Assembly (NCBI GenBank): GCA_963806535.1
Contig: CAWDYC010000003.1
Span: forward strand, 256,001-320,000
Reading direction: 5' to 3'
Length of the DNA: 64,000 nucleotides
DNA from: Candidatus Bathyarchaeota archaeon
Lineage (GTDB): Archaea > Thermoproteota > Bathyarchaeia > Bathyarchaeales > Bathycorpusculaceae
Position numbers and translations under genes: made by a program. Of this stretch, positions 1 to 64,000 are shown one piece after another (the first letter of the stretch is position 1; each line of letters opens with the position of its first letter). The notes under the pieces are model-generated. The model ran no database searches. It had not been told where the DNA came from and was given only the letters and a program-made list of their open reading frames with translations.

Positions 1-513
1 TGGAGCGGAAAAGCCTTTCTTCTCTCGAGTTAAGAACTCAAGTTTAACTTTTAACCCTCCGCCATAGCCACCCAATGTAAAATCTGATTTTACAACCCTA
101 TGGCAAGGAATGATGGGCGCAAAAGGGTTTGATGCCATTACATTTCCAACAGCCCTCGGACCACCCCCTACCGCTTTAGCGATTGAGCCATAAGAGGCTA
201 CATAGCCAAGTGGAATCTTGGCAGTTGCCTTAAGTGTTTTTTGAGTGTAAGCAGGTAAACGACTCAAAGCCAAAGGAAAGCTTGCGTTAACATCTTCACC
301 CTCGTAAATGTTTTTGAGAAAGGCAAATATGTCTTTAGCAAACGCAGATGGCTCATGGAAAACTTCGAAAGATATGTTGAATGGGATACTTTTTAAAATG
401 TTACTTAATGTTTCTTGTTGATTTGCATTAAATGAGGAGGCAACAATTTGCTGTTTTGCGCATGCGATGCTAAACCAGATGCCGTCAATGTCCTGAGAAT
501 AAATTTCGATCAT
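1..513 (-). CDS. ogt: Methylated-DNA--protein-cysteine methyltransferase (runs off window start)
   Basis: Manual translation from ATG 513: MIEIYSQDIDGIWF...YGSIAKAVGGGPRAVGNVMASNPFAPIIPCHRVV; PCHRV active site. Confidence 0.93.
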   Translation of the reverse strand, partial: MIEIYSQDIDGIWFSIACAKQQIVASSFNANQQETLSNILKSIPFNISFEVFHEPSAFAKDIFAFLKNIYEGEDVNASFPLALSRLPAYTQKTLKATAKIPLGYVASYGSIAKAVGGGPRAVGNVMASNPFAPIIPCHRVVKSDFTLGGYGGGLKVKLEFLTREKKGFSAP

Positions 514-561
514 CAGCTTCAACCAATACGGCTATTGCCTCTGTAATAACAAAAGGGCATG

Positions 562-732
562 TTAAAAGTTTCTGCGGTACAAACTTGTTTTGCCCGAGCA
601 TTCGGGGCATGTTGCAGTAAGTTTGACATTATCTAACGCTTGTGTGGAGACCAAGAAATTTTTAGCAGAAACAGTTACATACCCAACTGGTTTTCCGCAT
701 TTTTGACACGTCAACTGTTTAGAATCATTCAT
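562..732 (-). CDS. Small zinc-ribbon protein (56 aa)
   Basis: Manual translation MNDSKQLTCQKCGKPVG...TCPECSGK; two CxxC; GGGGTGA SD-like sequence upstream. Confidence 0.65.
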   Translation of the reverse strand: MNDSKQLTCQKCGKPVGYVTVSAKNFLVSTQALDNVKLTATCPECSGKTSLYRRNF

Positions 733-818
733 AGACGACTCACCCCGTCTACCATATAATGGTTATAAGCAACCTTAATAATTTGTTTTGTGTATAACAA
801 CGGGAAAAGGCGAAAATT

Positions 819-1511
819 ATGGAAAATTACGGTCCACAACTACCTCAAATTCCCCAAATCCCACAAATGCCAATGCCACAAGGCCAAGGTCAACAAGAAC
901 AAGCTCAACAAGGTGGCTACGCGTGGATGCCAGGCGCCACTACGGTTGGCATCGTTTTTTCAGACGGAGTAATCTTAGCGGCTGAAAAAAGAGTAACTTA
1001 TGGATATTTCATCATGAGCAAAGGCGGCAAAAAAGTTTTCAAAATAACAGACAGAATCGGCGTTGCCTGCGCAGGACTCGTTGGAGACATGCAAATTCTC
1101 GCCAAAGAAATGGAAGCACAAGCTAATCTTTACAGCATGGACACGGGCAGAAAAATTAGCGTGCGTTCAGCATCTAAACTCACGGCAACTATGCTTTTTA
1201 ACCGCCGATATGCTCCACTTATCACTCAGACAATTGTCGGTGGCTTAGACGAAGACGGCCCATCGCTTTTTGTGCTTGATGTTCTGGGTTCGCTTATACC
1301 TGACAAATACGCAGTTGTTGGTACAGGGACAGAATTAGCGATTGGAGTCATAGAAGAGGGCTACAAAGAAAACATGAATGCACAAGAAGCTAAAGAGCTT
1401 GTTACACGGTCTATAAAATCAGCTGTAAGCAGAGATTCAATGAGCGGTGACGGCATAGACTTTCTAATTATCACTAAAGAAGGCATCACTGAAGACTCCA
1501 TAAAGTTCTAA
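819..1511 (+). CDS. psmB: Proteasome beta subunit with Gln/Pro-rich propeptide
   Basis: GATTVGIVFSDGVILAAEKR, AGLVGD, GTG, SRDSMSGDG motifs. Confidence 0.95.
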   Translation: MENYGPQLPQIPQIPQMPMPQGQGQQEQAQQGGYAWMPGATTVGIVFSDGVILAAEKRVTYGYFIMSKGGKKVFKITDRIGVACAGLVGDMQILAKEMEAQANLYSMDTGRKISVRSASKLTATMLFNRRYAPLITQTIVGGLDEDGPSLFVLDVLGSLIPDKYAVVGTGTELAIGVIEEGYKENMNAQEAKELVTRSIKSAVSRDSMSGDGIDFLIITKEGITEDSIKF

Positions 1512-1589
1512 ACCATTTTCCCTAAATTTCTCTTTAATAAAAAATGATCCAGCAGTGCATATGAGCATTGCCAGAGACGGGGATATGCG

Positions 1590-2213
1590 ATGTCGTTTGA
1601 ACTAACACAAGAAGAAGGAAAATTCTTAATCCAACTTGCCAGAACTACAGTGAAAGAATACTTGGCAAAAGGAAAAAAAATTCTGCCTCCAAAAGAGACA
1701 GCGAAAAAGTTCTTTGAGCACTGCGGAGTTTTCGTTACTATTAACAGTATTAGAAATGGGGAAAAGGAGTTACGCGGCTGCATCGGATACCCTTACCCGA
1801 CAAGTCCACTTGTGGAGGCAGTGATTGATTCCGCCATTAACGCTGCAACAGAGGACCCACGGTTTGAACCCTTATCTGCGGATGAGTTGGACAAAGTTGT
1901 TTTTGAGGTAAGCGTGCTAACGCCTCCAGAGCCTGTACAAGTTGCGAATCCAAAAGAGTACCTAAGTAAAATCAAGGTTGGCGAAGATGGCTTAATTGTT
2001 GAAAGAGGCTACTACAAAGGTTTGCTTCTGCCACAAGTACCTGTTGAATGGGGATGGTGTGAAGAAGAATTTCTTTGCCAATGCTGCGTTAAAGCTGGAA
2101 TTCCACCGGACAGCTGGTTAACAAAAGGCGTTAAAATATACAAGTTTAAAGCGATAGTTTTTGAAGAAGAAACGCCAATGGGTGAAGTAAAACGGGTCCA
2201 ACTCAGCAAATAG
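1590..2213 (+). CDS. AMMECR1-domain protein (TIGR00296 type)
   Basis: GVFVT, LRGCIG, DPRF, GLLLPQV motifs. Confidence 0.93.
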   Translation: MSFELTQEEGKFLIQLARTTVKEYLAKGKKILPPKETAKKFFEHCGVFVTINSIRNGEKELRGCIGYPYPTSPLVEAVIDSAINAATEDPRFEPLSADELDKVVFEVSVLTPPEPVQVANPKEYLSKIKVGEDGLIVERGYYKGLLLPQVPVEWGWCEEEFLCQCCVKAGIPPDSWLTKGVKIYKFKAIVFEEETPMGEVKRVQLSK

Positions 2214-2221
2214 AAAATCAG

Positions 2222-3361
2222 TCAATCTAGCAAAGTTTCAACGATTGTAACTGCCCTGTCTAAACCTTTAAACTTGTTAGAGAACTCGTTTAGGGCAGAC
2301 ACGTTACGGTCATATGATTCTTGATCCTTTTCTAATTTGGCAACTGCCTTTTGCAATTGACTTTTGTTTTTTGCAGTTATTGAGCATTTTAAGTCTTGAA
2401 GTTTAGCAGCGTTGCCCAACTGTTCAGGCTGAGTTGGAATGCAAATGCTCGGTTTTGAATATTTGATTGTTTCAAAACATGTTGCATGTCCACCGCTAAA
2501 AATTACGAATTTAGCGTTTCTCATAGCTTCCTGCCGTTCTTCAGCAGATAGCCATGTGTGAAGTTCGCAGTTTCCAATTTTGGCGCTGACTTTTTTGCCT
2601 GGCGTTCCAAGGCTAATTATGCATTTGGTTTTGAGTTTTTCAAGAACTGGAATAAGCGTTTTTATTAGTTTTCCTCTTGTGCCAGGTGGTCCACTTATGG
2701 GGGCAAAAATGTGGTCATGTGAACCTTTAACAGGTGTTGTATCAACAAAGCCGCCTATGTACTCAACTTTTCCGTTTAATCCCATCTTATCCAAGTTTCC
2801 AATGCTGTACTCAGAGATAGTGTAGGGAGGCGGATTATCGGGAATTATTATTTTTGAACACTGCTTTACATATCGCTCAACAACACGTTCGCCTGGACTT
2901 AAGAAAGCACTAAAACCGTAGCTTGGCCTAATCATGTTAGCTATGTAAACAGAGGGAATTTTCCATCTTTGAGCAAGCCGAAGCGCATTTATGTCGCCGT
3001 CGGCGATAAGAAGGTCAGGCGCTATATCATGAATATTTTCTCTAAGGTCATAGTAACGATGAATAGTTTCCCATGCATTGGAATTTTTTATTTCAAGCCT
3101 ATTTTTCTCCATGTTAAATAATGGAAGAGGAAAAAAAAGGTTAATCAGCGAAGCAGAAGTAATGATGCCATGAGCATTTTCATACCAAGAAATTGGTGTG
3201 CACTTGTAAACATTTCTAAACTCCTTTTGAAGCATTTCATGAGCTTTGCCGCCTGAGAAAAAGAATATTTCATGACCATGCGCCTCGAGCCGTTTACCTA
3301 ATGGTATAATACGGGAAACATGGCCTAAGCCAAGCTCTGAGCAGCTGCATAGGAGTCGCAT
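2222..3361 (-). CDS. GT-B glycosyltransferase, family 28/MJ1255-like
   Basis: GLGHVSR N-terminal motif; SGGHAT...E; PxQxEQxxNA. Confidence 0.85.
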   Translation of the reverse strand: MRLLCSCSELGLGHVSRIIPLGKRLEAHGHEIFFFSGGKAHEMLQKEFRNVYKCTPISWYENAHGIITSASLINLFFPLPLFNMEKNRLEIKNSNAWETIHRYYDLRENIHDIAPDLLIADGDINALRLAQRWKIPSVYIANMIRPSYGFSAFLSPGERVVERYVKQCSKIIIPDNPPPYTISEYSIGNLDKMGLNGKVEYIGGFVDTTPVKGSHDHIFAPISGPPGTRGKLIKTLIPVLEKLKTKCIISLGTPGKKVSAKIGNCELHTWLSAEERQEAMRNAKFVIFSGGHATCFETIKYSKPSICIPTQPEQLGNAAKLQDLKCSITAKNKSQLQKAVAKLEKDQESYDRNVSALNEFSNKFKGLDRAVTIVETLLD

Positions 3362-3454
3362 ATACATACAGATAGTCGGGAATTTATTATAATTATCCCA
3401 TATTACCGCCAAAAAAAGCAAGTAATTTAAGGCTTAAAGGCAACAGTAGAGAGT

Positions 3455-4309
3455 ATGTTTGTTCCACGCAAAATTCTGGAAGAAAAACTCAGACAAATAC
3501 TTGCTGAAGACCTGGGGCAAGGCGACGTAACTGCAGCAGCAATTATTCCAGCAAACTTAACTGTTAAGGCAGTTGTTGTTGCTAAAGAGGAAGGTGTAGT
3601 GGCTGGAATAGAAGAAACAACTGTCCTTGCTGAATATTTAGGATTAAAAGTTAAAGCTAAAGTCGTTGACGGAGACAAAATCAAGAACAAACAGGTTCTA
3701 ATGGAAATTTCTGGTGATGCACAAACAATTCTCGCAGCCGAGAGAACATTGCTTAATCTTCTTTCACGAATGAGCGGAATCGCAACTAAAACGCGAAGCT
3801 TAACTGACAAACTTGAAAAAGCTGGCGTAAAGACGAGAATTGCTGCAACTCGAAAATCAGCTCCAGGCTTGCTTTATTTTGATAAGAAAGCGGTAATAGT
3901 CGGAAGTGGAGATCCGCATAGGTTGCATTTGGATGATATGATTTTGATTAAAGACAATCATTTAGCTATTGTTGGAAGCGTTGAAGAGGCTGTTAAAAAA
4001 GCCAAAGCGAACGCTTCTTTTACCAAAAAAATTGAAGTTGAAGTAACAAAAGCTGAGGATGCAATGAAAGCTGCAAAAGCAGGCGCTGACATAGTTATGC
4101 TGGATAATTTTTCGCCCAAACAGGCTAAAGAAGCAAGTGAAATGTTAAAGAAAGCTGGGTTTGGCGATTTAATTTTGGAAGTGAGCGGTGGAATTACAGG
4201 CGAAACACTGCTGGAGTATGCAGCGGCGCAGGTTGATATCATAAGTATGGGTGAGCTTACTCACAGCGTTAAAGCATTGGACATTAGCTTGGAAATTGTG
4301 AAAAATTAA
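3455..4309 (+). CDS. nadC: Nicotinate-nucleotide pyrophosphorylase
   Basis: EDLGQGDVT, ATRK, HRLHLDDMILIKDNH, MLDNF, SGGI. Confidence 0.96.
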   Translation: MFVPRKILEEKLRQILAEDLGQGDVTAAAIIPANLTVKAVVVAKEEGVVAGIEETTVLAEYLGLKVKAKVVDGDKIKNKQVLMEISGDAQTILAAERTLLNLLSRMSGIATKTRSLTDKLEKAGVKTRIAATRKSAPGLLYFDKKAVIVGSGDPHRLHLDDMILIKDNHLAIVGSVEEAVKKAKANASFTKKIEVEVTKAEDAMKAAKAGADIVMLDNFSPKQAKEASEMLKKAGFGDLILEVSGGITGETLLEYAAAQVDIISMGELTHSVKALDISLEIVKN

Positions 4310-4324
4310 GAAGAGTTATTTGCT

Positions 4325-4877
4325 TTAAATTCCGAGGTTTATTAGCCACACTTCCACTATTGCGCCTACAATAAGTATTCCTGCGCAAATTGCAATTAAG
4401 ATTGCAGTGTTTTTTACTTCAAGCCATCTGTGCTGTAATAACCTTCGGGTCAACCAAATACTCTCCGCGATTGCAATTGAATATGCTGTGAATTCTAGCC
4501 AGAACACAGGAGTTATTACCAAGCTTAGCAAACCTATGGCAACTGGATAACCTTGTACGTGAAGCTATTGCGCCAAGAGCAATGCCAGTGTTGAATAGAA
4601 TCGCAAGCCCTAGTACAGCACCAATTATTGGAATGAACATTAGCAGACAAATTTCGAAGTTGTTTAAGAAAATGTATTCTGTTAAGCTGTTGTTGGCTTT
4701 ATGCTGTGTTGAGAGTTGAGTTTAAAGTGTCACTTATTGTCTGTGCATCTTGTGGCTAAGCGGAATATAACTTCCAATAACTGTAAGAATAAACGCGAGT
4801 ACGAAAATAAAAATTATTGAATAGATTCTTTTTCGTTTTGACGAAGCGTTGCGCCAAAACGATAAATCAAGTTTCAT
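4325..4877 (-). CDS. SpoIIM/DUF95-like membrane protein (frameshifted)
   Basis: Fragments give YIFLNN, FNTG, LEFTAYSIA, GAIVEVWLI; split by indels. Confidence 0.7.
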
Positions 4878-4890
4878 TTAACAGACCTTT

Positions 4891-5595
4891 CTAACTTGTT
4901 GGCTTAATCTTTAAGACACGAAATCCTCGGGCAATGGGATTTAAGCTTTCTGATAATTTAACCTTCGTTAATATATCTTCTGTGTCAATTGCAAAACTAC
5001 GCATATCATGCTCAGCTGCCATTAGTGAGCAAAGATATATTCGGTTCTGCAGTACCGTGGGTTGACACATGTGAGGTAAACCCAGTAAAATGGCTTCTTT
5101 TTCGTCGACCGCTTTCTTGCACACAAACAGAATCGCTTCTGCACCAGCCGTTAACTCTGCAATCCTTACAGCAACACTCTCTTTGCCAATAGCCAACATA
5201 TCCACGTCATGAACCCGTTTGATTTCTCCAGCAATTTTTCTTAATTTTGGCAAAATCTTGAGAATATGTGCTCGCCCAGTTCTTGACGCTCGCGAGTTTA
5301 TGAGCTCAACTGGCGACAACTCTTCAATTGAAATACCGCCAAGCGACATATCCAGATGCACGACATCAGCTTTCATTTTATCAAGCAAACTTCTACAAAG
5401 CTCCGCCTCATGCACAATCACATCAAAACCGTCATTAACTTCCCTAAAAATTGGTTCAGCCAACCGAAAAGAAGGTTCTCTATAAGGAGGATTAACCAGC
5501 ACTGAAACAGAGGCAACGAGGAAAAGCGGCTTAAACTGTTGATCAAGGATTGCAGCTGCAGAATCCGCCGATATAATTCTCAAGAAACTCACCAA
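4891..5595 (-). CDS. DUF4152-like archaeal protein
   Basis: IISADSAAAILD, VVHLDMSLGG, GKESVAVRIAEL resemble DUF4152 as recalled. Confidence 0.7.
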   Translation of the reverse strand: MVSFLRIISADSAAAILDQQFKPLFLVASVSVLVNPPYREPSFRLAEPIFREVNDGFDVIVHEAELCRSLLDKMKADVVHLDMSLGGISIEELSPVELINSRASRTGRAHILKILPKLRKIAGEIKRVHDVDMLAIGKESVAVRIAELTAGAEAILFVCKKAVDEKEAILLGLPHMCQPTVLQNRIYLCSLMAAEHDMRSFAIDTEDILTKVKLSESLNPIARGFRVLKIKPTS

Positions 5596-5621
5596 TCAAA
5601 TAATTTAGCTAAAAGAAGAAA

Positions 5622-6254
5622 TTAGGTTTCCTCTTCACATTTACACTTAGATTTCAAACCTAAAGCTAAAAGATACATTTCTGAACTTTTTTGTCGGCTG
5701 GCCAGTGGTTTCACAATCTTGACTGTTTCAAAAAGTTCTTTTGCTGTAAGAATAAATTCGTTGAACATTTCGCCTTCAAAGAGTTTTACAAAAAAGTTTC
5801 CTTGTGGTCGTAGTACACATTGGGCTATTTCTAAGGCTCTGGTTGCTAAGTCAATTTGTTTTGCTTGATCAACTTCCCAAACGCCAGTTATGTTTGGTGC
5901 CGCATCAGAAACCACCACGTCAGCTTCGCGAGGCAGAAAAGAACGAATTTGATCTATAATATCTGGTTCAGTAAAGTCTGCAATAATTGTTCTTACATAT
6001 TCTTGAGTGAAGGGCTCAATTGGTTTAAGATCAATACCTAAAACGTAACCGTTTTTTCCAGTCATTTTTCTTGCAGCTTGAATCCAGCCACCTGGCGCGG
6101 CTCCTAAATCAACTACAACGTCATTTCTTTTTATAAAACCATATTTCTCGTTGGCTTGTGCTAGCTTGTATGTGGCTCTAGAACGGTAGTTTTCTTCCTT
6201 GGCTTTTTTGTAGTAGTATTCGCGTTTTCTATCTCGGATCCAAGCTTTCGGCAA
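5622..6254 (-). CDS. rlmE: 23S rRNA 2'-O-methyltransferase RlmE/FtsJ
   Basis: YRSRATYKL, DLGAAPGGW, SDAAP, KPLASR..SSEMY; probable TTG start 6254. Confidence 0.95.
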   Translation of the reverse strand: MPKAWIRDRKREYYYKKAKEENYRSRATYKLAQANEKYGFIKRNDVVVDLGAAPGGWIQAARKMTGKNGYVLGIDLKPIEPFTQEYVRTIIADFTEPDIIDQIRSFLPREADVVVSDAAPNITGVWEVDQAKQIDLATRALEIAQCVLRPQGNFFVKLFEGEMFNEFILTAKELFETVKIVKPLASRQKSSEMYLLALGLKSKCKCEEET

Positions 6255-6690
6255 CGGAATCATCCTCTTCTGAGCTTGGCTCGCTTGGTGCCTGTGGTTC
6301 GTTGGGTCCTTCAGGGGCAACAGGAGCAGTAGCAATGGCTTCTTTTCCTAAGCCAAGTATCCAATCGGTAAGTTTCGGGCAGCTTTTTGGAGAAAGCGCG
6401 GTTGTTGGATCACATCTTGCATTGTCCGGACAAAGTAGACAAGGGCAATCAATTATGGTCTCTATTGAAGCAGGAAGCCTTTTTGGATAAAGTCGGTAGG
6501 TCCATCTACCTTCTTGTAATTCTTTTTCTCGACGGATTAACCCTTTTTCTTCTAATTTAATTGAGACACGTGAGCCTTCTCGGCTGCTTGCCCCGAGTTC
6601 ACGCCATAAATCTGATTGGAGCACGCCTTGATAACCCGTATTTACCACATAATGGAGTGCTTTCTGTTCAAGGTCATTACGTTTAGGCAT
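6229..6690 (-). CDS. tfeB: Transcription factor E beta (RPC34-like: winged helix plus Fe-S domain)
   Basis: GVLQSDLW...RWTY winged helix followed by PCLLCP....C...SP..C..L..W cluster motif. Confidence 0.8.
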   Translation of the reverse strand: MPKRNDLEQKALHYVVNTGYQGVLQSDLWRELGASSREGSRVSIKLEEKGLIRREKELQEGRWTYRLYPKRLPASIETIIDCPCLLCPDNARCDPTTALSPKSCPKLTDWILGLGKEAIATAPVAPEGPNEPQAPSEPSSEEDDSVAESLDPR

Positions 6691-6841
6691 CTAATATCAA
6701 TTCCAGATAATACAATTAGAATATAAGCGTTGAATTCAAATAAAAATATGTTTCCTTAGCTGTAGCTGTAGATATATCATCAATTGACCCAGAATTCACA
6801 AAGCCTTTAAGTTTTGAGGGGGGAACTAACTTTTGAGCGAT

Positions 6842-8142
6842 TTGACAGTAAAGACCGAAAAAGACTTGCTGGAATTCGAAAGCGGTAGAAACTGGAAACC
6901 ACATTTACACAGCGAACACACTAAGCGGATTTTCTTTAGGCATTTAGAAAAATATTCGCAATGGGCAAAATGAATCCTGACGAATTGATAAATTTTAAGA
7001 TTGAAGGTTTGAAAGCTGTAGCTACAGAAAAAGAGTTTCAAGCTGAACGGCTATTAGAAAAATATCTGAGAGAATCAGGTATGACTCAATCTGTACAGTT
7101 TGAAGCTAAGAACGCCATAATCAGCTTTTACAAGCATAATTGGCGAAACCTTAACCCTGAATGCGCTAAAGACGTTGAACCACAAGAAGCAAAGATAAGA
7201 ACCCCAAAAATAGAAGATATTCAACTGCTTGAAAGCAACTGCACAACTGCAAGAGATAGAGCATTGACTTGGTTTTTCCCATCAACCAGTTTTAGAGTAG
7301 GAACATTAACCAAGTTGCTGAGAAGTGACCTAAAGCCAACAGGTGACAGCGAAGTTCCTTATTATTTGGAGATTGAAGCTAAGCGGCTTAAAGGTTCTGG
7401 AATCGGCAAATACAAAGGTTTGAAACAAATTACTTTCGTTAACAGCTTTGTTTGGGCTAAAATGATTGATTACTTCGCTGAAGCTGAAAGAAGAGGTTTC
7501 CATCTGATTGAGGATTCACCGCTTTTCATAGGGTACAAAGGTCACTTTACTAAAGAAGAAAGAAAACTTGCAGTTAAACCCAAAAAGGTTAAGGCAATCA
7601 CTGAAGGCGCAATCAATAACACTTATGACAATGCATCGCTTGCAGCATGGAAAGATTTAGAGGAAAAACGCTTTTCTCCACATGACAACCGTGATGTACT
7701 ACAGAATGCTTTAGAAAATGCCAATGTCAACGCTAACATGATAGCTCCAATGCTAGGGCACAAACCTAAAAACGCTGTAGACTTCCATTATTCAAGTCAC
7801 TTATGGCAAGAATTGCTTTTAAAGTATAAACAAGCCTTGCCTTATTTACTGCCTATAACAGTTGAAAAAGTTAAAGCTGAATTAAACGACACAGAAACCG
7901 AATTACATCAAACCAAAAAAGAATTAACCGAAACAAAAGAAGAAGGCAAAAATCAGCAAAATAAAATTAATGCTTTAGAGTCAATTATACTTATGACTAT
8001 GCCCAGAGAACAATTAGAACAATTAGTTAAGGCAAAACTTGAAGCAATGCCAAAATCGGATATATGCATGGCTGTTGAAGAAGGCAAACCACTAAGCGAA
8101 TTAACAAGAGAAGAATTAATTGAAATATACCATAAACTATAA
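6842..8142 (+). CDS. Tyrosine recombinase/integrase with C-terminal coiled coil (frameshift near 6968)
   Basis: Catalytic R (SFRVG), HxxR (HDNR), LGH, Y (FHYS); upstream frame from TTG 6842 (MTVKTEKDLLEF...) joins at an A run. Confidence 0.88.
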
Positions 8143-8563
8143 ACTCTTTTTCTTTAGTTTTTTTATCAATTTATTATTATCTTTTTTGCCTAAGTTATCT
8201 TACTCAAACTCCAACATTAACAATAAATGCTGTACTAAGCTAACACATATGAGGGGTTTGTCTTATCCGTTTATTGTAGGTAGTAGAATAATTTTGTTTT
8301 ATATGTTGGTATTTATATACAGAATTTACTATAGATAATTAACAATATCCGCTTTACCATGATATTTTAATGTGCGCACAAGGCATAAGCATGGACAAAA
8401 TAATCAAGATTCTTGACTATAACGCTGTTATTCCACAAACTCCCGTGCCTGACCTGTACAACAAAAGCCCATACCAGCCACCTTAGCCATAAAACTTGGT
8501 GAAAATAAAATTATGCTTCTTAACAAAAATTGTAAACTTAGTTATTATCAGGTAACTTTGGCA

Positions 8564-9136
8564 CTATTGATTAACTATTACTCTATTGTGTTTTCTGGGA
8601 TTTTTGAGCCATGACCTACCGCATGACCGACAATTCCACATTATACCTTTTGAAGCTACGTTACTACTATTGCATTCTATACAGTTTGGGTTAGTTGTTT
8701 GTGGTTTAATTGCCTCTGTAAACCCTCTCTTTTGCTGTTCAAATTCGTTAAATGCTGTTGGGTAACGCTCTCTCCATAGTTCCTTTAAGAAGTGATAGTT
8801 CGTTAAAATTGCCGTGTATTCTGGGCTACCGTTCAAATCTGCTCTTTCAAATTGAGCGCCTATTTTACATAAAAGCGATAAGTACCGTTCATAATCGCAA
8901 CTGTCAATTAAAAATATTTTAGCAAATTCACGAATAGACGCTTTTTGTTCATCATTTAGGGTTATGTATCGCTCAGGTATTGTTAAATTCGTAAAATCAA
9001 AATCCCTCAGTACCTTTGCGTATTTTGACTCAAATAATTTGAAATATTGTTCACTATCACGGATTTTACTGCTATCAATATCAACGTAACTTTTTAATTC
9101 TGTTTTAAGCCAAACAATCAAATTTTTATCATACAT
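8564..9136 (-). CDS. Element protein with C-terminal zinc ribbon
   Basis: 190-aa ORF; CIECNS...WNCRSCGRSW. Confidence 0.75.
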   Translation of the reverse strand: MYDKNLIVWLKTELKSYVDIDSSKIRDSEQYFKLFESKYAKVLRDFDFTNLTIPERYITLNDEQKASIREFAKIFLIDSCDYERYLSLLCKIGAQFERADLNGSPEYTAILTNYHFLKELWRERYPTAFNEFEQQKRGFTEAIKPQTTNPNCIECNSSNVASKGIMWNCRSCGRSWLKNPRKHNRVIVNQ

Positions 9137-9284
9137 GGTTAATCATCCCATTTTTTCTGCAATCTTCGCAAATTGTTAATTGAACATAATCGTATTGTTC
9201 GCCTTGTCTCCAACTTTTACCGCAAGTAATACAAACCCATAATGTTTTTTGGCTAAGTTGTTTTGTGCAAAGTGAACTAACCAT
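9129..9284 (-). CDS. Small zinc-finger protein (51 aa)
   Basis: Manual: MVSSLCTKQLSQKTLWVCITCGKSW...ICEDCRK; coupled to neighbours. Confidence 0.7.
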   Translation of the reverse strand: MVSSLCTKQLSQKTLWVCITCGKSWRQGEQYDYVQLTICEDCRKNGMINHV

Positions 9285-9437
9285 TTAGGCATCATCCCAG
9301 TTTTTAGTGTTTAAACAGCATAAGCCTGAGCATGAGCAACAAACAAGCGCACCGCAATTTTCGCATTTTAACACAGCTTGATTTTTATTGCATACGCTAC
9401 ATGAGGTAACTGCTTTAACTTCGCATTCGTTAATCAT
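9285..9437 (-). CDS. Small Cys-rich zinc-finger protein (50 aa)
   Basis: Manual: MINECEVKAVTSCSVCNKNQAVLKCENCGALVCCSCSGLCC; ATGA overlap with upstream gene. Confidence 0.7.
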   Translation of the reverse strand: MINECEVKAVTSCSVCNKNQAVLKCENCGALVCCSCSGLCCLNTKNWDDA

Positions 9438-9838
9438 GCTTTAACCTCAATAGCAATCATATCGCCTTTGCGAACATCAAGCCCAGAATAACTTTTAGCA
9501 AAACGATTATTACAACAAAAACATCTGTAAATTTCTTTATAACCAATTTTCTTTTCTAATTCTGTGTGGTCATGGTTGCAAATTGGGCATTTAATAGGTT
9601 TAATAAAATACGCTGGGTTAACTTCAATATTTGATTTAGTAGTTTGTTCTATTGCCCGTTTGTATTTCAGTTTATTTTTAAAAAGGTAATTAGCGTTACA
9701 TTGTGGTGAGCAAAAATAACTGTTTTTTCGTTTTGCTTCAAACGGTTTATTGCAATTTTTGCATGGCTTCATTTCAACCATAATAGTTTTAGGCAACCAA
9801 ACTTTTTGGTGATTAGTGCATTTTTCGTATTTACTCAT
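9434..9838 (-). CDS. Multi zinc-finger protein
   Basis: CKNC...FCSPQC (TRASH/MYM-like) and CPIC...CFCC. Confidence 0.75.
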   Translation of the reverse strand: MSKYEKCTNHQKVWLPKTIMVEMKPCKNCNKPFEAKRKNSYFCSPQCNANYLFKNKLKYKRAIEQTTKSNIEVNPAYFIKPIKCPICNHDHTELEKKIGYKEIYRCFCCNNRFAKSYSGLDVRKGDMIAIEVKA

Positions 9839-9865
9839 TAATCAAAACCCCGTATGTGTCGAATG

Positions 9866-10253
9866 CTGTTTGAAGGCTGGGCAAACTCGTAAGGTCATGG
9901 TGTAACCTAAAATTAGCCCAGCCAAAACAGACCGTTTCCCAGCATTGAGTTGATACCCTAAACAAAGCTGGGTAACTATGAAGTAGGCTTGCACCAAAAG
10001 CCGAAACTTTGAAGGTGTAAGCCATCATCCCCGTGTGAGATGACTTGGAAATTCGCCCAGCTACAGAATATGCAAAGAAAAGATGAGTAAACCTTGCATT
10101 GGTGAATTTTTCTATAGCTGGGCATATGGGCATTTTTGTTAGCTCCCTAAAGATTTTGGCTGTAAGCTATTTGACCGTAACTAAAGCCTTCTGACTCGCT
10201 GTAAGACGCTTTTCCGCAATAAATCAAATAATTGCCTTTAGCTTCAAGGTCTT
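9866..10253. ncRNA. Candidate structured non-coding tract (six consecutive hairpins); RNA or ssDNA unresolved
   Basis: Stems GGCTGGGC/GCCCAGCC, CCCAGC/GCTGGG, GGCTTGCACC/GGTGTAAGCC, TCATC/GATGA, GCCCAGCTA/TAGCTGGGC, TATTTGA/TCAAATA. Confidence 0.5.
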
Positions 10254-10584
10254 TAATATATATTTGTGAATTAATATATTTTTATTTTTATAAAAAAAAA
10301 TAAAAAAAATATAAAATAATAAATATAAATTATAGAAAAATTAAAAAAATATTATAATTATATAAAATAAAATAATTAATTTTTAAAATAATATTAAATG
10401 TAAAAGAATTAAAAAGATTAGATATAAAATAGAATTAATAATAAAAAAATAAATTTAATTTTTTTTATTAAATTAATTTATTAATGTTAATAATTGTTAA
10501 TATATAATTATATAATAAAAAAAAATAAATAAAATGAATTAAAATAATAGATAATAAATAGTAAAAAAGAAAATTGAAATTAAA
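10252..10584. other. 333-nt A/T tract with no C on the + strand
   Basis: Direct reading: 0 C, about 15 G. Confidence 0.9.
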
Positions 10585-10937
10585 CAATATCAGAAAACAG
10601 GGGCAAACACCTGTGTAGAGATTGCGTAAAAACATGTTCAAGTTGCGGTAAAAACCTTCCAATGGCGCATTGGTTTGGTCAGTCATACACTTCTAACGCT
10701 TTTGCTCAGAGTTTAGAAAAACAAGGAAAGCCTTGGGTAGGCTCAGGGGTTTGCTTAGAATGTTATAATAGTAAAATAGCTCAAGAGGAAAAAGAACAAA
10801 GGCTAATTAGAGACGCACAGTTAGCACATGCAAAAGAAATACTTGAGACACCAACAATCTGGGAATGCGGGTATTGCAAGACAATAAACAAAGGAAAGTT
10901 TTGTTCAAACTGCGGTAGCTCAAGAAAAAAAGCATAA
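10584..10937 (+). CDS. Multi zinc-ribbon protein, 5' end lost in the A/T tract
   Basis: Frame open upstream of ATG 10662: GKHLCRDCVKTCSSCGKNLPMAH...CLEC...WECGYC...FCSNCG. Confidence 0.7.
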   Translation, partial: TISENRGKHLCRDCVKTCSSCGKNLPMAHWFGQSYTSNAFAQSLEKQGKPWVGSGVCLECYNSKIAQEEKEQRLIRDAQLAHAKEILETPTIWECGYCKTINKGKFCSNCGSSRKKA

Positions 10938-10938
10938 T

Positions 10939-11298
10939 TTGGGGAAAAAACCGTTGAATAACAATGAATTAAGCGATGGAGAAGTTCAACTTTCTATCTT
11001 AACTTTGCTTTTTAACATCAGAAGGAAACAACCAAAAGACCCAGAAGTAAGAAGAGAGAAAATCATTGAAGTCTTAGGTCTCCCAGAAGATAGAATTGAA
11101 TTCAATACAGATTACCTTAAAGAGAAAAGGCTCATAGAAATCTTAGGAACTTATTGTGGTGGATGGGTTTTTGCAAAAATAACTGCTTTGGGTATTGACG
11201 CAATTAATAACAAAGAAGAGAGGAAAAAGACTTATAATTTCTCAGGGCTAAAGATTCCAATACACATAGAAAACAAGATTGCTCTTATCAATTTCTAA
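10939..11298 (+). CDS. Winged-helix protein
   Basis: ILTLLF...YLKEKRLIE...AKITALGIDAI pattern. Confidence 0.7.
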   Translation: MGKKPLNNNELSDGEVQLSILTLLFNIRRKQPKDPEVRREKIIEVLGLPEDRIEFNTDYLKEKRLIEILGTYCGGWVFAKITALGIDAINNKEERKKTYNFSGLKIPIHIENKIALINF

Positions 11299-11729
11299 CA
11301 TCCACACAAATTTTTAGCATTCAAAAACACTCCGAGGGGGGTCTGGCATAATTTTGAGCCTTTTTTAAGCCAAAAATTTCAGAGGTTAACCAAACTTATT
11401 TAAAAACTGCTTTTACCCCACTTTTGAAAAGTTTCAATAATGGCTTAAAAAAATCAAATAATAGCCAATAATCAACAAAAATCAAAATCAATTCTGAAAC
11501 CAATAAAAATGGATTAATGAATTCCATAAAATAATTTGTCAGAAATTAATCGTAGAAAAAACCCCTATGTATGCCTTAAAAAATGACGAAAAATAACCTC
11601 AATTTAGCCTTATTTTTACCATTAAACTGTTGAACAGATATGCGTTTGTTAATTGCGCTTCTCAAAAAGGTTTAAAAAACCAAAAAACGATGCTTTACCC
11701 ACTATATTACGAAATTAAGGTGAAAAAAA

Positions 11730-12845
11730 TTGGAAACAACCAAAAAAGAAACGGGAAATTCAGATTCAGGGTTTAGACCTGACTCTGACAAATTAGATTA
11801 CAAAACGTTGGTAAAAAAAATTCAAGAAAACGGCGACCTTGTTATTTTAGGTCAAAAAGGTACGTGTAAAACTACGTTACTGCAACATCTAAGCAGAGAA
11901 CTTAGAACCGAAAACAACAATCACGTTATAATATTTGAAACCTTTCCGAAATGGATTCATGAATTCGATTCTATACCCTACATGATAATAAAAGACAGCG
12001 ACGTACAATCAACGGAAAACACGCCTTATCTGGAAGAAGACAAAAGCATTATTCAATGGTCAAAGGATTTCAAAGTTTTAAACGCAGAAATTGTTAAAGA
12101 TTTCTTGAAGCAAAACAAAGATTGCATATTCTTAATCGAAGTCGAAGACATGGAGCGAATAAGCGCATTCATGACGTTTGTTATTTATACAATCTACCGT
12201 AAACAATACCTCAGAGCTAAAGCTGGAAACTTGGAGACAGTTAACCAAAATTATTGGTTTCTCTGTGAAGAAGCCCATAACTTAATGGATTCAACGGTTT
12301 TAGCCAAAAAAACCTTTAACAAATTGCGAAAGATACAAAATGAATTCCGAAACCTGAAAATGCATTTAATTTGCGTAGCTTTGAGACTCCAAGATTTAAG
12401 CCCAAAAATAAGGAGCAAAATGTCTATCGTGTTAAGCAGAGTTAGCCTTGACGACTATCAATTAAAAGTTAGAAGCCTACTGAGAAATTCAAAGTTTAGA
12501 GACATAATTACAGAACTGCCAAAAGGTCAATTTATTTACCCTGAACTTGACCTTAAACTGACTACAGAACCGTTTAAGCAAATTGGCACACCAACCGAAT
12601 TTAAGCCAAAACCTACAGAGAAACCAAAAGAGCAATTCGTGGATGCATGGAAACCACAAATAAGGAAATTTAACCCAATCCAGAAAATTTTAAGGAAAAT
12701 ATTTTTCTGGCTACCAGATAGCAATAGTAATTATACAACAAATGACGGTGAAACTACAACAGAAGATAACAGCAAAGAAGATAGCCAAGGTGACGGATTA
12801 ATGACCTTAGATAATGGAGAAGAATTGTTTCCAGAAGAACCCTAA
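11730..12845 (+). CDS. FtsK/HerA-superfamily P-loop ATPase
   Basis: Walker A GQKGTCKT, Walker B FLCEEAH, EFRN, LRLQDLSPKIRS; acidic tail. Confidence 0.78.
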   Translation: METTKKETGNSDSGFRPDSDKLDYKTLVKKIQENGDLVILGQKGTCKTTLLQHLSRELRTENNNHVIIFETFPKWIHEFDSIPYMIIKDSDVQSTENTPYLEEDKSIIQWSKDFKVLNAEIVKDFLKQNKDCIFLIEVEDMERISAFMTFVIYTIYRKQYLRAKAGNLETVNQNYWFLCEEAHNLMDSTVLAKKTFNKLRKIQNEFRNLKMHLICVALRLQDLSPKIRSKMSIVLSRVSLDDYQLKVRSLLRNSKFRDIITELPKGQFIYPELDLKLTTEPFKQIGTPTEFKPKPTEKPKEQFVDAWKPQIRKFNPIQKILRKIFFWLPDSNSNYTTNDGETTTEDNSKEDSQGDGLMTLDNGEELFPEEP

Positions 12846-12936
12846 AGTTTTTTAAAATAAATTATTAAAAATTGGAGAATAGAAAATATGAGCAACCAAG
12901 AAATAGCCGAAAAGCGATTTATCTACAGTTGTAGAG

Positions 12937-14010
12937 ATGGATACAAATATGTATCCCCCAGAAAAATTGGAATCCATGAAAAACATGCCGAAAAGAAGCA
13001 AAGAAGATGGCAGTTACTGTTTAGGGATAGAATCTTCAGCAGACGATTTCGGTGTCGGTATAGCTACTTTCAATGGAGAAATTCTTGCCAACAAATACGA
13101 CAGCTACATACCAGTTGAAGGCGGAATTCACCCAAGAGAAGCAGCAAGACACCACTCGGAAGTTGCGGACAAAGTGCTAAAAGAAGCTCTGAGTTTTGCA
13201 GGTGTAAAACCAAACGACCTATCGGTTATAGCGTTTTCGCAAGGTCCAGGCTTAGGGCCTTCTTTACGTACGGGAGCCACTGTTGCCCGAGCTTTAGCTT
13301 CTTACCTAAACATCCCGCTTGTAGGAGTAAATCATTCTGTAGCGCATATTGAGATTGGAAAACTAAAAACTGGCGTTGTTGACCCTGTAACCCTTTATGT
13401 TTCAGGAGGCAACACCATGGTTACAGCTTTTGAAGCTGGACGATACAGAGTTTTCGGAGAAACCTTAGACATCGCCCTTGGAAATTGTCTTGACGTTTTC
13501 GCTCGCGAAGCAGGTTTAAAGCATCAAAAAGGTGTACCACTTGGGGCTGCCGTTGAGAGGTTAGCGGCTAAAGGAAAAAATCTGGTTTCTTTGCCTTATG
13601 TTGTTAAAGGTATGGATTTGTCTCTTAGCGGCTTGTTAACATCGGCGACAGCTCAATTGAAAAGTGGAAATTGCTGCTTAGAAGATTTGTGTTACAGTCT
13701 TCAGGAGCATGCTTTCTCAATGGTTACTGAAGTTACTGAGCGAGCGTTAGCACATACAGAAAAGAGAGAGGTTTTGCTAACAGGCGGCGTAGCAGCCAAC
13801 AAGAGATTACAAAATATGCTTCAAATAATCGCCGAAGAACATGATGCCCGTTTCAATGTGGTTCCACTTGAGTTTGCCACCGACAACGGCGCCATGATTG
13901 CCTGGACAGGCGTTTTAGCTTACAAACATGGTTTGGTTACACCGTTGGATACGAGTTATGTGAAGCTTCGGTGGCGAGTTGACAAGGTGGATGTGCCATG
14001 GATAAATTAG
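12937..14010 (+). CDS. kae1: KEOPS subunit Kae1 (t6A synthesis)
   Basis: GIESSAD, GGIHPREAA, HSVAH, YVSGGNT, DNGAMIA. Confidence 0.97.
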   Translation: MDTNMYPPEKLESMKNMPKRSKEDGSYCLGIESSADDFGVGIATFNGEILANKYDSYIPVEGGIHPREAARHHSEVADKVLKEALSFAGVKPNDLSVIAFSQGPGLGPSLRTGATVARALASYLNIPLVGVNHSVAHIEIGKLKTGVVDPVTLYVSGGNTMVTAFEAGRYRVFGETLDIALGNCLDVFAREAGLKHQKGVPLGAAVERLAAKGKNLVSLPYVVKGMDLSLSGLLTSATAQLKSGNCCLEDLCYSLQEHAFSMVTEVTERALAHTEKREVLLTGGVAANKRLQNMLQIIAEEHDARFNVVPLEFATDNGAMIAWTGVLAYKHGLVTPLDTSYVKLRWRVDKVDVPWIN

Positions 14011-14658
14011 CTGAACAAACGCTGTTCAAGAAGGGCGCCGAAGCCAGCCTATACCTTACAGATTGGCATGAAAGAAAAGTCATCGTAAAAGTGCGAATCC
14101 CAAAAAGATACCGTCCTGAGGCATTGGATAAGCAGATAAGAAGTTTCCGAACGGTACACGAACCGCAGTTAATGCATGAAGCTAAAGCCGCTGGGGTACC
14201 AACACCGCTGATATTCATGGTAAATGTTCCTCAAGCTTCAATCACCATGGAATATGTGGAAGGGCAGCAGATCAAGCAATTGCTAAACAAAGTTCCCAAA
14301 GATCAACGTCAGAAATTATGCCTAATAATCGGTGAGTTAATTGGCTAAACTTCACAGCCATGGCTTAATTCACGGCGACTTAACAACTTCAAACATGATT
14401 CTTAGCCCTGAAGGCAAAATTTTCTTTGTTGACTTTGGCTTAGGAGAAAGAAACATTGAAGTGGAGGCACAAGGAGTGGATTTACATTTGATGAAACGAG
14501 CGCTACAAAGTACACATTACCAGTTCTGGGAAGAATGCTTCAAGAACATCCTGTGTGGTTACTCATCGATTTTGGGACCTGAAGCAGCCGAAAATGTTTA
14601 CGAGAAAATAAAAGAGATAGAGAGGCGTGGCAGATACATTGAAGAAAGAAAACAATAA
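13998..14658 (+). CDS. bud32: KEOPS kinase Bud32 (frameshift near 14340)
   Basis: KGAEA, RTVHE, HGDLTTSN, DFGL. Confidence 0.93.
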
Positions 14659-15305
14659 CCAAAACTGCAGTTTTAATGGCAAAGTTGTCTTTTTTGCGAC
14701 AGGCAACATCAACAAATTCAACGAAGCCCGCAGTATCCTAAGCCCGTACGGAATTTCAGTCGGAATGCTACGCATGAAAGGAGATGAGATACAAAGTGAC
14801 AGCCTTAAAGAAATTGCAGAAACCAGCGCCAGAAACGCGCATAAACGTACCAAATTGCCTATTTTTGTTGAAGACGCAGGTTTATTCATCGATGCTTTAG
14901 GCGGCTTTCCTGGTCCATACGCTGCTTACGTTTACAAAACAATTCACAATAGTGGCATACTCAAACTCATGGAAAATGTAGCCGACAGGCATGCAAAGTT
15001 CAAGTCAGTTATAGCTTACATGTGACCAGACTCTTTGTGAACCAAAGTGTTTTTGGGGAGAATCGAAAGGAGAAATAACCCAGACCGAACGCAAACCTCA
15101 GGGAAAAACCCCTTTTGGCTTTGACCCAATTTTCCAGCCGATCGGAAGCAATAAGTCATTTGCAGAAATGACTATTCTTGAAAAGAATGGTTTTTCCCAT
15201 AGAGCAATGGCTATACGGAAATTTGCTGAATGGTACCAAACAGCAAATGCTAAAACCTTTAATCAAGCAGTAAACAAAATGTTATATTATCCTTCTTTGC
15301 ATTAA
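14627..15305 (+). CDS. rdgB: XTP/dITP diphosphatase (frameshift near 15020; ends approximate)
   Basis: ATGNINKF, VEDAGL, GFPGPY; downstream frame FGFDPIF and SHR. Confidence 0.9.
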
Positions 15306-15327
15306 AGAAAATGAAGCGAGGCATAAA

Positions 15328-15830
15328 ATGAGCAGAAACGCCACAAGATCAAAGTTCTCTAAGTGAGCCCTTAATTACTGTCTTCGCCGTGGCTGGCGTC
15401 TTTTATAATCTTAGGCTTCGTAATTGCACTCACACCAGACATCTCACAGAAAACAAACGCGTTTTTCAACGACTTAACAACAGTAACCTATAATTTAGGA
15501 AGCTCAGGTACGCTAAACCTGCTAGCTCCCGCTAATCCCGCACAGCACATCGCATTCTTTAGAGCTATAATGGAATTCCTCTTAGCCGTTGGCATTACTG
15601 CAGATCGTACTCTTAGCACTCAGATTATTGATTCGGTCACCAATCAGACGGATAACTGAGACCCTCGGCAACTTGGTATTTTGGTTGGTGGCGCTGTAGT
15701 TGCAAATATTTATCTATTGGCCGGAACGCGTAACGGTTGGTTCCAGTTCTGGGCAGGGTTACTTTTGGTTTTAGGAATATCACTGATTGCCCGTTTCACC
15801 GTTTACCTTCCTAGCTGTTTACTCCAAGAA
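15328..15830 (+). CDS. Hypothetical membrane protein (frameshifted, bounds approximate)
   Basis: Hydrophobic coding fragments in shifting frames. Confidence 0.45.
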
Positions 15831-15932
15831 GGTATCTTAAAAAAAATAAATATGAAATTCGATTTTTCATGTTAGGGGCATTACTTTTAAATATTCGTTG
15901 ACTATGGTTTAGGTGCAGTTTAAGGTGTAACA

Positions 15933-16373
15933 ATGCCAAAGCAAGAAAAAGGAAAATCGCATTCGATGCGTCCAGTCAGCAGGCGTCCTCCAAGCTGGTG
16001 CAAATATCAGCCTGAAGAAGTAGAATCATTCATAATAAAATTGGCCAAAGAAGGCCATTCAATGAGCAGCATAGGCACCATCCTTAGGGATCAATACGCG
16101 ATTCCACTCGTGAAGCCTATAGTTGGTAAAAGCATAAGCGACGTTTTGAAAGAAGCAAACTTAGCATCAACCATGCCAGAAGACCTTTCAAACCTTATGA
16201 AGAAAGCACAAAGCCTCGCCGTTCACATGGACAAAAACAAAAAAGACCTACACAACAAACGCAACATGCAAATCATCGAAGCAAGAATCCACAAGCTCTC
16301 ACGGTACTATAAACGTGAAGGCGTCTTAGCTAAGAACTGGAAATACGAAGCAAAAATCGCTTCCGTAACCTAA
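15933..16373 (+). CDS. rps15: 30S ribosomal protein S15/S13e
   Basis: GKSHSMRP, IGTILRDQY, RIHKLSRYYK. Confidence 0.96.
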   Translation: MPKQEKGKSHSMRPVSRRPPSWCKYQPEEVESFIIKLAKEGHSMSSIGTILRDQYAIPLVKPIVGKSISDVLKEANLASTMPEDLSNLMKKAQSLAVHMDKNKKDLHNKRNMQIIEARIHKLSRYYKREGVLAKNWKYEAKIASVT

Positions 16374-16403
16374 ACATTCTTTCTTTTCGTTTTAAGCTTT
16401 ATT

Positions 16404-17936
16404 TTGTTAGTTAATGCACCAGCTTTAAATCCAATTAGGCACCTTTTTAGCAAAAGAGTGAATTATGCATGGCTGCAGCAACAAGCATCTATTGAACGCT
16501 TCTTAACTTCAGCAGCAGAGGCATCGAAAGTTATTCTTGAAACAGTACAAAAAGATGGTTTTATTCATTGTTTTTCACATTTGGATGCTGATGGGGTTGC
16601 AGCTGCAGGCGTAATTGGAAAAGCACTCTTTCGACTTGATGCAAGGTTTAGAATTAGGATTACTCAGCAGCTTGACGAAAAAATCATCGACCAAATCGCC
16701 GTTGACAAACCGCAACTTTTGATTTTAACTGATTTTGGAAGCGGCTACCTCGACATTTTGAATGAAAAGATTCCGAATTTCAAAGTTTTAATTCTTGACC
16801 ACCACCAAATAAATGGCACCTCAAATAATCCAAATTTTGTTCAGGTAAACCCTCATATGTTCGGAATTGACGGAGCCAGTGATGTAAGCGGTTCAGGTGT
16901 CGCTTACTTTGTAGCTAAAGCCGTAAACAGAGCAAATGTTGATTTGGCTCCTGTTGCGTTGGTCGGCGCTTTAGGTGACATGCAGGATAAGTATGAACAG
17001 AGAAGCCTATGCTGCTTAAACGAAATCATCGTTAACGATGCTGTTGCTGCCGGCTTGATTAAAGTTGAAAAAGACCTGACTTTTTTCGGCAGAGAAACCA
17101 GACCAATTCATAGGACATTGTCAACTACGACTAACCCGTTTATTCCAGGCTTAAGTGGTGAAGAAGACAAAGCCTTAGCTTTCCTTGCAAGCCTTGACAT
17201 ACCCATCAAACAGGGTGAAAAGTGGCGGGCGCTCCGGGACTTAAACGAAGACGAAAAAAAGCGGCTTTGCTCTGCTTTGGCTGATCACTTGTTGTCTAAA
17301 GGACTGCACATGGAAGTTGAGAATCTTATTGGATACATTTACGTTTTAACCAAAGAAGAACCAAACACGGCACTTCGTGATGCAAGAGAATTTGCGGTTG
17401 TATTGAACTCAACGGGACGTATGGATAGGCCAAGCTTAGGCATTGCTATTTGCATGGGTGACCGCAAAGTTGCCCTTGACGAAGCAAACAAAATATTGGA
17501 AGATTACCGCAAAAACATAAACAAATATCTAAGCTGGGTAAACGAAAAACCCGAACGAATGCGAGAACTCCAAAACATCTATGTCATCTATGGAGAGAGC
17601 TTCATTAACGAAAAAATCGTTGGAACAGTCTCCTCAATAATCGTCTCAACCCTAGTTAACAATGAAAAACCACTCATAGCTTTCGCGAATGTTGAAAAAG
17701 AAAACGCGGCCAAATTCTCATCAAGAACAACAGAAGCAGCAATCCGCAAAGGAGTTAACCTAGGCGAAGTTATGCGATATGCTTCAGAAGCACACGGAGG
17801 CAAAGGCGGAGGACACAACATTGCAGCAGGTGCGCAGGTTCCCTTGGAAAAGATTGAAGAATTCGTTAAAACCGTAGATGAACTTGTCGGCAAACAGTTA
17901 AGAGGCGAGAAGGTTGGAAGCGAAAATAACGCTTGA
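16404..17936 (+). CDS. DHH-family RecJ-like nuclease
   Basis: HLDADG, TDFG, LDHH, GGGHNIAAG; conserved rps15-DHH-pcc1 context. Confidence 0.9.
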   Translation: MLVNAPALNPIRHLFSKRVNYAWLQQQASIERFLTSAAEASKVILETVQKDGFIHCFSHLDADGVAAAGVIGKALFRLDARFRIRITQQLDEKIIDQIAVDKPQLLILTDFGSGYLDILNEKIPNFKVLILDHHQINGTSNNPNFVQVNPHMFGIDGASDVSGSGVAYFVAKAVNRANVDLAPVALVGALGDMQDKYEQRSLCCLNEIIVNDAVAAGLIKVEKDLTFFGRETRPIHRTLSTTTNPFIPGLSGEEDKALAFLASLDIPIKQGEKWRALRDLNEDEKKRLCSALADHLLSKGLHMEVENLIGYIYVLTKEEPNTALRDAREFAVVLNSTGRMDRPSLGIAICMGDRKVALDEANKILEDYRKNINKYLSWVNEKPERMRELQNIYVIYGESFINEKIVGTVSSIIVSTLVNNEKPLIAFANVEKENAAKFSSRTTEAAIRKGVNLGEVMRYASEAHGGKGGGHNIAAGAQVPLEKIEEFVKTVDELVGKQLRGEKVGSENNA

Positions 17937-18162
17937 ATACAGCGACCAAAAAATGGCTAAAGCAGTTGCAAACGCGATTTCTCCAGATAACTTCAAAACG
18001 CCACCTGGACTTGAAGTTAAAACCGCAAAAGAAGATAAAAAAGTCGTGACTCAAATCCATTGTGAAGGCAAACTTGCTACGTTCACCGCCACTATAGATG
18101 ATTTACTTTTTAGCGCTTCAACGGCGGAAAAGACTCTTAACACAATAAGCAAAATGAAATAG
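17914..18162 (+). CDS. pcc1: KEOPS subunit Pcc1
   Basis: AISPDN, ATIDDLL, size and context. Confidence 0.8.
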   Translation: MEAKITLEYSDQKMAKAVANAISPDNFKTPPGLEVKTAKEDKKVVTQIHCEGKLATFTATIDDLLFSASTAEKTLNTISKMK

Positions 18163-18169
18163 CTAAACT

Positions 18170-18320
18170 GGAAAAGAAGAAGAAGTGTGCCCCCACAGCT
18201 TTTCTTCTTCTTTCTGAAGCAGAGAAGAAGTAGAACGCGGTGCTACTGCCAACTGTCCTTCTTCTTCTATCAAAGAAGAACAACACCCGATGCAACCACC
18301 AACCGTTGGCGTTCTTCCAG
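18170..18320. repeat. Array of three GAAGAA...TTCTTC hairpins (~50-nt period)
   Basis: Units about 18170-18218, 18221-18269, 18275-18317; first unit matches 48673-48717 inverted. Confidence 0.8.
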
Positions 18321-18521
18321 ATAGCATCTATTCAGGTCCTGATAAACCTCGGAACTAAGTTATGGGAAAAAAGAACTCAACAGTAACAAACCAAAGCTTA
18401 ATTACTACCAAAAAAAACACAAACTCTTATCGAACATTTGCTTTTAATCTTAAGCCCTAAATACATCGTTGATTACTGTAAAGTAAATAAATAAGGGATC
18501 ACAACATAAAAGAAACTTGAC

Positions 18522-20344
18522 TTGGTGAATTCAGTGAAACGAGTGCATGCAGTCTTCATGATAACAGTTTTCTTTTTACTAGTTTTCTTACCGATTGTTC
18601 TACCTTTTGGAACGGTTTCTGCCCAAAGCACCGGTTACAGCATTGACAAGGTTGACCACTCGATTGAGGTAATGTATTCTGGACAGGTTGCTGTTCAAGA
18701 TACAATTCACGTTTCTGGGCATGTTACAGACGGCTTTATGATTGGAGTACCAGCCCTGTATAGTACTGATGTCCTCAAAGTTGTAGCGTACGACTCAAAC
18801 AATTTGTACTCGGTAAATGTCGGAGTTCCATTGGGAGATCAGAGCGGATTTTACGGTGCCCAAGTAAACTTCAACGGTAACTCTCCTAGCGTTTTTACAG
18901 TCGCGTTTGTGCTTTCCAACAGTGTTATTACGGATTTAACTGGTGGCAATTATTCGCTTAATTTTCCTGCTTATCCAAGTCTCACCCAAAATGTCGCAAG
19001 CACAAATGTAACTTTAACTTTTCCAGCCACCCCTTACGAACATAACAATTACCAAAAATGATGGAGTAGTAAATGAAACAAACTATGTTACACAAAACTT
19101 AGCCGCATACACCTATTCCGCGGCCTCTGCAACCTTTCAGGTTTCTCCAGGAAGCCTACATTTAACGACCATAGACCAGTTAACTCGTCAAATAAATGTT
19201 GACCCAGCGGGTAAAGTTTCAGCTGTTGACAGTTACCATATGACAAACAATGGGGTGTTAGCAATTACTTCTTTTGTTTTCGGTTTACCAAGCAAGGCTA
19301 CAAGCATAGTTGTCAAGGATGAATTTGGAAGAGCATTAGCAACCAGTACCAGCAGCAGATACGAACCCCGATATTTTTTTAGCCAACACCACGCTGATAT
19401 CAATTTTATCAAGCTGGTCAATCTACATCTTTCACAATAAACTACAATTTACCAAGTGCAACCATTCAAGGTTCACAATTTATCCTTAAATAACTTCAAA
19501 CTTTTCCCATATTTCTCCTACTATGTTGAACAAGCAACTATCACATTCACTCCACCTGAAGGAGCAACCATAGTAACTCCTCAGCTTTCATCTCTTGACT
19601 CATCTTCAACAATAACAAGGAGCACCTTCCAAGATAGTCTCACAATAACTAGAGATGGCGTAAGCTACGTGGACTATAGCAGTCCCAGAAAGCAATACAG
19701 TTCAATTTTCCTACAATTATAATCCAGTTTGGGTTTCTTTCAGACCTACCTTTTGGGGTGCACTATTAGGAGCAATTGGATGCGTAGCTGCCGTTTTCTA
19801 TACAAGAAGAAAACCAGGCGAAAAAGAACCCGTAATGACTAAGACAGAAAGGTATGCTCCAAAACAGAGACCAAGCACACCCACACAACAGATGGAAGAA
19901 GTTCAGCCTGTAACAGGTCAAGCTATCACATCTGAAAGCCTCAGAGAATTCACCGATGCTTACGAAGAAAAGAAACAATTGAATGCTGAATTGAAGGCGA
20001 TGGATGCAAGAGCACAAAAAGGAAAGATTCCAAGACGACAATACAAGGTTCAACGCAGAGCCATTGAGATTCGATTAGAAACATTAGCCCGAAATATAAA
20101 CAAAATAAAAGATGCATTACGAAGCTCAAGCAATTACGCAGATTTGGTTAAACAGCTTGATTCTGCTGAAGAAGACCTATCAGACGCCGAAGAAAACATC
20201 AGAAAACTTGAAACAGGCCAAAGCACAGGCGAAATATCTATTGAAACTTACAAGAAAAACATCGGAGACTACCAGAAACGCAGAGACAAAGCCGAATCGA
20301 CAATAAACGGAATTCTACTTAGATTACGTGAAAAAACCCGTTAG
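18522..20344 (+). CDS. Type I membrane protein, ribophorin I-like architecture (several frameshifts)
   Basis: Signal peptide, two beta-rich repeats (DHSIEV.YSG / TRQINVD..G), TM near 19750-19800, cytosolic coiled coil. Confidence 0.55.
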
Positions 20345-20404
20345 AAAACCTAAACCCTTTTATTTTACTCAATAGCTTTTCAATAAAAATCAGAGGTAAA
20401 CAAA

Positions 20405-20584
20405 ATGGTAAAAATAGTTGTTGACCCCAAATGCACCGGATGCGAAACATGCGTAAACACTTGCCCTGTAGGCGTCTACGAAATCAAAGACGGCAAATCT
20501 ACACCAAGCAAAGTTAGCGAATGTTTGGTCTGCAGAGCATGTGAAGCTCAATGTCCTGAGGGTGCAATTCAGGTAATCGAGTAA
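20405..20584 (+). CDS. 2[4Fe-4S] ferredoxin (59 aa)
   Basis: Manual: CTGCETCVNTCP...CLVCRACEAQCP. Confidence 0.92.
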   Translation: MVKIVVDPKCTGCETCVNTCPVGVYEIKDGKSTPSKVSECLVCRACEAQCPEGAIQVIE

Positions 20585-21083
20585 ATCAAGCTTATATTGA
20601 ATTGCGCAAGCATTTCTCTCAATCGAAGTGAGAGATTAACCCCTTCTTTATTAAGTCAAAAATTCTTAGTCGCTATTTGCTATTTTTAAAAATTAGGGAA
20701 GTTAATCTTCTATATTTCTTAAGAACTGCATAATTTTTGCGATTTGCTGAATTGTATAACGATCAGTTTTTTGTTCTTCTTCTATGTTTTTGAGCGGAAT
20801 AATGTTAGGCATATGCAAAGTATTGGCTGCTTTTGTTATAACAATTATGTTGACAGCCTACTTCGAACTTCGAAGTGACGATAAAATCATCGCGAGACAA
20901 TTTAACACTTTCATGTAATTTTTGAGTGGCTTACACTAGCAGAATTCGATGATTCAATTCTACTTTTTCATCAAAACTATCGAAATATTTCGTTAAATTC
21001 AGCGCCGAAGACTTTTTAACGCAATTTCTGCGCGTAATCGTAAGTAAAAGATATATCCCCAATGATGATGCTTAATTGCGTTT

Positions 21084-21360
21084 ATGGCAGATAAAATTCA
21101 TTGTGCACACATACTAGTCAAAACAGAGACAGAAGCAAAAAACATTAAAACTCGACTTGATAAAGGCGAAAAATTCGGCTCAATAGCCAAAAACTGTTTC
21201 ACTTTGCCCATCTTCAAAGAACAGCGGGGACCTCGGCACTTTTACGAGGGGCAAGATGGTTAAAGAGTTTGAGAAAGCTGCCTTTGCGCTTGAGAAAGGA
21301 CAAACTTCTGAACCTGTTAAGACACAGTTTGGGTACCACATAATCAAACGGCTAGAGTAA
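21084..21360 (+). CDS. Parvulin peptidyl-prolyl isomerase (frameshift near 21190)
   Basis: [29 protein letters not shown]. Confidence 0.9.
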
Positions 21361-21450
21361 CCATCTGACATAAGCCAAACGTACCCGCTCACTAAGAATT
21401 GTCAGTAAACATTATTCGTAATAATGTCTTTAAAGAGTTAGTTGGATAAA

Positions 21451-22187
21451 ATGGGTAAACCAAGTTTTTCGCGTAATGAACAGTTGTTAACGCTCATTTG
21501 CGTTGGATTTCTTGTTGCTTTTTTATTTGTCACTTTTTTCAGAGGGAGCTTTCACCTATTTGACGTGGAAGTTAACGATTGGATTTCTTCAAGTCAATCG
21601 AGCCCATTGACAATAATAAATGAGGGATTTGCAGTTGTTTTTGATACTACATCGCTAGTTGTATTATCCTTGATAATTGCCGGTTATTTCTTCTTGAAGA
21701 ATTGCAGAGCACAGAGCTTGTTTCTTCTTAGGTGTTATGGGCGGAGATGCCTTAATTATTTCAATTGTTAAGAATTTGGTTGAGTCGCCTAGACCATCTA
21801 ATGGATTGGTTTTCTCTTCAGGGTTTTCTTTTCCAAGTGGTCATACAGCCGGCAGCATCGTTTTTTGTGGGGCCTTGGCTTTTTTTGCATGGCAACATTG
21901 GAAGAATGTTAGAGCGCGAGCTTCGATTGGAATAGGAGCTGTTGCAGTTTCATCTGCAGTTGGTTTCAGTCGGATTTATTTGAACGTTCACTGGTTCAGT
22001 GATGTAATTGGGGCGGGCATGCTTGGGGTTTTCTGGCTATTTGGCGCGGTTTTAGTGTTCAATCTCCTGCAGGATAGGGGTGAAGTTTGAATCTGAAGGT
22101 TTCCGCAGGATTTCTTTGCCTCTTTTTGTTCTGGCGATTGTGGTTAGTGTATTTATTGTTGCGGGGACTTTGATTTTTGGCTTGTAA
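21451..22187 (+). CDS. PAP2-family phosphatase (frameshifted)
   Basis: K......RP, FPSGH, SRIYLNVHWFSD. Confidence 0.88.
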
Positions 22188-22274
22188 TTGATTAAAAGAT
22201 ATATCTTATTCAGACACATTTATATCCATAAAACCCCAGATAATCATTATAAACTAGAAAAAGAGAGAAAGTTT

Positions 22275-24388
22275 ATGGTAACAGTAAGAGACCCCGTATG
22301 CGGAATGGATGTAGACACAGAAACAGCGTTAAGCGCCAAAATAGGCGACCGAACCTACTACTTCTGCAGCCAACAATGCCTCGACGTCTACACCGCACCA
22401 GAACGTGAACTTAAAGCGATGCAACGAAGAGTTAGCTTCACTTTAGCAGGCGCAGTAGCAGCACTTGCCTTGAAAGTACTAACTCTGTTTGGACTAATCA
22501 CCGCAATAATGTATCTTGACGTTGTCGGGGGACTAAGAATTTACGACATAGCCATATTTATTGTGTCAACGCCTATTGTCTGGATAGCTGGCTACAGAAT
22601 ATACAAAGGAGCCTACCAGTCGCTCAGAAACCGCAATATCAACATGGATGTTCTCGTAACTGTCGGAGTTCTTGCAGGCTGGATATACGGAGTCATAAGC
22701 GTCTTTCTTCTGCCAACCACCGCTTCAACCAGGCACAGGTTACATGGAAGTAGCCATCGGCATCTTAGCCTTTGTCCTGCTCGGAAGATACATCGAAGAA
22801 TTAATTCGACGCCGATCAGCCGCTTCAATACGAAAACTGCTCGAACTTCAACCAACAATGGCTAGAGTCGTCAAAGATGGAAAAGAAACCGACATATCCA
22901 TAGATCAAGTCCAGGTAGGCGACATAGTTATTGTTAAAGCCAGGCGAAAAAATCCCCATCGACGGCACTGTAACTGCAGGTTACTCGTCGGTTGATGAGA
23001 AACTGCTCACAGGTGAAAGCATTCCTGTCGAGAAAACTGTCGGAAGCGAAGTAATCGGCGCCACAATCAACAAAACAGGGCTCTTAACTATCAAAGCCAC
23101 AAAAGTCAGCAGCGAAACTGCTCTGTCACAAATAGTTCATCTTGTTGAAGAAGCTCAAGCTTCGAGTGCTCCAGTCCAAAGATTTGCTGACCGAATTGTC
23201 AAGTGGTTTGTTCCAATTATTTTGTCGGTTGCAACGATTTCGTTTGTTTACTGGTTTGTGGCAAGTGGCAACTTTGCAACAGCATTTTTAGCGTTGCTGG
23301 CTGTGGTCTTAATTTCTTGCCCATGCGCTTTAGGCATAGCTACTCCGACAGCCATTCTTGCGGGTGTAGGAAAAGGTGCAGAATACGGCGTACTCCTTCG
23401 AAGTGGAGAATATGTTGAAAAAGCAAGAAAACTAACAACCGTCATATTCGACAAAACAGGCACTTTGACAAAGGGAGAACCAAGCGTAACCGACATCAAA
23501 ACCTACAGCAACTACACAGCACAAAGCGTATTGCAGTATGCAGGTGCAGCTGAGAAGGGCTCGGAGCATCCTTTGGCAGCAGCGATAGTTGCCAAAGCTG
23601 AAGCTGAAAAAGTTCCTATCCTTGAATCCGACAGTTTTGAGGCTTTACCCGGCAGAGGCGTCCAATGTACTGTCGAAGGAAAAGCTGTGCTGCTGGGAAA
23701 CCGCAAGTTGATGCAGGAAAAAAACGTCTCCATCAGCGAGTTAGAAGCTGACCTTACAGCGCTTGAAACACAAGGAAAAACCGTCATGATACTAGCCGTC
23801 GGTGGCCAAAGTGTCGGATTGATTGCAGCCATGGACACCGTAAAAGAGAGCGCCGCCGAAGCTGTTCAGCAATTGAAGGACATGAATTTGGAAGTTGCAA
23901 TGCTCACTGGGGACAACGAACGAACCGCCAACGCAATCGCCAACCAATTAGGCATTACAAAGGTTATTGCGAATGTTCTGCCATGGCAAAAATCAGAAGT
24001 CATCAAGCAACTGCAGAGTGAAGGAAAAATCGTTGCGATGGTTGGTGACGGAATAAACGATGCACCAGCGTTGGCTCAAGCCGACATTGGCATTGCAATT
24101 GGAAGCGGAACCGACATTGCCAAAGAAACAGGCGGTATAGTGCTCATAAAAGATGATTTGCGAGATGTGGCTTTAGGCGTTGAATTAAGCAAGAAGACAA
24201 TGCGTAAAATCGACACCAATCTGTTTTGGGCTTTTGCTTACAATGTGGTCATGATTCCAATCGCCGCCGCAGGCTTGCTAAATCCTATGTATGCGGCTGG
24301 AGCAATGGCAATAAGCAGCCTAACCGTGGTCAGCAATTCGGCGCTGCTGAAGTTGGCTAAGTTTAAATCAAACAAAGTAAATCAGTAA
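22275..24388 (+). CDS. copA: Cu(I) P1B-type ATPase with N-terminal YHS/TRASH domain (frameshifted)
   Basis: DPVCGM..YFCS, TGES, CPC, DKTGT, SEHP, GDGIND, YN, MxxSS. Confidence 0.93.
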
Positions 24389-24409
24389 AATGTCTAATGT
24401 GAGGTGAAA

Positions 24410-24604
24410 ATGAATATGGCTAAAGATCCAATTTGCGGAATGATGGTTGATGAGAAAAAAGCAAAATTCAAATCCGATTACAACGGCAAAACCTTCTACT
24501 TCTGCGCCGCCTCATGCAAAGCAACATTCGACAAAAATCCAGCAAAGTACGCTGGAACATCAGGAACACCAGGCGTTCATAGCTGCGGTTGCGGAGGACA
24601 CTAA
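24410..24604 (+). CDS. YHS/TRASH metal chaperone
   Basis: KDPICGM...YFCAASC; HSCGCGGH tail. Confidence 0.88.
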   Translation: MNMAKDPICGMMVDEKKAKFKSDYNGKTFYFCAASCKATFDKNPAKYAGTSGTPGVHSCGCGGH

Positions 24605-24694
24605 ACCTTTAGTGTTGCTCTAACCGCCCATTTTCCTTTTTGATTCTCGCATGTTTTTCTATTGTTGCAAACTAACTTGTTAACGCCAAATTTT

Positions 24695-25360
24695 CTAAAA
24701 TGCACCCAACAGCACATGTTCAGCAAACAGGTCTTCATTGAAGGCTCCGACGAACTCAACTTTTTCGTTAATCACTATTTTTGGTACTCCAATAACATTA
24801 TATTTCATGGCTAAATCTGGAAACTCGCTGGTTTCTATAACGTCTGCTTTCACCAGGTCGCTTTCGATGGCTAATTTATGAGCTACTGCCGCGGCTGCAG
24901 GGCAATGTGGGCAGGTTAATGTCACGAAGACTTTGATGTGAACTGGAGATTTTACTTCTTTTAGAATGGATTTTGTTTTGTCTGAAAGGTCGGTTTGTCC
25001 TTTGGATACGTTGATGATTGCTTCAATTAAAGTTTGAAGTTCATACCCGTATGGTATGCCGTAAATTCTTACGCCATAATCCTTTTTGCCAATTATGGCT
25101 ATTGCAGGAATCTTGTCGATGCCGTATTCCTTGGCTTTTGCCGCATCAGCAACAAAATCATGAATCTCCGCAGTTATCTTGCTGTTAAGAGTTGCTAAGT
25201 CTTGGACTAGCTGCCGTGTGTCTGAGCAGAATCGGCATTCAATTTCTTGAGTAAACATTACAATTTTAACTGGGTCAACCAGTTTCGCATTAAAATCGTT
25301 TTTTAATAGTTCTTTTTTGTCATCAGGAATTAAACCCATAAAACTCAGCTTCCTCGCCAT
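24695..25360 (-). CDS. Protein disulfide oxidoreductase (two thioredoxin folds)
   Basis: CRFC and CPHC, GIPYGYE, GVP. Confidence 0.92.
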   Translation of the reverse strand: MARKLSFMGLIPDDKKELLKNDFNAKLVDPVKIVMFTQEIECRFCSDTRQLVQDLATLNSKITAEIHDFVADAAKAKEYGIDKIPAIAIIGKKDYGVRIYGIPYGYELQTLIEAIINVSKGQTDLSDKTKSILKEVKSPVHIKVFVTLTCPHCPAAAAVAHKLAIESDLVKADVIETSEFPDLAMKYNVIGVPKIVINEKVEFVGAFNEDLFAEHVLLGAF

Positions 25361-25507
25361 TTTAACTTTGGCAAATCAACTAAATAAACAGATAATTCAG
25401 GCATATATTGATTTTTCATTTTTCAAAAATAGCTATAACGCTTTATTTCGCTTATCGAATAACGCAAATTTTAGATAGAACTTTGTGCTTCACTTAGTTT
25501 GCTTCTA

Positions 25508-25620
25508 TTGACTTCAGAGTTTGACTTGTTTGCAGGTTGCGACTAGATTTGACTATTTTTGACTCTTTATGACTCAGACTTGCACTGAAATTTGACTGTA
25601 TTTCAGACTAGTTTTGACTC
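25508..25620. repeat. Phased (TT)GACT array
   Basis: GACT at 25510, 25523, 25541, 25551, 25561, 25571, 25577, 25594, 25606, 25616. Confidence 0.8.
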
Positions 25621-25873
25621 ATAATCACAAAGATATCAGAAAACTTCTGCAAACAACCGTCACTATACTCGCCTTAATTGAAAAGGTCACCTTCATACAT
25701 AAGCTTGCAGGATTTGAAAAAATGCAAATTTCAAAACTGCTTGCTGGAAACATGAAATTACGTCTAATTCGGATAAACAAGTTTTCATAAAATACCTCAA
25801 AATCACAATCAATATAAACTCTTGTAAACATTAAAAATGTGATTTTTGGCAATCTAAAATTGGAGCGAAAAAC

Positions 25874-26294
25874 TTGACAACCAAAATTTATGCAAACGCC
25901 AAGTTAATTGAAGGTTTTCAAATTCTCCTCGACGATAATGAGTCCCATAGCTACGTGGTTGATCTTGCGCCTGACCTTGGAACAGGGCTTGGATCTTCCT
26001 CTCTTGAACTTTGCGTAATGAGCCACGCAGGCTGTTATGCTACAATCTTTCTTTTAACAGCCAAGAAAATGCGTTTAGATAATTAAAGGGTTGAAAGTGA
26101 AACTGGAAGCCATAAAATCGGATGAAACAGGAACGATAAGCGAGGAAACCTTTGATATCAGCATTAAGACGGATGCACCACAGGACAGAATTGAACGTGC
26201 CCATAAATTAACGCTTGAAACTTGCCCTGTAGGAATACTTTTTGAGAAGGCAGGCGTTAAAGCAACCTATAAAGTAACTACAAGTAAGGAGTAA
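25874..26294 (+). CDS. OsmC-family protein (frameshifted)
   Basis: SLEL..MSHAGC and TCPV. Confidence 0.82.
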
Positions 26295-26301
26295 ACAAGT
26301 T

Positions 26302-27489
26302 ATGGTTAATGTTGTTTTGAAAGAAGGAGTAAACTGGGTTGGAGCAGTCGACTGGAACATACGTGATTTCCATGGCTACAACACAAACAGAGGAAGCACA
26401 TACAATGCATACTTGATAAGAGACGAAAAAACAGCGCTCATAGACACCGTTAAGAACCAATTCTGTGATGACCTAATAGCGCATATTACTGAATTAACAA
26501 GCTTTGACAAAATCGATTACATAATAGTTAACCACGTCGAAATGGACCATTCAAGCAGCTTACCCACAATTGCCAAACTTGCAAAAAACGCCAAGATACT
26601 TGCTTCGGTCAGAGGCAAAGACGAGTTAATCAAACATTACGGTCACGACTTTGATGTGGTTGAAACTGTGAAAACTGGAGATGAGCTAAAGCTTGGAAAG
26701 AAGACTTTGCGGTTTTTGGAGGCACCTATGCTTCATTGGCCTGACAGCATGTTCACTTACGATGTTGAAGATAAAATTTTGTTGCCGAACGATGCGTTTG
26801 GTCAGCATCTTGCCAGTTCAGGGCGGTTTGATGATGAAGTAGACGAATGTGCCTTGATGGAAGAAGCCTCAATGTACTACGCCAACATCCTCATGCCATT
26901 TGCGCCACTCATCACACGCAAAATCCAAGAAGTTGTTGACATGAAAATCCCAATAGACATGATTGCCCCAAGTCACGGAATCATTTGGCGACGGGACCCA
27001 ATGAAAATCGTCAATGCCTACCTCAAGTGGAGTGCCGGTGAGAGCAAAAACAAGGTTGTCATAGTTTTTGATACTATGTGGCATAGCACAGACACGATGG
27101 CAAGAGCCATAGCTGACGGCATAATCAGCCAAGGCGTAGAAGCTAAACTCTACAAGCTACGCGCCTACAGCATTTCAGAAGCGATGACCGAAATCCTTGA
27201 TGCAAAAGCAGTTCTAGTTGGTTCTCCAACACTTAACAATGGAATGTTCCCAACGCTTGGTCAATTCCTAACTTACGCAACAGGATTGAAACCTAAAGGC
27301 AAGCTTTGGGGTTTCTTTGGTTCTTATGGTTGGGGAGGCGGAGCAGTGAAAGGAATGATTGAAATGGCGAAAAAGGCTGGGTTTGAAGTTTATGAACCAG
27401 GCGTCGAAGTGAAATTTGTTCCTGACCAAGAGGATTTGAAAAAATGTTTTGATTTTGGGCAGCAAATAGCCCAAAAAATCAAAGCCTAA
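26302..27489 (+). CDS. fprA: Flavodiiron protein (O2/NO reductase)
   Basis: FHGY, HVEMDHS, HWPD, DAFG, PSHG, flavodoxin FGSYGW. Confidence 0.95.
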   Translation: MVNVVLKEGVNWVGAVDWNIRDFHGYNTNRGSTYNAYLIRDEKTALIDTVKNQFCDDLIAHITELTSFDKIDYIIVNHVEMDHSSSLPTIAKLAKNAKILASVRGKDELIKHYGHDFDVVETVKTGDELKLGKKTLRFLEAPMLHWPDSMFTYDVEDKILLPNDAFGQHLASSGRFDDEVDECALMEEASMYYANILMPFAPLITRKIQEVVDMKIPIDMIAPSHGIIWRRDPMKIVNAYLKWSAGESKNKVVIVFDTMWHSTDTMARAIADGIISQGVEAKLYKLRAYSISEAMTEILDAKAVLVGSPTLNNGMFPTLGQFLTYATGLKPKGKLWGFFGSYGWGGGAVKGMIEMAKKAGFEVYEPGVEVKFVPDQEDLKKCFDFGQQIAQKIKA

Positions 27490-27494
27490 TTTTT

Positions 27495-28001
27495 TTATTG
27501 TATTTTCATGAATTTTTCTTTTGCGTGTAGCACAGATTGGGCATATATCAGGTGTTGAGCCTTCAAATGTGTTTCCGCAGACAGGGCAAACGTAATAGTC
27601 GGCTTTTGCAGGTTGCAGTTTTGTTTTTCAATGCATCAAGGGCTTTCTGGTAGAGGGCTGCATGGATTTGCTCAACCTTGTTTGCATAGTCAAAGCTGAT
27701 TTCAGCTTTTTTGTTTCCATCTTTTTTGGCTTCCTCGATAAATTCTGGGTACATTTTTTTGAACTCGTATGTTTCGCCAGATACTGGCTGTGCCCAAATT
27801 ATCAGTGGTTGATTTTACCTGCCCCATGACTTTCAGATGGTTTAGGGCATGGACGGTTTCTGCTTGAGCCGCTGCTTTAAACAACATAGCAATTTGGGGG
27901 AAGCCTTCTTCCTCTGCCTTCTTAGCGAAAGCCAAATACATCCTGTTTGCTTGGGATTCGCCTGCGAAAGCTGCTTTTAAGTTGTCATCAGTTTTAGTCA
28001 T
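27495..28001 (-). CDS. rbr: Rubrerythrin (frameshifted)
   Basis: AFAGESQA, ETVHA, MYPEF, EQIH, C-terminal CxxC pairs. Confidence 0.9.
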
Positions 28002-28067
28002 AAAATTCACTGGAAAATAGTAAACAAAAAGCAGGTAATAAGCTATACTAACTCGATATTGATTAGA

Positions 28068-29366
28068 TTATAAGTGCTTTTGATCTTCTTCGTTTCGGGT
28101 TAGGTTATTTTGTTTTTCTTTATTTTCTGTTTTACCTTTTTGAAAAAGCTCGTCAGAATTTGTTATCAAAAAGCCACAAAGTGCCGACAGTATTAATGAC
28201 ACAAGCATTATGAGCCAAGGAGTCGATAACTGATACATATCCAATGAAGATTTAACGACAACAATGTTGATGAACATTGGAACACTGATTGCAAAAACGG
28301 CTAAGGCTTGGTTCTTTTTTCTTACTGACATTATGCTGCCTGCAACTCCGAAAGCAAAAGATAATATCCCCAATAGTGCAAGCGGAAGCCAAGTAAACGT
28401 ATGCAAAGTGCCTTCTAACCCAATCAACCCCCAGTACAAGCTTATGACCGATGTGACTGCCAACAAGATACCTCCAAAAAATGGAAAGTTCCGATGCTTC
28501 AATAGTGAGGAATTATTCGCTTTCTTAGATCTGAAGGAATAGAATATCATGGCTGCAAAGGTTAACGCTGCGCCTACTGCAACTGCGTATATCCAGATGG
28601 GTTGGTTTGCGTTGTGGGAAAAACTAAAACCTGTTGATGTTGTGGTCCAGTAATCTTGTGAAACCTGAACATCAACGTAGGCCGTGGGGAACCAGGTTGA
28701 ACTGGTTGCTGAATAAATGCCAGGTGTTTGTGATTCTTCTGCTTTCACGCCATTGATGGTTACGTTTGCATTATGCACTATTTTCGGTACGTTAACAGGT
28801 CCTACTACTAGGCCGTTCTCAGGAAGCAACAGTTTAGTAACGTTTACCGATACTGCTACATTTCCTAAGCTGTCTGTGTCACGACTTATCAGAGAAACGT
28901 GGAAAGTGTCCCACCAAACCTGTACCCAGTTATTTGTAAAACCGTAAGCATTATTTGCTGAATCAACAAGACTTGAGTTCCATTCTCGTCCATCTGAAGT
29001 AATCAACTTAGTCGGCGTAAAAGCCAAAATATCAGCACTTGTTGAGGAATAATTAAAAGAGAAAAGACCAGACGTAGTATTAACCGATAAGGTGTCTATT
29101 ACCTTATCATTGCGATTGCTTACTTGAATTTTTGCGGTAGCATTTTGGATGTTTTGACCGCTATCGGAACCATAAGTCCACATTGCCTGAAAAGAAAGCG
29201 TTGCATTTCTACCGACGCTTGTATAGATCAATGAATTAGAAATTATGTCTGGCTTGACGGTTACGTAGTAGTTAGATTGGGTTTGAGCAGACACATCGTG
29301 AATAAAAATAGGCAGAACCAAGATAATTGCTATTAAAACTATCCAAGAAAGTGTCTTGTATTTCAA
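28068..29366 (-). CDS. Hypothetical protein with secreted domain plus multiple TM helices
   Basis: Signal peptide, S/T/N-rich domain, about five C-terminal hydrophobic segments. Confidence 0.75.
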   Translation of the reverse strand: MKYKTLSWIVLIAIILVLPIFIHDVSAQTQSNYYVTVKPDIISNSLIYTSVGRNATLSFQAMWTYGSDSGQNIQNATAKIQVSNRNDKVIDTLSVNTTSGLFSFNYSSTSADILAFTPTKLITSDGREWNSSLVDSANNAYGFTNNWVQVWWDTFHVSLISRDTDSLGNVAVSVNVTKLLLPENGLVVGPVNVPKIVHNANVTINGVKAEESQTPGIYSATSSTWFPTAYVDVQVSQDYWTTTSTGFSFSHNANQPIWIYAVAVGAALTFAAMIFYSFRSKKANNSSLLKHRNFPFFGGILLAVTSVISLYWGLIGLEGTLHTFTWLPLALLGILSFAFGVAGSIMSVRKKNQALAVFAISVPMFINIVVVKSSLDMYQLSTPWLIMLVSLILSALCGFLITNSDELFQKGKTENKEKQNNLTRNEEDQKHL

Positions 29367-29517
29367 ACCGATTTTTTCCCCTAATGTTTAGTTTTATGGA
29401 ACAAACTTCTCAATATACTTTTACTCATTATTTCAAGCAACCGAAGGATGCTTTTGATTTTAAGTAAAGTATATTAGTCGTTTTCTGCTTTGGTTTGTTT
29501 GATTTTTGGTGAATTTT

Positions 29518-30171
29518 ATGGAAAAAGTAAAATCATTTACTCTACCCAAACTACCATACGACTACAATGCTTTGGCACCCTACATTTCTGAGCAACAACT
29601 AAAACTCCACCATGACAAACACCACCAAGCCTACGTGAATGGTGCAAATGCAGCTTTTGAAAAAATAGATAAAGCACGAAGCGAAAACGCCGATGTCGAC
29701 ATGAAAGCCATGCTGAAAGAATTATCTTTCAATGTTGGCGGACACATTTTGCACAGTGCTTTCTGGGAAAACATGGCGCCAGCTGGCAAAGGCGGCGGAG
29801 GACAACCTGGCGGAGCTGTTGCCGACATGATTAACATGGGTTTTGGAAGTTTTGAGCGCTTCAAAAAGGAATTCACGATGGCTGCATCAAGCGTTGAAGG
29901 TTCAGGTTGGGCTGCATTAGCAGTTCAACCATGCATTGCAAGACCATTGATAATGCAAATTGAGAAGCACAATGTGAACGTTTTTCCAACATTTAATATT
30001 TTGATGGTTTTGGATGTTTGGGAACACGCCTACTACCTTGACTACAAGAATGAGCGACCAAAATTCATTGAAGCTTTCTGGAATGTTGTCAACTGGGAAA
30101 GAGTAAACAAAAATCTTAGGCCTCGTAAAATAAACACTAAAACTATCCAACTTTTTTGGCTTGGTTTTTAG
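29518..30171 (+). CDS. sod: Fe/Mn superoxide dismutase
   Basis: [20 protein letters not shown]. Confidence 0.96.
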
Positions 30172-30187
30172 TGCTTCCGACTCTTTT

Positions 30188-30852
30188 TTAGAGTTTACCT
30201 GTCTCTAGTTTTTTGAGCAAGTCACTTTGTCTTTTAATGTATCTTGTTGAAATGCCTTTCTGAAGGTAGATGGATACGGCAGCTATGCTTTTTGTTGGGT
30301 CATTTCTCATCAAAATAGAGTATAGATGGATCAGTTTTATTCCAACAGGATCTTTGGAAATCTGACCATTGGTTAATTTTAATGCAAGTGACAACAGCAT
30401 CATTAATCGAGCCGCCAGCAGCAACTATTCTAACTTCATCAAATTTTGCAAGACGCAAAAGGCTTATTGTGAGAAGCCGTTCCATGGTGGTTCCCCTGCT
30501 AACACTAATTGTTTGCTCAGCAATATCGGTCATTTCTTTTTCTTCTTGTTCAGCAAATTTAGAATAATCCCAAATCTGCTTTTGAGCGAGATACGCTGAA
30601 ATAGCAGTATGTTTTACCAAGAACTGGGATCTCGAGGTTTGCGATGCATATGTCATTAACGTATACTTTAGCGATTTCTGTTGCCATATTAATGGCTGAG
30701 CAAGTCAAAAACATGGAATCGTTTATTCCTATTACAGTTATTTCGCCGGTTTCTAGTATGCCTGATATTATTTTTTCAACTATGTCAGTTATTTTTAGCG
30801 AAACATCTGACGGTTGAATCACTATTACTTTGCCGTTTGGCTCTTGACTCAT
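30188..30852 (-). CDS. Tandem Alba-like domain protein (frameshifted)
   Basis: Two repeats resembling Alba: EITVIGINDSMFLTCSA and EVRIVAAGGSINDAV. Confidence 0.55.
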
Positions 30853-30926
30853 AAGCGGTGCCTTAGCAGTTATTTGGAGCGTCTGCTAATATAATACTTG
30901 CCAGTTAAAATCAAAAAGTGCACCGA

Positions 30927-31244
30927 TTAAGGTGCTGGAGTTATTTTTATGGCTGCAGCTGGACACTGCATTTCGCAGGCAAGACATTGTATGCAGTCTT
31001 TTTCGCGGGCAGGGTCAGATTTGCGCTCTGAAAGCGGGTGCCCAGGAGAGTCAGCCCAATCGTATAATGAAACAGGGCAAACATCTATGCATACTCCGTC
31101 TCCAACACACGAATCCCAGTCAACAGCGCTGGTTGTTCCATGAATTCCGAGTTTTTGTGGGGCTTCAACAGGTCCCCAAACTTTGTGTCCGTTATGTTCG
31201 CCAACAACTTGGCGTTTGGTTTGAAAATCAGGGTCAATTGGCAA
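30927..31244 (-). CDS. zfx: Zinc-containing 7Fe ferredoxin (Sulfolobus/Thermoplasma type)
   Basis: IDPDF..RQVVGEHNGHKVWGPVE..LGIHGT, CxxDxxC, SDP, CxxCxxC. Confidence 0.9.
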   Translation of the reverse strand: MPIDPDFQTKRQVVGEHNGHKVWGPVEAPQKLGIHGTTSAVDWDSCVGDGVCIDVCPVSLYDWADSPGHPLSERKSDPAREKDCIQCLACEMQCPAAAIKITPAP

Positions 31245-31352
31245 AAAATTCACCACTAAAAATCAACAAAATCGATAATATTAGGGTTTCTGCAATTAAG
31301 TTTTTGTCCGCAAGACATTTTGGGATAACTATCTTATTCTATAATGGTTTGA

Positions 31353-32134
31353 ATGGTTCAATACAACTTGCCAGTTGGCATGCGATACGCAACTCTTGAG
31401 GAAAGAAAACAATTCTACACTTCTGAATTTAACTTAGAAAAGGTTGCCCAATGGTTCAAAGGGGAGCTTGGCAAAACCAAATTTGCAGTAATAATCGGCA
31501 GACATACAAAAATTTATCCAGAAAAATACAAAGAAGACGCTGCAACCACAATAATAATCGACGAATACAAAAATTTAGAAGACCTGAGGCAACAAATACT
31601 TGAGTTTTTACCTGAAGCCGTGTACTATGACAGAAGCGTATATGACGAAAATGACCGTAAAATAGGGCAAGAACTTGCTTTTGATCTTGACCCAGAAAAC
31701 ATAACCTGCCCAATCCACGGCACCTTAGCTGATAAAATGAAGCGCAATGCAGGGTTTAAGCTTCTGTGAATTAGAATTGGAAATGGTTAAACAGGAAGCA
31801 GTCGGGCTCTTATGAGTTTCTTGCAAATCGTTTTTCTGAGGTTAAGGCTGTTTATTCGGGCAGAGGTTTCCACCTACACGTTTTAGACCCGCAAGCCTAC
31901 CAGATGAGCACACAAAAAAGGGAGGAACTCGCTCAGCAAGTAAAAAGCGCCGGGTTCCACATTGACGAATGGGTAACCTCAGGCGAAATGCGTTTGATAC
32001 GGCTGCCTTGGAGTCTAAACGGTTTAGTATCTAGAATTGTGTTGCCACTAACAAAAAAAGAACTGGAAAGCTTTGATGCCGTTCATGACGAACGGTGTTT
32101 ACCAAAATTTCTGAGCGAAAAAGCTACTTTTTAA
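31353..32134 (+). CDS. Archaeo-eukaryotic primase small-subunit-like protein (frameshifted)
   Basis: ELAFDLD, YSGRGFH, IRLPWSLNG. Confidence 0.82.
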
Positions 32135-32338
32135 CTGCTTTAGCTTTTTTCTCGGCTTTGGCATAATATGCTTTCTTTTTCTTTTCTTCTTCTGCTTTTG
32201 TTGGTTTTACATGGTTTTGCCATTAAAATCCTCAATTATGTAATCTTTAACTTGCATAAAAAATTTTCCAGCCCAAAACATCGTTGAAAAGTTTATTTGT
32301 CTTTTAACAGTTCATTTTATTGACATTGAGGCTTTGCT

Positions 32339-33718
32339 ATGGAGCGATTTGACATCATCGTTATTGGCTCAGGCTCTGGAATGCTTGTAGCTTCAGCAGC
32401 AGTTGAACAGGGATTTCGAGTAGCGCTGATTGAGCATGGAAAAATGGGCGGCACATGCATAAACGTAGGTTGCGTGCCTTCTAAAATGCTAATTTACCCA
32501 GCAGACGTCATTGCCACTGTCAAAGAAGCAGGAAAGCTTGGCGTTAATGCAACATTGAATTCGGTCGATTTTAACAACATAATGACAAGAATGCATGAGT
32601 TGGTTAGTGAGGATTCAGGGCATCAGGCAATGGCGGTCGAAGCGACGTCCGAGATGACTTGGTTCAAGGAAACAGCCGAATTTATCTCCGATTACACGAT
32701 GAAAGTTGGCGACGCACACTATCTCGGCGGAGAAGATTTTCATTGTTTCAGGCGCACGCACCGCGCTTCCGTTAATCAAGGGAATTGACAAAATAGATTA
32801 CTTAACAAGTGACACAGTTTTAGAACTACAAACGCCGCCTAAGAGCATATTGATAGTCGGTGGAGGCTACATTGGCATGGAATACGGCCACTTTTTCGCA
32901 AGCATCGGCACAAAAACTACGATATTACAAAGGCCAGAGCGAGTATTGCCTGAAGAGGAACCTGAAATCTCTGAATTGTTAAAGAAGGAAATGAGTCAGC
33001 GAATGGAAATATACACAGGTTTTGAGGTTACTGAAGCCAAACAAGAAGGGCAAATTAAAACATTGATTGCCAGAAACCGCCAAGACGGCAGCCTACATGA
33101 GTTCTCAGCTGAAGCAGTAATGATCGCTACGGGCAGAGTATCCAACGCTGACATTTTAAAACCAGAAAAGACAGGCGTGAAACTTGACGATCACAATTTC
33201 ATAAAGGTCAACGAGTATCTGGAAACAAGCAAAAAGAACATTTGGGCTTTCGGCGACGCCATAGGCATCCAAATGTTTAAGCACGTTGCCAATTATGAAG
33301 CCGGCATTGCATGGCATAATGCCCTTCATGAGCATAAGAGCTAAAATGGATTTTTCAGCTGCACCCCACGCAGTTTTTACTCATCCACAAGTTGCTTCAG
33401 TAGGGCTTAAAGGAGCAAGAAGCTAAACAAAATCACAAAATCCTTGTTGGACAAGCTCTCTATAGAGATACAGCTATGGGTGCTGCTATGGGTTTTCCAG
33501 AAGGATTTGTAAAAGTGATCGTTGAACAAGAGACAGGAAAAATCCTTGGCGGACACATAATTGGTCCTGAAGCTTCAATTCTAATTCAAGAAATCATTAA
33601 TGCAATGGTATCTGAAACTGGAACCTTCGCTCCTATCGCTCAGGGCATGCATATTCATCCTGCGTTGTCGGAAGTGGTTCAGAACGCTTTTGGAAATCTT
33701 CACTCCCATGAGCATTAA
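32339..33718 (+). CDS. Flavoprotein disulfide reductase, dihydrolipoamide dehydrogenase/mycothione reductase-like (frameshifted)
   Basis: GSGSG, GGTCINVGCVPSK, GGGYIG, HIHPALSE. Confidence 0.9.
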
Positions 33719-33783
33719 GATTTCATATTTTTAGCAATCTAAACAGTTATATTCGGCTTAAACCAAATTTTAGTGGTGAGAAT

Positions 33784-34069
33784 ATGCAATTCTCAAAAGT
33801 TTCTGGTAAAAAAAACAACCATAAGGTTACTCTATACGCTTTAAGCACTTGCGTTTGGTGTAAACTTACAAAAGAATTTCTCAATGAAAACGAAGTTGAA
33901 TATGAATTCGTGGATGTGGATTTGCTTGACGAGGATGACAAATCGAAGGTTCATGAAACAATCGTCAAGTAAAGGCGGAATGCTAAGTTACCCGACTATA
34001 ATTGTTGATGACAAAACTGTAATCACGGGATTCCGCAAAGATAAGCTCAAAGAGGCACTTGAAATTTGA
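33784..34069 (+). CDS. Glutaredoxin/NrdH-like protein (frameshifted)
   Basis: LSTCVWC, SYPT, TGF. Confidence 0.88.
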
Positions 34070-34630
34070 CCACGTTAGAGGAAACTCGCAGAAGAGCCGA
34101 AGCCGATGCTAAAACCTACGGATATTACCTTACACCTCAGCCCGAACTTCTGCAAGGTTTTCTTGAAGGATTAAAAACAAACGAAGACCGCTACGGTTAT
34201 CCCATTATGCCCCTGCAGACTAGCTTCAGGCAATTTTGAGTATGACCGAGATATAATTTGCCCCTGCGACTATCGGGATCCAGACGTCGCCCAATACGGC
34301 TCATGCTATTGCAGACTCTATGTGAACAAACAAGTCTACGAAAGCAAAAACTTACCTGAAGTTCCAGAGCGAAGACCAATAGAAAAGCAACAAAGAGCTT
34401 ACGGAACCCCAGCAGCTGCCAAACAAGCATCCTCCTCAAGGCGCAAAAGAAAAACCAGCTGCAGCTCAAACCCCAAAGCCTCAACCAACTGTTAAAAAGA
34501 AGTTATGGTACTGCAAACAATGCGGTTACGTGGTTTTCCGTGAAGATCCACCGTACATTTGCCCAATATGCAAGGCTAAAAGAGAAATGTTTGCTGAAAT
34601 AGAAAGCAGCTGTTGAATTTAACGGTTAAC
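34066..34630 (+). CDS. Ferredoxin:disulfide reductase catalytic subunit fused to rubredoxin-like domain (frameshifted)
   Basis: Manual: RYGYPLCPCR..ICPCDY..GSCYC, then WYCKQCGY..CPIC. Confidence 0.85.
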
Positions 34631-34635
34631 GTAAG

Positions 34636-34786
34636 TTATTTTTCAATTTCTATCTCGATTTTTTTCCAATCCTCTTTTATTCCTTTAAGAGAGGTTACAG
34701 CGCCGGTTATTGTTCCGTTTAAAATATTTCTCAACAAATTCGTTTAATGGAATTTCTTTTCCATCAACTTTCAATTTCAAACTCAA
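34636..34786 (-). CDS. Small hypothetical protein (one indel)
   Basis: Manual: MSLKLKVDGKEIPLNEFVEK...SLKGIKEDWKKIEIEIEK. Confidence 0.55.
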
Positions 34787-34812
34787 ACTTCTTCACCTTT
34801 GATATTGCTTAG

Positions 34813-35434
34813 TTAAAATGAAGGGTAAAAAAGTTTTGTGCAGACAGGAAGTTTTGAAAAATGGAGTCTATTGCTACATTCTTGAGTGGTACTGGGTTTA
34901 ACGAATACTCTGAGCTTTGTTAGGTTTTCTTTTATTTCAGCCTTAACACCCATAGCTGCAAAGTATTCCTCAAGAAATACCCTTATAAAATCCTTCGAAG
35001 TCTCTGAAACCAAGACCAAAGTATAATCGTTTGGCGCGTTCTTTGTTAAACGGTAAAAGTTGCATATTTCAAGCCGAAGCAGCATTTCTTCTGGCGAATG
35101 CACTTTGGTTTTCAGCTGTTCCCAATGAGCACGGGCCACTTCTTTGTGTTCGCTCCAAAACTTTTCTCGTTCAGGTGATGAGGCATATCAGTCGCAAGAA
35201 CATTAGCCAATGGTCAACGTCTAGGATTATGTGTTCTCCGCTGAGAAGCATGTCTATGTAAGCAAGAATTTTTTTCTTGGTTGCTGGGTCTTCGAGGGCT
35301 TTGTTTTCATTGTAGAATTTTAGTGCTCGACGCATTACTTCGCTTTGTGATACTTGCGCGTCGGAGCTTATTTTTTCTAGTAAGTCAGCTGTTGTTTTGT
35401 CGAATGCAACAGTTATTCTGGTTGGGTTAACCAT
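34813..35434 (-). CDS. CopG/ribbon-helix-helix regulator (frameshifted)
   Basis: RITVAFD...SQSEVMRRAL. Confidence 0.8.
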
Positions 35435-35638
35435 AACGTTCCCTTGCAGTAATTTAACACATTTTCAATTAATTGGAAATTATATAAACATTACGCATGT
35501 CTATGCTAAATTAACTTATCAAATTTCAATATTGTGACTGAAATACTAAACAATTGTTAAAGCAACGCCTTATCAGAAGCAACATTTATTCCATGCCACC
35601 AATTACTAATTGATAAAGGCACTCAAGGAGAACATGAA

Positions 35639-36299
35639 ATGAAAAGACCGGAAATATATCCTCGAACCAAAACAGAGAACTGCAAAAGTAATCGAACTCC
35701 TCGAAAAAGAATATCCCAACGCCAAAACCGCTCTAAACTATTCCAATCCACTGGAAATACTTGTAGCCACCATGCTTTCCGCCCAAACAACCGACCAAAG
35801 AGTTAACATAGTAACCGCCAGCCTATTCAAAAAATACCGCACCCCAAAAGACTACGCCAACGCAGACATAAAGGAGCTGGAGCAAGACATACATTCAACA
35901 GGCTTCTACCATAACAAAGCCAGAAATCTACAAAAATGCTGCCAACTATTAGTTGAAAAATTTAATTCCCAAGTCCCAAAAACAATGGATGAACTGTTGG
36001 AGCTTCCCGGAGTCGCTCGAAAAACCGCCAACATTGTGTTATACAACGCTTACGGCATAATCGCTGGTATAGCAGTGGACACACATGTCAACAGACTTTC
36101 ACAGCGACTTGGACTTACGGAGAATGAGGATTCCGCCAAAATAGAACAGGATTTAATGCAGATTACTCCGAAAGAGAAATGGATGAAACTAACTGATTTA
36201 CTGATTTTCCACGGAAGACAAGTCTGTACCGCAAAAAAACCCAAATGCGAAACATGCGTTTTAAACAAGTATTGTCCTTGTGCTTTTGCGTTTGGATAA
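35639..36299 (+). CDS. nth: Endonuclease III (start approximate)
   Basis: LSAQTTD, LPGVARKTAN, VDTHV, C-X6-C-X2-C-X5-C. Confidence 0.95.
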
Positions 36300-36355
36300 A
36301 AACATCACCCATTTATAGATGCTCAACTTTTTTCTAGAAGTGAGGATTATTGTTT

Positions 36356-36836
36356 ATGTCAAGCAAAATTAAAGTCGGAGACAAAGCACCCGATTTCACT
36401 TTACCAGACATCGATAAGAAGCCAAAGAAGCCTAAATGAGTTCTTAGGGAAAAAAATCGTTTTAGCATTTTTTGTAGGCGCATTCACATCAACATGTACC
36501 AAGGAAATGTGTGAATTCCGCGATTCAATGGCTCGACTTATCGATTTAAACGCTCAAGTTATCGGAATAAGTGTAAACGACCCTTTCAGCAACAAAGCTT
36601 TCGCCGAAAAAAACAGGCTACCATTCCCAATACTGAGCGACTATAAACGTGAAGTAATCAAAACCTATGGGTTGGAGCTGCCTAATTTTGCTGGACTCGA
36701 CGGCTACACAGTTGCCAAGCGATCAATTTTCATCCTTGACCAGAACGGCATAGTGCGGTATGTTTGGGTTTCAGACAATCCAGCGGTAGAACCAAACTAT
36801 CAAGAAATACAAAATATCCTGCAGCAAATCCCTTAG
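36356..36836 (+). CDS. Peroxiredoxin, BCP/PrxQ-like (frameshifted)
   Basis: GDKAPDFTL, AFTSTCTKEMC, KRSIF. Confidence 0.88.
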
Positions 36837-37089
36837 GCAGGTTTATTTTTCATTAATGCTGTTTAGAAAAAACCGCGTTCCCTGGTTGACTACCCACGAC
36901 GAGCAACGTCTAATTTCGTCTAATTCAAGCATTTGAAAAATGGTCAATCGGTTGCTGCCTTTCAAGTGATTCTCTTCTGGCCGTTTATCAGCCAGTACAA
37001 CTCTAAAACAAATGATTTTGAGAGTCGCACAAAAGTTATTAGCTTCCATAAAAGTTATTTGATTGTTATTGTAACGGTGACTGTTTGAA

Positions 37090-37954
37090 GTGTCCTTTGA
37101 AATCCAAGAGTTACCGGATGTTATCCGCGTTATTGTTCTGTTGAACTTAAGCAAAGGCGCTAAAATAAAAAAATCAGCCCTAAAAGCCCGAGTGGATCGA
37201 GTCTGCGTTAGCTACACCTGCGTGGAAATGGCAGAATTGGATAGAGCACTTAAAGAAATGTCGACTGAAGGACTCATTGTTGAAAAAGATGATTTCGTGC
37301 AGTTAACGCCACAAGGTCAAAAACTAGGCAAAGAATGGGAAAGTCTACTCTTAAAAAAAGAACCCATTATGGAAGTTGTAGCTGGTTTAGTTGATGGCTC
37401 AATAACCAGTCTAGTTGTTATTCTCTCAGCTTTCATAGCAACATTTACAGCCAGCACAGCATTCTTGGGTAATCCTAAAACCAGTCGTCTTCGCCGCCTT
37501 CTTAACGCTAAGCGCCGTTGCGGTAACCAACTTCTCAAGCTTTCTGCTTGGCGGAATCACTGAAGACTTAGCAGACATCATGACACTTCAGAACTTGATG
37601 AATTACAGCTTAAGCGACATACCTGACAAGAAAGAAAGGGATAAGTCATTACTGTTAACACAGAAACTTTTTACTTTACTTGGGAAACAAATACATAGAT
37701 CCAACCTTTTTGGAGCAATAATTTCTGGAACAACAACTTTCATTGCCGGAATTATTCCAATAGCAACTTACCTAGTGCTTCCACCTTACTACAACATTGG
37801 TGTTTCACTCTTTGAAGTTGGCATTATTTCGGGAGTGTTTCTGGCGCGGTACCGTTCAAAGAAGACTCGAGTAAACTGGAAAATAACACTTGCTGAAACC
37901 ATAGCCATTGTTATAATTGCAACAGTTGTATCTTTATTGCTCGGATTAATCTAG
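37090..37954 (+). CDS. Winged helix fused to VIT1/CCC1-like membrane domain (frameshifted)
   Basis: QLTPQG wHTH end; GLVDGSIT; AGIIP. Confidence 0.65.
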
Positions 37955-37959
37955 ACCAG

Positions 37960-38407
37960 TTAAACTAATCGATGATGCTCAACCATTAAACATTTATCCA
38001 TAACGACAATTAAACCGGCATGCCTAGCCATTTCAGCAGCCTGTTCATTCACTATTCCAAGCTGCATCCAAACAACAAAAGGCTTACCAAATATCTGCTT
38101 AAGCTGAATAGCTTGCTCTACTATCGGCGATCACATCTTTGGCTGGTCTAAAAATATCAACTATTTCGATGGTTTTCTGGATTTCAGGCGGAATATCAAG
38201 CAGGCTCTTGTAGCTTTTTTCGCCGAGAACTTCATAAGCAAAAGGGTTTACAGGTATAATTTGGTAGCCATGTTGTTTTAGGTAAGCGCTGACTCTATGG
38301 CTGTCCTTCTCAGGCTCTTTAGACAAGCCGACAACCGCGATTACCTTGTATTTTTCTAAGATTTCTTTAATCTGGTTTTGACTCAACTGAACACTTCCAA
38401 TCTGCAA
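37960..38407 (-). CDS. CoA-binding protein, YccU-like (frameshifted)
   Basis: IAVVGLS, IPVNP, VDIFRP, WMQLG. Confidence 0.88.
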
Positions 38408-38412
38408 ACAGC

Positions 38413-39351
38413 TTATGGTGCTTCGCTGAGTTTTAATTCAAAGAAGTGCTCCTTGCCATTGCGTAATGCAAGGATTCTAACTACATCGTTGATTTTTCTC
38501 TTCTGAACTTCGTTGACTAAGGCCTCGATTTCATTTGTTTCTACGTTGTTTATTTCCAAAATGATATCGCCTTCAGCCATTCCAGCTTCTTCTGCAGGGC
38601 TGCCCTCAGCAATTCTTGTAACTAATACGCCGCTGTTGACTGGTAAACCGTAATAGCGTGCGATTTCCCGTGTTAAGGTTAATCCCACTATACCAAGCCA
38701 TGGTCTCTTAACCCCGCCTTCAGTAATAATTTCATCTGTGCAGGTTTTCGCTGAGTTTATAGGAATGGCAAAACCAATGCCCTGTGCAAATGGTATAATG
38801 GCAGTGTTAATTGCAATAACCTTGCCTGTTACATCTACAAGTGGTCCGCCACTGTTGCCAGGATTAATTGAGGCATCTGTTTGAACAAGGTTCTCTATCA
38901 AACCGCGTTCAGAATCTATTGTCCTATTGATAGCGCTAATTACTCCTGAGGTTACGCTTGGCCCACCTGTTAACCCAAAAGGGTTACCAATAGCGTAAAC
39001 CCTTTGCCCTACCCTTATCTTGTCTGAATCGCCAAGCTCTGCTGCTTGAAGATTTCTTTTGTTTGCATTAACCTTAACTACTGCTATATCATGGATGGCG
39101 CATGACCCAACAATTGTGCCTTCAAGAACCTCATTGTTTCCAAGAGTCACATTGATTTTTTGTGCTCCGCCTACAACGTGATTATTTGTTAAAATCAAAC
39201 CTTTTGAATCAATTATGGTGCCTGATCCCATGCCTCCAACCGGCACCGCTTGATAGAAAATATTGTGAACAAGCTTCAAAGTGCTTATGTTAACTGTGCT
39301 TTTGCTAACTTTAGCAATGGTGTCCAAAATAGCATTTTCATCATAAGACAA
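38413..39351 (-). CDS. HtrA/DegP-like protease with PDZ, no signal peptide
   Basis: TNNHV, DIAV, QTDASINPGNSGGPL, GSPAEEAG. Confidence 0.93.
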   Translation of the reverse strand: MSYDENAILDTIAKVSKSTVNISTLKLVHNIFYQAVPVGGMGSGTIIDSKGLILTNNHVVGGAQKINVTLGNNEVLEGTIVGSCAIHDIAVVKVNANKRNLQAAELGDSDKIRVGQRVYAIGNPFGLTGGPSVTSGVISAINRTIDSERGLIENLVQTDASINPGNSGGPLVDVTGKVIAINTAIIPFAQGIGFAIPINSAKTCTDEIITEGGVKRPWLGIVGLTLTREIARYYGLPVNSGVLVTRIAEGSPAEEAGMAEGDIILEINNVETNEIEALVNEVQKRKINDVVRILALRNGKEHFFELKLSEAP

Positions 39352-39407
39352 TTAGATTACCTCAAAATCAGTACAGGCTCGTTTTTAATAAGGTTAATTG
39401 CGTACAT

Positions 39408-39794
39408 TTATCGGCAAAACAAACATTTTTCCGCCCATTCTCGAGGCATTTCTTTTTGACAAATTGGACACATTAAACCTTTTTCTCGAACGGCTTGACA
39501 TGTTTGACAGAAGAGCTTGAGGATTTCTGCTTTGTTGCTCGGCTCTTTTATGAGTGAAGTAACCATTTGGCTTATTAATGCTAAAATTTCAGTTGAGTCT
39601 TCTATTGCGAGCAGGTTTCCTCTTTCTCGACCTACATATCTGCTGACAGCAGATTGGGATAATCCGAGGAGTGCTGCCGTTTGTTGTTCGTTTAATCCAT
39701 GTTTTTCAACGATTTGTCTTGCCATAATTGCTTTTACTGCAGGCAGAACGGTTTTTACTCCTACTTCGCACGGTAGTATCAAGTTTGACACCAA
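39408..39794 (-). CDS. HTH transcriptional regulator with Cys-rich C-terminus
   Basis: PCE..LPA, LGLSQSAVSRY..RG, CxxC motifs. Confidence 0.82.
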   Translation of the reverse strand: MVSNLILPCEVGVKTVLPAVKAIMARQIVEKHGLNEQQTAALLGLSQSAVSRYVGRERGNLLAIEDSTEILALISQMVTSLIKEPSNKAEILKLFCQTCQAVREKGLMCPICQKEMPREWAEKCLFCR

Positions 39795-39836
39795 TTATGG
39801 ATAATTTTGGGAGAAACTTATTTAAATATGCCGATT

Positions 39837-39870
39837 GTCATAGTTTATGACGCGTGTCATGATGGGTCAT
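39837..39870. promoter_or_regulatory. Overlapping GTCAT/ATGAC palindromes, putative operator
   Basis: GTCATA-GTT-TATGAC and ATGAC-GCGT-GTCAT between two divergent regulators. Confidence 0.55.
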
Positions 39871-39948
39871 CAGATTCAAAATAAACCTCAACATACTCAT
39901 CACCCACACTTATTTACCCTCTCGACACTCGCCAAGGTGAATAAAAAA

Positions 39949-40866
39949 ATGGGCAATGTCCTAATCCCAACTCGAAAAACAGAAAACAATCGCGATTTAG
40001 TTGGAATGCTAAAAACACTCGACTCAGAATGCAGAAATTGCGCTCCAACATCACCTCTTCAATGCATAAACCGCTGCCAAGTATACAAATTAAAAAATGA
40101 GTTAAGAAAACTTCGGGAAACGATGGATAACCCAAACTACATAAAAGAACTCTTCAACGTTCTTAAAAATGAGACAAGACTGCATATTTTGCAGGCAATC
40201 GCAAATGGAAGATACTCTGTAAGCCAACTTCAGCAAGAATTAAAAAAAACAGGTCACATTCATAGTCAAGATACAATAAGTGAAGAATATTTAGGTCCTT
40301 TAATGTCAGTAGGCCTTGCCACTGAAGCACGAGATGAATATTACGCAACAACATTCGGTGGTCGCCTAACTGAGTTACTTGGAGTTTTTCCTGAATTCGT
40401 GGAAATGCTACCTGCTCATTCTGAATGTTACGAAGAAACTCTTCTACAATGCTTACTGTCGGGACCAAAAACTTTTGAAGAAATTGAGGTACTTATCCCG
40501 CCAAAAATTGCTTCACGAATACTTAAACGGTTACGAGCAAGCGGTTTAATAGAAACTCCAACTGAAAGAGATTACATATTTTTCTTCAAGTCAAAACGAG
40601 ACCCTGCCAAAGAATCGTTAACAACTACTGAAAAGAAAATTTATGAAACAATAGCCGATGAAGGAATTTCAGCTGGAAAACTTGCCAAAGAAACAGGAAT
40701 CTCCATGAGAAGAACCTACAAGTACCTAAGAGGATTGAAAGGCAAAAAACTGGTTTTCATAAGAAGAACACCAAAAGCTTATGGTTTAACTTGCAAAGGT
40801 GAAATGTTAGCATCAGTACTACAAGGGGCTCCAACAAATTGTAGAAGAAACATGGAGCTCTTCTGA
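39949..40866 (+). CDS. Multi winged-helix regulator with N-terminal Cys cluster
   Basis: CRNC...CINRC, then ArsR-like and further HTH segments. Confidence 0.75.
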   Translation: MGNVLIPTRKTENNRDLVGMLKTLDSECRNCAPTSPLQCINRCQVYKLKNELRKLRETMDNPNYIKELFNVLKNETRLHILQAIANGRYSVSQLQQELKKTGHIHSQDTISEEYLGPLMSVGLATEARDEYYATTFGGRLTELLGVFPEFVEMLPAHSECYEETLLQCLLSGPKTFEEIEVLIPPKIASRILKRLRASGLIETPTERDYIFFFKSKRDPAKESLTTTEKKIYETIADEGISAGKLAKETGISMRRTYKYLRGLKGKKLVFIRRTPKAYGLTCKGEMLASVLQGAPTNCRRNMELF

Positions 40867-40917
40867 ACACGTTATGAACGACAATGCCAATTCTTAAGCG
40901 ACTAAATTTCTCTTTTT

Positions 40918-41400
40918 TTATCCGCCACCAGGAGCTCCATGGAAAGGAGCGTTTTCCCAGAGAAGTTTCCACCAATCATCTTCAGTTATGGTTTCTCCTT
41001 TAACAATTATTTCTAACACCATCTTTAGCATCTCATGATGTCTTTTCTCATCAGCTAAAATGGAGTTCAAGAGAAAAACAACTTTTTTGTCTTCAATATT
41101 GGGTATCATGTCTTCAAGCTTAATGATTAACTTAGATTCTATTTCAATATGCTTTTCAACAAGGGCTTTATGTTCATCAAGATGCTCCTGCGTTAACGCT
41201 GTAGAAGCACTAGTTAACAATGTGACAGCAGCCATGTAAAGTTCCGCATGTTTTATCGAGTCAAGCGAAACACCCTTCAAAACCCCTTTAACAGCTGGAT
41301 TTTTCATGTCGCGTAAAGGTTTTTCAAGAGAAGCCACTATTTCTTTTTCAACGGTTATTTGATTTTTAAGAAATTCTAGGAGATTCTTTGTTTTTTCCAT
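40918..41400 (-). CDS. Ferritin/rubrerythrin-like protein
   Basis: DSIKH, DEKRHH four-helix pattern. Confidence 0.75.
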   Translation of the reverse strand: MEKTKNLLEFLKNQITVEKEIVASLEKPLRDMKNPAVKGVLKGVSLDSIKHAELYMAAVTLLTSASTALTQEHLDEHKALVEKHIEIESKLIIKLEDMIPNIEDKKVVFLLNSILADEKRHHEMLKMVLEIIVKGETITEDDWWKLLWENAPFHGAPGGG

Positions 41401-41422
41401 ATTTTTCTCCTCTCGGTTAATG

Positions 41423-41866
41423 TTAAGTCTTGTTCATCAAGTTTTCGGAAATTCTTTTTCCTAAATCCATACAGGCGCTAACCATTTTTTCGTCAGGAAC
41501 ATACTTTGCCAGTAAAGGCGGTTCAACGACTTGCATTTCAAACTTGTTTTTCATAATTTCCAAAATTTGTTTAGGTGCTTCACCACTCCAGCCATATGAA
41601 CCAAACGTTGCGCCTACTTTGCCCTTCAAACTTATGCCTTGTACTGCAACCTCCTCGAAAAGTTTTTTGAAATCAATAGGCATCTCATGATGGTAAGTTG
41701 GTGTTCCAACAAGTATTGCATCAAAGGCATTTAGTTCTTGAGGGTCAATATGAAAAATTAATTCTACTTCAACTTCATCGTTGATTTTAGCGCCCTTAGC
41801 TACGGCTGTCGCCATTTTTTCTGTGTTTCCAGTTCGGCTATAATATAAAACGAGAATTTTTTTCAT
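41423..41866 (-). CDS. Flavodoxin
   Basis: YSRTGNTE, GTPTY, FGSYGWSG. Confidence 0.9.
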   Translation of the reverse strand: MKKILVLYYSRTGNTEKMATAVAKGAKINDEVEVELIFHIDPQELNAFDAILVGTPTYHHEMPIDFKKLFEEVAVQGISLKGKVGATFGSYGWSGEAPKQILEIMKNKFEMQVVEPPLLAKYVPDEKMVSACMDLGKRISENLMNKT

Positions 41867-42007
41867 AAAAATACTTAGATTAAGAGTTATTTCAATATTT
41901 TGTTTGCAGGATAGATAAGAAATAAGAGATTGTAAAAAGAAAGAAACTTTTGTTTTATTTATGGGCACGCATGCTTTTTTTCTTTGACGCTTTGCCCACC
42001 TTTTGCT

Positions 42008-42217
42008 TCAGCGCTTTCTATTTCCTCTGCTTTCGCCGCCTTTTCGCCCTATTTCCCGATAAAATTCTGTTCCACGTTCCTCAGCTACTTTTTCGCCGCC
42101 TTTCCTACCTATCTCTCTATAAAATTCTGAGCCACGTTCCCGAGCTACTTTTTGTCCTCCTTTTCTACCGGCTTCTTCACGGGTCATTTTTCTTCTTTGT
42201 TCACTTTCAACCGTCAA
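42008..42217 (-). CDS. KGG-repeat (GsiB/Em-like) stress protein 1
   Basis: MTREEAGRKGG, EFYREIGRKGG x2; GGAGGTGAA SD. Confidence 0.9.
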   Translation of the reverse strand: MTVESEQRRKMTREEAGRKGGQKVARERGSEFYREIGRKGGEKVAEERGTEFYREIGRKGGESRGNRKR

Positions 42218-42277
42218 AACTAGTTCACCTCCAACATTTCCTAAAGGTTGCCTGCCTTGTTATCTATTCCAAGGATA

Positions 42278-42297
42278 GCCCTTAAGCATATGTGGTT
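42278..42297 (-). promoter_or_regulatory. KGG promoter motif copy 1
   Basis: Minus strand AACCACATATGCTTAAGGGC. Confidence 0.7.
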
Positions 42298-42414
42298 ATC
42301 AACCAACAATCACAGACAACCAAGGACAACTTGTTAGCTAACTAATTTTCGACTTTCGTTATTTTATGAGTTTTGATGCAAAAACTGAATAAAGAAAATG
42401 AAAAAGCTGTTTGT

Positions 42415-42699
42415 TTATTCTATTTTGCCGATCTCTTTAGTAATATCAATTGGTGAAGTGTAAGTCTTCTCAGGCAACTTATTTAGTAAGTCCATAACGT
42501 TGTCTGGAGCGTCTTTGTTTTGAGCATTATTGATTAACTTCTTTCTTTCAGCGGGATAATGCATGCCTGCAAGATATTTTTCGACGATGGCAGGGCTCAC
42601 ATGACCTGATTTACCGCTTTTGCTTGTATATTGACGTCTTGTTCCTCTACCTTGACCTATTCCATTACGTCCGGTTGCTTGGATGCCTTGTTTACTCGT
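42415..42699 (-). CDS. DUF2795-family protein
   Basis: VSPAIVEKYLAGMHYPA...LP...Y.SP.DI; frame open up to ACG at 42699 just after GGAGGTGAA. Confidence 0.8.
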   Translation of the reverse strand, partial: TSKQGIQATGRNGIGQGRGTRRQYTSKSGKSGHVSPAIVEKYLAGMHYPAERKKLINNAQNKDAPDNVMDLLNKLPEKTYTSPIDITKEIGKIE

Positions 42700-42771
42700 T
42701 TCCTTTCACCTCCAATCTTCTTAAAACAGGTAACTTGAAAAAGAAAAACCTCTTAATTGAAACCATTTTCT

Positions 42772-42939
42772 TTATTCTTCTTCGTGTTCTTTTCCTTCCT
42801 GAATAAGCCTTCGAACTTTTTGTCCACCTTTGCTGCCAATCTCACTGTAAAATTCAGGACCATGAGTTTGAGCTGTTTTTTCTCCACCCATCCGACCAGC
42901 TTCAGCAACAGTCATCTTTCCTTTTCGCCTTTCACTCAT
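42772..42939 (-). CDS. KGG-repeat stress protein 2 (55 aa, not in ORF track)
   Basis: Manual: MSERRKGKMTVAEAGRMGGEKTAQTHGPEFYSEIGSKGGQKVRRLIQEGKEHEEE. Confidence 0.9.
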   Translation of the reverse strand: MSERRKGKMTVAEAGRMGGEKTAQTHGPEFYSEIGSKGGQKVRRLIQEGKEHEEE

Positions 42940-43062
42940 AAATTCACCTCCAAAAAATACTCAAAAATCCACAAATTGGAAATTGCTCGATGAATTACAA
43001 ATATATCTTGCTTATTGCGCAATGAAAATATTGCTAGCTGTAAAGAGAAAACTTATTCCTTT

Positions 43063-43314
43063 TTATTCTTCCTCATGGTCTTTGCCAGCCTGGATCAGCT
43101 TTCGGACTCTTTGTCCTCCTCGGTGACCTGCTTCCTCCAAACTAGTCTTTCCCCTAGCCTCTAATGCACCTTCATGCTGCTTAGCACGTTGAGAACCGCC
43201 TTTGCTGCCGATTTCGCTGTAAAATTCAGGACCATGAGTTTGAGCCGTTTTTTCTCCACCCATCCGACCAGCCTCTTCAACGGTCATCTTTCCTTTCCTT
43301 CTTTCTTCAATCAA
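43063..43314 (-). CDS. KGG-repeat stress protein 3
   Basis: GKMTVEEAGRMGG, EFYSEIGSKGG; SD then TTG. Confidence 0.9.
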   Translation of the reverse strand: MIEERRKGKMTVEEAGRMGGEKTAQTHGPEFYSEIGSKGGSQRAKQHEGALEARGKTSLEEAGHRGGQRVRKLIQAGKDHEEE

Positions 43315-43390
43315 CAGATTCACCTCCAAAATAGATCTTTAACGCCTTTCTTTTGTCTTGAGCTTTCTTGAATTTTCTAGCTTGAACATA

Positions 43391-43410
43391 GCTCATAAAC
43401 ATATGTGGCT
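43391..43410 (-). promoter_or_regulatory. KGG promoter motif copy 2
   Basis: Minus strand AGCCACATATGTTTATGAGC. Confidence 0.7.
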
Positions 43411-43562
43411 GTCTTTGCACAATAACAAATTGAGAATGAAGATAAATAAAAAATAGTAAAACCTAAAACCTAGTTCACTGGTAAATCGAAGAATTTAGAC
43501 TTGGAAGAATTTGAAAAATACATTTTACATGACCGTGAAAGTAACGTTGACGATCGTTTTAT

Positions 43563-43751
43563 TTATTCTCCTTCGTGTTCTTTTCCTTCCTGAATAAGCT
43601 TGCGTACTCTTTGTCCGCCTTTTGGACCGCCTATCTTTCCACCTTTACGGCCTATTTCGCTATAGAATTCTCCGCCATGAGTTTCAGCAGTCCTTAATCC
43701 GCCTTTCCTTCCGGCTTCCTCAACGGTCATTTTACCTTTTCTTTCTGACAA
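43563..43751 (-). CDS. KGG-repeat stress protein 4
   Basis: GKMTVEEAGRKGG, EFYSEIGRKGG. Confidence 0.9.
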   Translation of the reverse strand: MSERKGKMTVEEAGRKGGLRTAETHGGEFYSEIGRKGGKIGGPKGGQRVRKLIQEGKEHEGE

Positions 43752-43847
43752 AATTTCACCTCCACTAAAAACCACGAAAAGCATTGGTTTTAAAGAATAA
43801 AAATTTTCAAATAAATCAAAAATGATTTAGAAAAAATCATGATATTT

Positions 43848-44165
43848 TTATTCTTCTTCATGCTCTTTGCCAGCCTGGATCAGCTTTCGGACTCTTTGTC
43901 CTCCTCGGTGACCTGCTTCCTCCAGACTTGTCTTTCCCCTAGCCTCTAATGCACCTTCATGCTGCTTTGCGCGTTCAGAACCGCCTTTGCTGCCGATTTC
44001 GCTGTAAAATTCAGGACCGCGTTCTTGAGATACTTTTTCGCCGCCTTTACGACCTATTTCTTCATAGAATTCTTTTCCATGTGTCGACGCGGTTTTTTCT
44101 CCGCCTTTCCTGCCTGCCTCTGCGACTGTCATCTTGCCTTTTTTACTTTCCTCACGCATACTCAA
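43848..44165 (-). CDS. KGG-repeat stress protein 5
   Basis: Several KGG repeats; 3' ~165 nt nearly identical to protein 3. Confidence 0.92.
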   Translation of the reverse strand: MSMREESKKGKMTVAEAGRKGGEKTASTHGKEFYEEIGRKGGEKVSQERGPEFYSEIGSKGGSERAKQHEGALEARGKTSLEEAGHRGGQRVRKLIQAGKEHEEE

Positions 44166-44223
44166 AACTTATTCACCTCCTAAAAGACCACGGAGAAGTT
44201 AACAAGATTAGAGCCGATTAACC

Positions 44224-44243
44224 GCTCATAAACTTATGTGGTT
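44224..44243 (-). promoter_or_regulatory. KGG promoter motif copy 3
   Basis: Minus strand AACCACATAAGTTTATGAGC. Confidence 0.7.
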
Positions 44244-44407
44244 GTACCATAACTGCAACATGCTAACTAAGCAGGCGAGTTAATCCAGATTTTAGTTAAG
44301 AAATAAATGAAAACAGATAATTTTGGACCTTCAACATCTTGTACGTTTTCAAGAGTTAATTTAAATATAGCCCAAATGTCAATTTATGTTCGTTGGGTTA
44401 CCAATAA

Positions 44408-45886
44408 ATGAAAGTGCTTCTAATTAATCCGCCACAGACGTTTTATCCAGGCTCAGATTTGCCAGCAGGCAATTTACCTTTGGGCTTGATGTACATAGCT
44501 GCTGTGCTTGAAAAGTCAGCGTACAAAACGGAGATTTTAGATGCATTCATAACTGATGACCCATTTAAAAAAGAAGGAAAAACAATAAGCGTGGGTATGC
44601 CTTTCGAGCAAATTAAGCGGGAAATTCAACAACGCAAACCAGATATTGTCGGCATAGCTGGGCCATTTACTTGTCAAATTGAACATGCGCTTAAAATAAG
44701 CAACTTAGCCAAAGATGTTGACCCATCAATTTTAACTGTTGTTGGTGGTCCACACGTAACGGTGATGCCAAAAGAGTTTCTTGAAGTGGCAAAAAATGTA
44801 GATATTGCTGTTGCAGGAGAAGGGGAATATAGCATGCTTGAGTTAGCCCAGCATTTTGAAGGCAAAAAACAGCTAAAAGAAATTCTCGGCATCGCTTACC
44901 GACAAAATGGAGAAATCACCGTAAATCCTCCAAGACCTTTTATCACAAACTTGGACGAGCTGCCTTATCCAGCTTACGACCACGTGAACATGGAGCAGTA
45001 TCTAAGCCCCAAAAAAATAGGCTATCGAAGCTTCCGCAGTAGAGCAGTAGCAATGATTACAAGCAGAGGATGCCCCTACAATTGCTGTTTCTGCAGCGTT
45101 CATTTGCACATGGGCAGAGAGTTTAGAGCAAACTCCGCAAATTATGTACTAAACCACATTCAATATGTTACTGAAAAATTTAATGTCAAAAATATTTTCT
45201 TTGAAGACGATAACTTGACTTTTGATTTAGAAAGGTTTGAAGCGATCTGCGATGGATTGATTGAGAAAAAAATTAAGATAGGTTGGGAAACACCAAACGG
45301 GGTTAGAGCAGATTGTTTAGATTTGAATTTGCTTCAAAAGATGAAGAAGTCGGGCTGTCAAAGCGTGTTTTTTGGTGTAGAATCAGGCGATCAGCAGATC
45401 TTGAGCAATGTTATCTGTAAAAGCCTTGATTTGAACCGTGTGTTGGAAGTTGCGAAAATCTGTAAAGATATTGGTTTGAAAACTGGTGGTTTCTACATTA
45501 TTGGTTTTCCGGGTGAAAAAAAAGAGAATATGCAGAGAACCGTTGATTTTGCTTTGAAGCTTAAACGTGATTTCGATGTTGGTATGCATTTATTCGTTGC
45601 CACGCCGTCGTATGGAACAAGATTGTATGATGAATGCAAAGCTAAAGGATACATAGAGGAAGATTTGAGTTGGAACTCTTTTGCTGAGGCACGTCAAGCC
45701 AAAGGCATACCGCTGATTTCTACCGATGACTTTACGCCTCTAGAGGTGAAAGAAATTGCGGCTAAGGCACTTGAAGAGTATAAGAAATTGTCTTTACTAA
45801 ATCATATTAAAAATCCAAGAAAAACATTAAAGACAATTTTTGATCAACCTCAATTGATTTTAAAATACATCAAAAACTTGCTGTAA
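44408..45886 (+). CDS. B12-binding radical SAM protein
   Basis: PLGLMYIAA, GGPH, GEGE, SRGCPYNCCFC, GVESG. Confidence 0.93.
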   Translation: MKVLLINPPQTFYPGSDLPAGNLPLGLMYIAAVLEKSAYKTEILDAFITDDPFKKEGKTISVGMPFEQIKREIQQRKPDIVGIAGPFTCQIEHALKISNLAKDVDPSILTVVGGPHVTVMPKEFLEVAKNVDIAVAGEGEYSMLELAQHFEGKKQLKEILGIAYRQNGEITVNPPRPFITNLDELPYPAYDHVNMEQYLSPKKIGYRSFRSRAVAMITSRGCPYNCCFCSVHLHMGREFRANSANYVLNHIQYVTEKFNVKNIFFEDDNLTFDLERFEAICDGLIEKKIKIGWETPNGVRADCLDLNLLQKMKKSGCQSVFFGVESGDQQILSNVICKSLDLNRVLEVAKICKDIGLKTGGFYIIGFPGEKKENMQRTVDFALKLKRDFDVGMHLFVATPSYGTRLYDECKAKGYIEEDLSWNSFAEARQAKGIPLISTDDFTPLEVKEIAAKALEEYKKLSLLNHIKNPRKTLKTIFDQPQLILKYIKNLL

Positions 45887-45974
45887 AGAGAAGTTGGTTT
45901 GTTGGGTTGGATCTCGTTGATTCTTGAATTTCAACTAGTTTAATATTCTATCTAATATGTGATGTAGAGCAAGG

Positions 45975-48374
45975 ATGGCAATGCGAAACTACAAATGGCT
46001 ACTCATCGCACTCATTGTTCTCATTATTTTTCCATCATATCTTATGTCGGTGGCCTCAAGCACTAGTGCCATTTCAAGCGCCACAGACTGGACGACTTTT
46101 CGTCATGACCCAGAGCACAGCGGATATACGGGTAACGATAACCCAACTAACTCTGCTAAGCTTCTTTGGAGTTACCAAACAGGTCGAATGGTGCAGTCTT
46201 CCCCTGCAGTAGCGAATGGTTTCGTTTTTGTAGGCAGCAGGGATAGCCAATTATTCTGTCTCAACGCCTCTAACGGTGAAGCCATTTGGAAATTTCCATT
46301 TCACTCGGAAGTATGGTCTTCGCCAACGGTTTATGATGGTGTTGTTTATGTTGGTACGGATGACGGGAGTTTATACTGTCTAAATGTTACCAATGGAAAT
46401 CCTATTTGGGGATCGAAAGTTGGACGTGTCGTGCGGTCTTCTCCAGCAATCGTTGATGATAGAATGTACATAGGAGCTTGGGACCAAAGGATTTTCTGTT
46501 TGAACGCAACCGATGGGACTCCGATTTGGAACTACACAACCACATCTCGTGTACAATCCTCACCCGCTGTTTCGAATGGCATATTGTACGTTGCCACGGA
46601 TAACTATTATCTTTATGCTCTTAATGCAACGACAGGCGATGAAATATGGAGTCGCCACACTGGAAGCATCAATTCCTCACCCGCCGTAAACAATGGAGAC
46701 GTTTACATTGGATCATACGACGGCTACGTATACGCGTTAAATGCCTCAACTGGAGACCAAATTTGGAGATATCAAACAGAAGATTCAGTCGAGTCTTCGC
46801 CAGCTGTCGCGCATGGATGCGTTTACGTCGGGTCCGACAATAACAACCTGTATTGTCTAAATGCATCTACTGGCCAGAAAATATGGCAAAGCCCAACTGG
46901 ATATTGGGTCATATCCTCGCCTGCAGTTGCAGATGGCAATGTGTACGTGGGGTCAGAAGACTGCAACATTTATGGTTTTAACGCTTCAACAGGAGCGAAA
47001 CAATGGAGTTACACAACTGGAAATATTATCGAATCTTCCCCAGCAATAGTAAACAATACCCTCTACATCGGATCCGATGACCAAAATGTTTATGCTCTCA
47101 CCCTATACCAATCGACAATTAAGCCCTCACCTTCACAGTCTCCAACCGCTTTATCGTTGAGCACACTAACGTTTGATGGTATTGCATGCGCTGTCGTAGC
47201 AATCAGCGTTTTTGCATTAGTTCAATTTACTCGATCAACGAGGAAAACTAAGTCAATCAATGAAAACGTGAAAATGCACATCGAAAATGCACATTGGTAT
47301 AAAACGCACAGTGATGCACTTTTTGTTTTAGGAATTCTGGCTTTTTCAATAATATTTTACGTCAACTTGTCAAGTGGACATCTTTGGGCCGCCGATGAGC
47401 AAACATACTCTCAATGGGCATATCACATGGTTAAAACTGGGGATTATTTAACACCTTGGGCTTTTGGCGATGTCTCATTTTGGGTTGTGAAACCACCGCT
47501 ATTTATGTGGTTGATGTCTCTGTCTTACCAAGCCTTTGGCGTTAACAACTTTACCTCAAGACTCCCAAGCGCTATTTTTGGAAGTTTATCATTAGTTCTT
47601 GTTTTCTATTTAGGAAAGAAACTTTACAATTCAGTCACTGGGCTTATATCGGCCATAGTTTTAGGCACATTTACAACCTTTTACAATTTTTCAACTCACG
47701 CAATGACCGATGTCACTTTCACCTTTTTCATAATCGCCAGCATATACTTTCTTGTTATTGGTGAGAAACCAGAAAAAACAAATCGATATGCAGCCTTAAG
47801 CGGCGTTTTCTTTGGTTTAGCATTAATGACAAAACAACTTCAAGCTTTACTGATCCCATTAATTATCTTCACCTATCTACTCTTGTCGCAGAGAAGCATA
47901 AGATTTGTTTTCAAAAGACAGTTCACGCTTTTTTGGAGCGTTGGACTTCTGCTTTTTTCTCCATGGCTAATATACATGGTAGTTTCTTATGGATCGCCGT
48001 TTTGGCAGAACTATTTTGTTTACGCCGCCGTTACCCGTTCAGTCAGCCCCATTGAAGGTCACGCAGGAAGCTACCTTTTCTATTTCAGCTACCTAATCAA
48101 TAATGAATATTTATGGGCGATTTTGCTGCCTTTTGCTGCTGGGTTTTGCGCGTTCAAGGCGATTTTTAAGAACTCAAAAGCAGATGTTTTGGTCATAATC
48201 TGGATGGCACTTGTACTAATAGTGTTTACTTTTGCTCAAACGAAACTTTTCTGGTATATCCTGCCAGCTTTTCCAGCCTTTGCTCTTGCCATTGGGAGTT
48301 TACTGTATCAAATTTCAAAGAAAATAGCTTCACGCTATCCTCGGCTATACCTTGAAAAGCGGTTGAATAGCTAA
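45975..48374 (+). CDS. PQQ/BamB-type beta-propeller fused to GT-C (ArnT/PMT-like) glycosyltransferase
   Basis: Eight SSP.V....VYVG..D...Y.LNA..G...W repeats; then DE..Y, KPPL, RLPSA and many TM helices. Confidence 0.85.
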   Translation: MAMRNYKWLLIALIVLIIFPSYLMSVASSTSAISSATDWTTFRHDPEHSGYTGNDNPTNSAKLLWSYQTGRMVQSSPAVANGFVFVGSRDSQLFCLNASNGEAIWKFPFHSEVWSSPTVYDGVVYVGTDDGSLYCLNVTNGNPIWGSKVGRVVRSSPAIVDDRMYIGAWDQRIFCLNATDGTPIWNYTTTSRVQSSPAVSNGILYVATDNYYLYALNATTGDEIWSRHTGSINSSPAVNNGDVYIGSYDGYVYALNASTGDQIWRYQTEDSVESSPAVAHGCVYVGSDNNNLYCLNASTGQKIWQSPTGYWVISSPAVADGNVYVGSEDCNIYGFNASTGAKQWSYTTGNIIESSPAIVNNTLYIGSDDQNVYALTLYQSTIKPSPSQSPTALSLSTLTFDGIACAVVAISVFALVQFTRSTRKTKSINENVKMHIENAHWYKTHSDALFVLGILAFSIIFYVNLSSGHLWAADEQTYSQWAYHMVKTGDYLTPWAFGDVSFWVVKPPLFMWLMSLSYQAFGVNNFTSRLPSAIFGSLSLVLVFYLGKKLYNSVTGLISAIVLGTFTTFYNFSTHAMTDVTFTFFIIASIYFLVIGEKPEKTNRYAALSGVFFGLALMTKQLQALLIPLIIFTYLLLSQRSIRFVFKRQFTLFWSVGLLLFSPWLIYMVVSYGSPFWQNYFVYAAVTRSVSPIEGHAGSYLFYFSYLINNEYLWAILLPFAAGFCAFKAIFKNSKADVLVIIWMALVLIVFTFAQTKLFWYILPAFPAFALAIGSLLYQISKKIASRYPRLYLEKRLNS

Positions 48375-48518
48375 TTTCACGGAATCAAAATGTTTCTAAA
48401 TGAGACAACATCTTTTTTTCACTTTCAGTCATGTCTCTGCTGTTCTAAACATTTGTTTCTTCACTTGATTCTTAAGCATCCTCGAACTATAGGGGCGAGT
48501 TCTAGAGGGATTTTACAG

Positions 48519-48993
48519 TTGACGAAAGGTAAGCCTTGGCCCATTGAAGACGAAAAACAGTTGACCGATTGGTTCAATTCGAGCACTAAAGATCTTCGAG
48601 TGCTTGCTTTCTCTTTTGATGGCAAATACAGCGAGAATGCTATTTATCAGAAACTTTTGGATTTAGGACTTATTCAGAAAGAAGAAGAAACTCGGGGGGA
48701 GCACACTTCTTCTTCTTCTACTACTACTACTGGTTTTACTTCTTCTAAGCTTGAGTTGCCGGAGGAGCTTCCGAGTGTTGAAGAGACGCTTAAAACTTGC
48801 GGCTGCATTAGAGGCATTGAAGGCCTCAGGACTCAAAAGAGACGATATTTTACGTTTGCGAGGCATTATTTCGGGTACCAAAATCTACCAGGAACTATTA
48901 GCAGACTACATTAACTATCGGGCGCTTGAAGCTGAACTTTTAGATTGGAGACGTAAATATGAGGAGCTTGCGAAGAAATCCACGGACAGTTGA
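48519..48993 (+). CDS. HTH plus coiled-coil protein, putative terminase small-subunit-like (frameshift near 48797)
   Basis: MTKGKPWPIEDEKQL Myb/GcrA-like HTH; EEE...SSSS linker; helical C-terminus; overlaps terL start. Confidence 0.65.
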
Positions 48994-50409
48994 GGCTAAA
49001 ACTTTTAGGCCTAATCGATTGTTCCTTGAACGCGATCGATTACGCAAAGACATTGAAACAGTCGAAATCGCTGCTAAACTGAGAACTAAGGCTGAAACAA
49101 GTGACCCTTACAAATTTTTGCTTGATTACTGCAAACTAAAACCCTACAAGCATACACTTGAAATTGCCAAATTGTATTTTCAACATCAATTCTTGGCTGT
49201 CTGTTTGCCTCGGCAAACGGGAAAGAGTACCACAATAGGTGCTTTGATTTTGCAGGATGCATGGGAACACAATAACCTTACATCGGACTTATCGGGCCTA
49301 GCTGGCGACAGACAAAACTAAATCTGCTCAGAGTGGCTAACTTTTGCCGTAATCTCCCCCGACAGGGAATGCATATTCAAAGAACAAGAATAACCCTCCA
49401 AAACGGCAGCGTGATCGAGGCTTTCCCCAACAACGCCGATACAATAAGGGGCAACACTTTTGACAGGCTCTGGTGGGACGAAACCAACTTCACACCCAAC
49501 GACGAAGACTTGTATGACGCCATCTTGTTTACAATGAGCACCAAAAAAGACGCCAAATTAATTGCAACTAGCACGCCTTTCAACACCGATTCCCTGTTTT
49601 GGAAAATGTGTAACCACGAAGACTTTTCTGATTTTGGACGCTACCACATCTCTTGGGAACAGGCACTTGAACCCAACGGTCCGTTAAGCACAACAATAAT
49701 TGAGAAGATTAGGAGGCAGTTTGGTAATGACTCAACTAGGTGGCGTCGTGAGATGGAGGCTGAATGGGCAGAAGACGAAGATGTGTGGCTTGCCCAAAGT
49801 CTCATCGTCAGTTGCATAGATAGCTCACTTTTGCCTTATGACTTCCAGACCCAACCGCCATTTGGCGAATTTTTCATTGGCGTCGATTTTGGGAAGGAAC
49901 GAGATTACAGCATTGTGGTAGTACTAGAAAAGATAGGTTTCGTTTTGCGAGTGGTTCATGTCCACCGTTTTCCATTGCATTCAGAGTACGCAAGTGTCAT
50001 TGGATACGTCAAGAGCTTACAGGACCGTTGGAACAGCATTCACTCGGTCTACGCAGACGTAACAGGAGTAGGAAACTATATTGTTGAGGATATGTTCCGC
50101 AGTGGCATTCCCAATGTAATTGGTACAAACTTTACAGTCCAGTCTAAAGAAGAAATGGCAAATATCCTCAGGGAAAAGATGCGAGCTGGTGAACTAAAAA
50201 TTCCATATATCCCTACCCGAAAAATAGGAGACATTGACCTTACAGTTGAGTTAAATGTTGAAAAATATGAGCTTATGAAAACAGGGCACTTAGGATTTAG
50301 TCATCCCGAAGGCACTCACGATGATGTATTTTGGAGTACAGCACTTGCGGTTCTAGGTTCGGTTAGAACACCCATGCCAGGTAAAGGTGTTGGTTTTGTT
50401 TCGCATTAG
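48959..50409 (+). CDS. Terminase large-subunit-like ATPase-nuclease (frameshift near 49280)
   Basis: PRQTGKST, IRG, LWWDE, STP, GVDFG, DVTGVG, HDD. Confidence 0.9.
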
Positions 50410-50456
50410 CTTAAGGAAAAGAATTTGGAGATTGAAAAAAACTATGGTACTGGATG

Positions 50457-50499
50457 ATTGTGGTTGCTGGTTTGCTGGTGTACTGCTAAAGGGCACAAT
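50457..50499 (+). pseudogene. Remnant of a surface-protein C-terminal anchor sequence
   Basis: Reads IVVAGLLVY; DNA resembles 52290-52330 and 54862-54898. Confidence 0.6.
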
Positions 50500-50594
50500 A
50501 ATTATTTTGATCTTGAATTTTAATGTCGATTCAATTTCGTTAAATAAAGCAAAACATTTTCGAGTTTGCAATCGTCTAAGGCGTTTCAATTAGC

Positions 50595-50862
50595 TTACTC
50601 GTATGCTTTTTCACGCGTCGAAATGGAGTAAATAACTATTGTTTGATCTGTTGACAGCTCAAATAGTATTCTTACAGTTTTTCCTATTCTGATACGATAA
50701 TGGTTTTGATATCCATGCAGTTTCTTGATGTCTATTCTTGTTGAAAGACCCTCATCCTCTAAAGTTTTTAGAGCTATCATTATCCTATCCTGATTTTCTT
50801 TCGGAAAATTTTTTGAACTGCTTTTTAGCTTTGCTTTCTACAAAAACCAAATACTTGGGCAA
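50595..50862 (-). CDS. RelE/ParE-family toxin (frameshifted)
   Basis: IKKLHG...YRIRIG..RILF...REKAY. Confidence 0.88.
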
Positions 50863-50865
50863 ATG

Positions 50866-51093
50866 TTAGTTCCCTTTCGTCAATTCAGTCAAAGGTTCGA
50901 GGTGCAGCTTTTTGCTTCTCTTTGCAGTTTCATATTCTTCAATCGCTTTAACATCTTCTTTAGAGGGTTCTTCAAACCCGATTAACCTTTCTTCAACCAG
51001 CTCATTTAACCCTTGTACTTTCTTATTTAATTCCAACAGCAAACTCCGAATCTCTTTAAGTTCAGCTTCAGATGTCATATTTCTCAAAATCAA
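50866..51093 (-). CDS. Putative antitoxin
   Basis: Small acidic coiled-coil ORF directly upstream of the toxin. Confidence 0.7.
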   Translation of the reverse strand: MILRNMTSEAELKEIRSLLLELNKKVQGLNELVEERLIGFEEPSKEDVKAIEEYETAKRSKKLHLEPLTELTKGN

Positions 51094-51267
51094 ATAGCTT
51101 TCAGGAATATTTAACGGTTATCAACAAAACCACAAAAGAGTTTTTGCGGAAGACAGATTGTTTTCACGGAAGGTTAACCCGAACCCCTTATGTGGCAAGA
51201 GTTCAAAATTTTTGCATTTAACGATTCCACAAAATTTATGAGTAAACTCTGAAAAATACCTATACGC

Positions 51268-51320
51268 TTGTCAAGAAACCTGAACTAAAAAATTGCCATT
51301 TAGTTCAGAAATCTTGACAT
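51268..51320. repeat. Two copies of the TAGTCAA-N6-TTGACTA-like site forming a larger inverted repeat
   Basis: TTGTCAA-GAAACC-TGAACTA and TAGTTCA-GAAATC-TTGACAT. Confidence 0.75.
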
Positions 51321-51415
51321 GCCCCCTTTTATCAATGAGCTTTTCCAGAGATGTATTTTACCCGGCCTCACGGAACTACTAAAGGCTTAATAGCAATTAG
51401 GGCAAACTGAAAATT

Positions 51416-52336
51416 ATGAATAAATCGAATCGTCTGCTGATTTGCATAGTATTGACTTCAACGGTGTTTACGTGTAGCCTAGTACAAGTTAGGGCAGATG
51501 TTGTTTTTCAAGATAACTTTGAAAGCGGGAATTTCAGCAAATGGACAGTAGTCGGTTCGCCAAATATGGTTACAAAACCCATCTTAGACGGAAATGCCTA
51601 TGCAGCACAATTCGCATTAAACTCGACCGATACTCAACCTGGCGGAATTTCATATGGCATTTCATATTTGCAAGCAACTTTTCCGTCCTCAAACACAGCG
51701 ACACTTGAATTCTATTTGCAGACAGATACACTTTCTCAAAGTGGTTCCCTTGACGTGGCTGAAATAGCTAGTCCAAGCAATATTCCTCTGTCGCAGGACA
51801 CCCCTTTAATTTTCTTATCTATATTGCCTCTTAAGAATGGAAGTCTGGTGTGGGCTTTTACTTATCCGTCAGGCGAAAACACGCCAATTGGCAGTCAAAC
51901 CAGAGTAGACAATTTCTATACCAAGTACACCCAATCAAGCGTGCAAACAGACGCATGGTACAAATTCGACATTGCAATATCTTCTAGCAGTAATATAATT
52001 CAGCTATCAATAAACAATTCACCAGTATTTACAGCTACGAACCAATTCATTTGGAATCCAACTGTCTTCAAACTTGGCAACATTGAAAGTTATAATTATA
52101 GCAATGGAAACATCTACATTGATGATATAACGGTTTCAAATACAGCAAACATCTCTCAATTAGAATCAACTCCCTCACCAACGTTAATTCCAACAGCAGC
52201 CCCAACTCAAGCTTCTTCACCTTCACCAACGCCTACATCCACCATTCCAGAATTTCCAGTATTGACAACTCCAACATTGCTTATCCTGATGGTAGCTGCT
52301 GGTTTGTTAGTAAACCTCAAGAAACACAAGCGTTGA
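51416..52336 (+). CDS. Surface protein, beta-sandwich (LamG/lyase-like) domain, PEF-type C-terminal anchor
   Basis: Signal peptide, FQDNFESG, YIDDI, PT linker, PEFP-TM-KKHKR. Confidence 0.85.
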   Translation: MNKSNRLLICIVLTSTVFTCSLVQVRADVVFQDNFESGNFSKWTVVGSPNMVTKPILDGNAYAAQFALNSTDTQPGGISYGISYLQATFPSSNTATLEFYLQTDTLSQSGSLDVAEIASPSNIPLSQDTPLIFLSILPLKNGSLVWAFTYPSGENTPIGSQTRVDNFYTKYTQSSVQTDAWYKFDIAISSSSNIIQLSINNSPVFTATNQFIWNPTVFKLGNIESYNYSNGNIYIDDITVSNTANISQLESTPSPTLIPTAAPTQASSPSPTPTSTIPEFPVLTTPTLLILMVAAGLLVNLKKHKR

Positions 52337-52367
52337 AAACAATTGGTTTTGGGCTTGCAAATAAAAC

Positions 52368-52502
52368 GTCGCAAACTTGGACAAAATTGTGTCACTCAAA
52401 AAAAATTCTGAGTGGTTTGTGTGGTTTGCGAAAGACCAAGCTTGATTAAAAAAGAATTTAGTAGAAGTTGCGTGTTTCTTTGTGTTTCTCGGCTTCGTCA
52501 TA
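52368..52502 (+). repeat. Downstream cassette repeat copy 1
   Basis: TCGCAA..ACTCAAAAAAAATTCTGAGT..TTTGCGAAAGA..AATTTAGT.GAAGTTGCGT..CGTCATA; homologous to 54911-55029. Confidence 0.85.
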
Positions 52503-52680
52503 GAAGCGCAGAACTTCATCAACGATTTCAACATTTGAGAGCAAAATGCCTCTGCTAACTAAATGCCTCAGAAAGAATTTCCACTACATCCAAATGGATT
52601 CTAATACTGGACTCCTAAAAAGAAAACTTGGCCCAGCACCGCCCGTGCCAGTTATCGCAAAATTTTATTCTTTTGAAAAA

Positions 52681-53046
52681 CTATAGGTCGTTAAGAATTT
52701 TTTTGAATTGCTGCTGCAAATTTGGTAAATCGGTTATTGCCGTGTTCCACATAGAAGGCCAATCTGCACTAAAGTATTCATGAGTGAGTTCATGTCTCAT
52801 TCCGCATAGTTTTTCATAAGGTATATGATAGTAATAGAATAGCTCCTTCACTTTTTTGTTTTTTGAAACTGCCCAGACAGCTTCAGAAATATCTCGCAAA
52901 ACATCCTTCAATGCATGCATTCTTATTTTTTGTTGAATAAACGCCTCATACGTTAATCCATATGTTATTTCTTTTAGGTCATCGATGTACTCTAGAATTT
53001 CTTTAACGTATAATTTAGGATCTCTGCGTTCCAAATTTTTCGTCAT
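52681..53046 (-). CDS. HEPN RNase toxin (DUF86/HepT)
   Basis: RxxxxH motif MRHELTHEY. Confidence 0.88.
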   Translation of the reverse strand: MTKNLERRDPKLYVKEILEYIDDLKEITYGLTYEAFIQQKIRMHALKDVLRDISEAVWAVSKNKKVKELFYYYHIPYEKLCGMRHELTHEYFSADWPSMWNTAITDLPNLQQQFKKILNDL

Positions 53047-53357
53047 ACGTTAACAGCTTCTTTTAAAACCTGATCTCTTATGTGCTTATTCAGAAATTCT
53101 TTTGAAATTACATCTACTTTCAGATGTAGCTTTCGCTTAAGATACTGTTTTAAGTCATAAATCGTGAAAAGGCTAACAGCTGCCGAATACGTAACCAAAA
53201 TATCCAAGTCACTCTCCTCCGTTTGTTCTTTTCTGGCAAAGGAACCAAAAATATCAATGGTTTCAATGCTGAACCTTTTCTTCAAAGTAGGCTTCAGTGC
53301 TTCAAGTTGCAATTTGACTTCTTCCAGTGACTTTACTTCAAAGGTCTTTTGAACCAA
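53043..53357 (-). CDS. Minimal nucleotidyltransferase antitoxin (MntA-like)
   Basis: FGSFAR.EQ...SDLDILV. Confidence 0.9.
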   Translation of the reverse strand: MVQKTFEVKSLEEVKLQLEALKPTLKKRFSIETIDIFGSFARKEQTEESDLDILVTYSAAVSLFTIYDLKQYLKRKLHLKVDVISKEFLNKHIRDQVLKEAVNV

Positions 53358-53519
53358 ATCTTTTCTTCGCCCTTTTCAGTTGAATTATGTATTATTTTTT
53401 GCTAATAAGGATTTTCGGTTCACCAATGATTTACAAATTCCACTAAAACTTCTTGTTAAATTAATTTGGGAGCACTCAACTTTGTTTTTGCTTTAAGGCT
53501 TTGTCGAGCAGGAGGAGGA

Positions 53520-53552
53520 TAGTCAATAAATCTTGACTAATCGCAGTCAAGA
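53520..53552. repeat. Perfect TAGTCAA-N6-TTGACTA palindrome plus extra half site
   Basis: TAGTCAA-TAAATC-TTGACTA then CAGTCAAGA. Confidence 0.8.
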
Positions 53553-53599
53553 CCCCTTTACGAGAAACCTTATAACAAAAACTGGTTCCAGATGTAAGT

Positions 53600-54904
53600 A
53601 TGGGTAGTTTCAACAAGAGCCTTTTACTATTTCTTACCCTTGCCCTATCCATTTCAAGCCTCTTAGTAGCTGATACTATCCCAGTTGGATTGGCTCAAAA
53701 CGGTACAAACGTCAACAGCGGAATAATAAACTCAGATACAACTTGGACCAAAGCAAACAGTCCCTATAATCTTACAGGTCCTGTAGCTATAAACCAAGGA
53801 GTCACATTAACCATAGAACCTGGAACAATTGTCAACCTTAATTATTTCTACATACAAGTAAACGGCACACTAATGGCGCAAGGAAGCTTGTCAGACCCCA
53901 TTATTTTCAATGGAGACAGAACAGGTGATGCCGTTCTTTCTTACGTTAACTTTTCACAATCCAGCAACAACTGGAATGAACAAAAAGAAACCGGCAATAT
54001 AATCGAAAACTGTCACATTAATGAAATCTCAATAAATGTAAATAACGCTTCACCGAAAATAAATAACAACCAAATAACCTCTAAAGAAGTATCGTATAAG
54101 GAAGGTGGAGGAATTTTCGTAAACGGTGGCGACCCAATAATTTCAAACAACAACATTAAAGCCAATGGAGCAGTTTCGATTAGTAACGGCTCACCTCTCG
54201 TTCAAAAAAACACGATCAGCGGATTTATGGGAATAATAGTAAGCGCAGGTTCACCGATAATTGCAAATAATGTTATGACTGGCATTGAATTTACAGGATG
54301 GACCACTGCAATTTCTTTCCCAGACGGAAGCACAGGCGATTCATATATTTCCGACAACACCATCAGCAATTATGACTTCGCAATTCAAGTGGTTCATTGC
54401 AGTAACATTATAACGATTCAAAGAAACCTCATCAATAACAGTACAATAGATACCTCTCAATCACAAGTCATAATTCAAAACAACACCCTAACGAATGCAT
54501 TGATTTACGTACATGCGGGACCAATCATAACTTATAATAATTTCCAAAATAACGTGAAGATTTCGTTGACAAGCTCAAGCAACGTTATCGCAACTTACAA
54601 CTGGTGGGGAACAACCAACCAGCAAGTAATCAACGAGACAATCCATGATTACAAGAACGATTTCAACTTAGGAACAGTAAACTTTGTCCCATTCTTGACA
54701 GCACCAAACCCGCAAGCAATTCCTAACATAACCGCATCAATTCCAACGCCTAATGTATCATCTTCTCCGATTTCAACGACTACCCCAGCGACTACTTTAA
54801 CGCCGACGGTTCCAGAGTTTCCATCATGGACAACCCTATTGCTAGCTGCTCTAATGTTGACGGGTGCCGGTTTGCTGGTTTACTTCAACAAACACAAACC
54901 CTGA
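53600..54904 (+). CDS. Surface protein with right-handed beta-helix, PEF-type anchor
   Basis: TWTKANSPY..LTIEPG, I.NN.I repeats, NWWG, PEFP-TM-NKHKP. Confidence 0.88.
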   Translation: MGSFNKSLLLFLTLALSISSLLVADTIPVGLAQNGTNVNSGIINSDTTWTKANSPYNLTGPVAINQGVTLTIEPGTIVNLNYFYIQVNGTLMAQGSLSDPIIFNGDRTGDAVLSYVNFSQSSNNWNEQKETGNIIENCHINEISINVNNASPKINNNQITSKEVSYKEGGGIFVNGGDPIISNNNIKANGAVSISNGSPLVQKNTISGFMGIIVSAGSPIIANNVMTGIEFTGWTTAISFPDGSTGDSYISDNTISNYDFAIQVVHCSNIITIQRNLINNSTIDTSQSQVIIQNNTLTNALIYVHAGPIITYNNFQNNVKISLTSSSNVIATYNWWGTTNQQVINETIHDYKNDFNLGTVNFVPFLTAPNPQAIPNITASIPTPNVSSSPISTTTPATTLTPTVPEFPSWTTLLLAALMLTGAGLLVYFNKHKP

Positions 54905-54910
54905 AAACAG

Positions 54911-55029
54911 ATCGCAATCTTGAATAAAATTATATTACTCAAAAAAAAATTCTGAGTGTTTGCGAAAGAACAACCTTAATTAAGAAAAATTTAGTGAAGT
55001 TGCGTACTTCTTGCGTTTCTTGCGTCATA
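54911..55029 (+). repeat. Downstream cassette repeat copy 2
   Basis: Aligns with 52368-52502. Confidence 0.85.
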
Positions 55030-55164
55030 TCCTCTTCACCAGTAATTTTTGAAAGGGGTTGCTGAGGCTCTTGAACAGACTAAAAGAAGAAGAGAAAAAA
55101 GCATTCACAACTTCTACAAACATCACATAATTAAAAGCTCACTTAAATCAAAAAGTGTATAACC

Positions 55165-55869
55165 TTAGGATTCTTTTCGTCTTGTCGTTATGACTCTAAC
55201 TATTACAGCCAAAGTTACAACAATTGCTAGCACAGCAGCGGTAATTAAGGCAACTGAATGTTGAATATAGAAAGGTAAGTTACTTTTGGTAGGCAAACTT
55301 AAGCCAAAATGCGCAATCGTAACATTACTGGCTGCAGAGTTGATGATCAATGTATTGTCGGGCAGGAGATTCCAACCTTGACCTTCGGCGAGAACATCAT
55401 TTTTGGGAATGATTACGCTCCACTCGGCTGGCTCAGTGGGGCCTGATGAGTTAAGGTCAAAGTTAACCATTTGCTGACCTTTGCCTTCCACTGTATAGCT
55501 CAGTAAGCTTACGGAAAATGAGTTATTGACTGTAACATAAGCCAATATTGTAACATTTGAATCCTGAGTAGAAATCGTCAAATTTCCAACGCTCTGAATA
55601 TCGTTTATTCCGAAACCGGGCATGCTTTGATTATTCAATGTTAAATCCGTGAATGTCCAGGTGTTATTCTTCAATGCTACTTCTGAATAGGAACCGTTTA
55701 CTGCAAAACTGATTGAGCCGTTAAGGTTGGGAATGGTGAATTTGTCGGCGCTTGTGAAAGTCTGGTTCGTTTGGGCTTGTGAAGTTGGAAAATAACAAGA
55801 AATTACCAATACTAATATGATAACCGCTCCTAATCCTATCAGGGTTTGTTTGTGGGTAGTTTTCTTCAA
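55165..55869 (-). CDS. Secreted, C-terminally anchored hypothetical protein
   Basis: Signal peptide, NxS/T-rich, terminal TM plus RRK. Confidence 0.8.
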   Translation of the reverse strand: MKKTTHKQTLIGLGAVIILVLVISCYFPTSQAQTNQTFTSADKFTIPNLNGSISFAVNGSYSEVALKNNTWTFTDLTLNNQSMPGFGINDIQSVGNLTISTQDSNVTILAYVTVNNSFSVSLLSYTVEGKGQQMVNFDLNSSGPTEPAEWSVIIPKNDVLAEGQGWNLLPDNTLIINSAASNVTIAHFGLSLPTKSNLPFYIQHSVALITAAVLAIVVTLAVIVRVITTRRKES

Positions 55870-55895
55870 ATCTTATCGCAGCACAAGAATTCTGT

Positions 55896-56909
55896 TCAAA
55901 ATGGAGTATAAGGCTTTTCGACGTTAACGCGAGTATGCAGTCTCAACGGGTTAATTATTGCTTTTTTCGGTACTTTTCGTCGATAGACAAACATTGCCAC
56001 TACAATGGCTATAAATGCAATCGAAATGGCGATAACTGGAAGGACAATTGAAGCGTTAAATAGCCGTTGATTGGCGTTTGGTTCAAGAACGGTTGCGTTG
56101 TTGGGGTAACCTTGGCTTTCCCAGTATCCAAGATAGTTTGAATCGTTCGAAACGTTGATTTCCGTTAACCACTCAATCCATTTGTACCCATACTGGTTTT
56201 TAGCTACTAGAAATAGAGGCCATCCCGTTCGGTCTGTTAGGGTAACGTTGTTCATTTTGTAGGCTATTGTAATATTGTTCTGTTTCACGTAGCTCAATGG
56301 TAGAGACGTTGAGTAACCGTCTTTTGCCAAGAAAATCAGAGTTGTTGCATTTGGGCTTACATCTACGTGCTGAAGAAGGTCCTCGATTTGTACCCCTTGC
56401 CATAATAAGGTTACACTCCATCCTTCCACACAGGGAAGAGTAGCCACTTGCAGAGTCGAATTGAAGTTGTTAACGATGTCATCGTAGCTATAATTTGTTG
56501 GGTTATTTAAGAGGCCAGTAATTGCTAATTGGTAGGTTGCTCTATCCAGGCTCTGTGTTCCAGCAATTGCAACGTCAGGATGCTCATTTAGATAATCGAT
56601 GTAAACACTAATGGGTGTTAGATTTTGGCCTTGATACTGACTTACTTCGTCTGGGAAAAGAGAAGATGTTGGTGTCGGATGTGAGATGAGAGTGGAGGTT
56701 GGAGTTGAAGTTGGAGTTTCAGTCGCTTTAATTGTTGAAGTTGGAGTTTTTCCGGTTGGAAAAGAAGTCGAAATAGGCGTTGAGGAAGGGGATGGAGTCG
56801 ACGAAGACTTAGAAAAGTTTTGAACAAAAAACACCACTGAAATAATTAATATGATAGCTACGAAAAGTAAAATCAGAATTGTTATCTTATTTCGTTTAGA
56901 AATTTCCAT
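55896..56909 (-). CDS. Membrane-anchored sulfite-oxidase-family molybdoprotein
   Basis: LPCVEGWS..WQGV, DGYSTSL, GWP, YGYKWIEW, GYWE.QGY. Confidence 0.88.
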   Translation of the reverse strand: MEISKRNKITILILLFVAIILIISVVFFVQNFSKSSSTPSPSSTPISTSFPTGKTPTSTIKATETPTSTPTSTLISHPTPTSSLFPDEVSQYQGQNLTPISVYIDYLNEHPDVAIAGTQSLDRATYQLAITGLLNNPTNYSYDDIVNNFNSTLQVATLPCVEGWSVTLLWQGVQIEDLLQHVDVSPNATTLIFLAKDGYSTSLPLSYVKQNNITIAYKMNNVTLTDRTGWPLFLVAKNQYGYKWIEWLTEINVSNDSNYLGYWESQGYPNNATVLEPNANQRLFNASIVLPVIAISIAFIAIVVAMFVYRRKVPKKAIINPLRLHTRVNVEKPYTPF

Positions 56910-57480
56910 CTATAATTCATTATTATGAAAGTTGTATTTATCGGTAACGAAACGCTCTATTTTTTGCTCACGGCAGCTTAGCATCAACATTTATTTCATA
57001 ATTTTTTCAATAAATATACATTGTTTCCTGAACCATGAATGAGACAAGCTCCATAGGATTTGAATTATTTTTGGTTCAAATCGATATCAACACTTTTTCA
57101 AAAAACATTTCTGGCGTTAAGATTGGTCGGATAACTATTCAACTAATCTTAAACAAAAAGCAAACAGAGCCAAACCTATTATGCTTAAGAATGACGGCCC
57201 ACTGGGAATGCAACTCCATGAAGCGATAAGTACACAACTCCTTTTCGGCTAACGAGAACGAATAAAGACCGTTGACCATATCGATTAATGCGAATAAGTT
57301 ATTTTAAGGTCCCTCCTGCAGGTGGAAAAAGTGGATATTTGGCATTTGTTTTGCTCTTGCCTCTTCTTCGAAATTATCACGCAATATGGCGTCAGGATCG
57401 ATGGTTTGATCCAAAAAGAATTCTTTAAACTTAGGTTTTATAGCAAAGTAATGCTTAGTAGGTGTTGGGAGAAAACAGGT

Positions 57481-57789
57481 TTGGAATATTTACTTCTCTT
57501 AATTTCTATTCTAGTAACATGTATAATCTTAAACTTGGGATTCAAACTTCGAATTTTTGAATCATCAAAACAAGAAGTGATTGTTCTTGTTTCACTTTTT
57601 ATTATTGGAACTGTTTTAGACAGCTTTGCAGTGTTGAGAGGATATTGGAGCTATAGTGAAAACGTAAACTTTTTTGTAGGAATAAAAATCGGTGTGTTGC
57701 CGATAGAGGAATACCTATTCATGATAGTTATTCCCTATCTGACATTAACAATCTTCGGATTAATAAGAAAAACAAGCGCAGTTCATTAG
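57481..57789 (+). CDS. Lycopene-cyclase-domain membrane protein
   Basis: D..AV..G.W.Y, G.LPIEEYLF. Confidence 0.78.
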   Translation: MEYLLLLISILVTCIILNLGFKLRIFESSKQEVIVLVSLFIIGTVLDSFAVLRGYWSYSENVNFFVGIKIGVLPIEEYLFMIVIPYLTLTIFGLIRKTSAVH

Positions 57790-58007
57790 TAATAAAGCCA
57801 AATCTGATTTTGCAGATGTAAACTGACCTTTATTTCAGTTTCGCATCAGTTTTTATTATCAAAATAGAAAAAGTGGCATGCCACCAACATACAAATTTTC
57901 GAAAAAGATGAAGAATGAAGAACTTGAACTCACAGCCAGAATAAATGATATGCAGTATTTTTCTGCGGAAAACAACGAATCCGAGTTGATTATATTTCTG
58001 CTGAGCA

Positions 58008-58442
58008 TCATAACGGAGAAGCGGAGGAAGGATAGCGGCCCATTGCTTCCAATATTTCATCTGAGAACGATGTTTTTCCGAGATTTCGCACAAAATCGGA
58101 AGCCACAACTATCCCAACTAACTTGTTCTGCTTCAAAACCGGAAGTCGCCTAATCTGATTATTTGACATCACTCTAGCAGCTTCTTTAAGTGAAACATCA
58201 GGATCAATCGTTATAAGAGTTTTAGACATAATTCCCGAAACTTTGGTTTCTCCAGGCAATTTTTTCGCGCAGACTCTTCGGACGATATCTCTTTCAGTAA
58301 CTATGCCAACAGGAACTTCGCCATCCATGACTACTAAACACCCCAGTTGATTAGAACTCATAAGCTCCGCTGCTTCAAAAACGCTATTATTAACGTCGAT
58401 TGAAACAACATCTTTTGTCATAATATCTTTCACTGATGGCAT
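58008..58442 (-). CDS. CBS-pair protein
   Basis: VKDIMT, GIVTERD, IRRLPV. Confidence 0.92.
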   Translation of the reverse strand: MPSVKDIMTKDVVSIDVNNSVFEAAELMSSNQLGCLVVMDGEVPVGIVTERDIVRRVCAKKLPGETKVSGIMSKTLITIDPDVSLKEAARVMSNNQIRRLPVLKQNKLVGIVVASDFVRNLGKTSFSDEILEAMGRYPSSASPL

Positions 58443-58510
58443 AAGCTTTCTTAAGAAGAATCGACCTAAAAAAGATTTTTAGGTCTCATTAAAAACTAAA
58501 GGGAAGTTTG

Positions 58511-60190
58511 CTATGCGTTTTCTGCGGATTTTGGTTGTTCATTAACGTATTTTCCGCCTCTAAACGCAGAGCAAACCGCAGCTATAATGCACAATACCGC
58601 ACCGATAATGAACGCTTCTCTAAGGGCAGTCATGAATGGTGCTGAAATCGCATTTGGGAAAAACGTTGATCCAGTGAGATAATTCATCGTTGATGCGGGT
58701 ATAGAGCTTACTAACGAAGCAGGAAGGGTGTGAAGTATAGTTGCGACAGGGTTGTAACCAAGAAACGCTCCAAATAGAGCGCCTGAGGCTGGAGTAGAAC
58801 TGAAGACGTGTGCAAGCTGCGGAGATGCACCAGCACTGGTAACTGCCGCCGTAAGGGCACCCGGAAGAGTTGCGCTAAGCGACACTATGATAATAGTGAA
58901 AAATACAGCCTGGCTTATCATCATCGCACTATTCTGTATGGTCGCACGCATTCCAGAAGCTGCACCTCGACACTCTGCAGGGATGGAGTTCATTATCGAT
59001 GCCATGTTAGGAGAAGCAAACACTCCACCACCAATTCCCATTACAAAAAGTACTGCAGCAAATGCTAAGTAAATAAAATCTACAGGAAGCAACACGAAGC
59101 CTATGAAAGCAACTGCGGAAATCACCATGCCTAAAGTAGCAAGCAACCTCGCTCCATGCTTGTCTGAGAGCCAACCGCTGATTGGCCCAGTTAAAACAAA
59201 ACCTATTGACATAGGAATCATGAAAATTCCAGCCCAAAATGGTGTCGAATCAAAGCTGTAGCCGTGGAGAGGAAGCCAAATCCCCTGAAGCAGTATAATG
59301 AGCATAATCATGACTCCCCCTCTTGACATTGAACTGAAAAATGAAGCAAGGTTACCAGCAGTAAATGCTCTTATCTTAAACAGATCAAGCCTAAACATTG
59401 GCTCAGCAACATGATTCTCTATGAATGGAAAAGCAACTAGGAGACTTACGCCTGAGACAAGGGAAGTAATGACCCATGGATTAGTCCAACCCATAGACGA
59501 GTTTCCATACGGTATTAAACCGTAGATGAAACCTGTCAAAACCAGTGTTAAGCCACCACCAAAAGCTATGTTGCCCCAAACATCCAACTTCTGGTGTTTC
59601 TTGATGTTGCATTGCTCTTTAAGCTTCAAGTATGACCAAACGGTACCTATCACGCCAACCGGGACACTTACCAAAAATACTAGCCGCCAGTCAATAATCG
59701 CTAAAACTCCACCAAGAACTAAACCAATTAAAGAGCCGGCAAGAAAAGCTATCTGGTTTATTCCAAGTGCTTTTCCACGTTCGTTACTTGGAAAGGCATC
59801 AGTTATTATTGCAGCACTATTTGCAAAGAGGAATGCACCTCCGATTCCCTGAACTATTCTGAAAACTATTAATTCGATGGCGCCCGCGTTACCTTGATTA
59901 GGGGTTATTGAAAGTAGTATCGAGCCAACCGTGAAGATCAGGAACCCAAGGTTATAGAGCTTCACCCGCCCAAACATATCCGAGAGTCTGCCAAAAGTAA
60001 CAAGCAATGTCGCCGTAACAATGCTGTACCCGAACAATATCCATAGCATATACTGGAAAGATGAGAAAGGATCAATGTTGATTCCTCGGAAGATGGCTGG
60101 CAACGCAATCATAACGATAGTGCTATCTATTGAAGCCATTAAAATGCCAAGAGTCGTATTCGAAAGCGCAACCCACTTGTACTCAACCAA
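58511..60190 (-). CDS. MFS transporter (14-TM DHA2-like)
   Basis: GRLSDMFGR, FPSNERGKALG. Confidence 0.92.
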   Translation of the reverse strand: MVEYKWVALSNTTLGILMASIDSTIVMIALPAIFRGINIDPFSSFQYMLWILFGYSIVTATLLVTFGRLSDMFGRVKLYNLGFLIFTVGSILLSITPNQGNAGAIELIVFRIVQGIGGAFLFANSAAIITDAFPSNERGKALGINQIAFLAGSLIGLVLGGVLAIIDWRLVFLVSVPVGVIGTVWSYLKLKEQCNIKKHQKLDVWGNIAFGGGLTLVLTGFIYGLIPYGNSSMGWTNPWVITSLVSGVSLLVAFPFIENHVAEPMFRLDLFKIRAFTAGNLASFFSSMSRGGVMIMLIILLQGIWLPLHGYSFDSTPFWAGIFMIPMSIGFVLTGPISGWLSDKHGARLLATLGMVISAVAFIGFVLLPVDFIYLAFAAVLFVMGIGGGVFASPNMASIMNSIPAECRGAASGMRATIQNSAMMISQAVFFTIIIVSLSATLPGALTAAVTSAGASPQLAHVFSSTPASGALFGAFLGYNPVATILHTLPASLVSSIPASTMNYLTGSTFFPNAISAPFMTALREAFIIGAVLCIIAAVCSAFRGGKYVNEQPKSAENA

Positions 60191-60304
60191 GGTTTTTCAC
60201 TGAAATTTTATTGGATGTGTATAGTGTGAGATAAAAAGATTGTCTCGCAAGCCCGGGTTTCAGAATAGCACGTACGACCCCTTTTCCTCTGAAAATGAAT
60301 TAAG

Positions 60305-60380
60305 CGGGCCCGCTGGGATTTGAACCCAGGATTCTCGGCTCCGGAGGCCGATGCCTTAATCCGTGCTAGACTACGAGCCC
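60305..60380 (-). tRNA. tRNA-Arg(CCG)
   Basis: GGGCTCG/CGGGCCC acceptor stem, TCGGC-CTCCGGA-GCCGA anticodon arm, GGTTCAAATCC T arm; CCA not encoded. Confidence 0.95.
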
Positions 60381-60425
60381 ACAATTGACAAACCAAATAT
60401 GACAGTTAATTTAAAGCTAACCTTG

Positions 60426-60935
60426 TTATTCCTGGATCAACTCTTCAGCTATCCACCAAGCCTTCTTCTTGCCAGACCGTTCGCCAGCGTAATATTCAAT
60501 TATGGATTTTCCAACTTGCTTTTTTGATGTTTTCTGAATTTTTCTAAGCCTGTTAAGTATGAGCCATCTGTTGGTTTTGACATATTCAGCAAGTTCAGGG
60601 GTGGTTGCGCTTTTATAATGAAGCAGATATTCCATTATTTTATGATCTAAATCATCGATGCAGTAAGAGTGAGGATTTATTTTTCCATGCTCAAAAGTTA
60701 GCAGTTCTAAGTCAGCCAAGTATTTTCTGATTTGACCAAATTCCTGTTCTATTTTGCCCATCCTATCTTCTAAAGCTAAGAGTTTATCGGCTTTAGGTGT
60801 TTTTTGAAGTTTTTCACTTATGGCTTCTCGAATAAAGTTGCTTCTGTCTCCTTCTGGAATACGCAAAGACATTTCTTGGAATACTTCTTCAGGAATCTTT
60901 ACTGTAACTATTCTGACCTCACTCAACACCGACAC
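60426..60935 (-). CDS. Ribbon-helix-helix plus winged-helix regulator
   Basis: IVTVKIP..RSNFIREAI; TTPELAE..RL. Confidence 0.75.
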   Translation of the reverse strand: MSVLSEVRIVTVKIPEEVFQEMSLRIPEGDRSNFIREAISEKLQKTPKADKLLALEDRMGKIEQEFGQIRKYLADLELLTFEHGKINPHSYCIDDLDHKIMEYLLHYKSATTPELAEYVKTNRWLILNRLRKIQKTSKKQVGKSIIEYYAGERSGKKKAWWIAEELIQE

Positions 60936-61144
60936 CTTTGCAATTCTTATGGATCCTCTTATTATTTCATGGTTTCTCTAAAGTTATCAATTTATAAAAA
61001 AAATTTGCCGCGGTTATCCTAAAGACACTATTTGGACCAAAAATAAACAAATGAATTTTTAATATCGATCGGCATGAAAATACAAAACAGTAAGGCAATA
61101 ATATTTATTTGGGAAGCACAAAGTAGAGGGTACGGTGACTTAAG

Positions 61145-62062
61145 TTGATTGACTGGTCCCAAAAAGAACTGTTAATTCTGGCATTTGACCATAGAGCTTC
61201 TTTTCTTGAAAAAATGTTTGAAATAAAAAATCGTAAACCCACACCTGATGAAAAAAAACAGATTGAAGATTATAAGAAAATAATTTTCGAAGGCTTCAAA
61301 CTGTCTATTAAAAAGTCCGTTCCGAAGGAAATTGCTGGCTTGCTGGTAGACGAAGAGTTTGGAAGCGGTGTTCTTCGAGAGGCAAAGAAAGATGGCTTAT
61401 CGTTTGCTATGCCCGTTGAAAAGTCAGGTCAAGAAGAATTTGACTTTGAATATGGAGAAAACTATGCTAAACACATTGAAGAGTTTGACCCTACTTTTGT
61501 AAAAGTCTTAGTTCGCTATAATCCCGAAAGCGATGCCACATTAAACAAAAGACAGCTAGAAAGGCTCAAAAAACTCAGCGATTACTTAGAGAAGAAAAAG
61601 AGAACCTTTCTCTTTGAACTTATCGTGCCCGCTTTACCAGCTCAATTGGCAAAACTTGGAGGATCAAAAGAAACCTACGATAAAGAGTTGAGACCGAAAT
61701 TGATGGTTGAAAGCCTCAAAGAAATTCAGGCTGCGGGAGTTGAACCGTCTATTTGGAAGTTAGAAGGCGTTGACAAACCCGAGTCTGCAAAAGCAGTGGT
61801 AAAGCAGGCTCAAAGCAACGGAAGAAAAGCAGGAGTAATAACTCTTGGAAGAGGAGAATCAAAGGAAAAAGTGCAAGAATGGTTAAAAGTTGGAGCCAAA
61901 ATACCGGGTATCATAGGATTTGCCGTTGGAAGAACAATTTTTTGGCAACCCTTAGCAGATTATAGAGCAGGCAAGAGTAATAGAAAAGAAGCAGTTGAAA
62001 AAGTTGCCCAAAACTACATTGAGTTCACTGACCTATGGTTAAACGAATGTAAAAGGAGATAA
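61145..62062 (+). CDS. DUF2090/LacD-like class I aldolase
   Basis: LAFDHR, VKVLVRYNP, WKLEG, LGRG, GFAVGRTIF. Confidence 0.82.
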   Translation: MIDWSQKELLILAFDHRASFLEKMFEIKNRKPTPDEKKQIEDYKKIIFEGFKLSIKKSVPKEIAGLLVDEEFGSGVLREAKKDGLSFAMPVEKSGQEEFDFEYGENYAKHIEEFDPTFVKVLVRYNPESDATLNKRQLERLKKLSDYLEKKKRTFLFELIVPALPAQLAKLGGSKETYDKELRPKLMVESLKEIQAAGVEPSIWKLEGVDKPESAKAVVKQAQSNGRKAGVITLGRGESKEKVQEWLKVGAKIPGIIGFAVGRTIFWQPLADYRAGKSNRKEAVEKVAQNYIEFTDLWLNECKRR

Positions 62063-62066
62063 GAAA

Positions 62067-63050
62067 ATGACGTCACTAAGATCTCTGTCTCCATCATTAA
62101 CAAGAATAACGACAGCTGGAGCAGTTGGAGCAGCTCTCCATATCGGTAAAGGTGACCCAGACAAAGTTGATCAAACCGCATTGGATTTTTCAAGAGCCGT
62201 TCTCAATCAAACTGAAGTAGATGGCGAAGTTATCTGTTGTGAAGGACCCAAAGATAACGCGCCGGCATTCAGTTACAAAGAAAAAGTCGGCACAGGCAGC
62301 GGGCCAAAAGTAGAATTCATTATTGACCAAGTTGACGGTACAACTGCAACCTCAAAAGGAAAGAAAGATGCCATCTCAGCTTTGGCATGTGCTCCTGCAG
62401 GCTGCTTGCAAGTTTTGCCCGATGACGGCTACTACTTTAAAGTCGCGACTAACGGTTTAGCAAAAGGAAAAATCAGCCTCGATATGTCAATCGAGGAAAT
62501 AGTGAAAACGATAGCCAAATTAAAGAATCGTCCTTTAGCAAACTTTACCGTAATTATGCTTGAACGCGAAAGACATAATGAATTACTGGCAAAACTGAGA
62601 AAACTGGGTGTAAGAATAATCCTCATTGCGGATGGCGACATCGCGGGCTCGATTGTCACATGTCTTCCTGACTCAGGTGTTGACTTGCTTATCGGTGCTG
62701 GCGCAGGGGCAGAAGCAACAATCGCTGCAGTGGCGGTGAAGTGCTTAGGCGGAACGATGCTTGTTAAGGTCTGGAAGGATAAGAAAGATGACGCCAAACG
62801 AATGGACAGATTGAAAGCAGAAGGCGTTGATATCGACAAAACATACACGGAAGATGAATTGGCGAAAGGTAACGAAATGATTTTTGCTGCCTCAGGCGTA
62901 ACGAAGGGTGAAATGCTCGATGGTGTGCGGTTCACTTCTGGCGGGGCAATCGTCCAATCCCTCTGTACACGGCTTCCAAGTGGCACTCTTGAATGGTCAA
63001 CGACTAACTTGAAATTTAGAGACCACCCGATATACAAACAAATAACTTAG
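62067..63050 (+). CDS. glpX: Class II fructose-1,6-bisphosphatase
   Basis: EG.KDNAP, D.VDGT, RERH, I.DGD, GVTKG.ML.GV. Confidence 0.85.
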   Translation: MTSLRSLSPSLTRITTAGAVGAALHIGKGDPDKVDQTALDFSRAVLNQTEVDGEVICCEGPKDNAPAFSYKEKVGTGSGPKVEFIIDQVDGTTATSKGKKDAISALACAPAGCLQVLPDDGYYFKVATNGLAKGKISLDMSIEEIVKTIAKLKNRPLANFTVIMLERERHNELLAKLRKLGVRIILIADGDIAGSIVTCLPDSGVDLLIGAGAGAEATIAAVAVKCLGGTMLVKVWKDKKDDAKRMDRLKAEGVDIDKTYTEDELAKGNEMIFAASGVTKGEMLDGVRFTSGGAIVQSLCTRLPSGTLEWSTTNLKFRDHPIYKQIT

Positions 63051-63122
63051 TTTTTTCTTTCTTCTACTTTTTTGTTTATTGATAGATTTGATGTTCAAAA
63101 CTTTTGAAATTTAAAGAAAAAT

Positions 63123-63689
63123 CTATTGTTCGGTATATATTGGTTGACCTGCTAACTTTGCGAGATAAAGATATCTCTGTTCAACAATTATGCGTAGCCG
63201 TTTTCGCATGTCTTCACCGACCGCGTTTTTCTTTTTTAATAAGGCGGTTTTTTTGACTAATTCCTCATCCCCGAGCATTTTAAACCAAGCTTCAAAGTCG
63301 CCTCGTTGCAAATGAAATTCGACTGAAGCTAAGTCAGCTTTATCGAGTTTGGTGGCGAAATCCCGAAGGTTATGTGCGTGGATACTCAAGGGTTTCCCAA
63401 CGGTGACGTAAAAATTGAATGCTTTTTCATGCGCTGCGTAAGATAATATCGCTGTGGCTTTTTCTTTGGTGATTTCGGGTACTCCCAAGACACCCTTTCC
63501 TTTTTCAGTAATGATATATTGCCCTTTTTCAGGCGAAATCACATAGCCCATTTTCGTTAGCCCTAAAAGATGCATCATAGTTGGTGGAAATTCTTTTTTG
63601 CTTTCACCGGCAATTTCTATGGCTTTCATTGGCTTTTCATTAAGAAGCATTGTTTCTAGTATTTCTTGTTTAACGGGTGATAAACTCAT
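63123..63689 (-). CDS. Winged helix plus DUF5752-like protein
   Basis: YIITEKG; AFNFY..G..AHNL..F..SVEFH..RGDFEAW. Confidence 0.75.
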   Translation of the reverse strand: MSLSPVKQEILETMLLNEKPMKAIEIAGESKKEFPPTMMHLLGLTKMGYVISPEKGQYIITEKGKGVLGVPEITKEKATAILSYAAHEKAFNFYVTVGKPLSIHAHNLRDFATKLDKADLASVEFHLQRGDFEAWFKMLGDEELVKKTALLKKKNAVGEDMRKRLRIIVEQRYLYLAKLAGQPIYTEQ

Positions 63690-63846
63690 TGACGGGCACC
63701 TTGTTCTTACTGCTATAGTCGAAGCATCTAATCAAACTTTTCGCTATTCTTTTTAGGTTTTTTCTCTTTCAAGTTGTTTTTGCAAATAAGTAAAGCTTTT
63801 AGTATATTGATAGCCAATGCTAATTGTAAATTGGTGACGGTACAGA

Positions 63847-64000
63847 ATGAAACTTGCAGTTTTTGTTTACGAGTATCCACCTAAAATTGTTGGTGGATTA
63901 GGAACTTACGCCGCCGAGATAACAAGAAAGTTCGTTTTAGAAGATCATGATGTAACAGTCTTTACTATGAATGATGACGCGGGTTCTTTGCCAACCAGAG
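63847..64000 (+). CDS. Glycosyltransferase family 4 (partial)
   Basis: EYPPKIVGGLG..HDVTVF. Confidence 0.85.
   Translation, partial: MKLAVFVYEYPPKIVGGLGTYAAEITRKFVLEDHDVTVFTMNDDAGSLPTR

Follow-up and report, generated by a model that had tools for sequence, protein, structure and literature searches.

The window analysed here is a stretch of 64,000 nucleotides (G000:C3:256001-320000) from a 2.95-Mb genome of 12 contigs with about 41% G+C. Several housekeeping genes in it lie near a block of three hairpins, which starts 11 nt after the stop codon of Pcc1 and leaves about 205 nt to the next ORF (18522):

12937-14010, Kae1, a housekeeping gene near the block
15933-16373, ribosomal protein S15, a housekeeping gene near the block
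16404-17936, DHH/DHHA1 RecJ-like protein, a housekeeping gene near the block
17914-18162, Pcc1, the gene directly before the block
18173-18317, minus strand, full copy of the three-hairpin repeat
18171-18215, minus strand, unit C, with a perfect 12-bp stem and a 17-nt loop; stem of AAAGAAGAAGAA type, loop end GGGGCACAC
18222-18269, minus strand, unit B, with a stem of AGAAGAAGGA/TCCTACTTCT type and a loop with AGTTGGCAGTAGCACC
18272-18317, minus strand, unit A, with a stem of GAAGAAC...GTTCTTC type, degenerate in this copy (7 perfect pairs)

The orientation of the element was set as the minus strand of the window, with the unit order A-B-C. Using a profile built from 11 aligned copies, nhmmer matched the block at an E-value of 9.5e-42 over profile positions 2-144, and the block aligns to the other copies. 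A tRNA was the sole Rfam 15 match above the gathering threshold in the window, and the top score between 18000 and 18500 was 18.4 bits against the 55.8 required. A scan for bacterial-type terminators at 17800-18700 found none, a result that carries little weight for an archaeon. Misassembly of the block is unlikely, because the same element is present at orthologous sites in the closest relative, G013.

As the first-pass annotation had described, 18171-18317 is taken up by three hairpins whose 5' arms are of GAAGAA type and whose 3' arms are of TTCTTC type, and its phrase of a constant stem type with a variable loop is a fair description of them. The stem of unit B has 8 perfect pairs and is longer if mismatches are allowed, and in every unit a U-rich arm lies 3' of a stem on either strand. 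Folded as RNA, the minus strand of the block reached -63.6 kcal/mol (z -4.12, with 0 of 200 shuffles as good) and the plus strand -50.6 kcal/mol (z -3.51), which again beat all 200 shuffles. Since A and B have interchangeable arms, the minimum-energy fold pairs these across units, the 3' arm of A with the 5' arm of B, so that only unit C appears as first drawn. Two features reported at the edges of the block are present but are not kept among the copies. The CTGGAA/TTCCAG pair (18170-18175, 18315-18320), held to be able to close the whole array, is paired in both folds but is not kept in other copies. The TTTATC box is found on the minus strand (at about 18341-18346) but lies in a flank that is not conserved, and we rejected this TATA-like box as a part of the element, as the flanks vary between copies.

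The second region of interest is about 30 kb away, where a terS-like gene overlaps and precedes the gene of a terminase large subunit (TerL):

48390..48993, plus strand, terS-like gene with a broken frame; ORF 48390-48914 continues in another frame as 48751-48993
48676..48720, plus strand, gene hairpin in the linker-coding part of the terS-like gene, reading KEEEETRGEHTSSSS
48959..50409, plus strand, TerL gene, split into 48959-49321 and 49333-50409; Pfam matches to Terminase_6N (6e-8) and Terminase_6C (1.3e-6)

The broken frames could equally well stem from assembly errors or from decay, because several other genes of the window appear to be split too. In relatives and in viral contigs an intact terS-like protein of about 150 residues is encoded directly before a TerL of 482 residues. 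An ABC-ATPase/GNAT protein often comes next after TerL, and one viral contig has the gene row tail-tube, gp10-like, terS-like, TerL, ABC-ATPase. This genome has only one terS-like gene. Relatives of it were found in 21 of 47 genus genomes, the highest count being 15 matches in a genome. The family comprised 80 loci in the species-genome collection, nearly all of them in Candidatus Bathyarchaeota/Bathyarchaeia MAGs, and 64 IMG/VR loci.

The terS-like protein begins with a DNA-binding domain of three helices, continues with a disordered linker and ends in a long helix. In an AlphaFold model (pLDDT 73.8), the three-helix N-terminal domain is helix-turn-helix-like, a helix spans residues 82-96 and a long helix residues 103-152; the residues encoded by the hairpin (55-73) fall in the disordered part, with pLDDT < 50. 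The protein had no match in Pfam, PHROG or PDB sequences, and a Foldseek search with the model returned nothing at E ≤ 0.001, giving local matches only, to GcrA and Myb DNA-binding domains, at E > 0.1. As there is no match to a TerS family by sequence, we infer the label 'TerS' from gene position and architecture.

The reverse complement of 18174-18218 matches 48673-48717 as first reported: 18 and 17 flanking nucleotides are identical and 5 of 10 agree in the centre, giving 40 of 45 in total. A 45-nt pattern with an N10 centre and up to 3 mismatches had 9 matches in the genome versus 0 for a reversed control; therefore the match of the block to the gene hairpin is not due to chance. It is also not the private link between the block and the gene that had been supposed, as the block is one of 17 dispersed copies, and solo units occur besides. 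The copies of this repeat of about 145 nt, as shown by nhmmer at E ≤ 6e-19, comprise 12 full and 5 partial ones (A+B, B+C and the like), and the unit order A-B-C is common to all 17. Two further nhmmer matches cover unit C only, one being the intergenic C7:78848 and the other the hairpin of the terS-like gene. The 17 array copies and C7:78848 are all flanked by long ORFs, which run convergently, in tandem or divergently, and the copies take both orientations; 1 of the 19 copies is in a gene, namely the terS-like gene.

Genome-wide we found 157 perfect hairpins with a stem of at least 10 bp, of which about 22 belong to the family of the block, and no other hairpin family stood out among the 157. 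C7:78848 was considered as a second terS paralogue and was rejected, as it is intergenic and the 3' arm of a B unit precedes it. Two partial copies on C6 were considered as the ends of a larger element and were also rejected; what lies between them is an Hjc-like gene, with no transposase. Nor are the arrays built as CRISPRs are: no constant repeat alternating with spacers was found, and hairpins with different stems are joined by linkers of 5-8 nt.

Of 24 other genomes in the genus, 5 had matches to the whole element, clear ones in G009 (13 matches) and G013 (7 matches), as against 0 of 16 genomes from other families of the same order. The pattern GAACAACAAC-N8-30-GTTGTTGTTC had matches in 30 of 63 genus genomes and the pattern GAAGAAGAAG-N8-30-CTTCTTCTTC in 19 of 63, each with 0 control matches, and generic hairpin patterns gave up to 60 matches in one genome. 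Weaker loci in relatives have the same kinds of hairpin in other combinations. In three other genomes we found mosaic arrays of 2-7 units with mixed stem types, and solo units are also present between genes. A covariance model built from gene hairpins only (R2) had matches at E ≤ 0.001 in 6 of 121 genomes of the class, all 6 from the same order and 5 from the same family.

Orthologous spacers are polymorphic for the element. Downstream of Pcc1, the spacer is free of it in G021 (about 45 nt) and G003 (about 100 nt), G004 and G042 have other inserts, and G013 has a rearranged hairpin array. At a second locus, C4:153338-153478, the spacers of G003 and G042 are element-free and 51-54 nt long, G013 has units A+B, and G004 and G019 have unrelated inserts. 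No target duplication was visible when filled and empty sites were compared at C4:153338-153478, and none was found at the ends of 10 aligned full copies. Since no target-site duplication is visible, it is from polymorphism and copy number alone that we call the element mobile.

No mobilising enzyme for the repeat was found among the IS200-like and IS110 elements examined. The IS200-like elements were rejected as mobilisers, as their three identical 550-bp copies end in unrelated GC-rich hairpins, and IS110 is absent from this genome. An IS110-family element treats the hairpin as a target.

The hairpin within the terS-like gene is conserved as a structure. In the first homologues that we read, the linker DNA forms a hairpin in 10 of 10, and the stems differ between genes. 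We then took 144 loci, and counted as genes the 102 with both flanking protein motifs in frame. A perfect linker stem of at least 9 bp is present in 81 of the 102 genes, and one of at least 11 bp in 68, compared to control windows of the same length that reached 9 bp in 2 of 102 cases downstream and 0 of 102 upstream. The linker peptide varies as reverse-complement codon pairs (EEE..SSS, QQQ..CCC, VVV..TTT and DDD..SSS), and the stem types track gene clades, with EEE/SSS in YQKLLDLG, QQQ/CCC in RQKLIK and VVV/TTT in RLGLEVV genes. Perfect stems of 11-13 bp are still present where protein identity is down to about 40%; in the five most divergent genes (L154, L157, L161, L165 and L168) the hairpin is missing and the linker is shorter. 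Of the three-periodic hairpins, 43 of 45 in 535 kb of viral loci and 41 of 42 in 481 kb of genomic loci are at the linker, and there is essentially one linker hairpin per viral locus.

There are 61 distinct gene hairpins with 30 different 9-nt stem cores. For 55 gene hairpins, which were pre-selected for a stem of at least 9 bp, 83.9% of cells paired versus 60.1% in shuffles (0 of 500 as high), and 147 cells showed double changes versus 55.8 (0 of 500); the unselected evidence is the stem counts in the 102 genes. Sliding the partners by 1-2 columns reduced pairing to about 40%. RNAalifold on the gene hairpins gave 8 pairs, every one with compensatory changes. The stems are almost purely Watson-Crick with few wobble pairs, and among 1055 pairs the sense strand has 9 A.C mismatches compared to 1 G.T. 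As A.C mismatches in the sense strand are what an antisense fold would tolerate, they are a weak hint that it is the antisense strand of the gene hairpin that folds. Covariation of the linker DNA across homologues, which the first-pass annotation had named as a check, thus shows a hairpin kept by compensatory change and hence a real nucleic-acid element. We are confident that it is a selected cis-element. Because it is a unique, structure-conserved site within the gene before TerL, the classical place of a pac site, it is also a good candidate for the pac site, a role that we rate as less probable than not.

Gene hairpins and chromosomal units are related in both sequence and structure. In this genome R2 gave 48 matches at E ≤ 0.1, both strands counted, with the gene hairpin on top (42.2 bits, E 5.9e-7), and the remaining matches are at array loci or at three further solo loci (C4:309222, C9:113434 and C5:220807-220931). 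The model finds units A, B and C alike, for example all three at C4:315281-315425. In the block, unit C, the unit that matches the terS-like gene hairpin, scored 31.6-32.0 bits and unit B 31.7 bits, and R2 matched an intact unit A elsewhere (C4:315281-315326). The suggested test of the second and third units against other terS genes gave a positive answer. They match genes of other virus clades but not paralogues in this genome, whose terS-like gene is the only one. The stem type of unit A is that of gene hairpin L102, unit B has a loop motif that recurs, at 14 of 16, in the gene hairpins at L202 and L204, both of them viral loci, and unit C is nearest to the G009-type gene.

Gene and array units are near-identical within G009 and within G000, the genome of the window. 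A single nucleotide separates the gene hairpin of G009 from an array unit of that genome, with a lineage-specific change present in both, and a unit of G044 outside the terS-like matches agrees with the gene hairpin of G009 at all of 41 nt. One array of G010 contains at least 5 stem types, each of which is clade-specific in genes. The gene-like 'S' arm phase was found for 83 of 86 hairpins at gene loci, 13 of 18 family hairpins of this genome and 27 of 38 intergenic hairpins of other genomes (9 duplicate rows dropped), counts that overstate the case because copies of one family are not independent; units A and B in this genome have not kept this phase. The number of hairpins in a genome does not follow from the presence of a terS-like gene: 60 hairpin matches in G053 go with no terS-like match, and another genome has 13 terS-like matches and 2 hairpin matches, in counts that include gene copies and come from related genomes that are not independent.

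As hairpins are common to arrays and terS-like genes, the match of the block to 48673-48717 is true homology within one hairpin family, with no specific pairing of the two loci. The first-pass annotation had set against its own reading a repeat with many dispersed copies unrelated to terS; the many copies were found, yet they are related in sequence to the terS hairpins. The arrays are thus REP/BIME-like repeats homologous to a selected viral cis-element.

What, then, is the block? We consider it likely that 18173-18317 does not code for protein and is one copy of a repeat of three tandem hairpin modules, dispersed in the genome and restricted to a lineage, with homology to the viral gene hairpins. 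The modules would belong to a family of 35-48-nt hairpins, with stems such as (GAA)n and (CAA)n paired with their complements, that occurs in two settings. One would be intergenic DNA, where solo units and mosaic arrays resemble REP/BIME or BOX, and the other the segment for the disordered linker in the terS-like genes that head-tailed viruses and proviruses carry, where a single stem-loop appears to be selected for its structure. The hairpin may act as an extruded DNA structure, or possibly as RNA, that is read by a structure-specific factor, and in the virus its most likely role would be to mark where packaging by the small terminase begins. The units on the chromosome would descend from viral gene hairpins, and would then have spread and been rearranged as non-autonomous DNA, with composite arrays spreading as units. 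Descent from gene to chromosome is favoured because stem types follow gene clades whereas single arrays mix types, and a coding origin because trinucleotide stems and a loop length that fits the Ser/Cys/Thr frame make sense only under coding constraint; three-periodic stems and an arm phase that is mostly gene-like are the traces to be expected from such an origin. Most chromosomal copies are probably neutral or selfish.

Is the array instead a functional one? The block could be a chromosomal array of terminase recognition sites, either pseudo-pac or cutting sites through which host DNA is driven into capsids, or decoys for titrating viral TerS. The homology of array units to gene hairpins of several virus clades, the clade-specific stem types (at least 5) in the G010 array and the near-identity of gene and array units within G009 and G000 all speak for such a role, as does the recognition of pac sites by TerS in headful packagers, which PMC13595956 describes together with the TerS-pac-TerL mechanism. 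We nevertheless regard this array as unlikely, given that the resident terS-like and TerL genes are broken in the window, that a hairpin-rich genome may have no terS-like match (G053, 60 versus 0), that copies decay to partial units as neutral DNA does, and that their placement is generic intergenic. A terminase-related function of the chromosomal arrays at large is improbable. The family's chromosomes may accumulate tandem packaging-signal hairpins from several virus clades, to be read by incoming terminases as decoys or as transduction entry points, and this too is a long shot. Alternatively, the hairpin could be a purely selfish palindromic element, comparable to those of Rickettsia, that was once inserted in frame in the terS linker and is kept there by turnover or by gene conversion from copies on the chromosome, with no viral role. 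This would fit the shorter, hairpin-free linkers of the most divergent terS-like genes, where the segment behaves as an indel, the disordered linker that the segment encodes, the abundance of hairpins in genomes without a terS-like match, and the targeting of the hairpin by an IS110-family element. However, a selfish element of this kind would have to account for 1 of 19 copies of this genome being in a gene, and that gene being the terS-like one; for stem types that track gene clades, which resembles vertical descent with compensation rather than repeated overwriting; for perfect 11-13-bp stems down to about 40% protein identity; and for the three-periodic stems of non-coding copies, which are hard to explain without a coding origin. 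We consider it rather unlikely.

Two further readings concern what might be made from the block. It could work at the level of RNA. It would then be a small RNA with a fold of its own, an antisense or decoy transcript directed at viral terS mRNA, or an element for transcript ends or stability, comparable to bacterial REPs. Both strands fold well, with a U-rich arm 3' of the stem on either strand in every unit, some copies are just 3' of stop codons (the block is 11 nt after that of Pcc1), and the prevailing A.C mismatches of the sense strand (9 versus 1 G.T) are tolerable to an antisense fold. On the other hand, there is no Rfam match (best 18.4 versus 55.8 bits), the promoter flank is not conserved, copies are also present in divergent promoter regions, and the stems are almost purely Watson-Crick with few wobbles, which makes an RNA-level element very unlikely. 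A search for sequencing runs with this DNA listed none from RNA, and its 18 DNA rows shared at most 0.07 of the sampled words, a result that has no bearing on transcription. The 54-codon ORF on the minus strand (18163-18327) pointed out earlier does exist, and could be a real small gene, a relic or paralogue of the terS linker, as its frame is open and reads unit C as the gene does (QKEEE..HTSSS). Yet indels or stops break this frame in at least 6 of 12 full copies, the ORF has no Pfam match, GAA/TTC repeats are stop-free in that frame by composition alone, and sequence homology with the gene stops about 5 nt beyond the stem. As a gene, this ORF is close to refuted.

How does the dispersed repeat compare to known systems? 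REP/BIME elements are found in enterobacteria and pseudomonads, are mobilised by RAYT transposases, and have a conserved 5' tetranucleotide and a cognate Y1 gene flanked by repeats. Like them, the present repeats are short, extragenic, imperfect palindromes in tens of copies, single or in mosaic clusters, that are lineage-restricted and serve insertion sequences as landing sites. They differ in having no GTAG-type head, as units begin with A/GAAG-type repeats, and in that the three Y1_Tnp genes here are flanked by unrelated GC-rich hairpins and not by repeat units. Trinucleotide-repeat stems, an archaeal host and the presence of the same hairpin inside a viral gene further set them apart. BOX elements of Streptococcus pneumoniae, built as boxA-boxB-boxC, are likewise modular, multi-unit, foldable intergenic repeats with a variable number of units and no transposase of their own. 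The two are not related in sequence, however, not every BOX module is a hairpin of a single family, and we know of no viral gene counterpart for BOX. With archaeal MITEs, such as the SM elements of Sulfolobus, the repeats have in common that they are small, non-autonomous and located in archaeal intergenic DNA. In contrast to MITEs, they lack the signature of terminal inverted repeats and target duplication, and no parent IS was found among IS200-like and IS110 elements; the outer GAAGAA/TTCTTC complementarity of the repeat is merely that of the unit stems.

On the viral side, the pac sites of the headful phages P22 and SPP1 lie within terS, and the gene hairpin is, like them, a unique cis-element in the gene before TerL in head-tailed viruses. 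Here, though, the candidate pac is a stem-loop with a perfect stem of 11-13 bp that compensatory codon pairs preserve in a disordered linker, and the protein that carries it matches no known TerS family by sequence. Rickettsia palindromic elements are selfish and sit in frame within many genes that are not related to one another. Both they and the present hairpins are palindromic repeat families that occur in frame in a protein-coding gene and add a tolerated peptide, but here this concerns one gene family only, always at the same site and with clade-specific stems under compensation, and all copies of this genome other than the one in the terS-like gene (1 of 19) are intergenic. Phage-inducible chromosomal islands mimic pac or cos, and together with pseudo-pac sites they resemble the arrays in being chromosomal sequences akin to a virus packaging signal. 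The arrays differ in that their signals are short, multi-copy, tandem and from several virus clades, with no island genes.

Our literature search found no description of such hairpins, and in a paper on Bathyarchaeia viruses (PMC10848311) the word 'hairpin' has 0 occurrences in the passages covered. The gene hairpin provides a concrete candidate packaging signal for an uncultivated group of archaeal viruses, in the form of a stem-loop that the codons for a disordered linker spell out, those for E pairing with those for S, Q with C and V with T. The arrays are a new archaeal family of hairpin repeats that behaves like bacterial REP/BIME or BOX. As host repeats linked by sequence to a viral cis-element, they could reveal a new virus-host conflict or route of gene transfer, and the hairpin link could help to assign viruses to hosts. 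If the arrays were indeed read by incoming terminases, they would act either as decoys that misdirect packaging, and so as a defence, or as transduction hot spots for the flanking host DNA, and the hairpin type would be a direct sequence tag linking uncultivated viruses to their hosts.

The hairpin in the linker-coding part of the terS-like gene was found interrupted by a mobile element. In L064 (a locus from the relative G005), an IS110-family element of ~1.2 kb (1660-2866) sits exactly within the 5' arm of the hairpin; the 342-aa product of this element contains DEDD_Tnp_IS110 and Transposase_20 domains. The identical junction recurs at L169:1782, L234:5633 and L239:6159, and two of these four loci are viral contigs, both of which terminate at the junction. 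The terS-linker hairpin is thus specifically targeted by an insertion sequence. In this it resembles REPs, which act as targets for some bacterial IS elements. Internal stem mismatches of the gene hairpins (loci L054-L242), although small in number, were A.C in nine cases versus G.T in one on the sense strand; an A.C mismatch read on the antisense strand is a G.T wobble.

In viral and proviral loci, TerL is followed by the gene for a protein of ~480 aa (phrog_293, 2e-33) that has an ABC-type ATPase besides a weak GNAT match, as at the following positions:

L078:4778-6217
L194:7871-9313
L217:8020-9480

It is absent after TerL in the window and in G014, a relative, where the terS-like and TerL genes lie alone between housekeeping genes. 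Directly downstream of the terminase remnant in the window are two toxin-antitoxin-like pairs:

50595-51093, ParE-like ORF and small partner
52681-53357, HepT and MNT nucleotidyltransferase

Several window genes appear split, each into ORFs that lie next to each other:

13998-14658, Bud32-like kinase halves, adjacent ORFs
21442-22090, PAP2, adjacent ORFs
22188-24388, YHS domain and P-type ATPase, adjacent ORFs
48390-50409, terS-like gene and TerL, adjacent ORFs

This pattern points to frameshift errors in the assembly, and therefore the 'broken' provirus genes may not be truly decayed.

Outside the window, the source genome (G000) carries three near-identical (at least 99.6%) IS200-like copies of 550 bp, whose sole gene is a Y1 transposase and whose subterminal hairpins are GC-rich:

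C3:355938-356300
C4:112617-112979
C8:17991-18353

A partial hairpin array (C4:111782) lies ~700 nt from one copy.

Downstream of Pcc1 in L028 (G045), the conserved spacer motif is followed by a run of ~80 T, possibly an assembly artefact. The post-Pcc1 spacers of L025 and L026 (sister genomes G004 and G042) hold unrelated inserts where G000 and G013 hold the intergenic hairpin element. At the second locus (C4:153338-153478), L244 and L246 likewise hold such inserts. These inserts span 130-400 nt, and some are common to more than one genome. The spacers at both loci are small-insertion hot spots.

Follow-up and report, generated by a model that had tools for sequence, protein, structure and literature searches.

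The large terminase subunit (TerL) is a widely used hallmark of tailed viruses. It belongs to the TerS-TerL holoterminase (T4 gp16/gp17 type, Terminase_6N/6C), and across the terminase family its C terminus docks on the portal. Packaging genes are also kept by phage satellites, among them the SaPI/PICI elements that carry terS and the capsid-forming PICIs. GTAs encode their own heads and tails, and lateral transduction, the in situ packaging of DNA from a prophage pac site, has been described for complete prophages.

Here we analyze a TerL gene and its small partner in Candidatus Bathyarchaeota archaeon (GCA_963806535.1, contig CAWDYC010000003.1, forward-strand positions 256,001–320,000). This 64,000-nt stretch is the window, and all coordinates below are counted from its first letter. 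The pair shares with the holoterminase a TerL of the same two-domain build with the same motifs, and a small gene of predicted DNA-binding type that overlaps the start of TerL, as terS does. It differs in having no adjacent portal, capsid or tail gene and in a small gene that falls outside every TerS family of Pfam and PHROG. The nearest relatives of TerL and the small gene (c1) outside the clade of the window copy, at 47–62% identity, lie in head-tail proviruses of Bathyarchaeia (L020, L024, L049, L053). These proviruses show the same gene order and overlap, but carry an ABC-ATPase/GNAT gene right after TerL along with capsid, scaffold, tube, neck and tape-measure genes, all of which are absent from the window.

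Like the satellites that keep genes for packaging specificity, the pair is chromosomal and lies beside a tRNA gene, and it may depend on the particles of another virus, which is our proposal here. Unlike them, it is archaeal and carries a full TerL, and we found neither an integrase nor excision control, a replication module or att repeats. A host-resident terminase could also package the chromosome one-way from a fixed site, as in GTAs and lateral transduction, and the variable side of the locus does follow the TerL stop; in contrast to a GTA host, the genome has no head or tail genes except a tape-measure and neck remnant on contig C11. An initial annotation of the locus had proposed a domesticated, satellite or GTA-like packaging module. 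What stands of this proposal is a real, recurrent and selected orphan pair. Its GTA-like version is not supported, as no capsid, protease/scaffold or portal gene was found in the host, nor is a classical satellite, as no integrase, att repeats or replication module were found. The annotation also suggested a repurposed nuclease that mobilizes the adjacent cassette region; such mobilization would fit the data in one respect, since related genomes vary on the side that follows the TerL stop.

A literature search returned no paper on stand-alone terminase pairs, nor on a terminase-carrying satellite or transduction platform in Archaea, and lone terminases are not treated in the available portions of PMC6393860, PMC11697101, PMC11529989 and PMC10848311. 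The reading that we favor, with about an even chance of being right, is that the locus represents the packaging module from the att-proximal end of a provirus lineage, kept alone and probably using the capsids of related viruses, a function that we infer from the evidence below.

RESULTS

A lone terminase pair opens a variable island next to a tRNA gene

The locus comprises the following features:

45975–48374, PQQ-propeller/PMT_2 glycosyltransferase, left flank of the pair
48375–60303, variable 11.9-kb island containing the c1-TerL pair, delimited by comparison with two relatives (G004, G013)
48519–48993, + strand, small gene c1, presumed small-terminase-like partner, TTG start (open reading frames and sequence)
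48959–50409, + strand, TerL (Pfam, PHROG and structure-profile matches)
50410–50479, spacer after the TerL stop; blastn homology of the pair to relatives ends at 50409–50412
50595–50780, RelE/ParE-like toxin, right of the pair
60304–60380, − strand, tRNA-Arg (CCG) (ARAGORN; Rfam tRNA, 56.4 bits)

The two genes of the pair, both on the + strand, overlap by 35 nt. About 40 nt of the spacer that follows resemble the spacers of orthologues when compared by eye. They are followed by a 25-nt piece (50455–50479) that is like the 3′ end of nearby surface-protein genes and forms, with 52287–52311 and 54855–54879, the direct-repeat family D1.

The island is highly variable between relatives. In G004 only ~65 nt separate the PQQ/PMT flank gene from the tRNA, and in G013 the same site holds unrelated genes over 5.7 kb. 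The right border is formed by the 3′ end of tRNA-Arg, the sole match in an Rfam scan of the window, and homology to three relatives restarts exactly at 60304. Besides the pair, the island holds toxin-antitoxin pairs, two secreted surface-protein genes, a molybdopterin oxidoreductase, a CBS protein and an MFS transporter. Pfam and PHROG matches on both sides agree with the initial annotation, which had placed the pair between a glycosyltransferase and toxin-antitoxin and surface genes, and add a HEPN/MNT pair and secreted proteins to the flanks. The left neighbors are host genes that are syntenic in relatives, and the right neighbors are ordinary island genes.

The absence of portal, capsid, tail and integrase genes, which had led to the locus being called an orphan, was equally confirmed: none lies within 10 kb of the pair by Pfam and PHROGs, in a scan that covered open reading frames of 100 aa or more and three shorter ones immediately downstream. 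The nearest integrase-like frame (6961–8142) is 40 kb away and scores just under the Pfam cut-off (26.8 versus 27.1 bits). Pfam and PHROGs likewise found no integrase or replication gene within the island, and a search for att-type direct repeats around the pair or the island, including a repeat of the tRNA end, gave nothing beyond chance.

A TerL with complete motifs and a candidate small subunit

We identify 48959–50409 as a large terminase on the basis of family, structural and motif evidence. The gene is read in two frames. Its C-terminal frame (358 aa, 49333–50409) exceeds the curated Pfam cut-offs for Terminase_6N (33 bits versus 22) and Terminase_6C (28.9 versus 22.6) and matches the PHROG TerL family phrog_2 with an E value of 1.9e-27. 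The N-terminal frame (120 aa, including Walker A) matches TerL PHROGs weakly (E 5e-4 to 7e-4). Against solved structures, a profile built from the orthologues, which are single frames of ~483 aa at 84–94% identity, finds T4-type gp17 (E 1.3e-18) and the nuclease domains of thermophilic phage TerL (E ~3e-12).

The translations contain the strings QTGKST, LWWDE and TSTP, which we read as Walker A, Walker B and the coupling motif, and these columns are invariant or nearly so in alignments A1 and A4. The nuclease strings GVDFG, YADVTG and THDD fall at the invariant columns D310, D367 and D455/D456. Together with the Terminase_6N/6C matches, this bears out the earlier description of complete ATPase and RNase H-like nuclease motifs.

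The gene directly upstream of TerL belongs to the c1 cluster in 49 of 84 loci. The c1 protein consists of a Myb/SANT-like three-helix N-domain joined by a Ser/Thr-rich linker to a long C-terminal helix. Modeled by AF2 (pLDDT 77), an orthologue has helices at residues 9–49 and 90–160, with a C-terminal helix of 50 residues. Neither the window gene nor an intact orthologue matches a Pfam or PHROG family, so that c1 lies outside the described TerS families; the Atlas gave only a 0.81 lead to Terminase_5. When the model was compared with the PDB by Foldseek, no match reached E ≤0.001, and a small-terminase chain came at rank 8 (E 1.1). A prediction of the c1-TerL complex scored 0.02 against a mark of 0.32, which speaks neither for nor against pairing. 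In position and build c1 resembles a TerS, being directly upstream of TerL with a predicted N-terminal DNA-binding fold followed by helices, and the model is suggestive of a TerS-like N-domain with helices that could oligomerize. Judged by its motifs, the locus is thus a self-contained two-gene packaging cassette, made of a candidate DNA-binding small subunit and a catalytically complete TerL.

Lone pairs recur among relatives of head-tail proviruses

We then compared the pair with related loci, of which 245 were found and 80 kept. The c1-TerL family is large and typical of Bathyarchaeia. Of the 56 TerL genes flanked by 8 kb or more of sequence on each side, 27 lie near two or more structural families and represent head-tail proviruses, where the neighbors of TerL include the major capsid protein, a scaffold/cement protein, tail tube, neck protein and tape measure and where c1 and TerL occupy one end of the integrated genome. 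Another 22 have no structural family, four have one, and three have the ATPase/GNAT neighbor only. The homologues are therefore not confined mostly to complete proviruses, as would be expected had the orphan reading been wrong, and the orphan state is both real and recurrent.

TerL trees intermix orphan and provirus copies, and no sequence feature separates the two. The trees imply at least 12 switches between the orphan and provirus states, eight of which are forced by well-supported branches. The window copy itself belongs to an all-orphan clade of six members (support 100 in FastTree, 98 SH-aLRT in IQ-TREE), none of which has virion genes beside TerL; two have one isolated hit to a tail-gene cluster ~9 kb away. 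DNA homology between the window and its clade relatives covers only 48505/48519–50412. The mixed trees and the tRNA-side setting indicate that the cassette descends from head-tail (Caudoviricetes-type) proviruses of Bathyarchaeia. Within the genus its distribution is patchy, with orthologues of at least 84% identity in only 3 of 60 other genomes, a pattern that suits an accessory or mobile element more than a fixed host function.

Several provirus genes were also examined as possible packaging or head components. The gene after TerL was ruled out as a portal, being an ABC-ATPase/GNAT fusion. A 463-aa gene that clusters with TerL in some proviruses was rejected as a terminase, being linked to it only through an 825-aa fused frame (L051); it has no PHROG or Pfam match and no homologue in the window's genome, and was left out of the counts and of the second tree. 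The gene c4, which precedes the scaffold and capsid genes and has no family match, is presumably a prohead protease with a scaffold tail, judging by a motif.

The lone pairs are under purifying selection

An alternative to a working module is an inert leftover of a degraded provirus, whose att-proximal end survived by chance; this copy would then be a pseudogene, with a low dN/dS (omega) that dates mostly from its time in active viruses. In favor of this, the island that holds the pair borders a tRNA and has no integrase, and both genes of the pair are broken in the window. An alignment of the 1.9-kb pair with five intact orthologues shows two indels in all, both frame-shifting: a 2-nt deletion in c1 near 48798 (TTTGG in orthologues, TTG in the window) and a 1-nt deletion in TerL within 49269–49280. 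Both are short deletions at runs of repeated bases. The inferred reading before the deletion is free of premature stops only if the 1-nt deletion falls after 49275; the placement chosen by the alignment (49269) leaves a TAA (49273–49275) in frame.

Housekeeping genes of the same assembly are broken likewise. The Pyr_redox_2 gene is a 213-aa frame here and 460–496 aa in 7/7 matching relatives, a P-type ATPase is 486 aa here and 707–714 aa in its two closest orthologues, and Pfam coordinates reveal several other genes of the window to be split or truncated. This supports the earlier remark that the breaks are of the indel type seen in core genes and, because those genes are whole in relatives, makes assembly errors the most likely cause of the two frameshifts, likelier than decay. 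The pair has two breaks in 1.9 kb, a density above the window estimate of about one per 6 kb, so this copy may nevertheless have been truly inactivated. A proxy for frameshift load (overlapping same-strand open frames) gave 11–20 per 100 kb in all groups and did not separate the assemblies.

Signatures of selection further argue against decay. In the window clade, omega is 0.05–0.12 at dS 0.4–1.7, with values at dS >1 being approximate. All sampled members of this clade are orphans, and yet five of six keep a frame of 483–503 aa and show omega 0.06–0.12. Three other orphan clades show omega 0.07–0.09, compared with 0.03–0.06 in two provirus clades; a type-A provirus group was not used (dN 0.6, probably mixed paralogues). 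Each fragment of the window TerL has an omega of 0.05–0.17, which, with two short deletions as the only breaks, differs from the relaxed selection, stops and mixed indels of a decaying gene. The dN/dS and phylogeny checks proposed with the initial annotation thus came out in favor of the orphan reading: selection is as strong in orphans as in proviruses, and the window copy groups with orphans in a tree where the two states are otherwise mixed.

Two further observations are consistent with a leftover. Many TerL fragments exist in the genus, therefore decay happens too, and at one intermediate locus, L087, two tail-side genes remain upstream along with a 59-aa ATPase/GNAT piece downstream. The repeated origin of the orphan state described above would also follow from chance survival. 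Against this stands the fact that, in several independent lineages, homology on the left breaks off just before the small gene. We therefore find a mere leftover unlikely and retain the att-proximal packaging module, kept alone, as our preferred reading. The cassette has persisted without virion genes here and in many other Bathyarchaeia genomes, under purifying selection past synonymous saturation. Given this recurrence and maintenance by selection, the lone pairs across Bathyarchaeia probably still work.

TerL retains a provirus-type C-terminal tail

Selection on a pair without virion genes could also reflect repurposing, for example as an HTH-guided, ATP-driven nuclease that cuts incoming viral DNA and serves in defense against, or exclusion of, related viruses. 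The toxin-antitoxin neighbors form a typical defense-island setting, and the genome holds several divergent copies, namely four TerL pairs that are 25–55% identical to each other. However, TerL is conserved over its whole length, including a C-terminal tail (P-G-x-G-x-x-F/M-x-x-H) found in all four TerLs of the genome and in many provirus TerLs of one type, as would be expected if capsid docking still matters; the tail of the other provirus type is MEPEPFL-x-V-I-P-R. Orphan TerLs being also indistinguishable in sequence from viral ones, we consider repurposing quite unlikely and a retained packaging role the better account.

Homology borders and tRNA-derived fragments surround the pairs

Relatives that share 5–10 kb of left flank diverge from just past the TerL stop onward, which defines the variable side of the locus. 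A tRNA 3′-end-like fragment lies 40–90 nt after the TerL stop at L074, L077, L080, L081, L082, L014, L015 and L016, and a whole tRNA-Gly is found at +235 at L025. In the window's own genome, the C3b copy, where TerL is accompanied by a soluble ABC ATPase and a GNAT fold, is followed by a tRNA 3′ piece. These tRNA-derived fragments after lone pairs look like attachment-site relics.

The borders could alternatively mean that the two-gene unit is itself a mobile or recombining cassette that passes between genomes, in which case the breaks might be made by the RNase H-fold nuclease of TerL. In three lineages, homology stops sharply on either side of the pair, and orthologues of the window copy occur in differing left contexts. 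In one orphan clade, the cassette is 96–97% identical between species in four of five comparisons where the adjacent 4–5 kb are 83–93% identical, and TerL dS (0.09–0.19) is below that of every syntenic flank gene in the same genome pairs. However, the flanking glycosyltransferase genes may evolve or recombine faster, and the pair has no terminal inverted repeats or target duplications, a 14-nt inverted match from 48519 being no longer than chance pairs. Moreover, we know of no TerL acting as a transposase. Autonomous mobility of the pair therefore seems to us very unlikely, and we keep to the view that it was left by a provirus and probably still serves in packaging.

No head genes are found elsewhere in the genome

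We further investigated whether virion genes could be present outside the window, in a genome that is 91.75% complete. No virion gene lies within 10 kb of any of the four TerL loci. PF05065, PF04860, PF05133 and PF25209 have no match genome-wide, nor does a profile of the protease/scaffold-like gene of the related proviruses. A tblastn search of the genome with members of 29 neighbor clusters, including the major capsid protein and tube, found no head gene; the only tail-type genes are the C11 tape-measure and neck remnant, near the contig end and with an integrase. Two other follow-ups suggested initially, a count of paralogues with their neighborhoods and a capsid and portal search elsewhere in the genome, thus returned the pattern of an orphan: four pairs without structural neighbors, and no capsid, portal or protease/scaffold match at ~92% completeness. 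The absence of a portal rests on three Pfam portal/capsid models together with the family-specific head genes.

The pair would not be an orphan if it were part of a functional virus or element with structural genes that escape the profiles used, lie elsewhere or fall in the unassembled 8%, but although the Pfam portal models fail on related complete proviruses too and the C11 remnant and incomplete assembly leave some room for this, it is highly improbable given that the family-specific queries (major capsid protein, protease/scaffold-like, tube and others) find nothing, that the neighbors are syntenic host genes and ordinary island genes, and that the same bare arrangement recurs at 18 other loci with at least 8 kb on both sides.

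DISCUSSION

If the pair is indeed a packaging module kept alone, c1 would recognize a site in or near its own gene and recruit TerL, which would cut the DNA and pump it into the procapsids of a related virus that infects the cell or is resident in it. One outcome could be that DNA lying downstream of the cassette is transferred with the aid of this helper, in the manner of a lateral-transduction-like platform, which would fit a hypervariable island that starts at the TerL stop. Another, alone or jointly with the first, could be that the cassette and the virus compete for capsids.

A bolder and, in our estimate, unlikely generalization is that terminase-only cassettes with a packaging site at tRNA att sites form a distinct helper-dependent class, in Bathyarchaeia and perhaps in many prokaryotes, that hijacks the procapsids of infecting related viruses and packages the adjacent island one-way by the headful. 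Were this true, the surface-protein, toxin-antitoxin and defense cassettes downstream of TerL would be spread while the virus is sapped at the same time, and the locus would be the first example in Archaea of a satellite-like or transduction platform based on a terminase.

About two-fifths of the well-flanked TerL genes in this Bathyarchaeia sample stand alone, and counts of viruses and proviruses based on TerL would therefore be inflated in these abundant sediment and soil archaea. If lone pairs use the capsids of passing viruses, they would provide an additional route of gene transfer, or a means of interfering with viruses, in Archaea.

Identity of the terminase pair

The pair consists of two overlapping genes:
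48519–48993, + strand: c1, the small gene (TTG start; 35-nt overlap with TerL)
48959–50409, + strand: TerL, the large terminase gene

The large gene of the pair encodes a genuine TerL, and the small gene is conserved along with it. The 358-aa C-terminal frame of TerL exceeds the curated Pfam cut-offs for Terminase_6N (33 bits, cut-off 22) and Terminase_6C (28.9 bits, cut-off 22.6), and the window TerL matches the PHROG TerL family phrog_2 (E 1.9e-27). Searched against solved structures, a profile of its orthologues retrieved T4-type gp17 (E 1.3e-18) and the nuclease (∼3e-12) and ATPase (∼1e-7) domains of a thermophilic-phage TerL. The ATPase motifs (Walker A QTGKST, Walker B LWWDE, coupling TSTP) are present and the acidic nuclease positions (GVDFG, YADVTG, THDD) retained, both in columns that are invariant in alignments of relatives.

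No family was found for c1 in Pfam or PHROG. In an AlphaFold model of an intact orthologue (pLDDT 77), the N-terminal domain has three helices; a disordered linker rich in Ser and Thr and then a long helix at the C terminus follow. Foldseek gave no significant match to this model in the PDB; its short high-probability alignments, none of them significant, were to Myb/SANT-type DNA-binding domains. In the Atlas, c1 falls in unnamed, mostly viral clusters (score 0.97) and points only weakly to a terminase DNA-binding family. Because neither a family nor a significant structural match was found, we call c1 putatively TerS-like on account of its position and build rather than family membership.

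Proviruses and stand-alone pairs in Bathyarchaeia

A protein search returned 1718 proteins at E ≤ 1e-5 out of 2883 candidates; orthologues of the window TerL (84–94% identity) are about 483 aa long and lie on contigs of up to 1.7 Mb. From the genome collection, which gave 245 confirmed loci, we kept 80, called ORFs in these and in the four loci of the window's own genome, and clustered the 2144 resulting proteins. A TerL match is present in 50 of the 61 genomes of the genus, with as many as seven in some, and orthologues with ≥84% identity to the window copy occur only in genomes G009, G040 (two places) and G052.

Proviruses carry a major capsid protein (Phage_capsid_4, PHROG major head), a scaffold/cement protein, tail tube, neck protein and tape measure, in two gene orders that resemble circular permutations of each other. 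The gene after their TerL (cluster c2; loci L020–L090) encodes an ABC-type ATPase/GNAT acetyltransferase fusion, found at 47 of the 84 loci, and in one of the orders c1, TerL and this fusion are the last block of the integrated genome. The fusion occupies the position after TerL where the portal is usual. Other TerL genes stand alone:

Structural gene families near TerL, counted for the 56 of 85 TerL genes with ≥8 kb on both sides
Two or more families: 27
One family: 4
ATPase/GNAT neighbour only: 3
No family: 22 (including the four copies of the window's genome)

In an IQ-TREE phylogeny with 78 TerLs, the provirus or orphan label changes at least 12 times among 46 labelled rows, eight of these changes being forced by well-supported branches. 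The orphan pairs, present here and widely in the class, descend from proviruses. The tree leaves out frames >560 aa and a 463-aa provirus gene of no known function, which had entered the TerL cluster and was rejected as non-terminase. It was drawn in by an 825-aa frame (L051:8732–11209) that fuses its N-terminal part to TerL and is either a provirus deletion variant or an assembly join.

Selection and breaks in the window's clade

The window copy falls in a well-supported clade, L014–L019 (FastTree 100 and IQ-TREE SH-aLRT 98 for its six tree rows; L016, which is split and absent from the trees, belongs by DNA only), every member of which lacks structural genes. At the DNA level, the window is homologous to these loci over 48505/48519–50412 and nowhere else. 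Upstream, the relatives have c29, a 158-aa gene of no known function that is absent from the window, and beyond it ordinary host genes (DnaJ, pirin, thioredoxin, LigB, NAD kinase). LigB, NAD kinase and PIN_6 genes also lie near different TerL types at L014:3427–11452 and at C7:333353–339800 (locus L011) of the window's genome, and the region may be a common insertion hot spot in the two genomes.

Pairwise Nei–Gojobori omega (approximate where dS >1)
Window's clade, TerL: 0.05–0.12 (dS 0.4–1.7)
Window TerL, N-terminal fragment: 0.14–0.17
Window TerL, C-terminal fragment: 0.05–0.06
Window c1, two fragments: 0.13–0.36
Three other orphan clades, TerL medians: 0.07–0.09
Two provirus clades, TerL medians: 0.03 and 0.06
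c1, orphans and proviruses alike: about 0.25

An open 1.45-kb TerL frame at dS >1 requires selection, and the pair has been under long-term purifying selection. Since whole clades are orphan, much of it acted while the pairs were orphan.

In the window, c1 and TerL are each split into two reading frames. An alignment of the 1.9-kb pair with five intact orthologues shows two indels and no others: c1 lacks 2 nt near 48798 (TTG, orthologues TTTGG), and TerL lacks 1 nt somewhere in 49269–49280. The reconstructed pre-deletion reading has no in-frame stop provided that the 1-nt deletion is 3' of the TAA at 49273–49275; placed after 49275, it shortens a T run and leaves a sensible protein read-through. 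The initial annotation had likened these breaks to those in core genes, and rightly so: Pyr_redox_2 has a 213-aa frame here vs 460–496 aa in all seven matching relatives, and a P-type ATPase has 486 aa vs 707–714 aa in its two closest orthologues. By Pfam coordinates, further genes of the window are likewise split or truncated, those for PAP2, VIT1, AhpC, rubrerythrin, Ham1 and CoA-binding among them.

Split or truncated ordinary genes in the window (two checked, whole in relatives)
13998–14658
21442–22090
22188–24388
27702–28010
32339–33344
36507–36836
37090–37954
38099–38407

As housekeeping genes of the same assembly are also broken, assembly error is the likelier, though not proven, cause of both breaks; the only public runs located leave the two sites uncovered. 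Indel errors should be kept in mind in any gene-level reading of this genome. Breaks are nevertheless denser in the pair (two per 1.9 kb) than the rate of roughly one per 6 kb estimated for the window, as might be expected of an inert remnant or pseudogene; with the low omega of its clade, we consider this explanation unlikely.

A tRNA-side setting with a variable downstream side

To the left of the pair lie a radical-SAM gene and a PQQ-propeller/PMT_2 glycosyltransferase, and to the right a RelE/ParE-like toxin and its small partner, two secreted proteins that share a C-terminal anchor, a HEPN/MNT pair, a molybdopterin oxidoreductase, a CBS protein and an MFS transporter, which bears out the glycosyltransferase and toxin–antitoxin/surface genes described initially. 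Among such neighbours, the pair might have been reused for a non-packaging role such as defence; beside the provirus-type TerL tail described below, this seems improbable.

The pair lies in a variable island (48375–60303), in which no integrase and no att-type repeat were found. The relative G004 has only ∼65 nt between the glycosyltransferase gene and tRNA-Arg, and G013 has 5.7 kb of unrelated genes at the same site. The 3' end of tRNA-Arg(CCG), at 60304, is the exact point where homology to three relatives resumes. After TerL, ∼40 nt of orthologous spacer are left, followed by a 25-nt piece (50455–50479) that resembles the 3' end of neighbouring surface-protein genes; the tRNA-Arg lies 9.9 kb farther along, its 3' end towards TerL. 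Fragments of a tRNA 3' end occur 60–90 nt past TerL in three members of the window's clade (L014, L015 and L016), L025 has a tRNA-Gly at +235, and loci with a common left flank of 5–10 kb differ completely from the TerL stop onward.

A younger case is the orphan clade L074, L077 and L080–L082, where a 2.2-kb block extends from ∼100 nt ahead of c1 to 52 nt beyond the TerL stop. It is 96–97% identical across genomes of different species, vs 83–93% for the adjacent 4–5 kb (four of five comparisons), and no syntenic flank gene in these pairs has a dS as low as that of TerL (0.09–0.19). The end of the block falls within a 22–25-nt copy of a tRNA 3' end, followed in L081 by a whole tRNA. The pair thus has a tRNA-side setting and a variable downstream side, and we read it as the att-proximal end of an integrated element, with later insertions or exchanges at the same tRNA site. 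The pair could also be a self-moving or recombining cassette, a reading partly compatible with packaging, but this seems improbable as well.

A conserved stretch of ∼130–190 nt (52287–52560, 54855–55012; also 50455–50479) comprises the last codons and downstream non-coding DNA of anchored surface-protein genes. It has ∼10 copies in the genome, is present in many relatives, matches no Rfam family and may serve the surface-protein cassettes in recombination or regulation. Some 40 kb from the pair, a 393-aa integrase-like ORF (6961–8142; Phage_integrase 26.8 bits, cut-off 27.1) adjoins a stretch (8000–12000) with GC of 0.30–0.34 vs about 0.40 and ORFs without family; together they may be another integrated element.

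Four terminase pairs in a genome where no head gene was found

The window's genome (2.95 Mb, 12 contigs, 91.75% complete), which belongs to Bathyarchaeia to judge by the source names of homologues and related loci, holds four TerL loci, each with a small gene directly upstream and none with a virion gene within 10 kb:
Window copy: split
C5:121616–122918: split; 55% identity to the window copy
C7:333353–334825: whole, 490 aa; 31% identity
C3:384855–386159 (C3b): whole, 434 aa; 25% identity

The C3b locus (C3:382776–386400; L008 and L009) has a ParB-like gene, a split ABC-ATPase/GNAT gene (phrog_11143), the small gene, TerL and a tRNA 3' piece, with PIN toxins downstream.

Genome-wide searches with Phage_capsid, Phage_portal, SPP1_portal and Phage_capsid_4 gave no match, although the portal of related complete proviruses likewise escapes the Pfam portal models. 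A profile of these proviruses' protease/scaffold-like gene found nothing either, and tblastn with members of 29 provirus neighbour clusters found no head gene and matched nothing beyond a tape-measure and neck remnant on contig C11 and, on C10, a lone homologue of the small gene. That structural genes are present but hidden is thus the least probable alternative. The C11 tape-measure and neck (tail completion) genes (C11:213700–216000 and C11:228820–229713; L095), without head genes and with an integrase near the contig end, represent another type of provirus remnant in this genome.

Proposed packaging into the capsids of related viruses

All four TerLs of the genome end in P-G-x-G-x-x-F-x-x-H despite 25–55% overall identity. 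Many TerLs of one provirus type share this tail, while the other type ends in MEPEPFL-x-V-I-P-R. In studied terminases, the TerL C terminus docks on the portal; if this holds here, the common tail would mean that the orphans have stayed adapted to one kind of capsid.

TerL, TerS-like partners and provirus remnants are already known. In the literature accessible to full-text search, we found no account of terminase-only pairs in Archaea that occur in multiple copies and are kept by selection. We infer that the pair still packages DNA, using the capsids of related viruses. As a result, downstream DNA would be moved, or the virus hampered, or both.

Follow-up and report, generated by a model that had tools for sequence, protein, structure and literature searches.

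The window, a 64,000-nucleotide stretch of a Candidatus Bathyarchaeota genome (contig CAWDYC010000003.1, positions 256,001 to 320,000; the genome is called G000 below), carries on the + strand a gene that we call terS-like (48519..48993), followed by a gene for a large terminase (TerL). According to its ORFs and translations, the terS-like gene has a TTG start and encodes an HTH domain, a linker and a long-helix domain. Its frame is broken, being 2 nt short near 48790-48797 relative to homologues (…LKTLAAAL…), and the protein obtained by reading through the break matches homologues of ~150 residues end to end. TerL is split into two ORFs, an N-terminal fragment at 48959..49321 (+ strand; phrog_38 and phrog_2, E 5e-4 to 7e-4) and a C-terminal fragment in another frame at 49333..50409 (+ strand; Pfam Terminase_6N, 6e-8, and Terminase_6C, 1.3e-6; phrog_2, 1.9e-27). 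These frame breaks may be genuine or may be assembly errors; contigs from four DNA sequencing runs of one study, each with a small share of this sequence, left 48755-48825 uncovered and gave no pile-up of starts or ends. The window copy is a two-gene remnant, both genes being frame-broken as assembled and other viral genes being absent nearby. The terS-like gene adjoins TerL upstream and overlaps its start, as in the viral loci L084, L097 and L099, where the overlap is 38-44 nt and scaffold, major head, neck and tail genes lie upstream of the terS-like gene. The gene sits in head-tailed (pro)viruses of Bathyarchaeia, immediately before TerL and overlapping it, the place of a small terminase gene in a head-tailed virus morphogenesis module.

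The name terS-like refers only to gene position and predicted architecture, and neither sequence nor fold comparison gave homology to a described TerS family. Neither half of the window gene nor the intact L097 protein matched any Pfam or PHROG family at E up to 1, and when a whole homologue model was compared with the PDB by Foldseek, nothing reached E ≤0.001 (E was 0.48, not significant, for the G20C small terminase). The AlphaFold2 model of that homologue (mean pLDDT 79) has helices at residues 9-20, 26-32 and 39-48, then at 78-92 and 99-148, with residues 49-77 disordered (pLDDT <50 at 54-65). The modeled three-helix N domain is similar to the DNA-binding domain of GcrA and to SANT domains (TM to target 0.79-0.85 over 46-50 residues).

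The linker codons of the window gene contain a DNA hairpin (48679-48717) that lies ~260 nt ahead of the TerL start. Its 5' arm, AAGAAGAAGAA (48679..48689, + strand), encodes K-E-E-E and its 3' arm, TTCTTCTTCTT (48707..48717, + strand), encodes S-S-S-S. The arms are 11 nt each and 100% complementary, both are read in the frame of ORF 48390-48914, and they enclose a 17-nt loop (48690..48706, + strand) made of a G run and then AGCACAC. The hairpin is matched by a covariance model (48678-48718, E 9.5e-5). After the 3' arm, on the same strand, come an (ACT)4 run encoding TTTT (48721..48732) and a partial second copy of the 3' arm, TTACTTCTTCT (48736..48746); in the homologue set the segment 48721..48746 is common to the closest homologues only and is a lineage-specific low-complexity extension of the linker. 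The first-pass annotation of this DNA had described an EEE…SSSS stretch encoded by complementary arms, followed by (ACT)n and lying between the HTH and the helical domain. The pairing at 11 of 11 positions and the (ACT)4 run bear this out, and the homologue model puts a disordered linker at that place.

Folded as RNA, 51 nt around the hairpin gave -14.2 kcal/mol (z -2.2, with 4/200 shuffles equal or better), and the 91-nt span given in the first-pass annotation gave z -1.05 (33/200 shuffles equal or better). Folded as DNA, the hairpin gave -7.7 kcal/mol on the + strand (z -3.7) and -9.9 kcal/mol on the - strand (z -5.5), with 0/200 shuffles equal or better in both cases. The single window sequence thus stands out clearly when folded as DNA but only moderately when folded as RNA. 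A second hairpin had been reported ahead of the gene start (48480-48508). Its letters are present, but its folding energy is -8.2 kcal/mol, whereas its shuffles average -9.0 (z +0.35, 117/200 shuffles equal or better), and among six aligned relatives it is kept in L008 only, by plain sequence similarity and without compensatory change. This upstream hairpin is at chance level.

The linker hairpin is conserved. We assembled 100 distinct terS-like genes from Bathyarchaeia MAGs and IMG/VR contigs and scored a stem as at least 8 Watson-Crick pairs within the 32 codons before the PxxLPS motif. Such a stem was found at the same codons in 87 of the 100 genes, 69 of these 87 stems having no internal mismatch, whereas windows of the same size reached 8 pairs in 2/100 cases at the N terminus and in 7/100 at the C terminus, and codon-shuffled linkers did so in 36/500. 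Homologous linkers are therefore self-complementary as DNA, as had been predicted, at a frequency far above the 2-7% of the controls. Across homologues the hairpin has ~11-12 Watson-Crick pairs and a loop of 12-30 nt, and its same codons and same frame relation are kept down to ~40% protein identity. Its span varies from 31 to 49 nt, which argues for a hairpin rather than a rigid double-stranded palindrome. In a clade of eight homologues (L072, L075, L076, L078-L081 and L083) such a hairpin is missing both from the gene and from the DNA within 4 kb of it. A run of at least five A is present in 47 of the 87 loops.

The arms consist mostly of two to four copies of one triplet (GAA, CAA, GTA, GTT or GAT) and follow a strict A-(SWW)n pattern. 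By lineage they encode EEE/SSS, QQQ/CCC, VVV/TTT or DDD/SSS, and complementarity is kept in all of these types. The VVV…TTT linkers that the first-pass annotation had mentioned for homologues exist: L037 and L038 read EVVVASEQRPTTTT, with arms AGTTGTTGTTG and CAACAACAACT. In a base-anchored register, positions 0-10 are Watson-Crick in 87-100%, with 95 parsimony changes between Watson-Crick pair types, and the observed pairing of 0.918 compares with 0.603 (maximum 0.658) in 2000 permutations of the arms. An ungapped alignment of 17 of the 20 equal-length sequences (L037, L119 and L120, which MAFFT gapped, were left out) was 97.9% paired, a level that 0/500 shuffles reached; 10 of the 11 pairs had changed on both sides and none on one side only. 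The covariance-model alignment gave 97.9% versus 75.6%, with 203 double-change cells versus 5 one-side cells. When 60 hairpin regions were aligned with plain MAFFT, the triplet-repeat arms fell out of register and RNAalifold consequently predicted no pairs. Compensatory change between the arms, for which the first-pass annotation had proposed a test, is therefore abundant, and it rewrites both peptide runs.

A coding explanation would be that selection is on the peptide itself, an acidic run leading into a flexible Ser-rich linker, and that codon choice made the arms complementary by chance. The homologue model does show this linker as disordered, and E, K and S are often abundant in disordered linkers. 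However, the codon-shuffled linkers had the same residues and codons and seldom reached 8 pairs, and the synonymous codons of the arms are fixed to those that pair. Glu is encoded by GAA in 120/120 arm codons versus 591/1355 (44%) elsewhere in the same genes, and the corresponding figures are 58/58 versus 164/383 for CAA, 132/141 versus 100/592 for TCT and 86/87 versus 19/52 for TGT; Val and Thr codons occur in the arms as the pairs GTA/ACT, GTT/ACA and GTC/ACG. Moreover, every change of E to Q is accompanied by one of S to C, and every change of E to V by one of S to T, in mirror order (for example EVVE…STTS and EEQQ…CCSS). Selection of the peptide is already contradicted by these data, and the chance that it accounts for the hairpin is negligible. 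As the synonymous codons are fixed or co-vary and the arms remain complementary despite lineage change, selection acts on the nucleic acid, as had been proposed. Read from the codons, the peptide follows from the nucleotide pairing, since each 5'-arm codon N1N2N3 fixes its 3'-arm partner and so gives the couples Glu-Ser, Gln-Cys, Val-Thr and Asp-Ser.

Pairing could also be kept without function if triplet slippage makes the runs and template switching in quasi-palindromes maintains their complementarity. The repetitive triplets of most arms would be expected from such a process, as would the expansion of low-complexity runs nearby ((ACT)4 in the window, S/T runs in P0003-P0006) and the tandem duplication of the hairpin segment in L049 and L071. 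However, complementarity is also kept in mixed, non-repetitive arms such as GAAGATAATG, GAAGAAGTGC and GAAGTAGTCGAC, and even deeply diverged genes share one position and one frame relation. In addition, mismatches accumulate in the copies of the hairpin found on host chromosomes (25/45 imperfect), and thus self-correction alone is insufficient to keep stems clean. We consider a purely mutational origin very improbable.

The substitutions point to DNA as the molecule that folds, and we infer that the hairpin acts as DNA rather than RNA. A-T/G-C exchange is the usual route of change in RNA helices. In the arms such exchanges are nearly absent and flips of G-C/C-G and A-T/T-A are common; GAG, which would form a wobble pair, is found in 0/120 arm Glu codons, and the 18 internal stem mismatches are T.T (7), A.C (6), C.A (1), A.A (3) and G.A (1), with no G.T. 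A helix kept through wobble (G-U) intermediates, as in structured RNAs, is therefore not what the alignments contain. The competing proposal is that the mRNA, or an antisense transcript, folds into the hairpin, which would be a binding site for autoregulation by the TerS-like protein, a site of pausing or processing through which the TerS:TerL ratio is set, or a stabilizer. The window copy is stable as RNA, it lies within a transcribed gene a short distance before TerL, and the TerS of SPP1 reportedly represses its own synthesis. The 7 A.C mismatches in either order would be G.U on the antisense strand, versus 0 for G.T, although these cases are few and come partly from related sequences. Against an RNA element stand the unused wobble, the 5 one-side against 203 double changes and the near absence of A-U/G-C exchanges, together with host copies that are intergenic, in both orientations and in 5/17 cases between divergent genes. 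A scan of the window with Rfam 15 at gathering threshold gave only a tRNA-Arg (60305-60380), and the hairpin thus matched no curated RNA family. These data make an RNA function quite unlikely. Picornavirus cre hairpins resemble the present case in that a signal overwrites the codons of a tolerant segment, but they are RNA and use wobble pairs, whereas the pairs here are Watson-Crick only and pairing rewrites both peptide runs.

Hairpins of this type are also found in the host, as repeats dispersed between genes, a finding beyond the scope of the first-pass annotation. A ~145-nt repeat of three hairpins is present in 17 copies in G000, all intergenic, none spanned by an ORF of at least 80 aa, and in either orientation. 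One copy lies in the window at 18168..18310 (- strand), with covariance-model matches at 18173-18213 and 18224-18267. No conserved flanks, which could hold a promoter, were found around the copies in G000. Hairpin 3 of the repeat is of the same type as the window terS hairpin and has a similar loop (86.7-89% over 45 nt, loop and 6 nt of flank included); its best match among 88 terS hairpins is that of the window (33/41), and the best match of hairpin 1 is the terS hairpin of L008 (38/46). A search by DNA similarity detected the repeat in 5 of 31 relatives, all belonging to a single genus, and four other genomes of the genus have covariance-model matches outside terS. The repeat is absent from the orthologous spacer in G003, and comparison with G003 and G004 gave no clean empty site or target duplication, the spacer being too divergent to define the ends. 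The pattern AGAAGAAGAAGN{10,26}CTTCTTCTTCT matched one of 301 genomes of the class and missed G000; it was too strict, and its result is therefore uninformative on distribution.

These intergenic copies open another reading, in which a selfish or neutral palindromic repeat of Bathyarchaeia chromosomes, REP- or MITE-like, had one member settle in the permissive terS-like linker. The linker copy would persist, and be replaced by gene conversion with genomic copies, while doing the virus no service. In accord with it are the number and patchy distribution of the G000 repeats, their lack of conserved flanks, and the resemblance of hairpins 3 and 1 to the terS hairpins of the window and L008. Close relatives of the window gene have the same arms with quite different loops, as module replacement would give, and the tandem duplications in L049 and L071 fit as well. 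IS110-family elements, which target palindromic repeats, are inserted inside a hairpin arm in L063 and L124. REP/BIME and MITE-like repeats likewise are ~40-nt palindromes in clusters of two or three, with many short intergenic copies in either orientation, patchy among relatives and targeted by IS110-family elements. However, an associated mobilizing enzyme, or terminal repeats with target duplication, was not found for the host repeat: no RAYT-like transposase is associated with it in G000, where no IS110 transposase was found either, and its arms follow the strict A-(SWW)n pattern, unlike those of REPs. The three Y1_Tnp genes of G000 all lie in a 550-nt IS200-like element, which was ruled out as the mobilizer, its end hairpins being GC-rich and unrelated. 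The selfish reading also has to explain why the same codons and frame are held in 87/100 genes despite the Cys, Val and Thr runs forced into the linker, and why viral stems are cleaner (69/87 perfect) than host stems (20/45). Moreover, hairpin-free linkers are shorter than hairpin-bearing ones by ~5 residues, not by an insert of 37-40 nt. To our knowledge, REPs have not been described as conserved in-frame parts of a viral gene. We regard a selfish origin as unlikely.

Our preferred reading, held tentatively and at somewhat less than an even chance, is that the hairpin is a DNA-level cis site for packaging, similar to pac, and so would serve the terS-like gene's own function. We infer that the TerS-like protein or TerL is the candidate reader and that the hairpin has a role in packaging. 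The hairpin would fold as DNA when the strands separate, and the packaging proteins (TerS-like plus TerL) would engage the concatemer there, so that the pac-like site would be carried by the very gene whose product reads it. With a loop of 12-30 nt the hairpin is unlikely to extrude from duplex DNA as a cruciform, and therefore a single-stranded stage must be assumed. Each viral locus has one copy of the hairpin, in the terS-like linker codons, the location expected of a pac-type site; extra copies of the arm motif (11-mer, at most 1 mismatch) in the viral loci amounted to 0.34 per locus versus 0.29 for foreign arms, hence no enrichment. Among 128 loci no contig ended at the hairpin, except L124, which ends inside the IS inserted there. 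A one-to-one relation between HTH recognition helix and arm type was looked for and not found. A given recognition helix can accompany several arm types, …EEAIRQKLI… for example occurring with CAA-type and with GTA-type arms, and therefore the HTH does not read the arms base by base. A pac site is expected to be rare in the host, and the occurrence of the hairpin type outside terS (the G000 repeats, an array in L023 and the four congeners) counts against a pac site.

Phage precedents exist for a packaging signal within a terminase gene. The pac sites of P22 and P1 lie inside their terS genes. In the available part of one report, SPP1 pac shares sequence with the stretch of gene 1 coding for the DNA-binding domain of TerS, and TerS binds both sides (pacL and pacR) while TerL cuts between them (PMC6316719). 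The present case is similar to SPP1, so far as that part describes it, in that the candidate site is in the gene before TerL and two arms flank a loop that often (47/87) has an A run. It differs in that SPP1 pac, in the same part of the report, is read as duplex DNA with asymmetric boxes and a compensatory hairpin is not described, whereas here the two sides are strictly complementary while the sequence drifts freely. The protein here is also without detectable homology to known TerS.

The evidence for DNA would also suit another transaction. The hairpin might signal priming or an origin on displaced single strands, it might be a recombination junction through which viruses exchange the DNA-binding and TerL-binding halves, or it might be a Chi-like self mark that host nucleases would respect and that the virus copies. 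The same hairpin type occurs in host and virus and the site lies exactly between the two domains. Six variant genes (L057, L060, L062, L065, L073 and L082) have unrelated N-termini joined to the conserved linker and C-terminal half. However, in these variants the junction falls at profile positions 38-49, ahead of the last HTH helix and not at the hairpin, replication genes are not adjacent, and the host copies are not tied to any nuclease system. The lambda origin, which lies in the linker-coding part of gene O, is a precedent for a signal that overwrites the codons of a tolerant segment, but it consists of duplex iterons and has no hairpin, whereas here Watson-Crick pairing rewrites both runs. 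Transactions of this kind seem unlikely to be the function of the hairpin.

We know of no account of the way in which uncultivated head-tailed viruses of archaea select their own DNA for packaging. The hairpin offers a concrete 40-nt candidate site and the TerS-like protein a candidate reader. The arms are also an unusually clean natural case of nucleic-acid structure dictating protein sequence, Glu/Ser runs giving way to Gln/Cys, Val/Thr and Asp/Ser runs, and methods for telling coding constraint from structural constraint can be benchmarked on the terS hairpin. The host repeats and the target choice of IS110 suggest that virus, host and transposon exchange structured DNA sites, something that a narrow literature check, covering parts of the sources, did not find described.

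The array in L023, which is from another MAG, has at least six mixed hairpin types with no ORFs between the hairpins. Integron attC sites are likewise structure-specific DNA hairpins with variable sequence and kept pairing, are arranged in arrays and are targets of the IS110/IS1111 family. However, attC sites have conserved core sites and extrahelical bases, and their gene cassettes lie next to an integrase, none of which was seen here. Host arrays could be libraries of virus-type packaging hairpins, decoys that would capture viral terminase, either as a structure-based defense or as a means to spread packaged host DNA. Each array hairpin may then copy the arms and loop of a different virus lineage's terS hairpin, a suggestion based on the separate best matches of G000 hairpins 1 and 3 (L008 and the window terS) and on the mixture in L023. 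If this were so, the variety of arms and loops would record an arms race whose object is a DNA hairpin, one that in the virus has to be translated as well. We think it unlikely that the arrays are such libraries. A simple version is opposed by G013, in which repeats are present and the terS-like gene is absent, and by G014, which has 7 terS-like genes and few stand-alone hairpins; repeat number thus does not follow the resident terS copy number.

The linker of the terS-like gene in the window carries an 11-nt perfect inverted repeat, the arms of which lie at 48679-48689 (+) and 48707-48717 (+) on either side of a 17-nt loop. The arms read K-E-E-E and S-S-S-S in frame with the ORF at 48390-48914 and an (ACT)4 run follows on the 3' side at 48721-48732 (+), in agreement with the first-pass annotation, which had described a hairpin encoding EEE...SSSS followed by (ACT)n. 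Taken alone, the hairpin stands out only moderately in RNA folding (z of -2.2 against shuffles for the 51-nt hairpin and -1.05 over the 91-nt span first proposed) and clearly in DNA folding (z of -3.7 on the + strand and -5.5 on the - strand; none of 200 shuffles folded as well). A second hairpin proposed at about 48480-48508 is present in the sequence, at chance level (z of +0.35; 117 of 200 shuffles as good), and among six relatives is retained only in locus L008, through plain sequence similarity.

Stems were scored in 128 terS-like loci from Bathyarchaeia MAGs and IMG/VR, which gave 107 full-length genes, 102 distinct as DNA, and 100 with a linker anchored on the PxxLPS motif (loci L029 and L103, which have no such motif, were left out). 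With a stem defined as 8 or more Watson-Crick pairs, interrupted by no more than one internal mismatch, within the 32 codons before PxxLPS, 87 of the 100 distinct genes have one, perfect in 69 of the 87 and most often 11-12 pairs long (maximum 17). Control windows of equal size in the same genes reached 8 pairs in 2 of 100 (N-terminal) and 7 of 100 (C-terminal) cases, and codon-shuffled linkers did so in 36 of 500. The hairpins span 31-49 nt, most often 40 or 37, and all spans are 1 modulo 3; the frame relation of hairpin to gene is fixed. Loops contain a run of at least 5 A in 47 of the 87 genes, and other groups of loops have motifs in common, AGCAC or AAGGGGTATA for example. Of the 13 genes below the criterion, three have the same stem with only 7 pairs (L058, L061 and L117), in two the hairpin has apparently decayed (L019 and L032), and eight form a hairpin-free clade in which the linkers are short and unrelated (L072, L075, L076, L078-L081 and L083); this clade is nested among hairpin bearers in an unrooted quick ML tree built with the linker excluded.

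Arm sequence differs among lineages, being built of GAA/TTC (EEE/SSS), CAA/TTG (QQQ/CCC), GTA/TAC and GTT/AAC (VVV/TTT) or GAT/ATC (DDD/SSS) repeats; the VVV...TTT linkers, self-complementary as DNA, that the first-pass annotation had suggested for bathyarchaeal homologues are thus real. Mixed arms mirror each other in order (for example EVVE…STTS and EEQQ…CCSS). When the 87 rows, preselected for having a stem, were numbered from the stem base (a register rule of our own), positions 0-10 were Watson-Crick in 87-100% of rows, each with at least two pair types, and parsimony on the tree required 95 switches from one pair type to another. When whole 3' arms were permuted among the 67 distinct arm pairs, pairing fell from 0.918 to 0.603 (at most 0.658 in any of 2000 permutations), and sliding the arms by 1-2 nt gave 0.22-0.28. 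The first-pass annotation had looked to compensatory changes in back-translated homologous linkers, and these were plain in an ungapped 17-sequence alignment: pairing was 97.9%, 10 of 11 pairs had changed on both sides and none on one side, and 0 of 500 shuffles scored as high. A covariance-model search of 98 sources (the window plus 97 loci; the other 31 of the 128 are mostly near-duplicates and were set aside) gave 123 matches that were 97.9% paired compared with 75.6% when shuffled, with 203 double-change cells versus 5 one-side cells, in an alignment that is fitted to structure and counts both strands. In two genes the hairpin segment is tandemly duplicated (L049 3989-4617 and L071 3904-4321), and the model matches three times in the former and twice in the latter.

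Codon choice shows the same constraint. Within the arms Glu is GAA in 120 of 120 cases, Gln is CAA in 58 of 58, Ser is TCT in 132 of 141 and Cys is TGT in 86 of 87, compared with 591 of 1355, 164 of 383, 100 of 592 and 19 of 52, respectively, elsewhere in the same genes, and the Val and Thr codons vary together at their wobble bases (GTA/ACT, GTT/ACA and GTC/ACG). We conclude firmly that a conserved stem-loop overlies the linker codons and is under selection as nucleic acid, as first proposed; that such arms are purely a mutational by-product is very improbable.

The arms favor an element acting at the DNA level. The 18 internal mismatches are T.T (7), A.C (6), A.A (3), C.A (1) and G.A (1), with no G.T, and GAG, the wobble-pairing codon, is absent from the arm Glu codons. 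Arms follow an A-(SWW)n pattern in which strong and weak positions hold their class: G-C/C-G and A-T/T-A flips are frequent and exchanges of A-T for G-C almost absent. RNA helices usually drift otherwise, and it is this difference that would favor DNA. Rfam gave no match to the hairpin, and an RNA role seems to us doubtful. Variation in span speaks against a rigid dimer bound to a duplex palindrome, and the long loop against cruciform extrusion, so that a fold on single-stranded DNA would be the simplest form.

The terS-like gene itself probably runs from TTG 48519 to TGA 48993 (+), with its frame broken near 48790-48797, where the window reads …LK-LAAAL… versus …LKTLAAAL… in homologues. Read through the break with a one-step code, for search use only, it yields a 157-aa protein that aligns over its full length with homologues of ~150 aa. 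TerL follows directly, overlapping its end; it too is split between two frames (48959-49321, +, and 49333-50409, +), and was identified by Pfam Terminase_6N/6C and by phrog_2 at E 1.9e-27. The upstream neighbor is a cellular membrane protein gene, the downstream neighbors are toxin-antitoxin-like, and homology to related loci ends at ~48500 and ~50400; the window copy therefore appears to be a remnant of two genes, terS-like and TerL. The breaks relative to homologues at 48790-48797 and, in TerL, at 49322-49333 reflect either decay of a provirus remnant or long-read assembly errors; no read spanned the first of the two. Downstream lie a weak ParE-like match (50595-50780, -; E 0.003, 17.9 bits, below the 24.4 cutoff) and a HepT/nucleotidyltransferase (MNT) pair (52681-53046, -, and 53043-53357, -).

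AlphaFold2 models an intact homologue (mean pLDDT 79) as a three-helix N domain followed by a disordered stretch (49-77), a short helix and a very long helix. The hairpin-coded residues fall inside 49-77, consistent with the place between HTH and helical domain originally assigned to them. Structurally, the N domain is similar to the DNA-binding domain of GcrA and to SANT domains. Neither Pfam nor PHROG, nor any significant fold match in the PDB, ties the protein to known small terminases, and the label terS-like therefore denotes position and architecture only. In seven loci (L057, L060, L062, L065, L069, L073 and L082) the family match begins at profile position ~38-49 and takes in the linker and C-terminal half, and the N-termini are unrelated; the DNA-binding domain may have been exchanged.

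Our tentative first choice, to which we give somewhat less than an even chance, is that the hairpin is the packaging recognition site of these viruses. This guess is based on retention of the hairpin in the gene adjoining TerL, its occurrence once per viral locus, the predicted DNA-binding protein encoded there and the established precedent of phage pac sites inside or overlapping terS, as for SPP1 (PMC6316719). No sign of genome ends, binding or cutting came to light at the hairpin, and a one-to-one relation of recognition helix to arm type was sought and not found; both count against a packaging site, as do the hairpin-free clade and abundant host copies. Other roles of the hairpin as DNA are together rather unlikely. 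The comparison systems were P22, P1, the lambda origin, REP elements, attC sites and picornavirus cre.

The host copies bear on the main rival, a selfish REP-like palindrome that the linker tolerates. In the window's genome, perfect hairpins with stems of 10 bp or more and 8-32 nt loops number 111; 22 have periodic arms of the terS-hairpin type, and most of these 22 belong to a ~145-nt three-hairpin repeat. Its 17 copies, partial ones included, are all intergenic, occur in either orientation, lie between divergent ORFs in five cases and share no conserved flanks; one is in the window (18168-18310, -) and another at C4:315282-315424. The arms are of the AGAAG…CTTCT type and the loops share a …TGG…AGCAC… motif. 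Repeat hairpin 3 is 86.7-89% identical over 45 nt, loop and 6 nt of flank included, to the window terS hairpin, its best match among 88 terS hairpins (33/41); hairpin 1 best matches that of L008 (38/46) and hairpin 2 that of locus L025 (32/44, barely above others). By DNA similarity, 5 of the 31 relatives searched have the repeat; all five are congeners, among which it is patchy (12 matches in genome G009, 7 in G013), and the covariance model found stand-alone hairpins in all four other searched genomes of the genus. Their numbers do not track resident terS-like genes (none in G013, seven in genome G014). Locus L023 has a non-coding array (6370-6900) of at least six hairpins spaced 60-130 nt apart, with Q, EVV, E, Q, E/K and EED arms, beside a terS-like gene with no TerL after it, and on a contig of sequencing run X2 the hairpin lies in foreign flanking sequence, where a Q-type arm begins after it. 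However, no mobilizing enzyme was found, host copies are less clean (20 of 45 perfect), and a selfish palindrome accounts poorly for clean, deep conservation in a virus gene; we regard it as unlikely. A 550-nt IS200-like element of the window's genome (Y1 transposase; three near-identical copies at C3:355938-356300, C4:112617-112979 and C8:17991-18353) was rejected as the mobilizer, its end hairpins being GC-rich and unrelated. An IS110-family element (Pfam Transposase_20, DEDD_Tnp_IS110) interrupts the 5' arm of two different terS-like genes at the same point, after …AAAGAAC (L063 2781-3998, 342-aa transposase on -; L124 5633 to contig end).

We found no description of the terS hairpin or the three-hairpin repeat in the literature searched, including passages of bioRxiv 2023.08.24.554615, PMC8125051 and PMC6316719. 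The first of these, a Bathyarchaeia virus preprint, mentions a large terminase subunit, and its main text has no small subunit, hairpin or inverted repeat.

Of 719 candidates of 86-275 aa in a word-indexed protein search, 283 had E <= 0.01, and the contigs that carry these proteins reach 3.3 Mb. A one-genome-per-species scan gave 124 relatives; the best 80 come almost entirely from MAGs with Bathyarchaeota or Bathyarchaeia in the title, and a single assembly has as many as 11 loci. IMG/VR contributed 48 loci. In L097 and L099 the terS-like gene lies 3' of scaffold, major head, neck and tail genes, tape measure among them, and in these and L084 it overlaps the TerL start. Six IMG/VR records (L086, L089, L093, L100, L101 and L119) stop ~2.87 kb past the terS-like gene; the counterpart in L097, the record of which runs on, is the end of an ABC-ATPase-like gene (11871-13313) 3' of TerL, and the stop probably marks where a provirus border was predicted and not where a genome ends. 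The contigs of L004 and L025 carry the Bathyarchaeia-virus gene pair and are titled as bacterial MAGs (Acidoferrum and Limnocylindrales), probably through binning errors.
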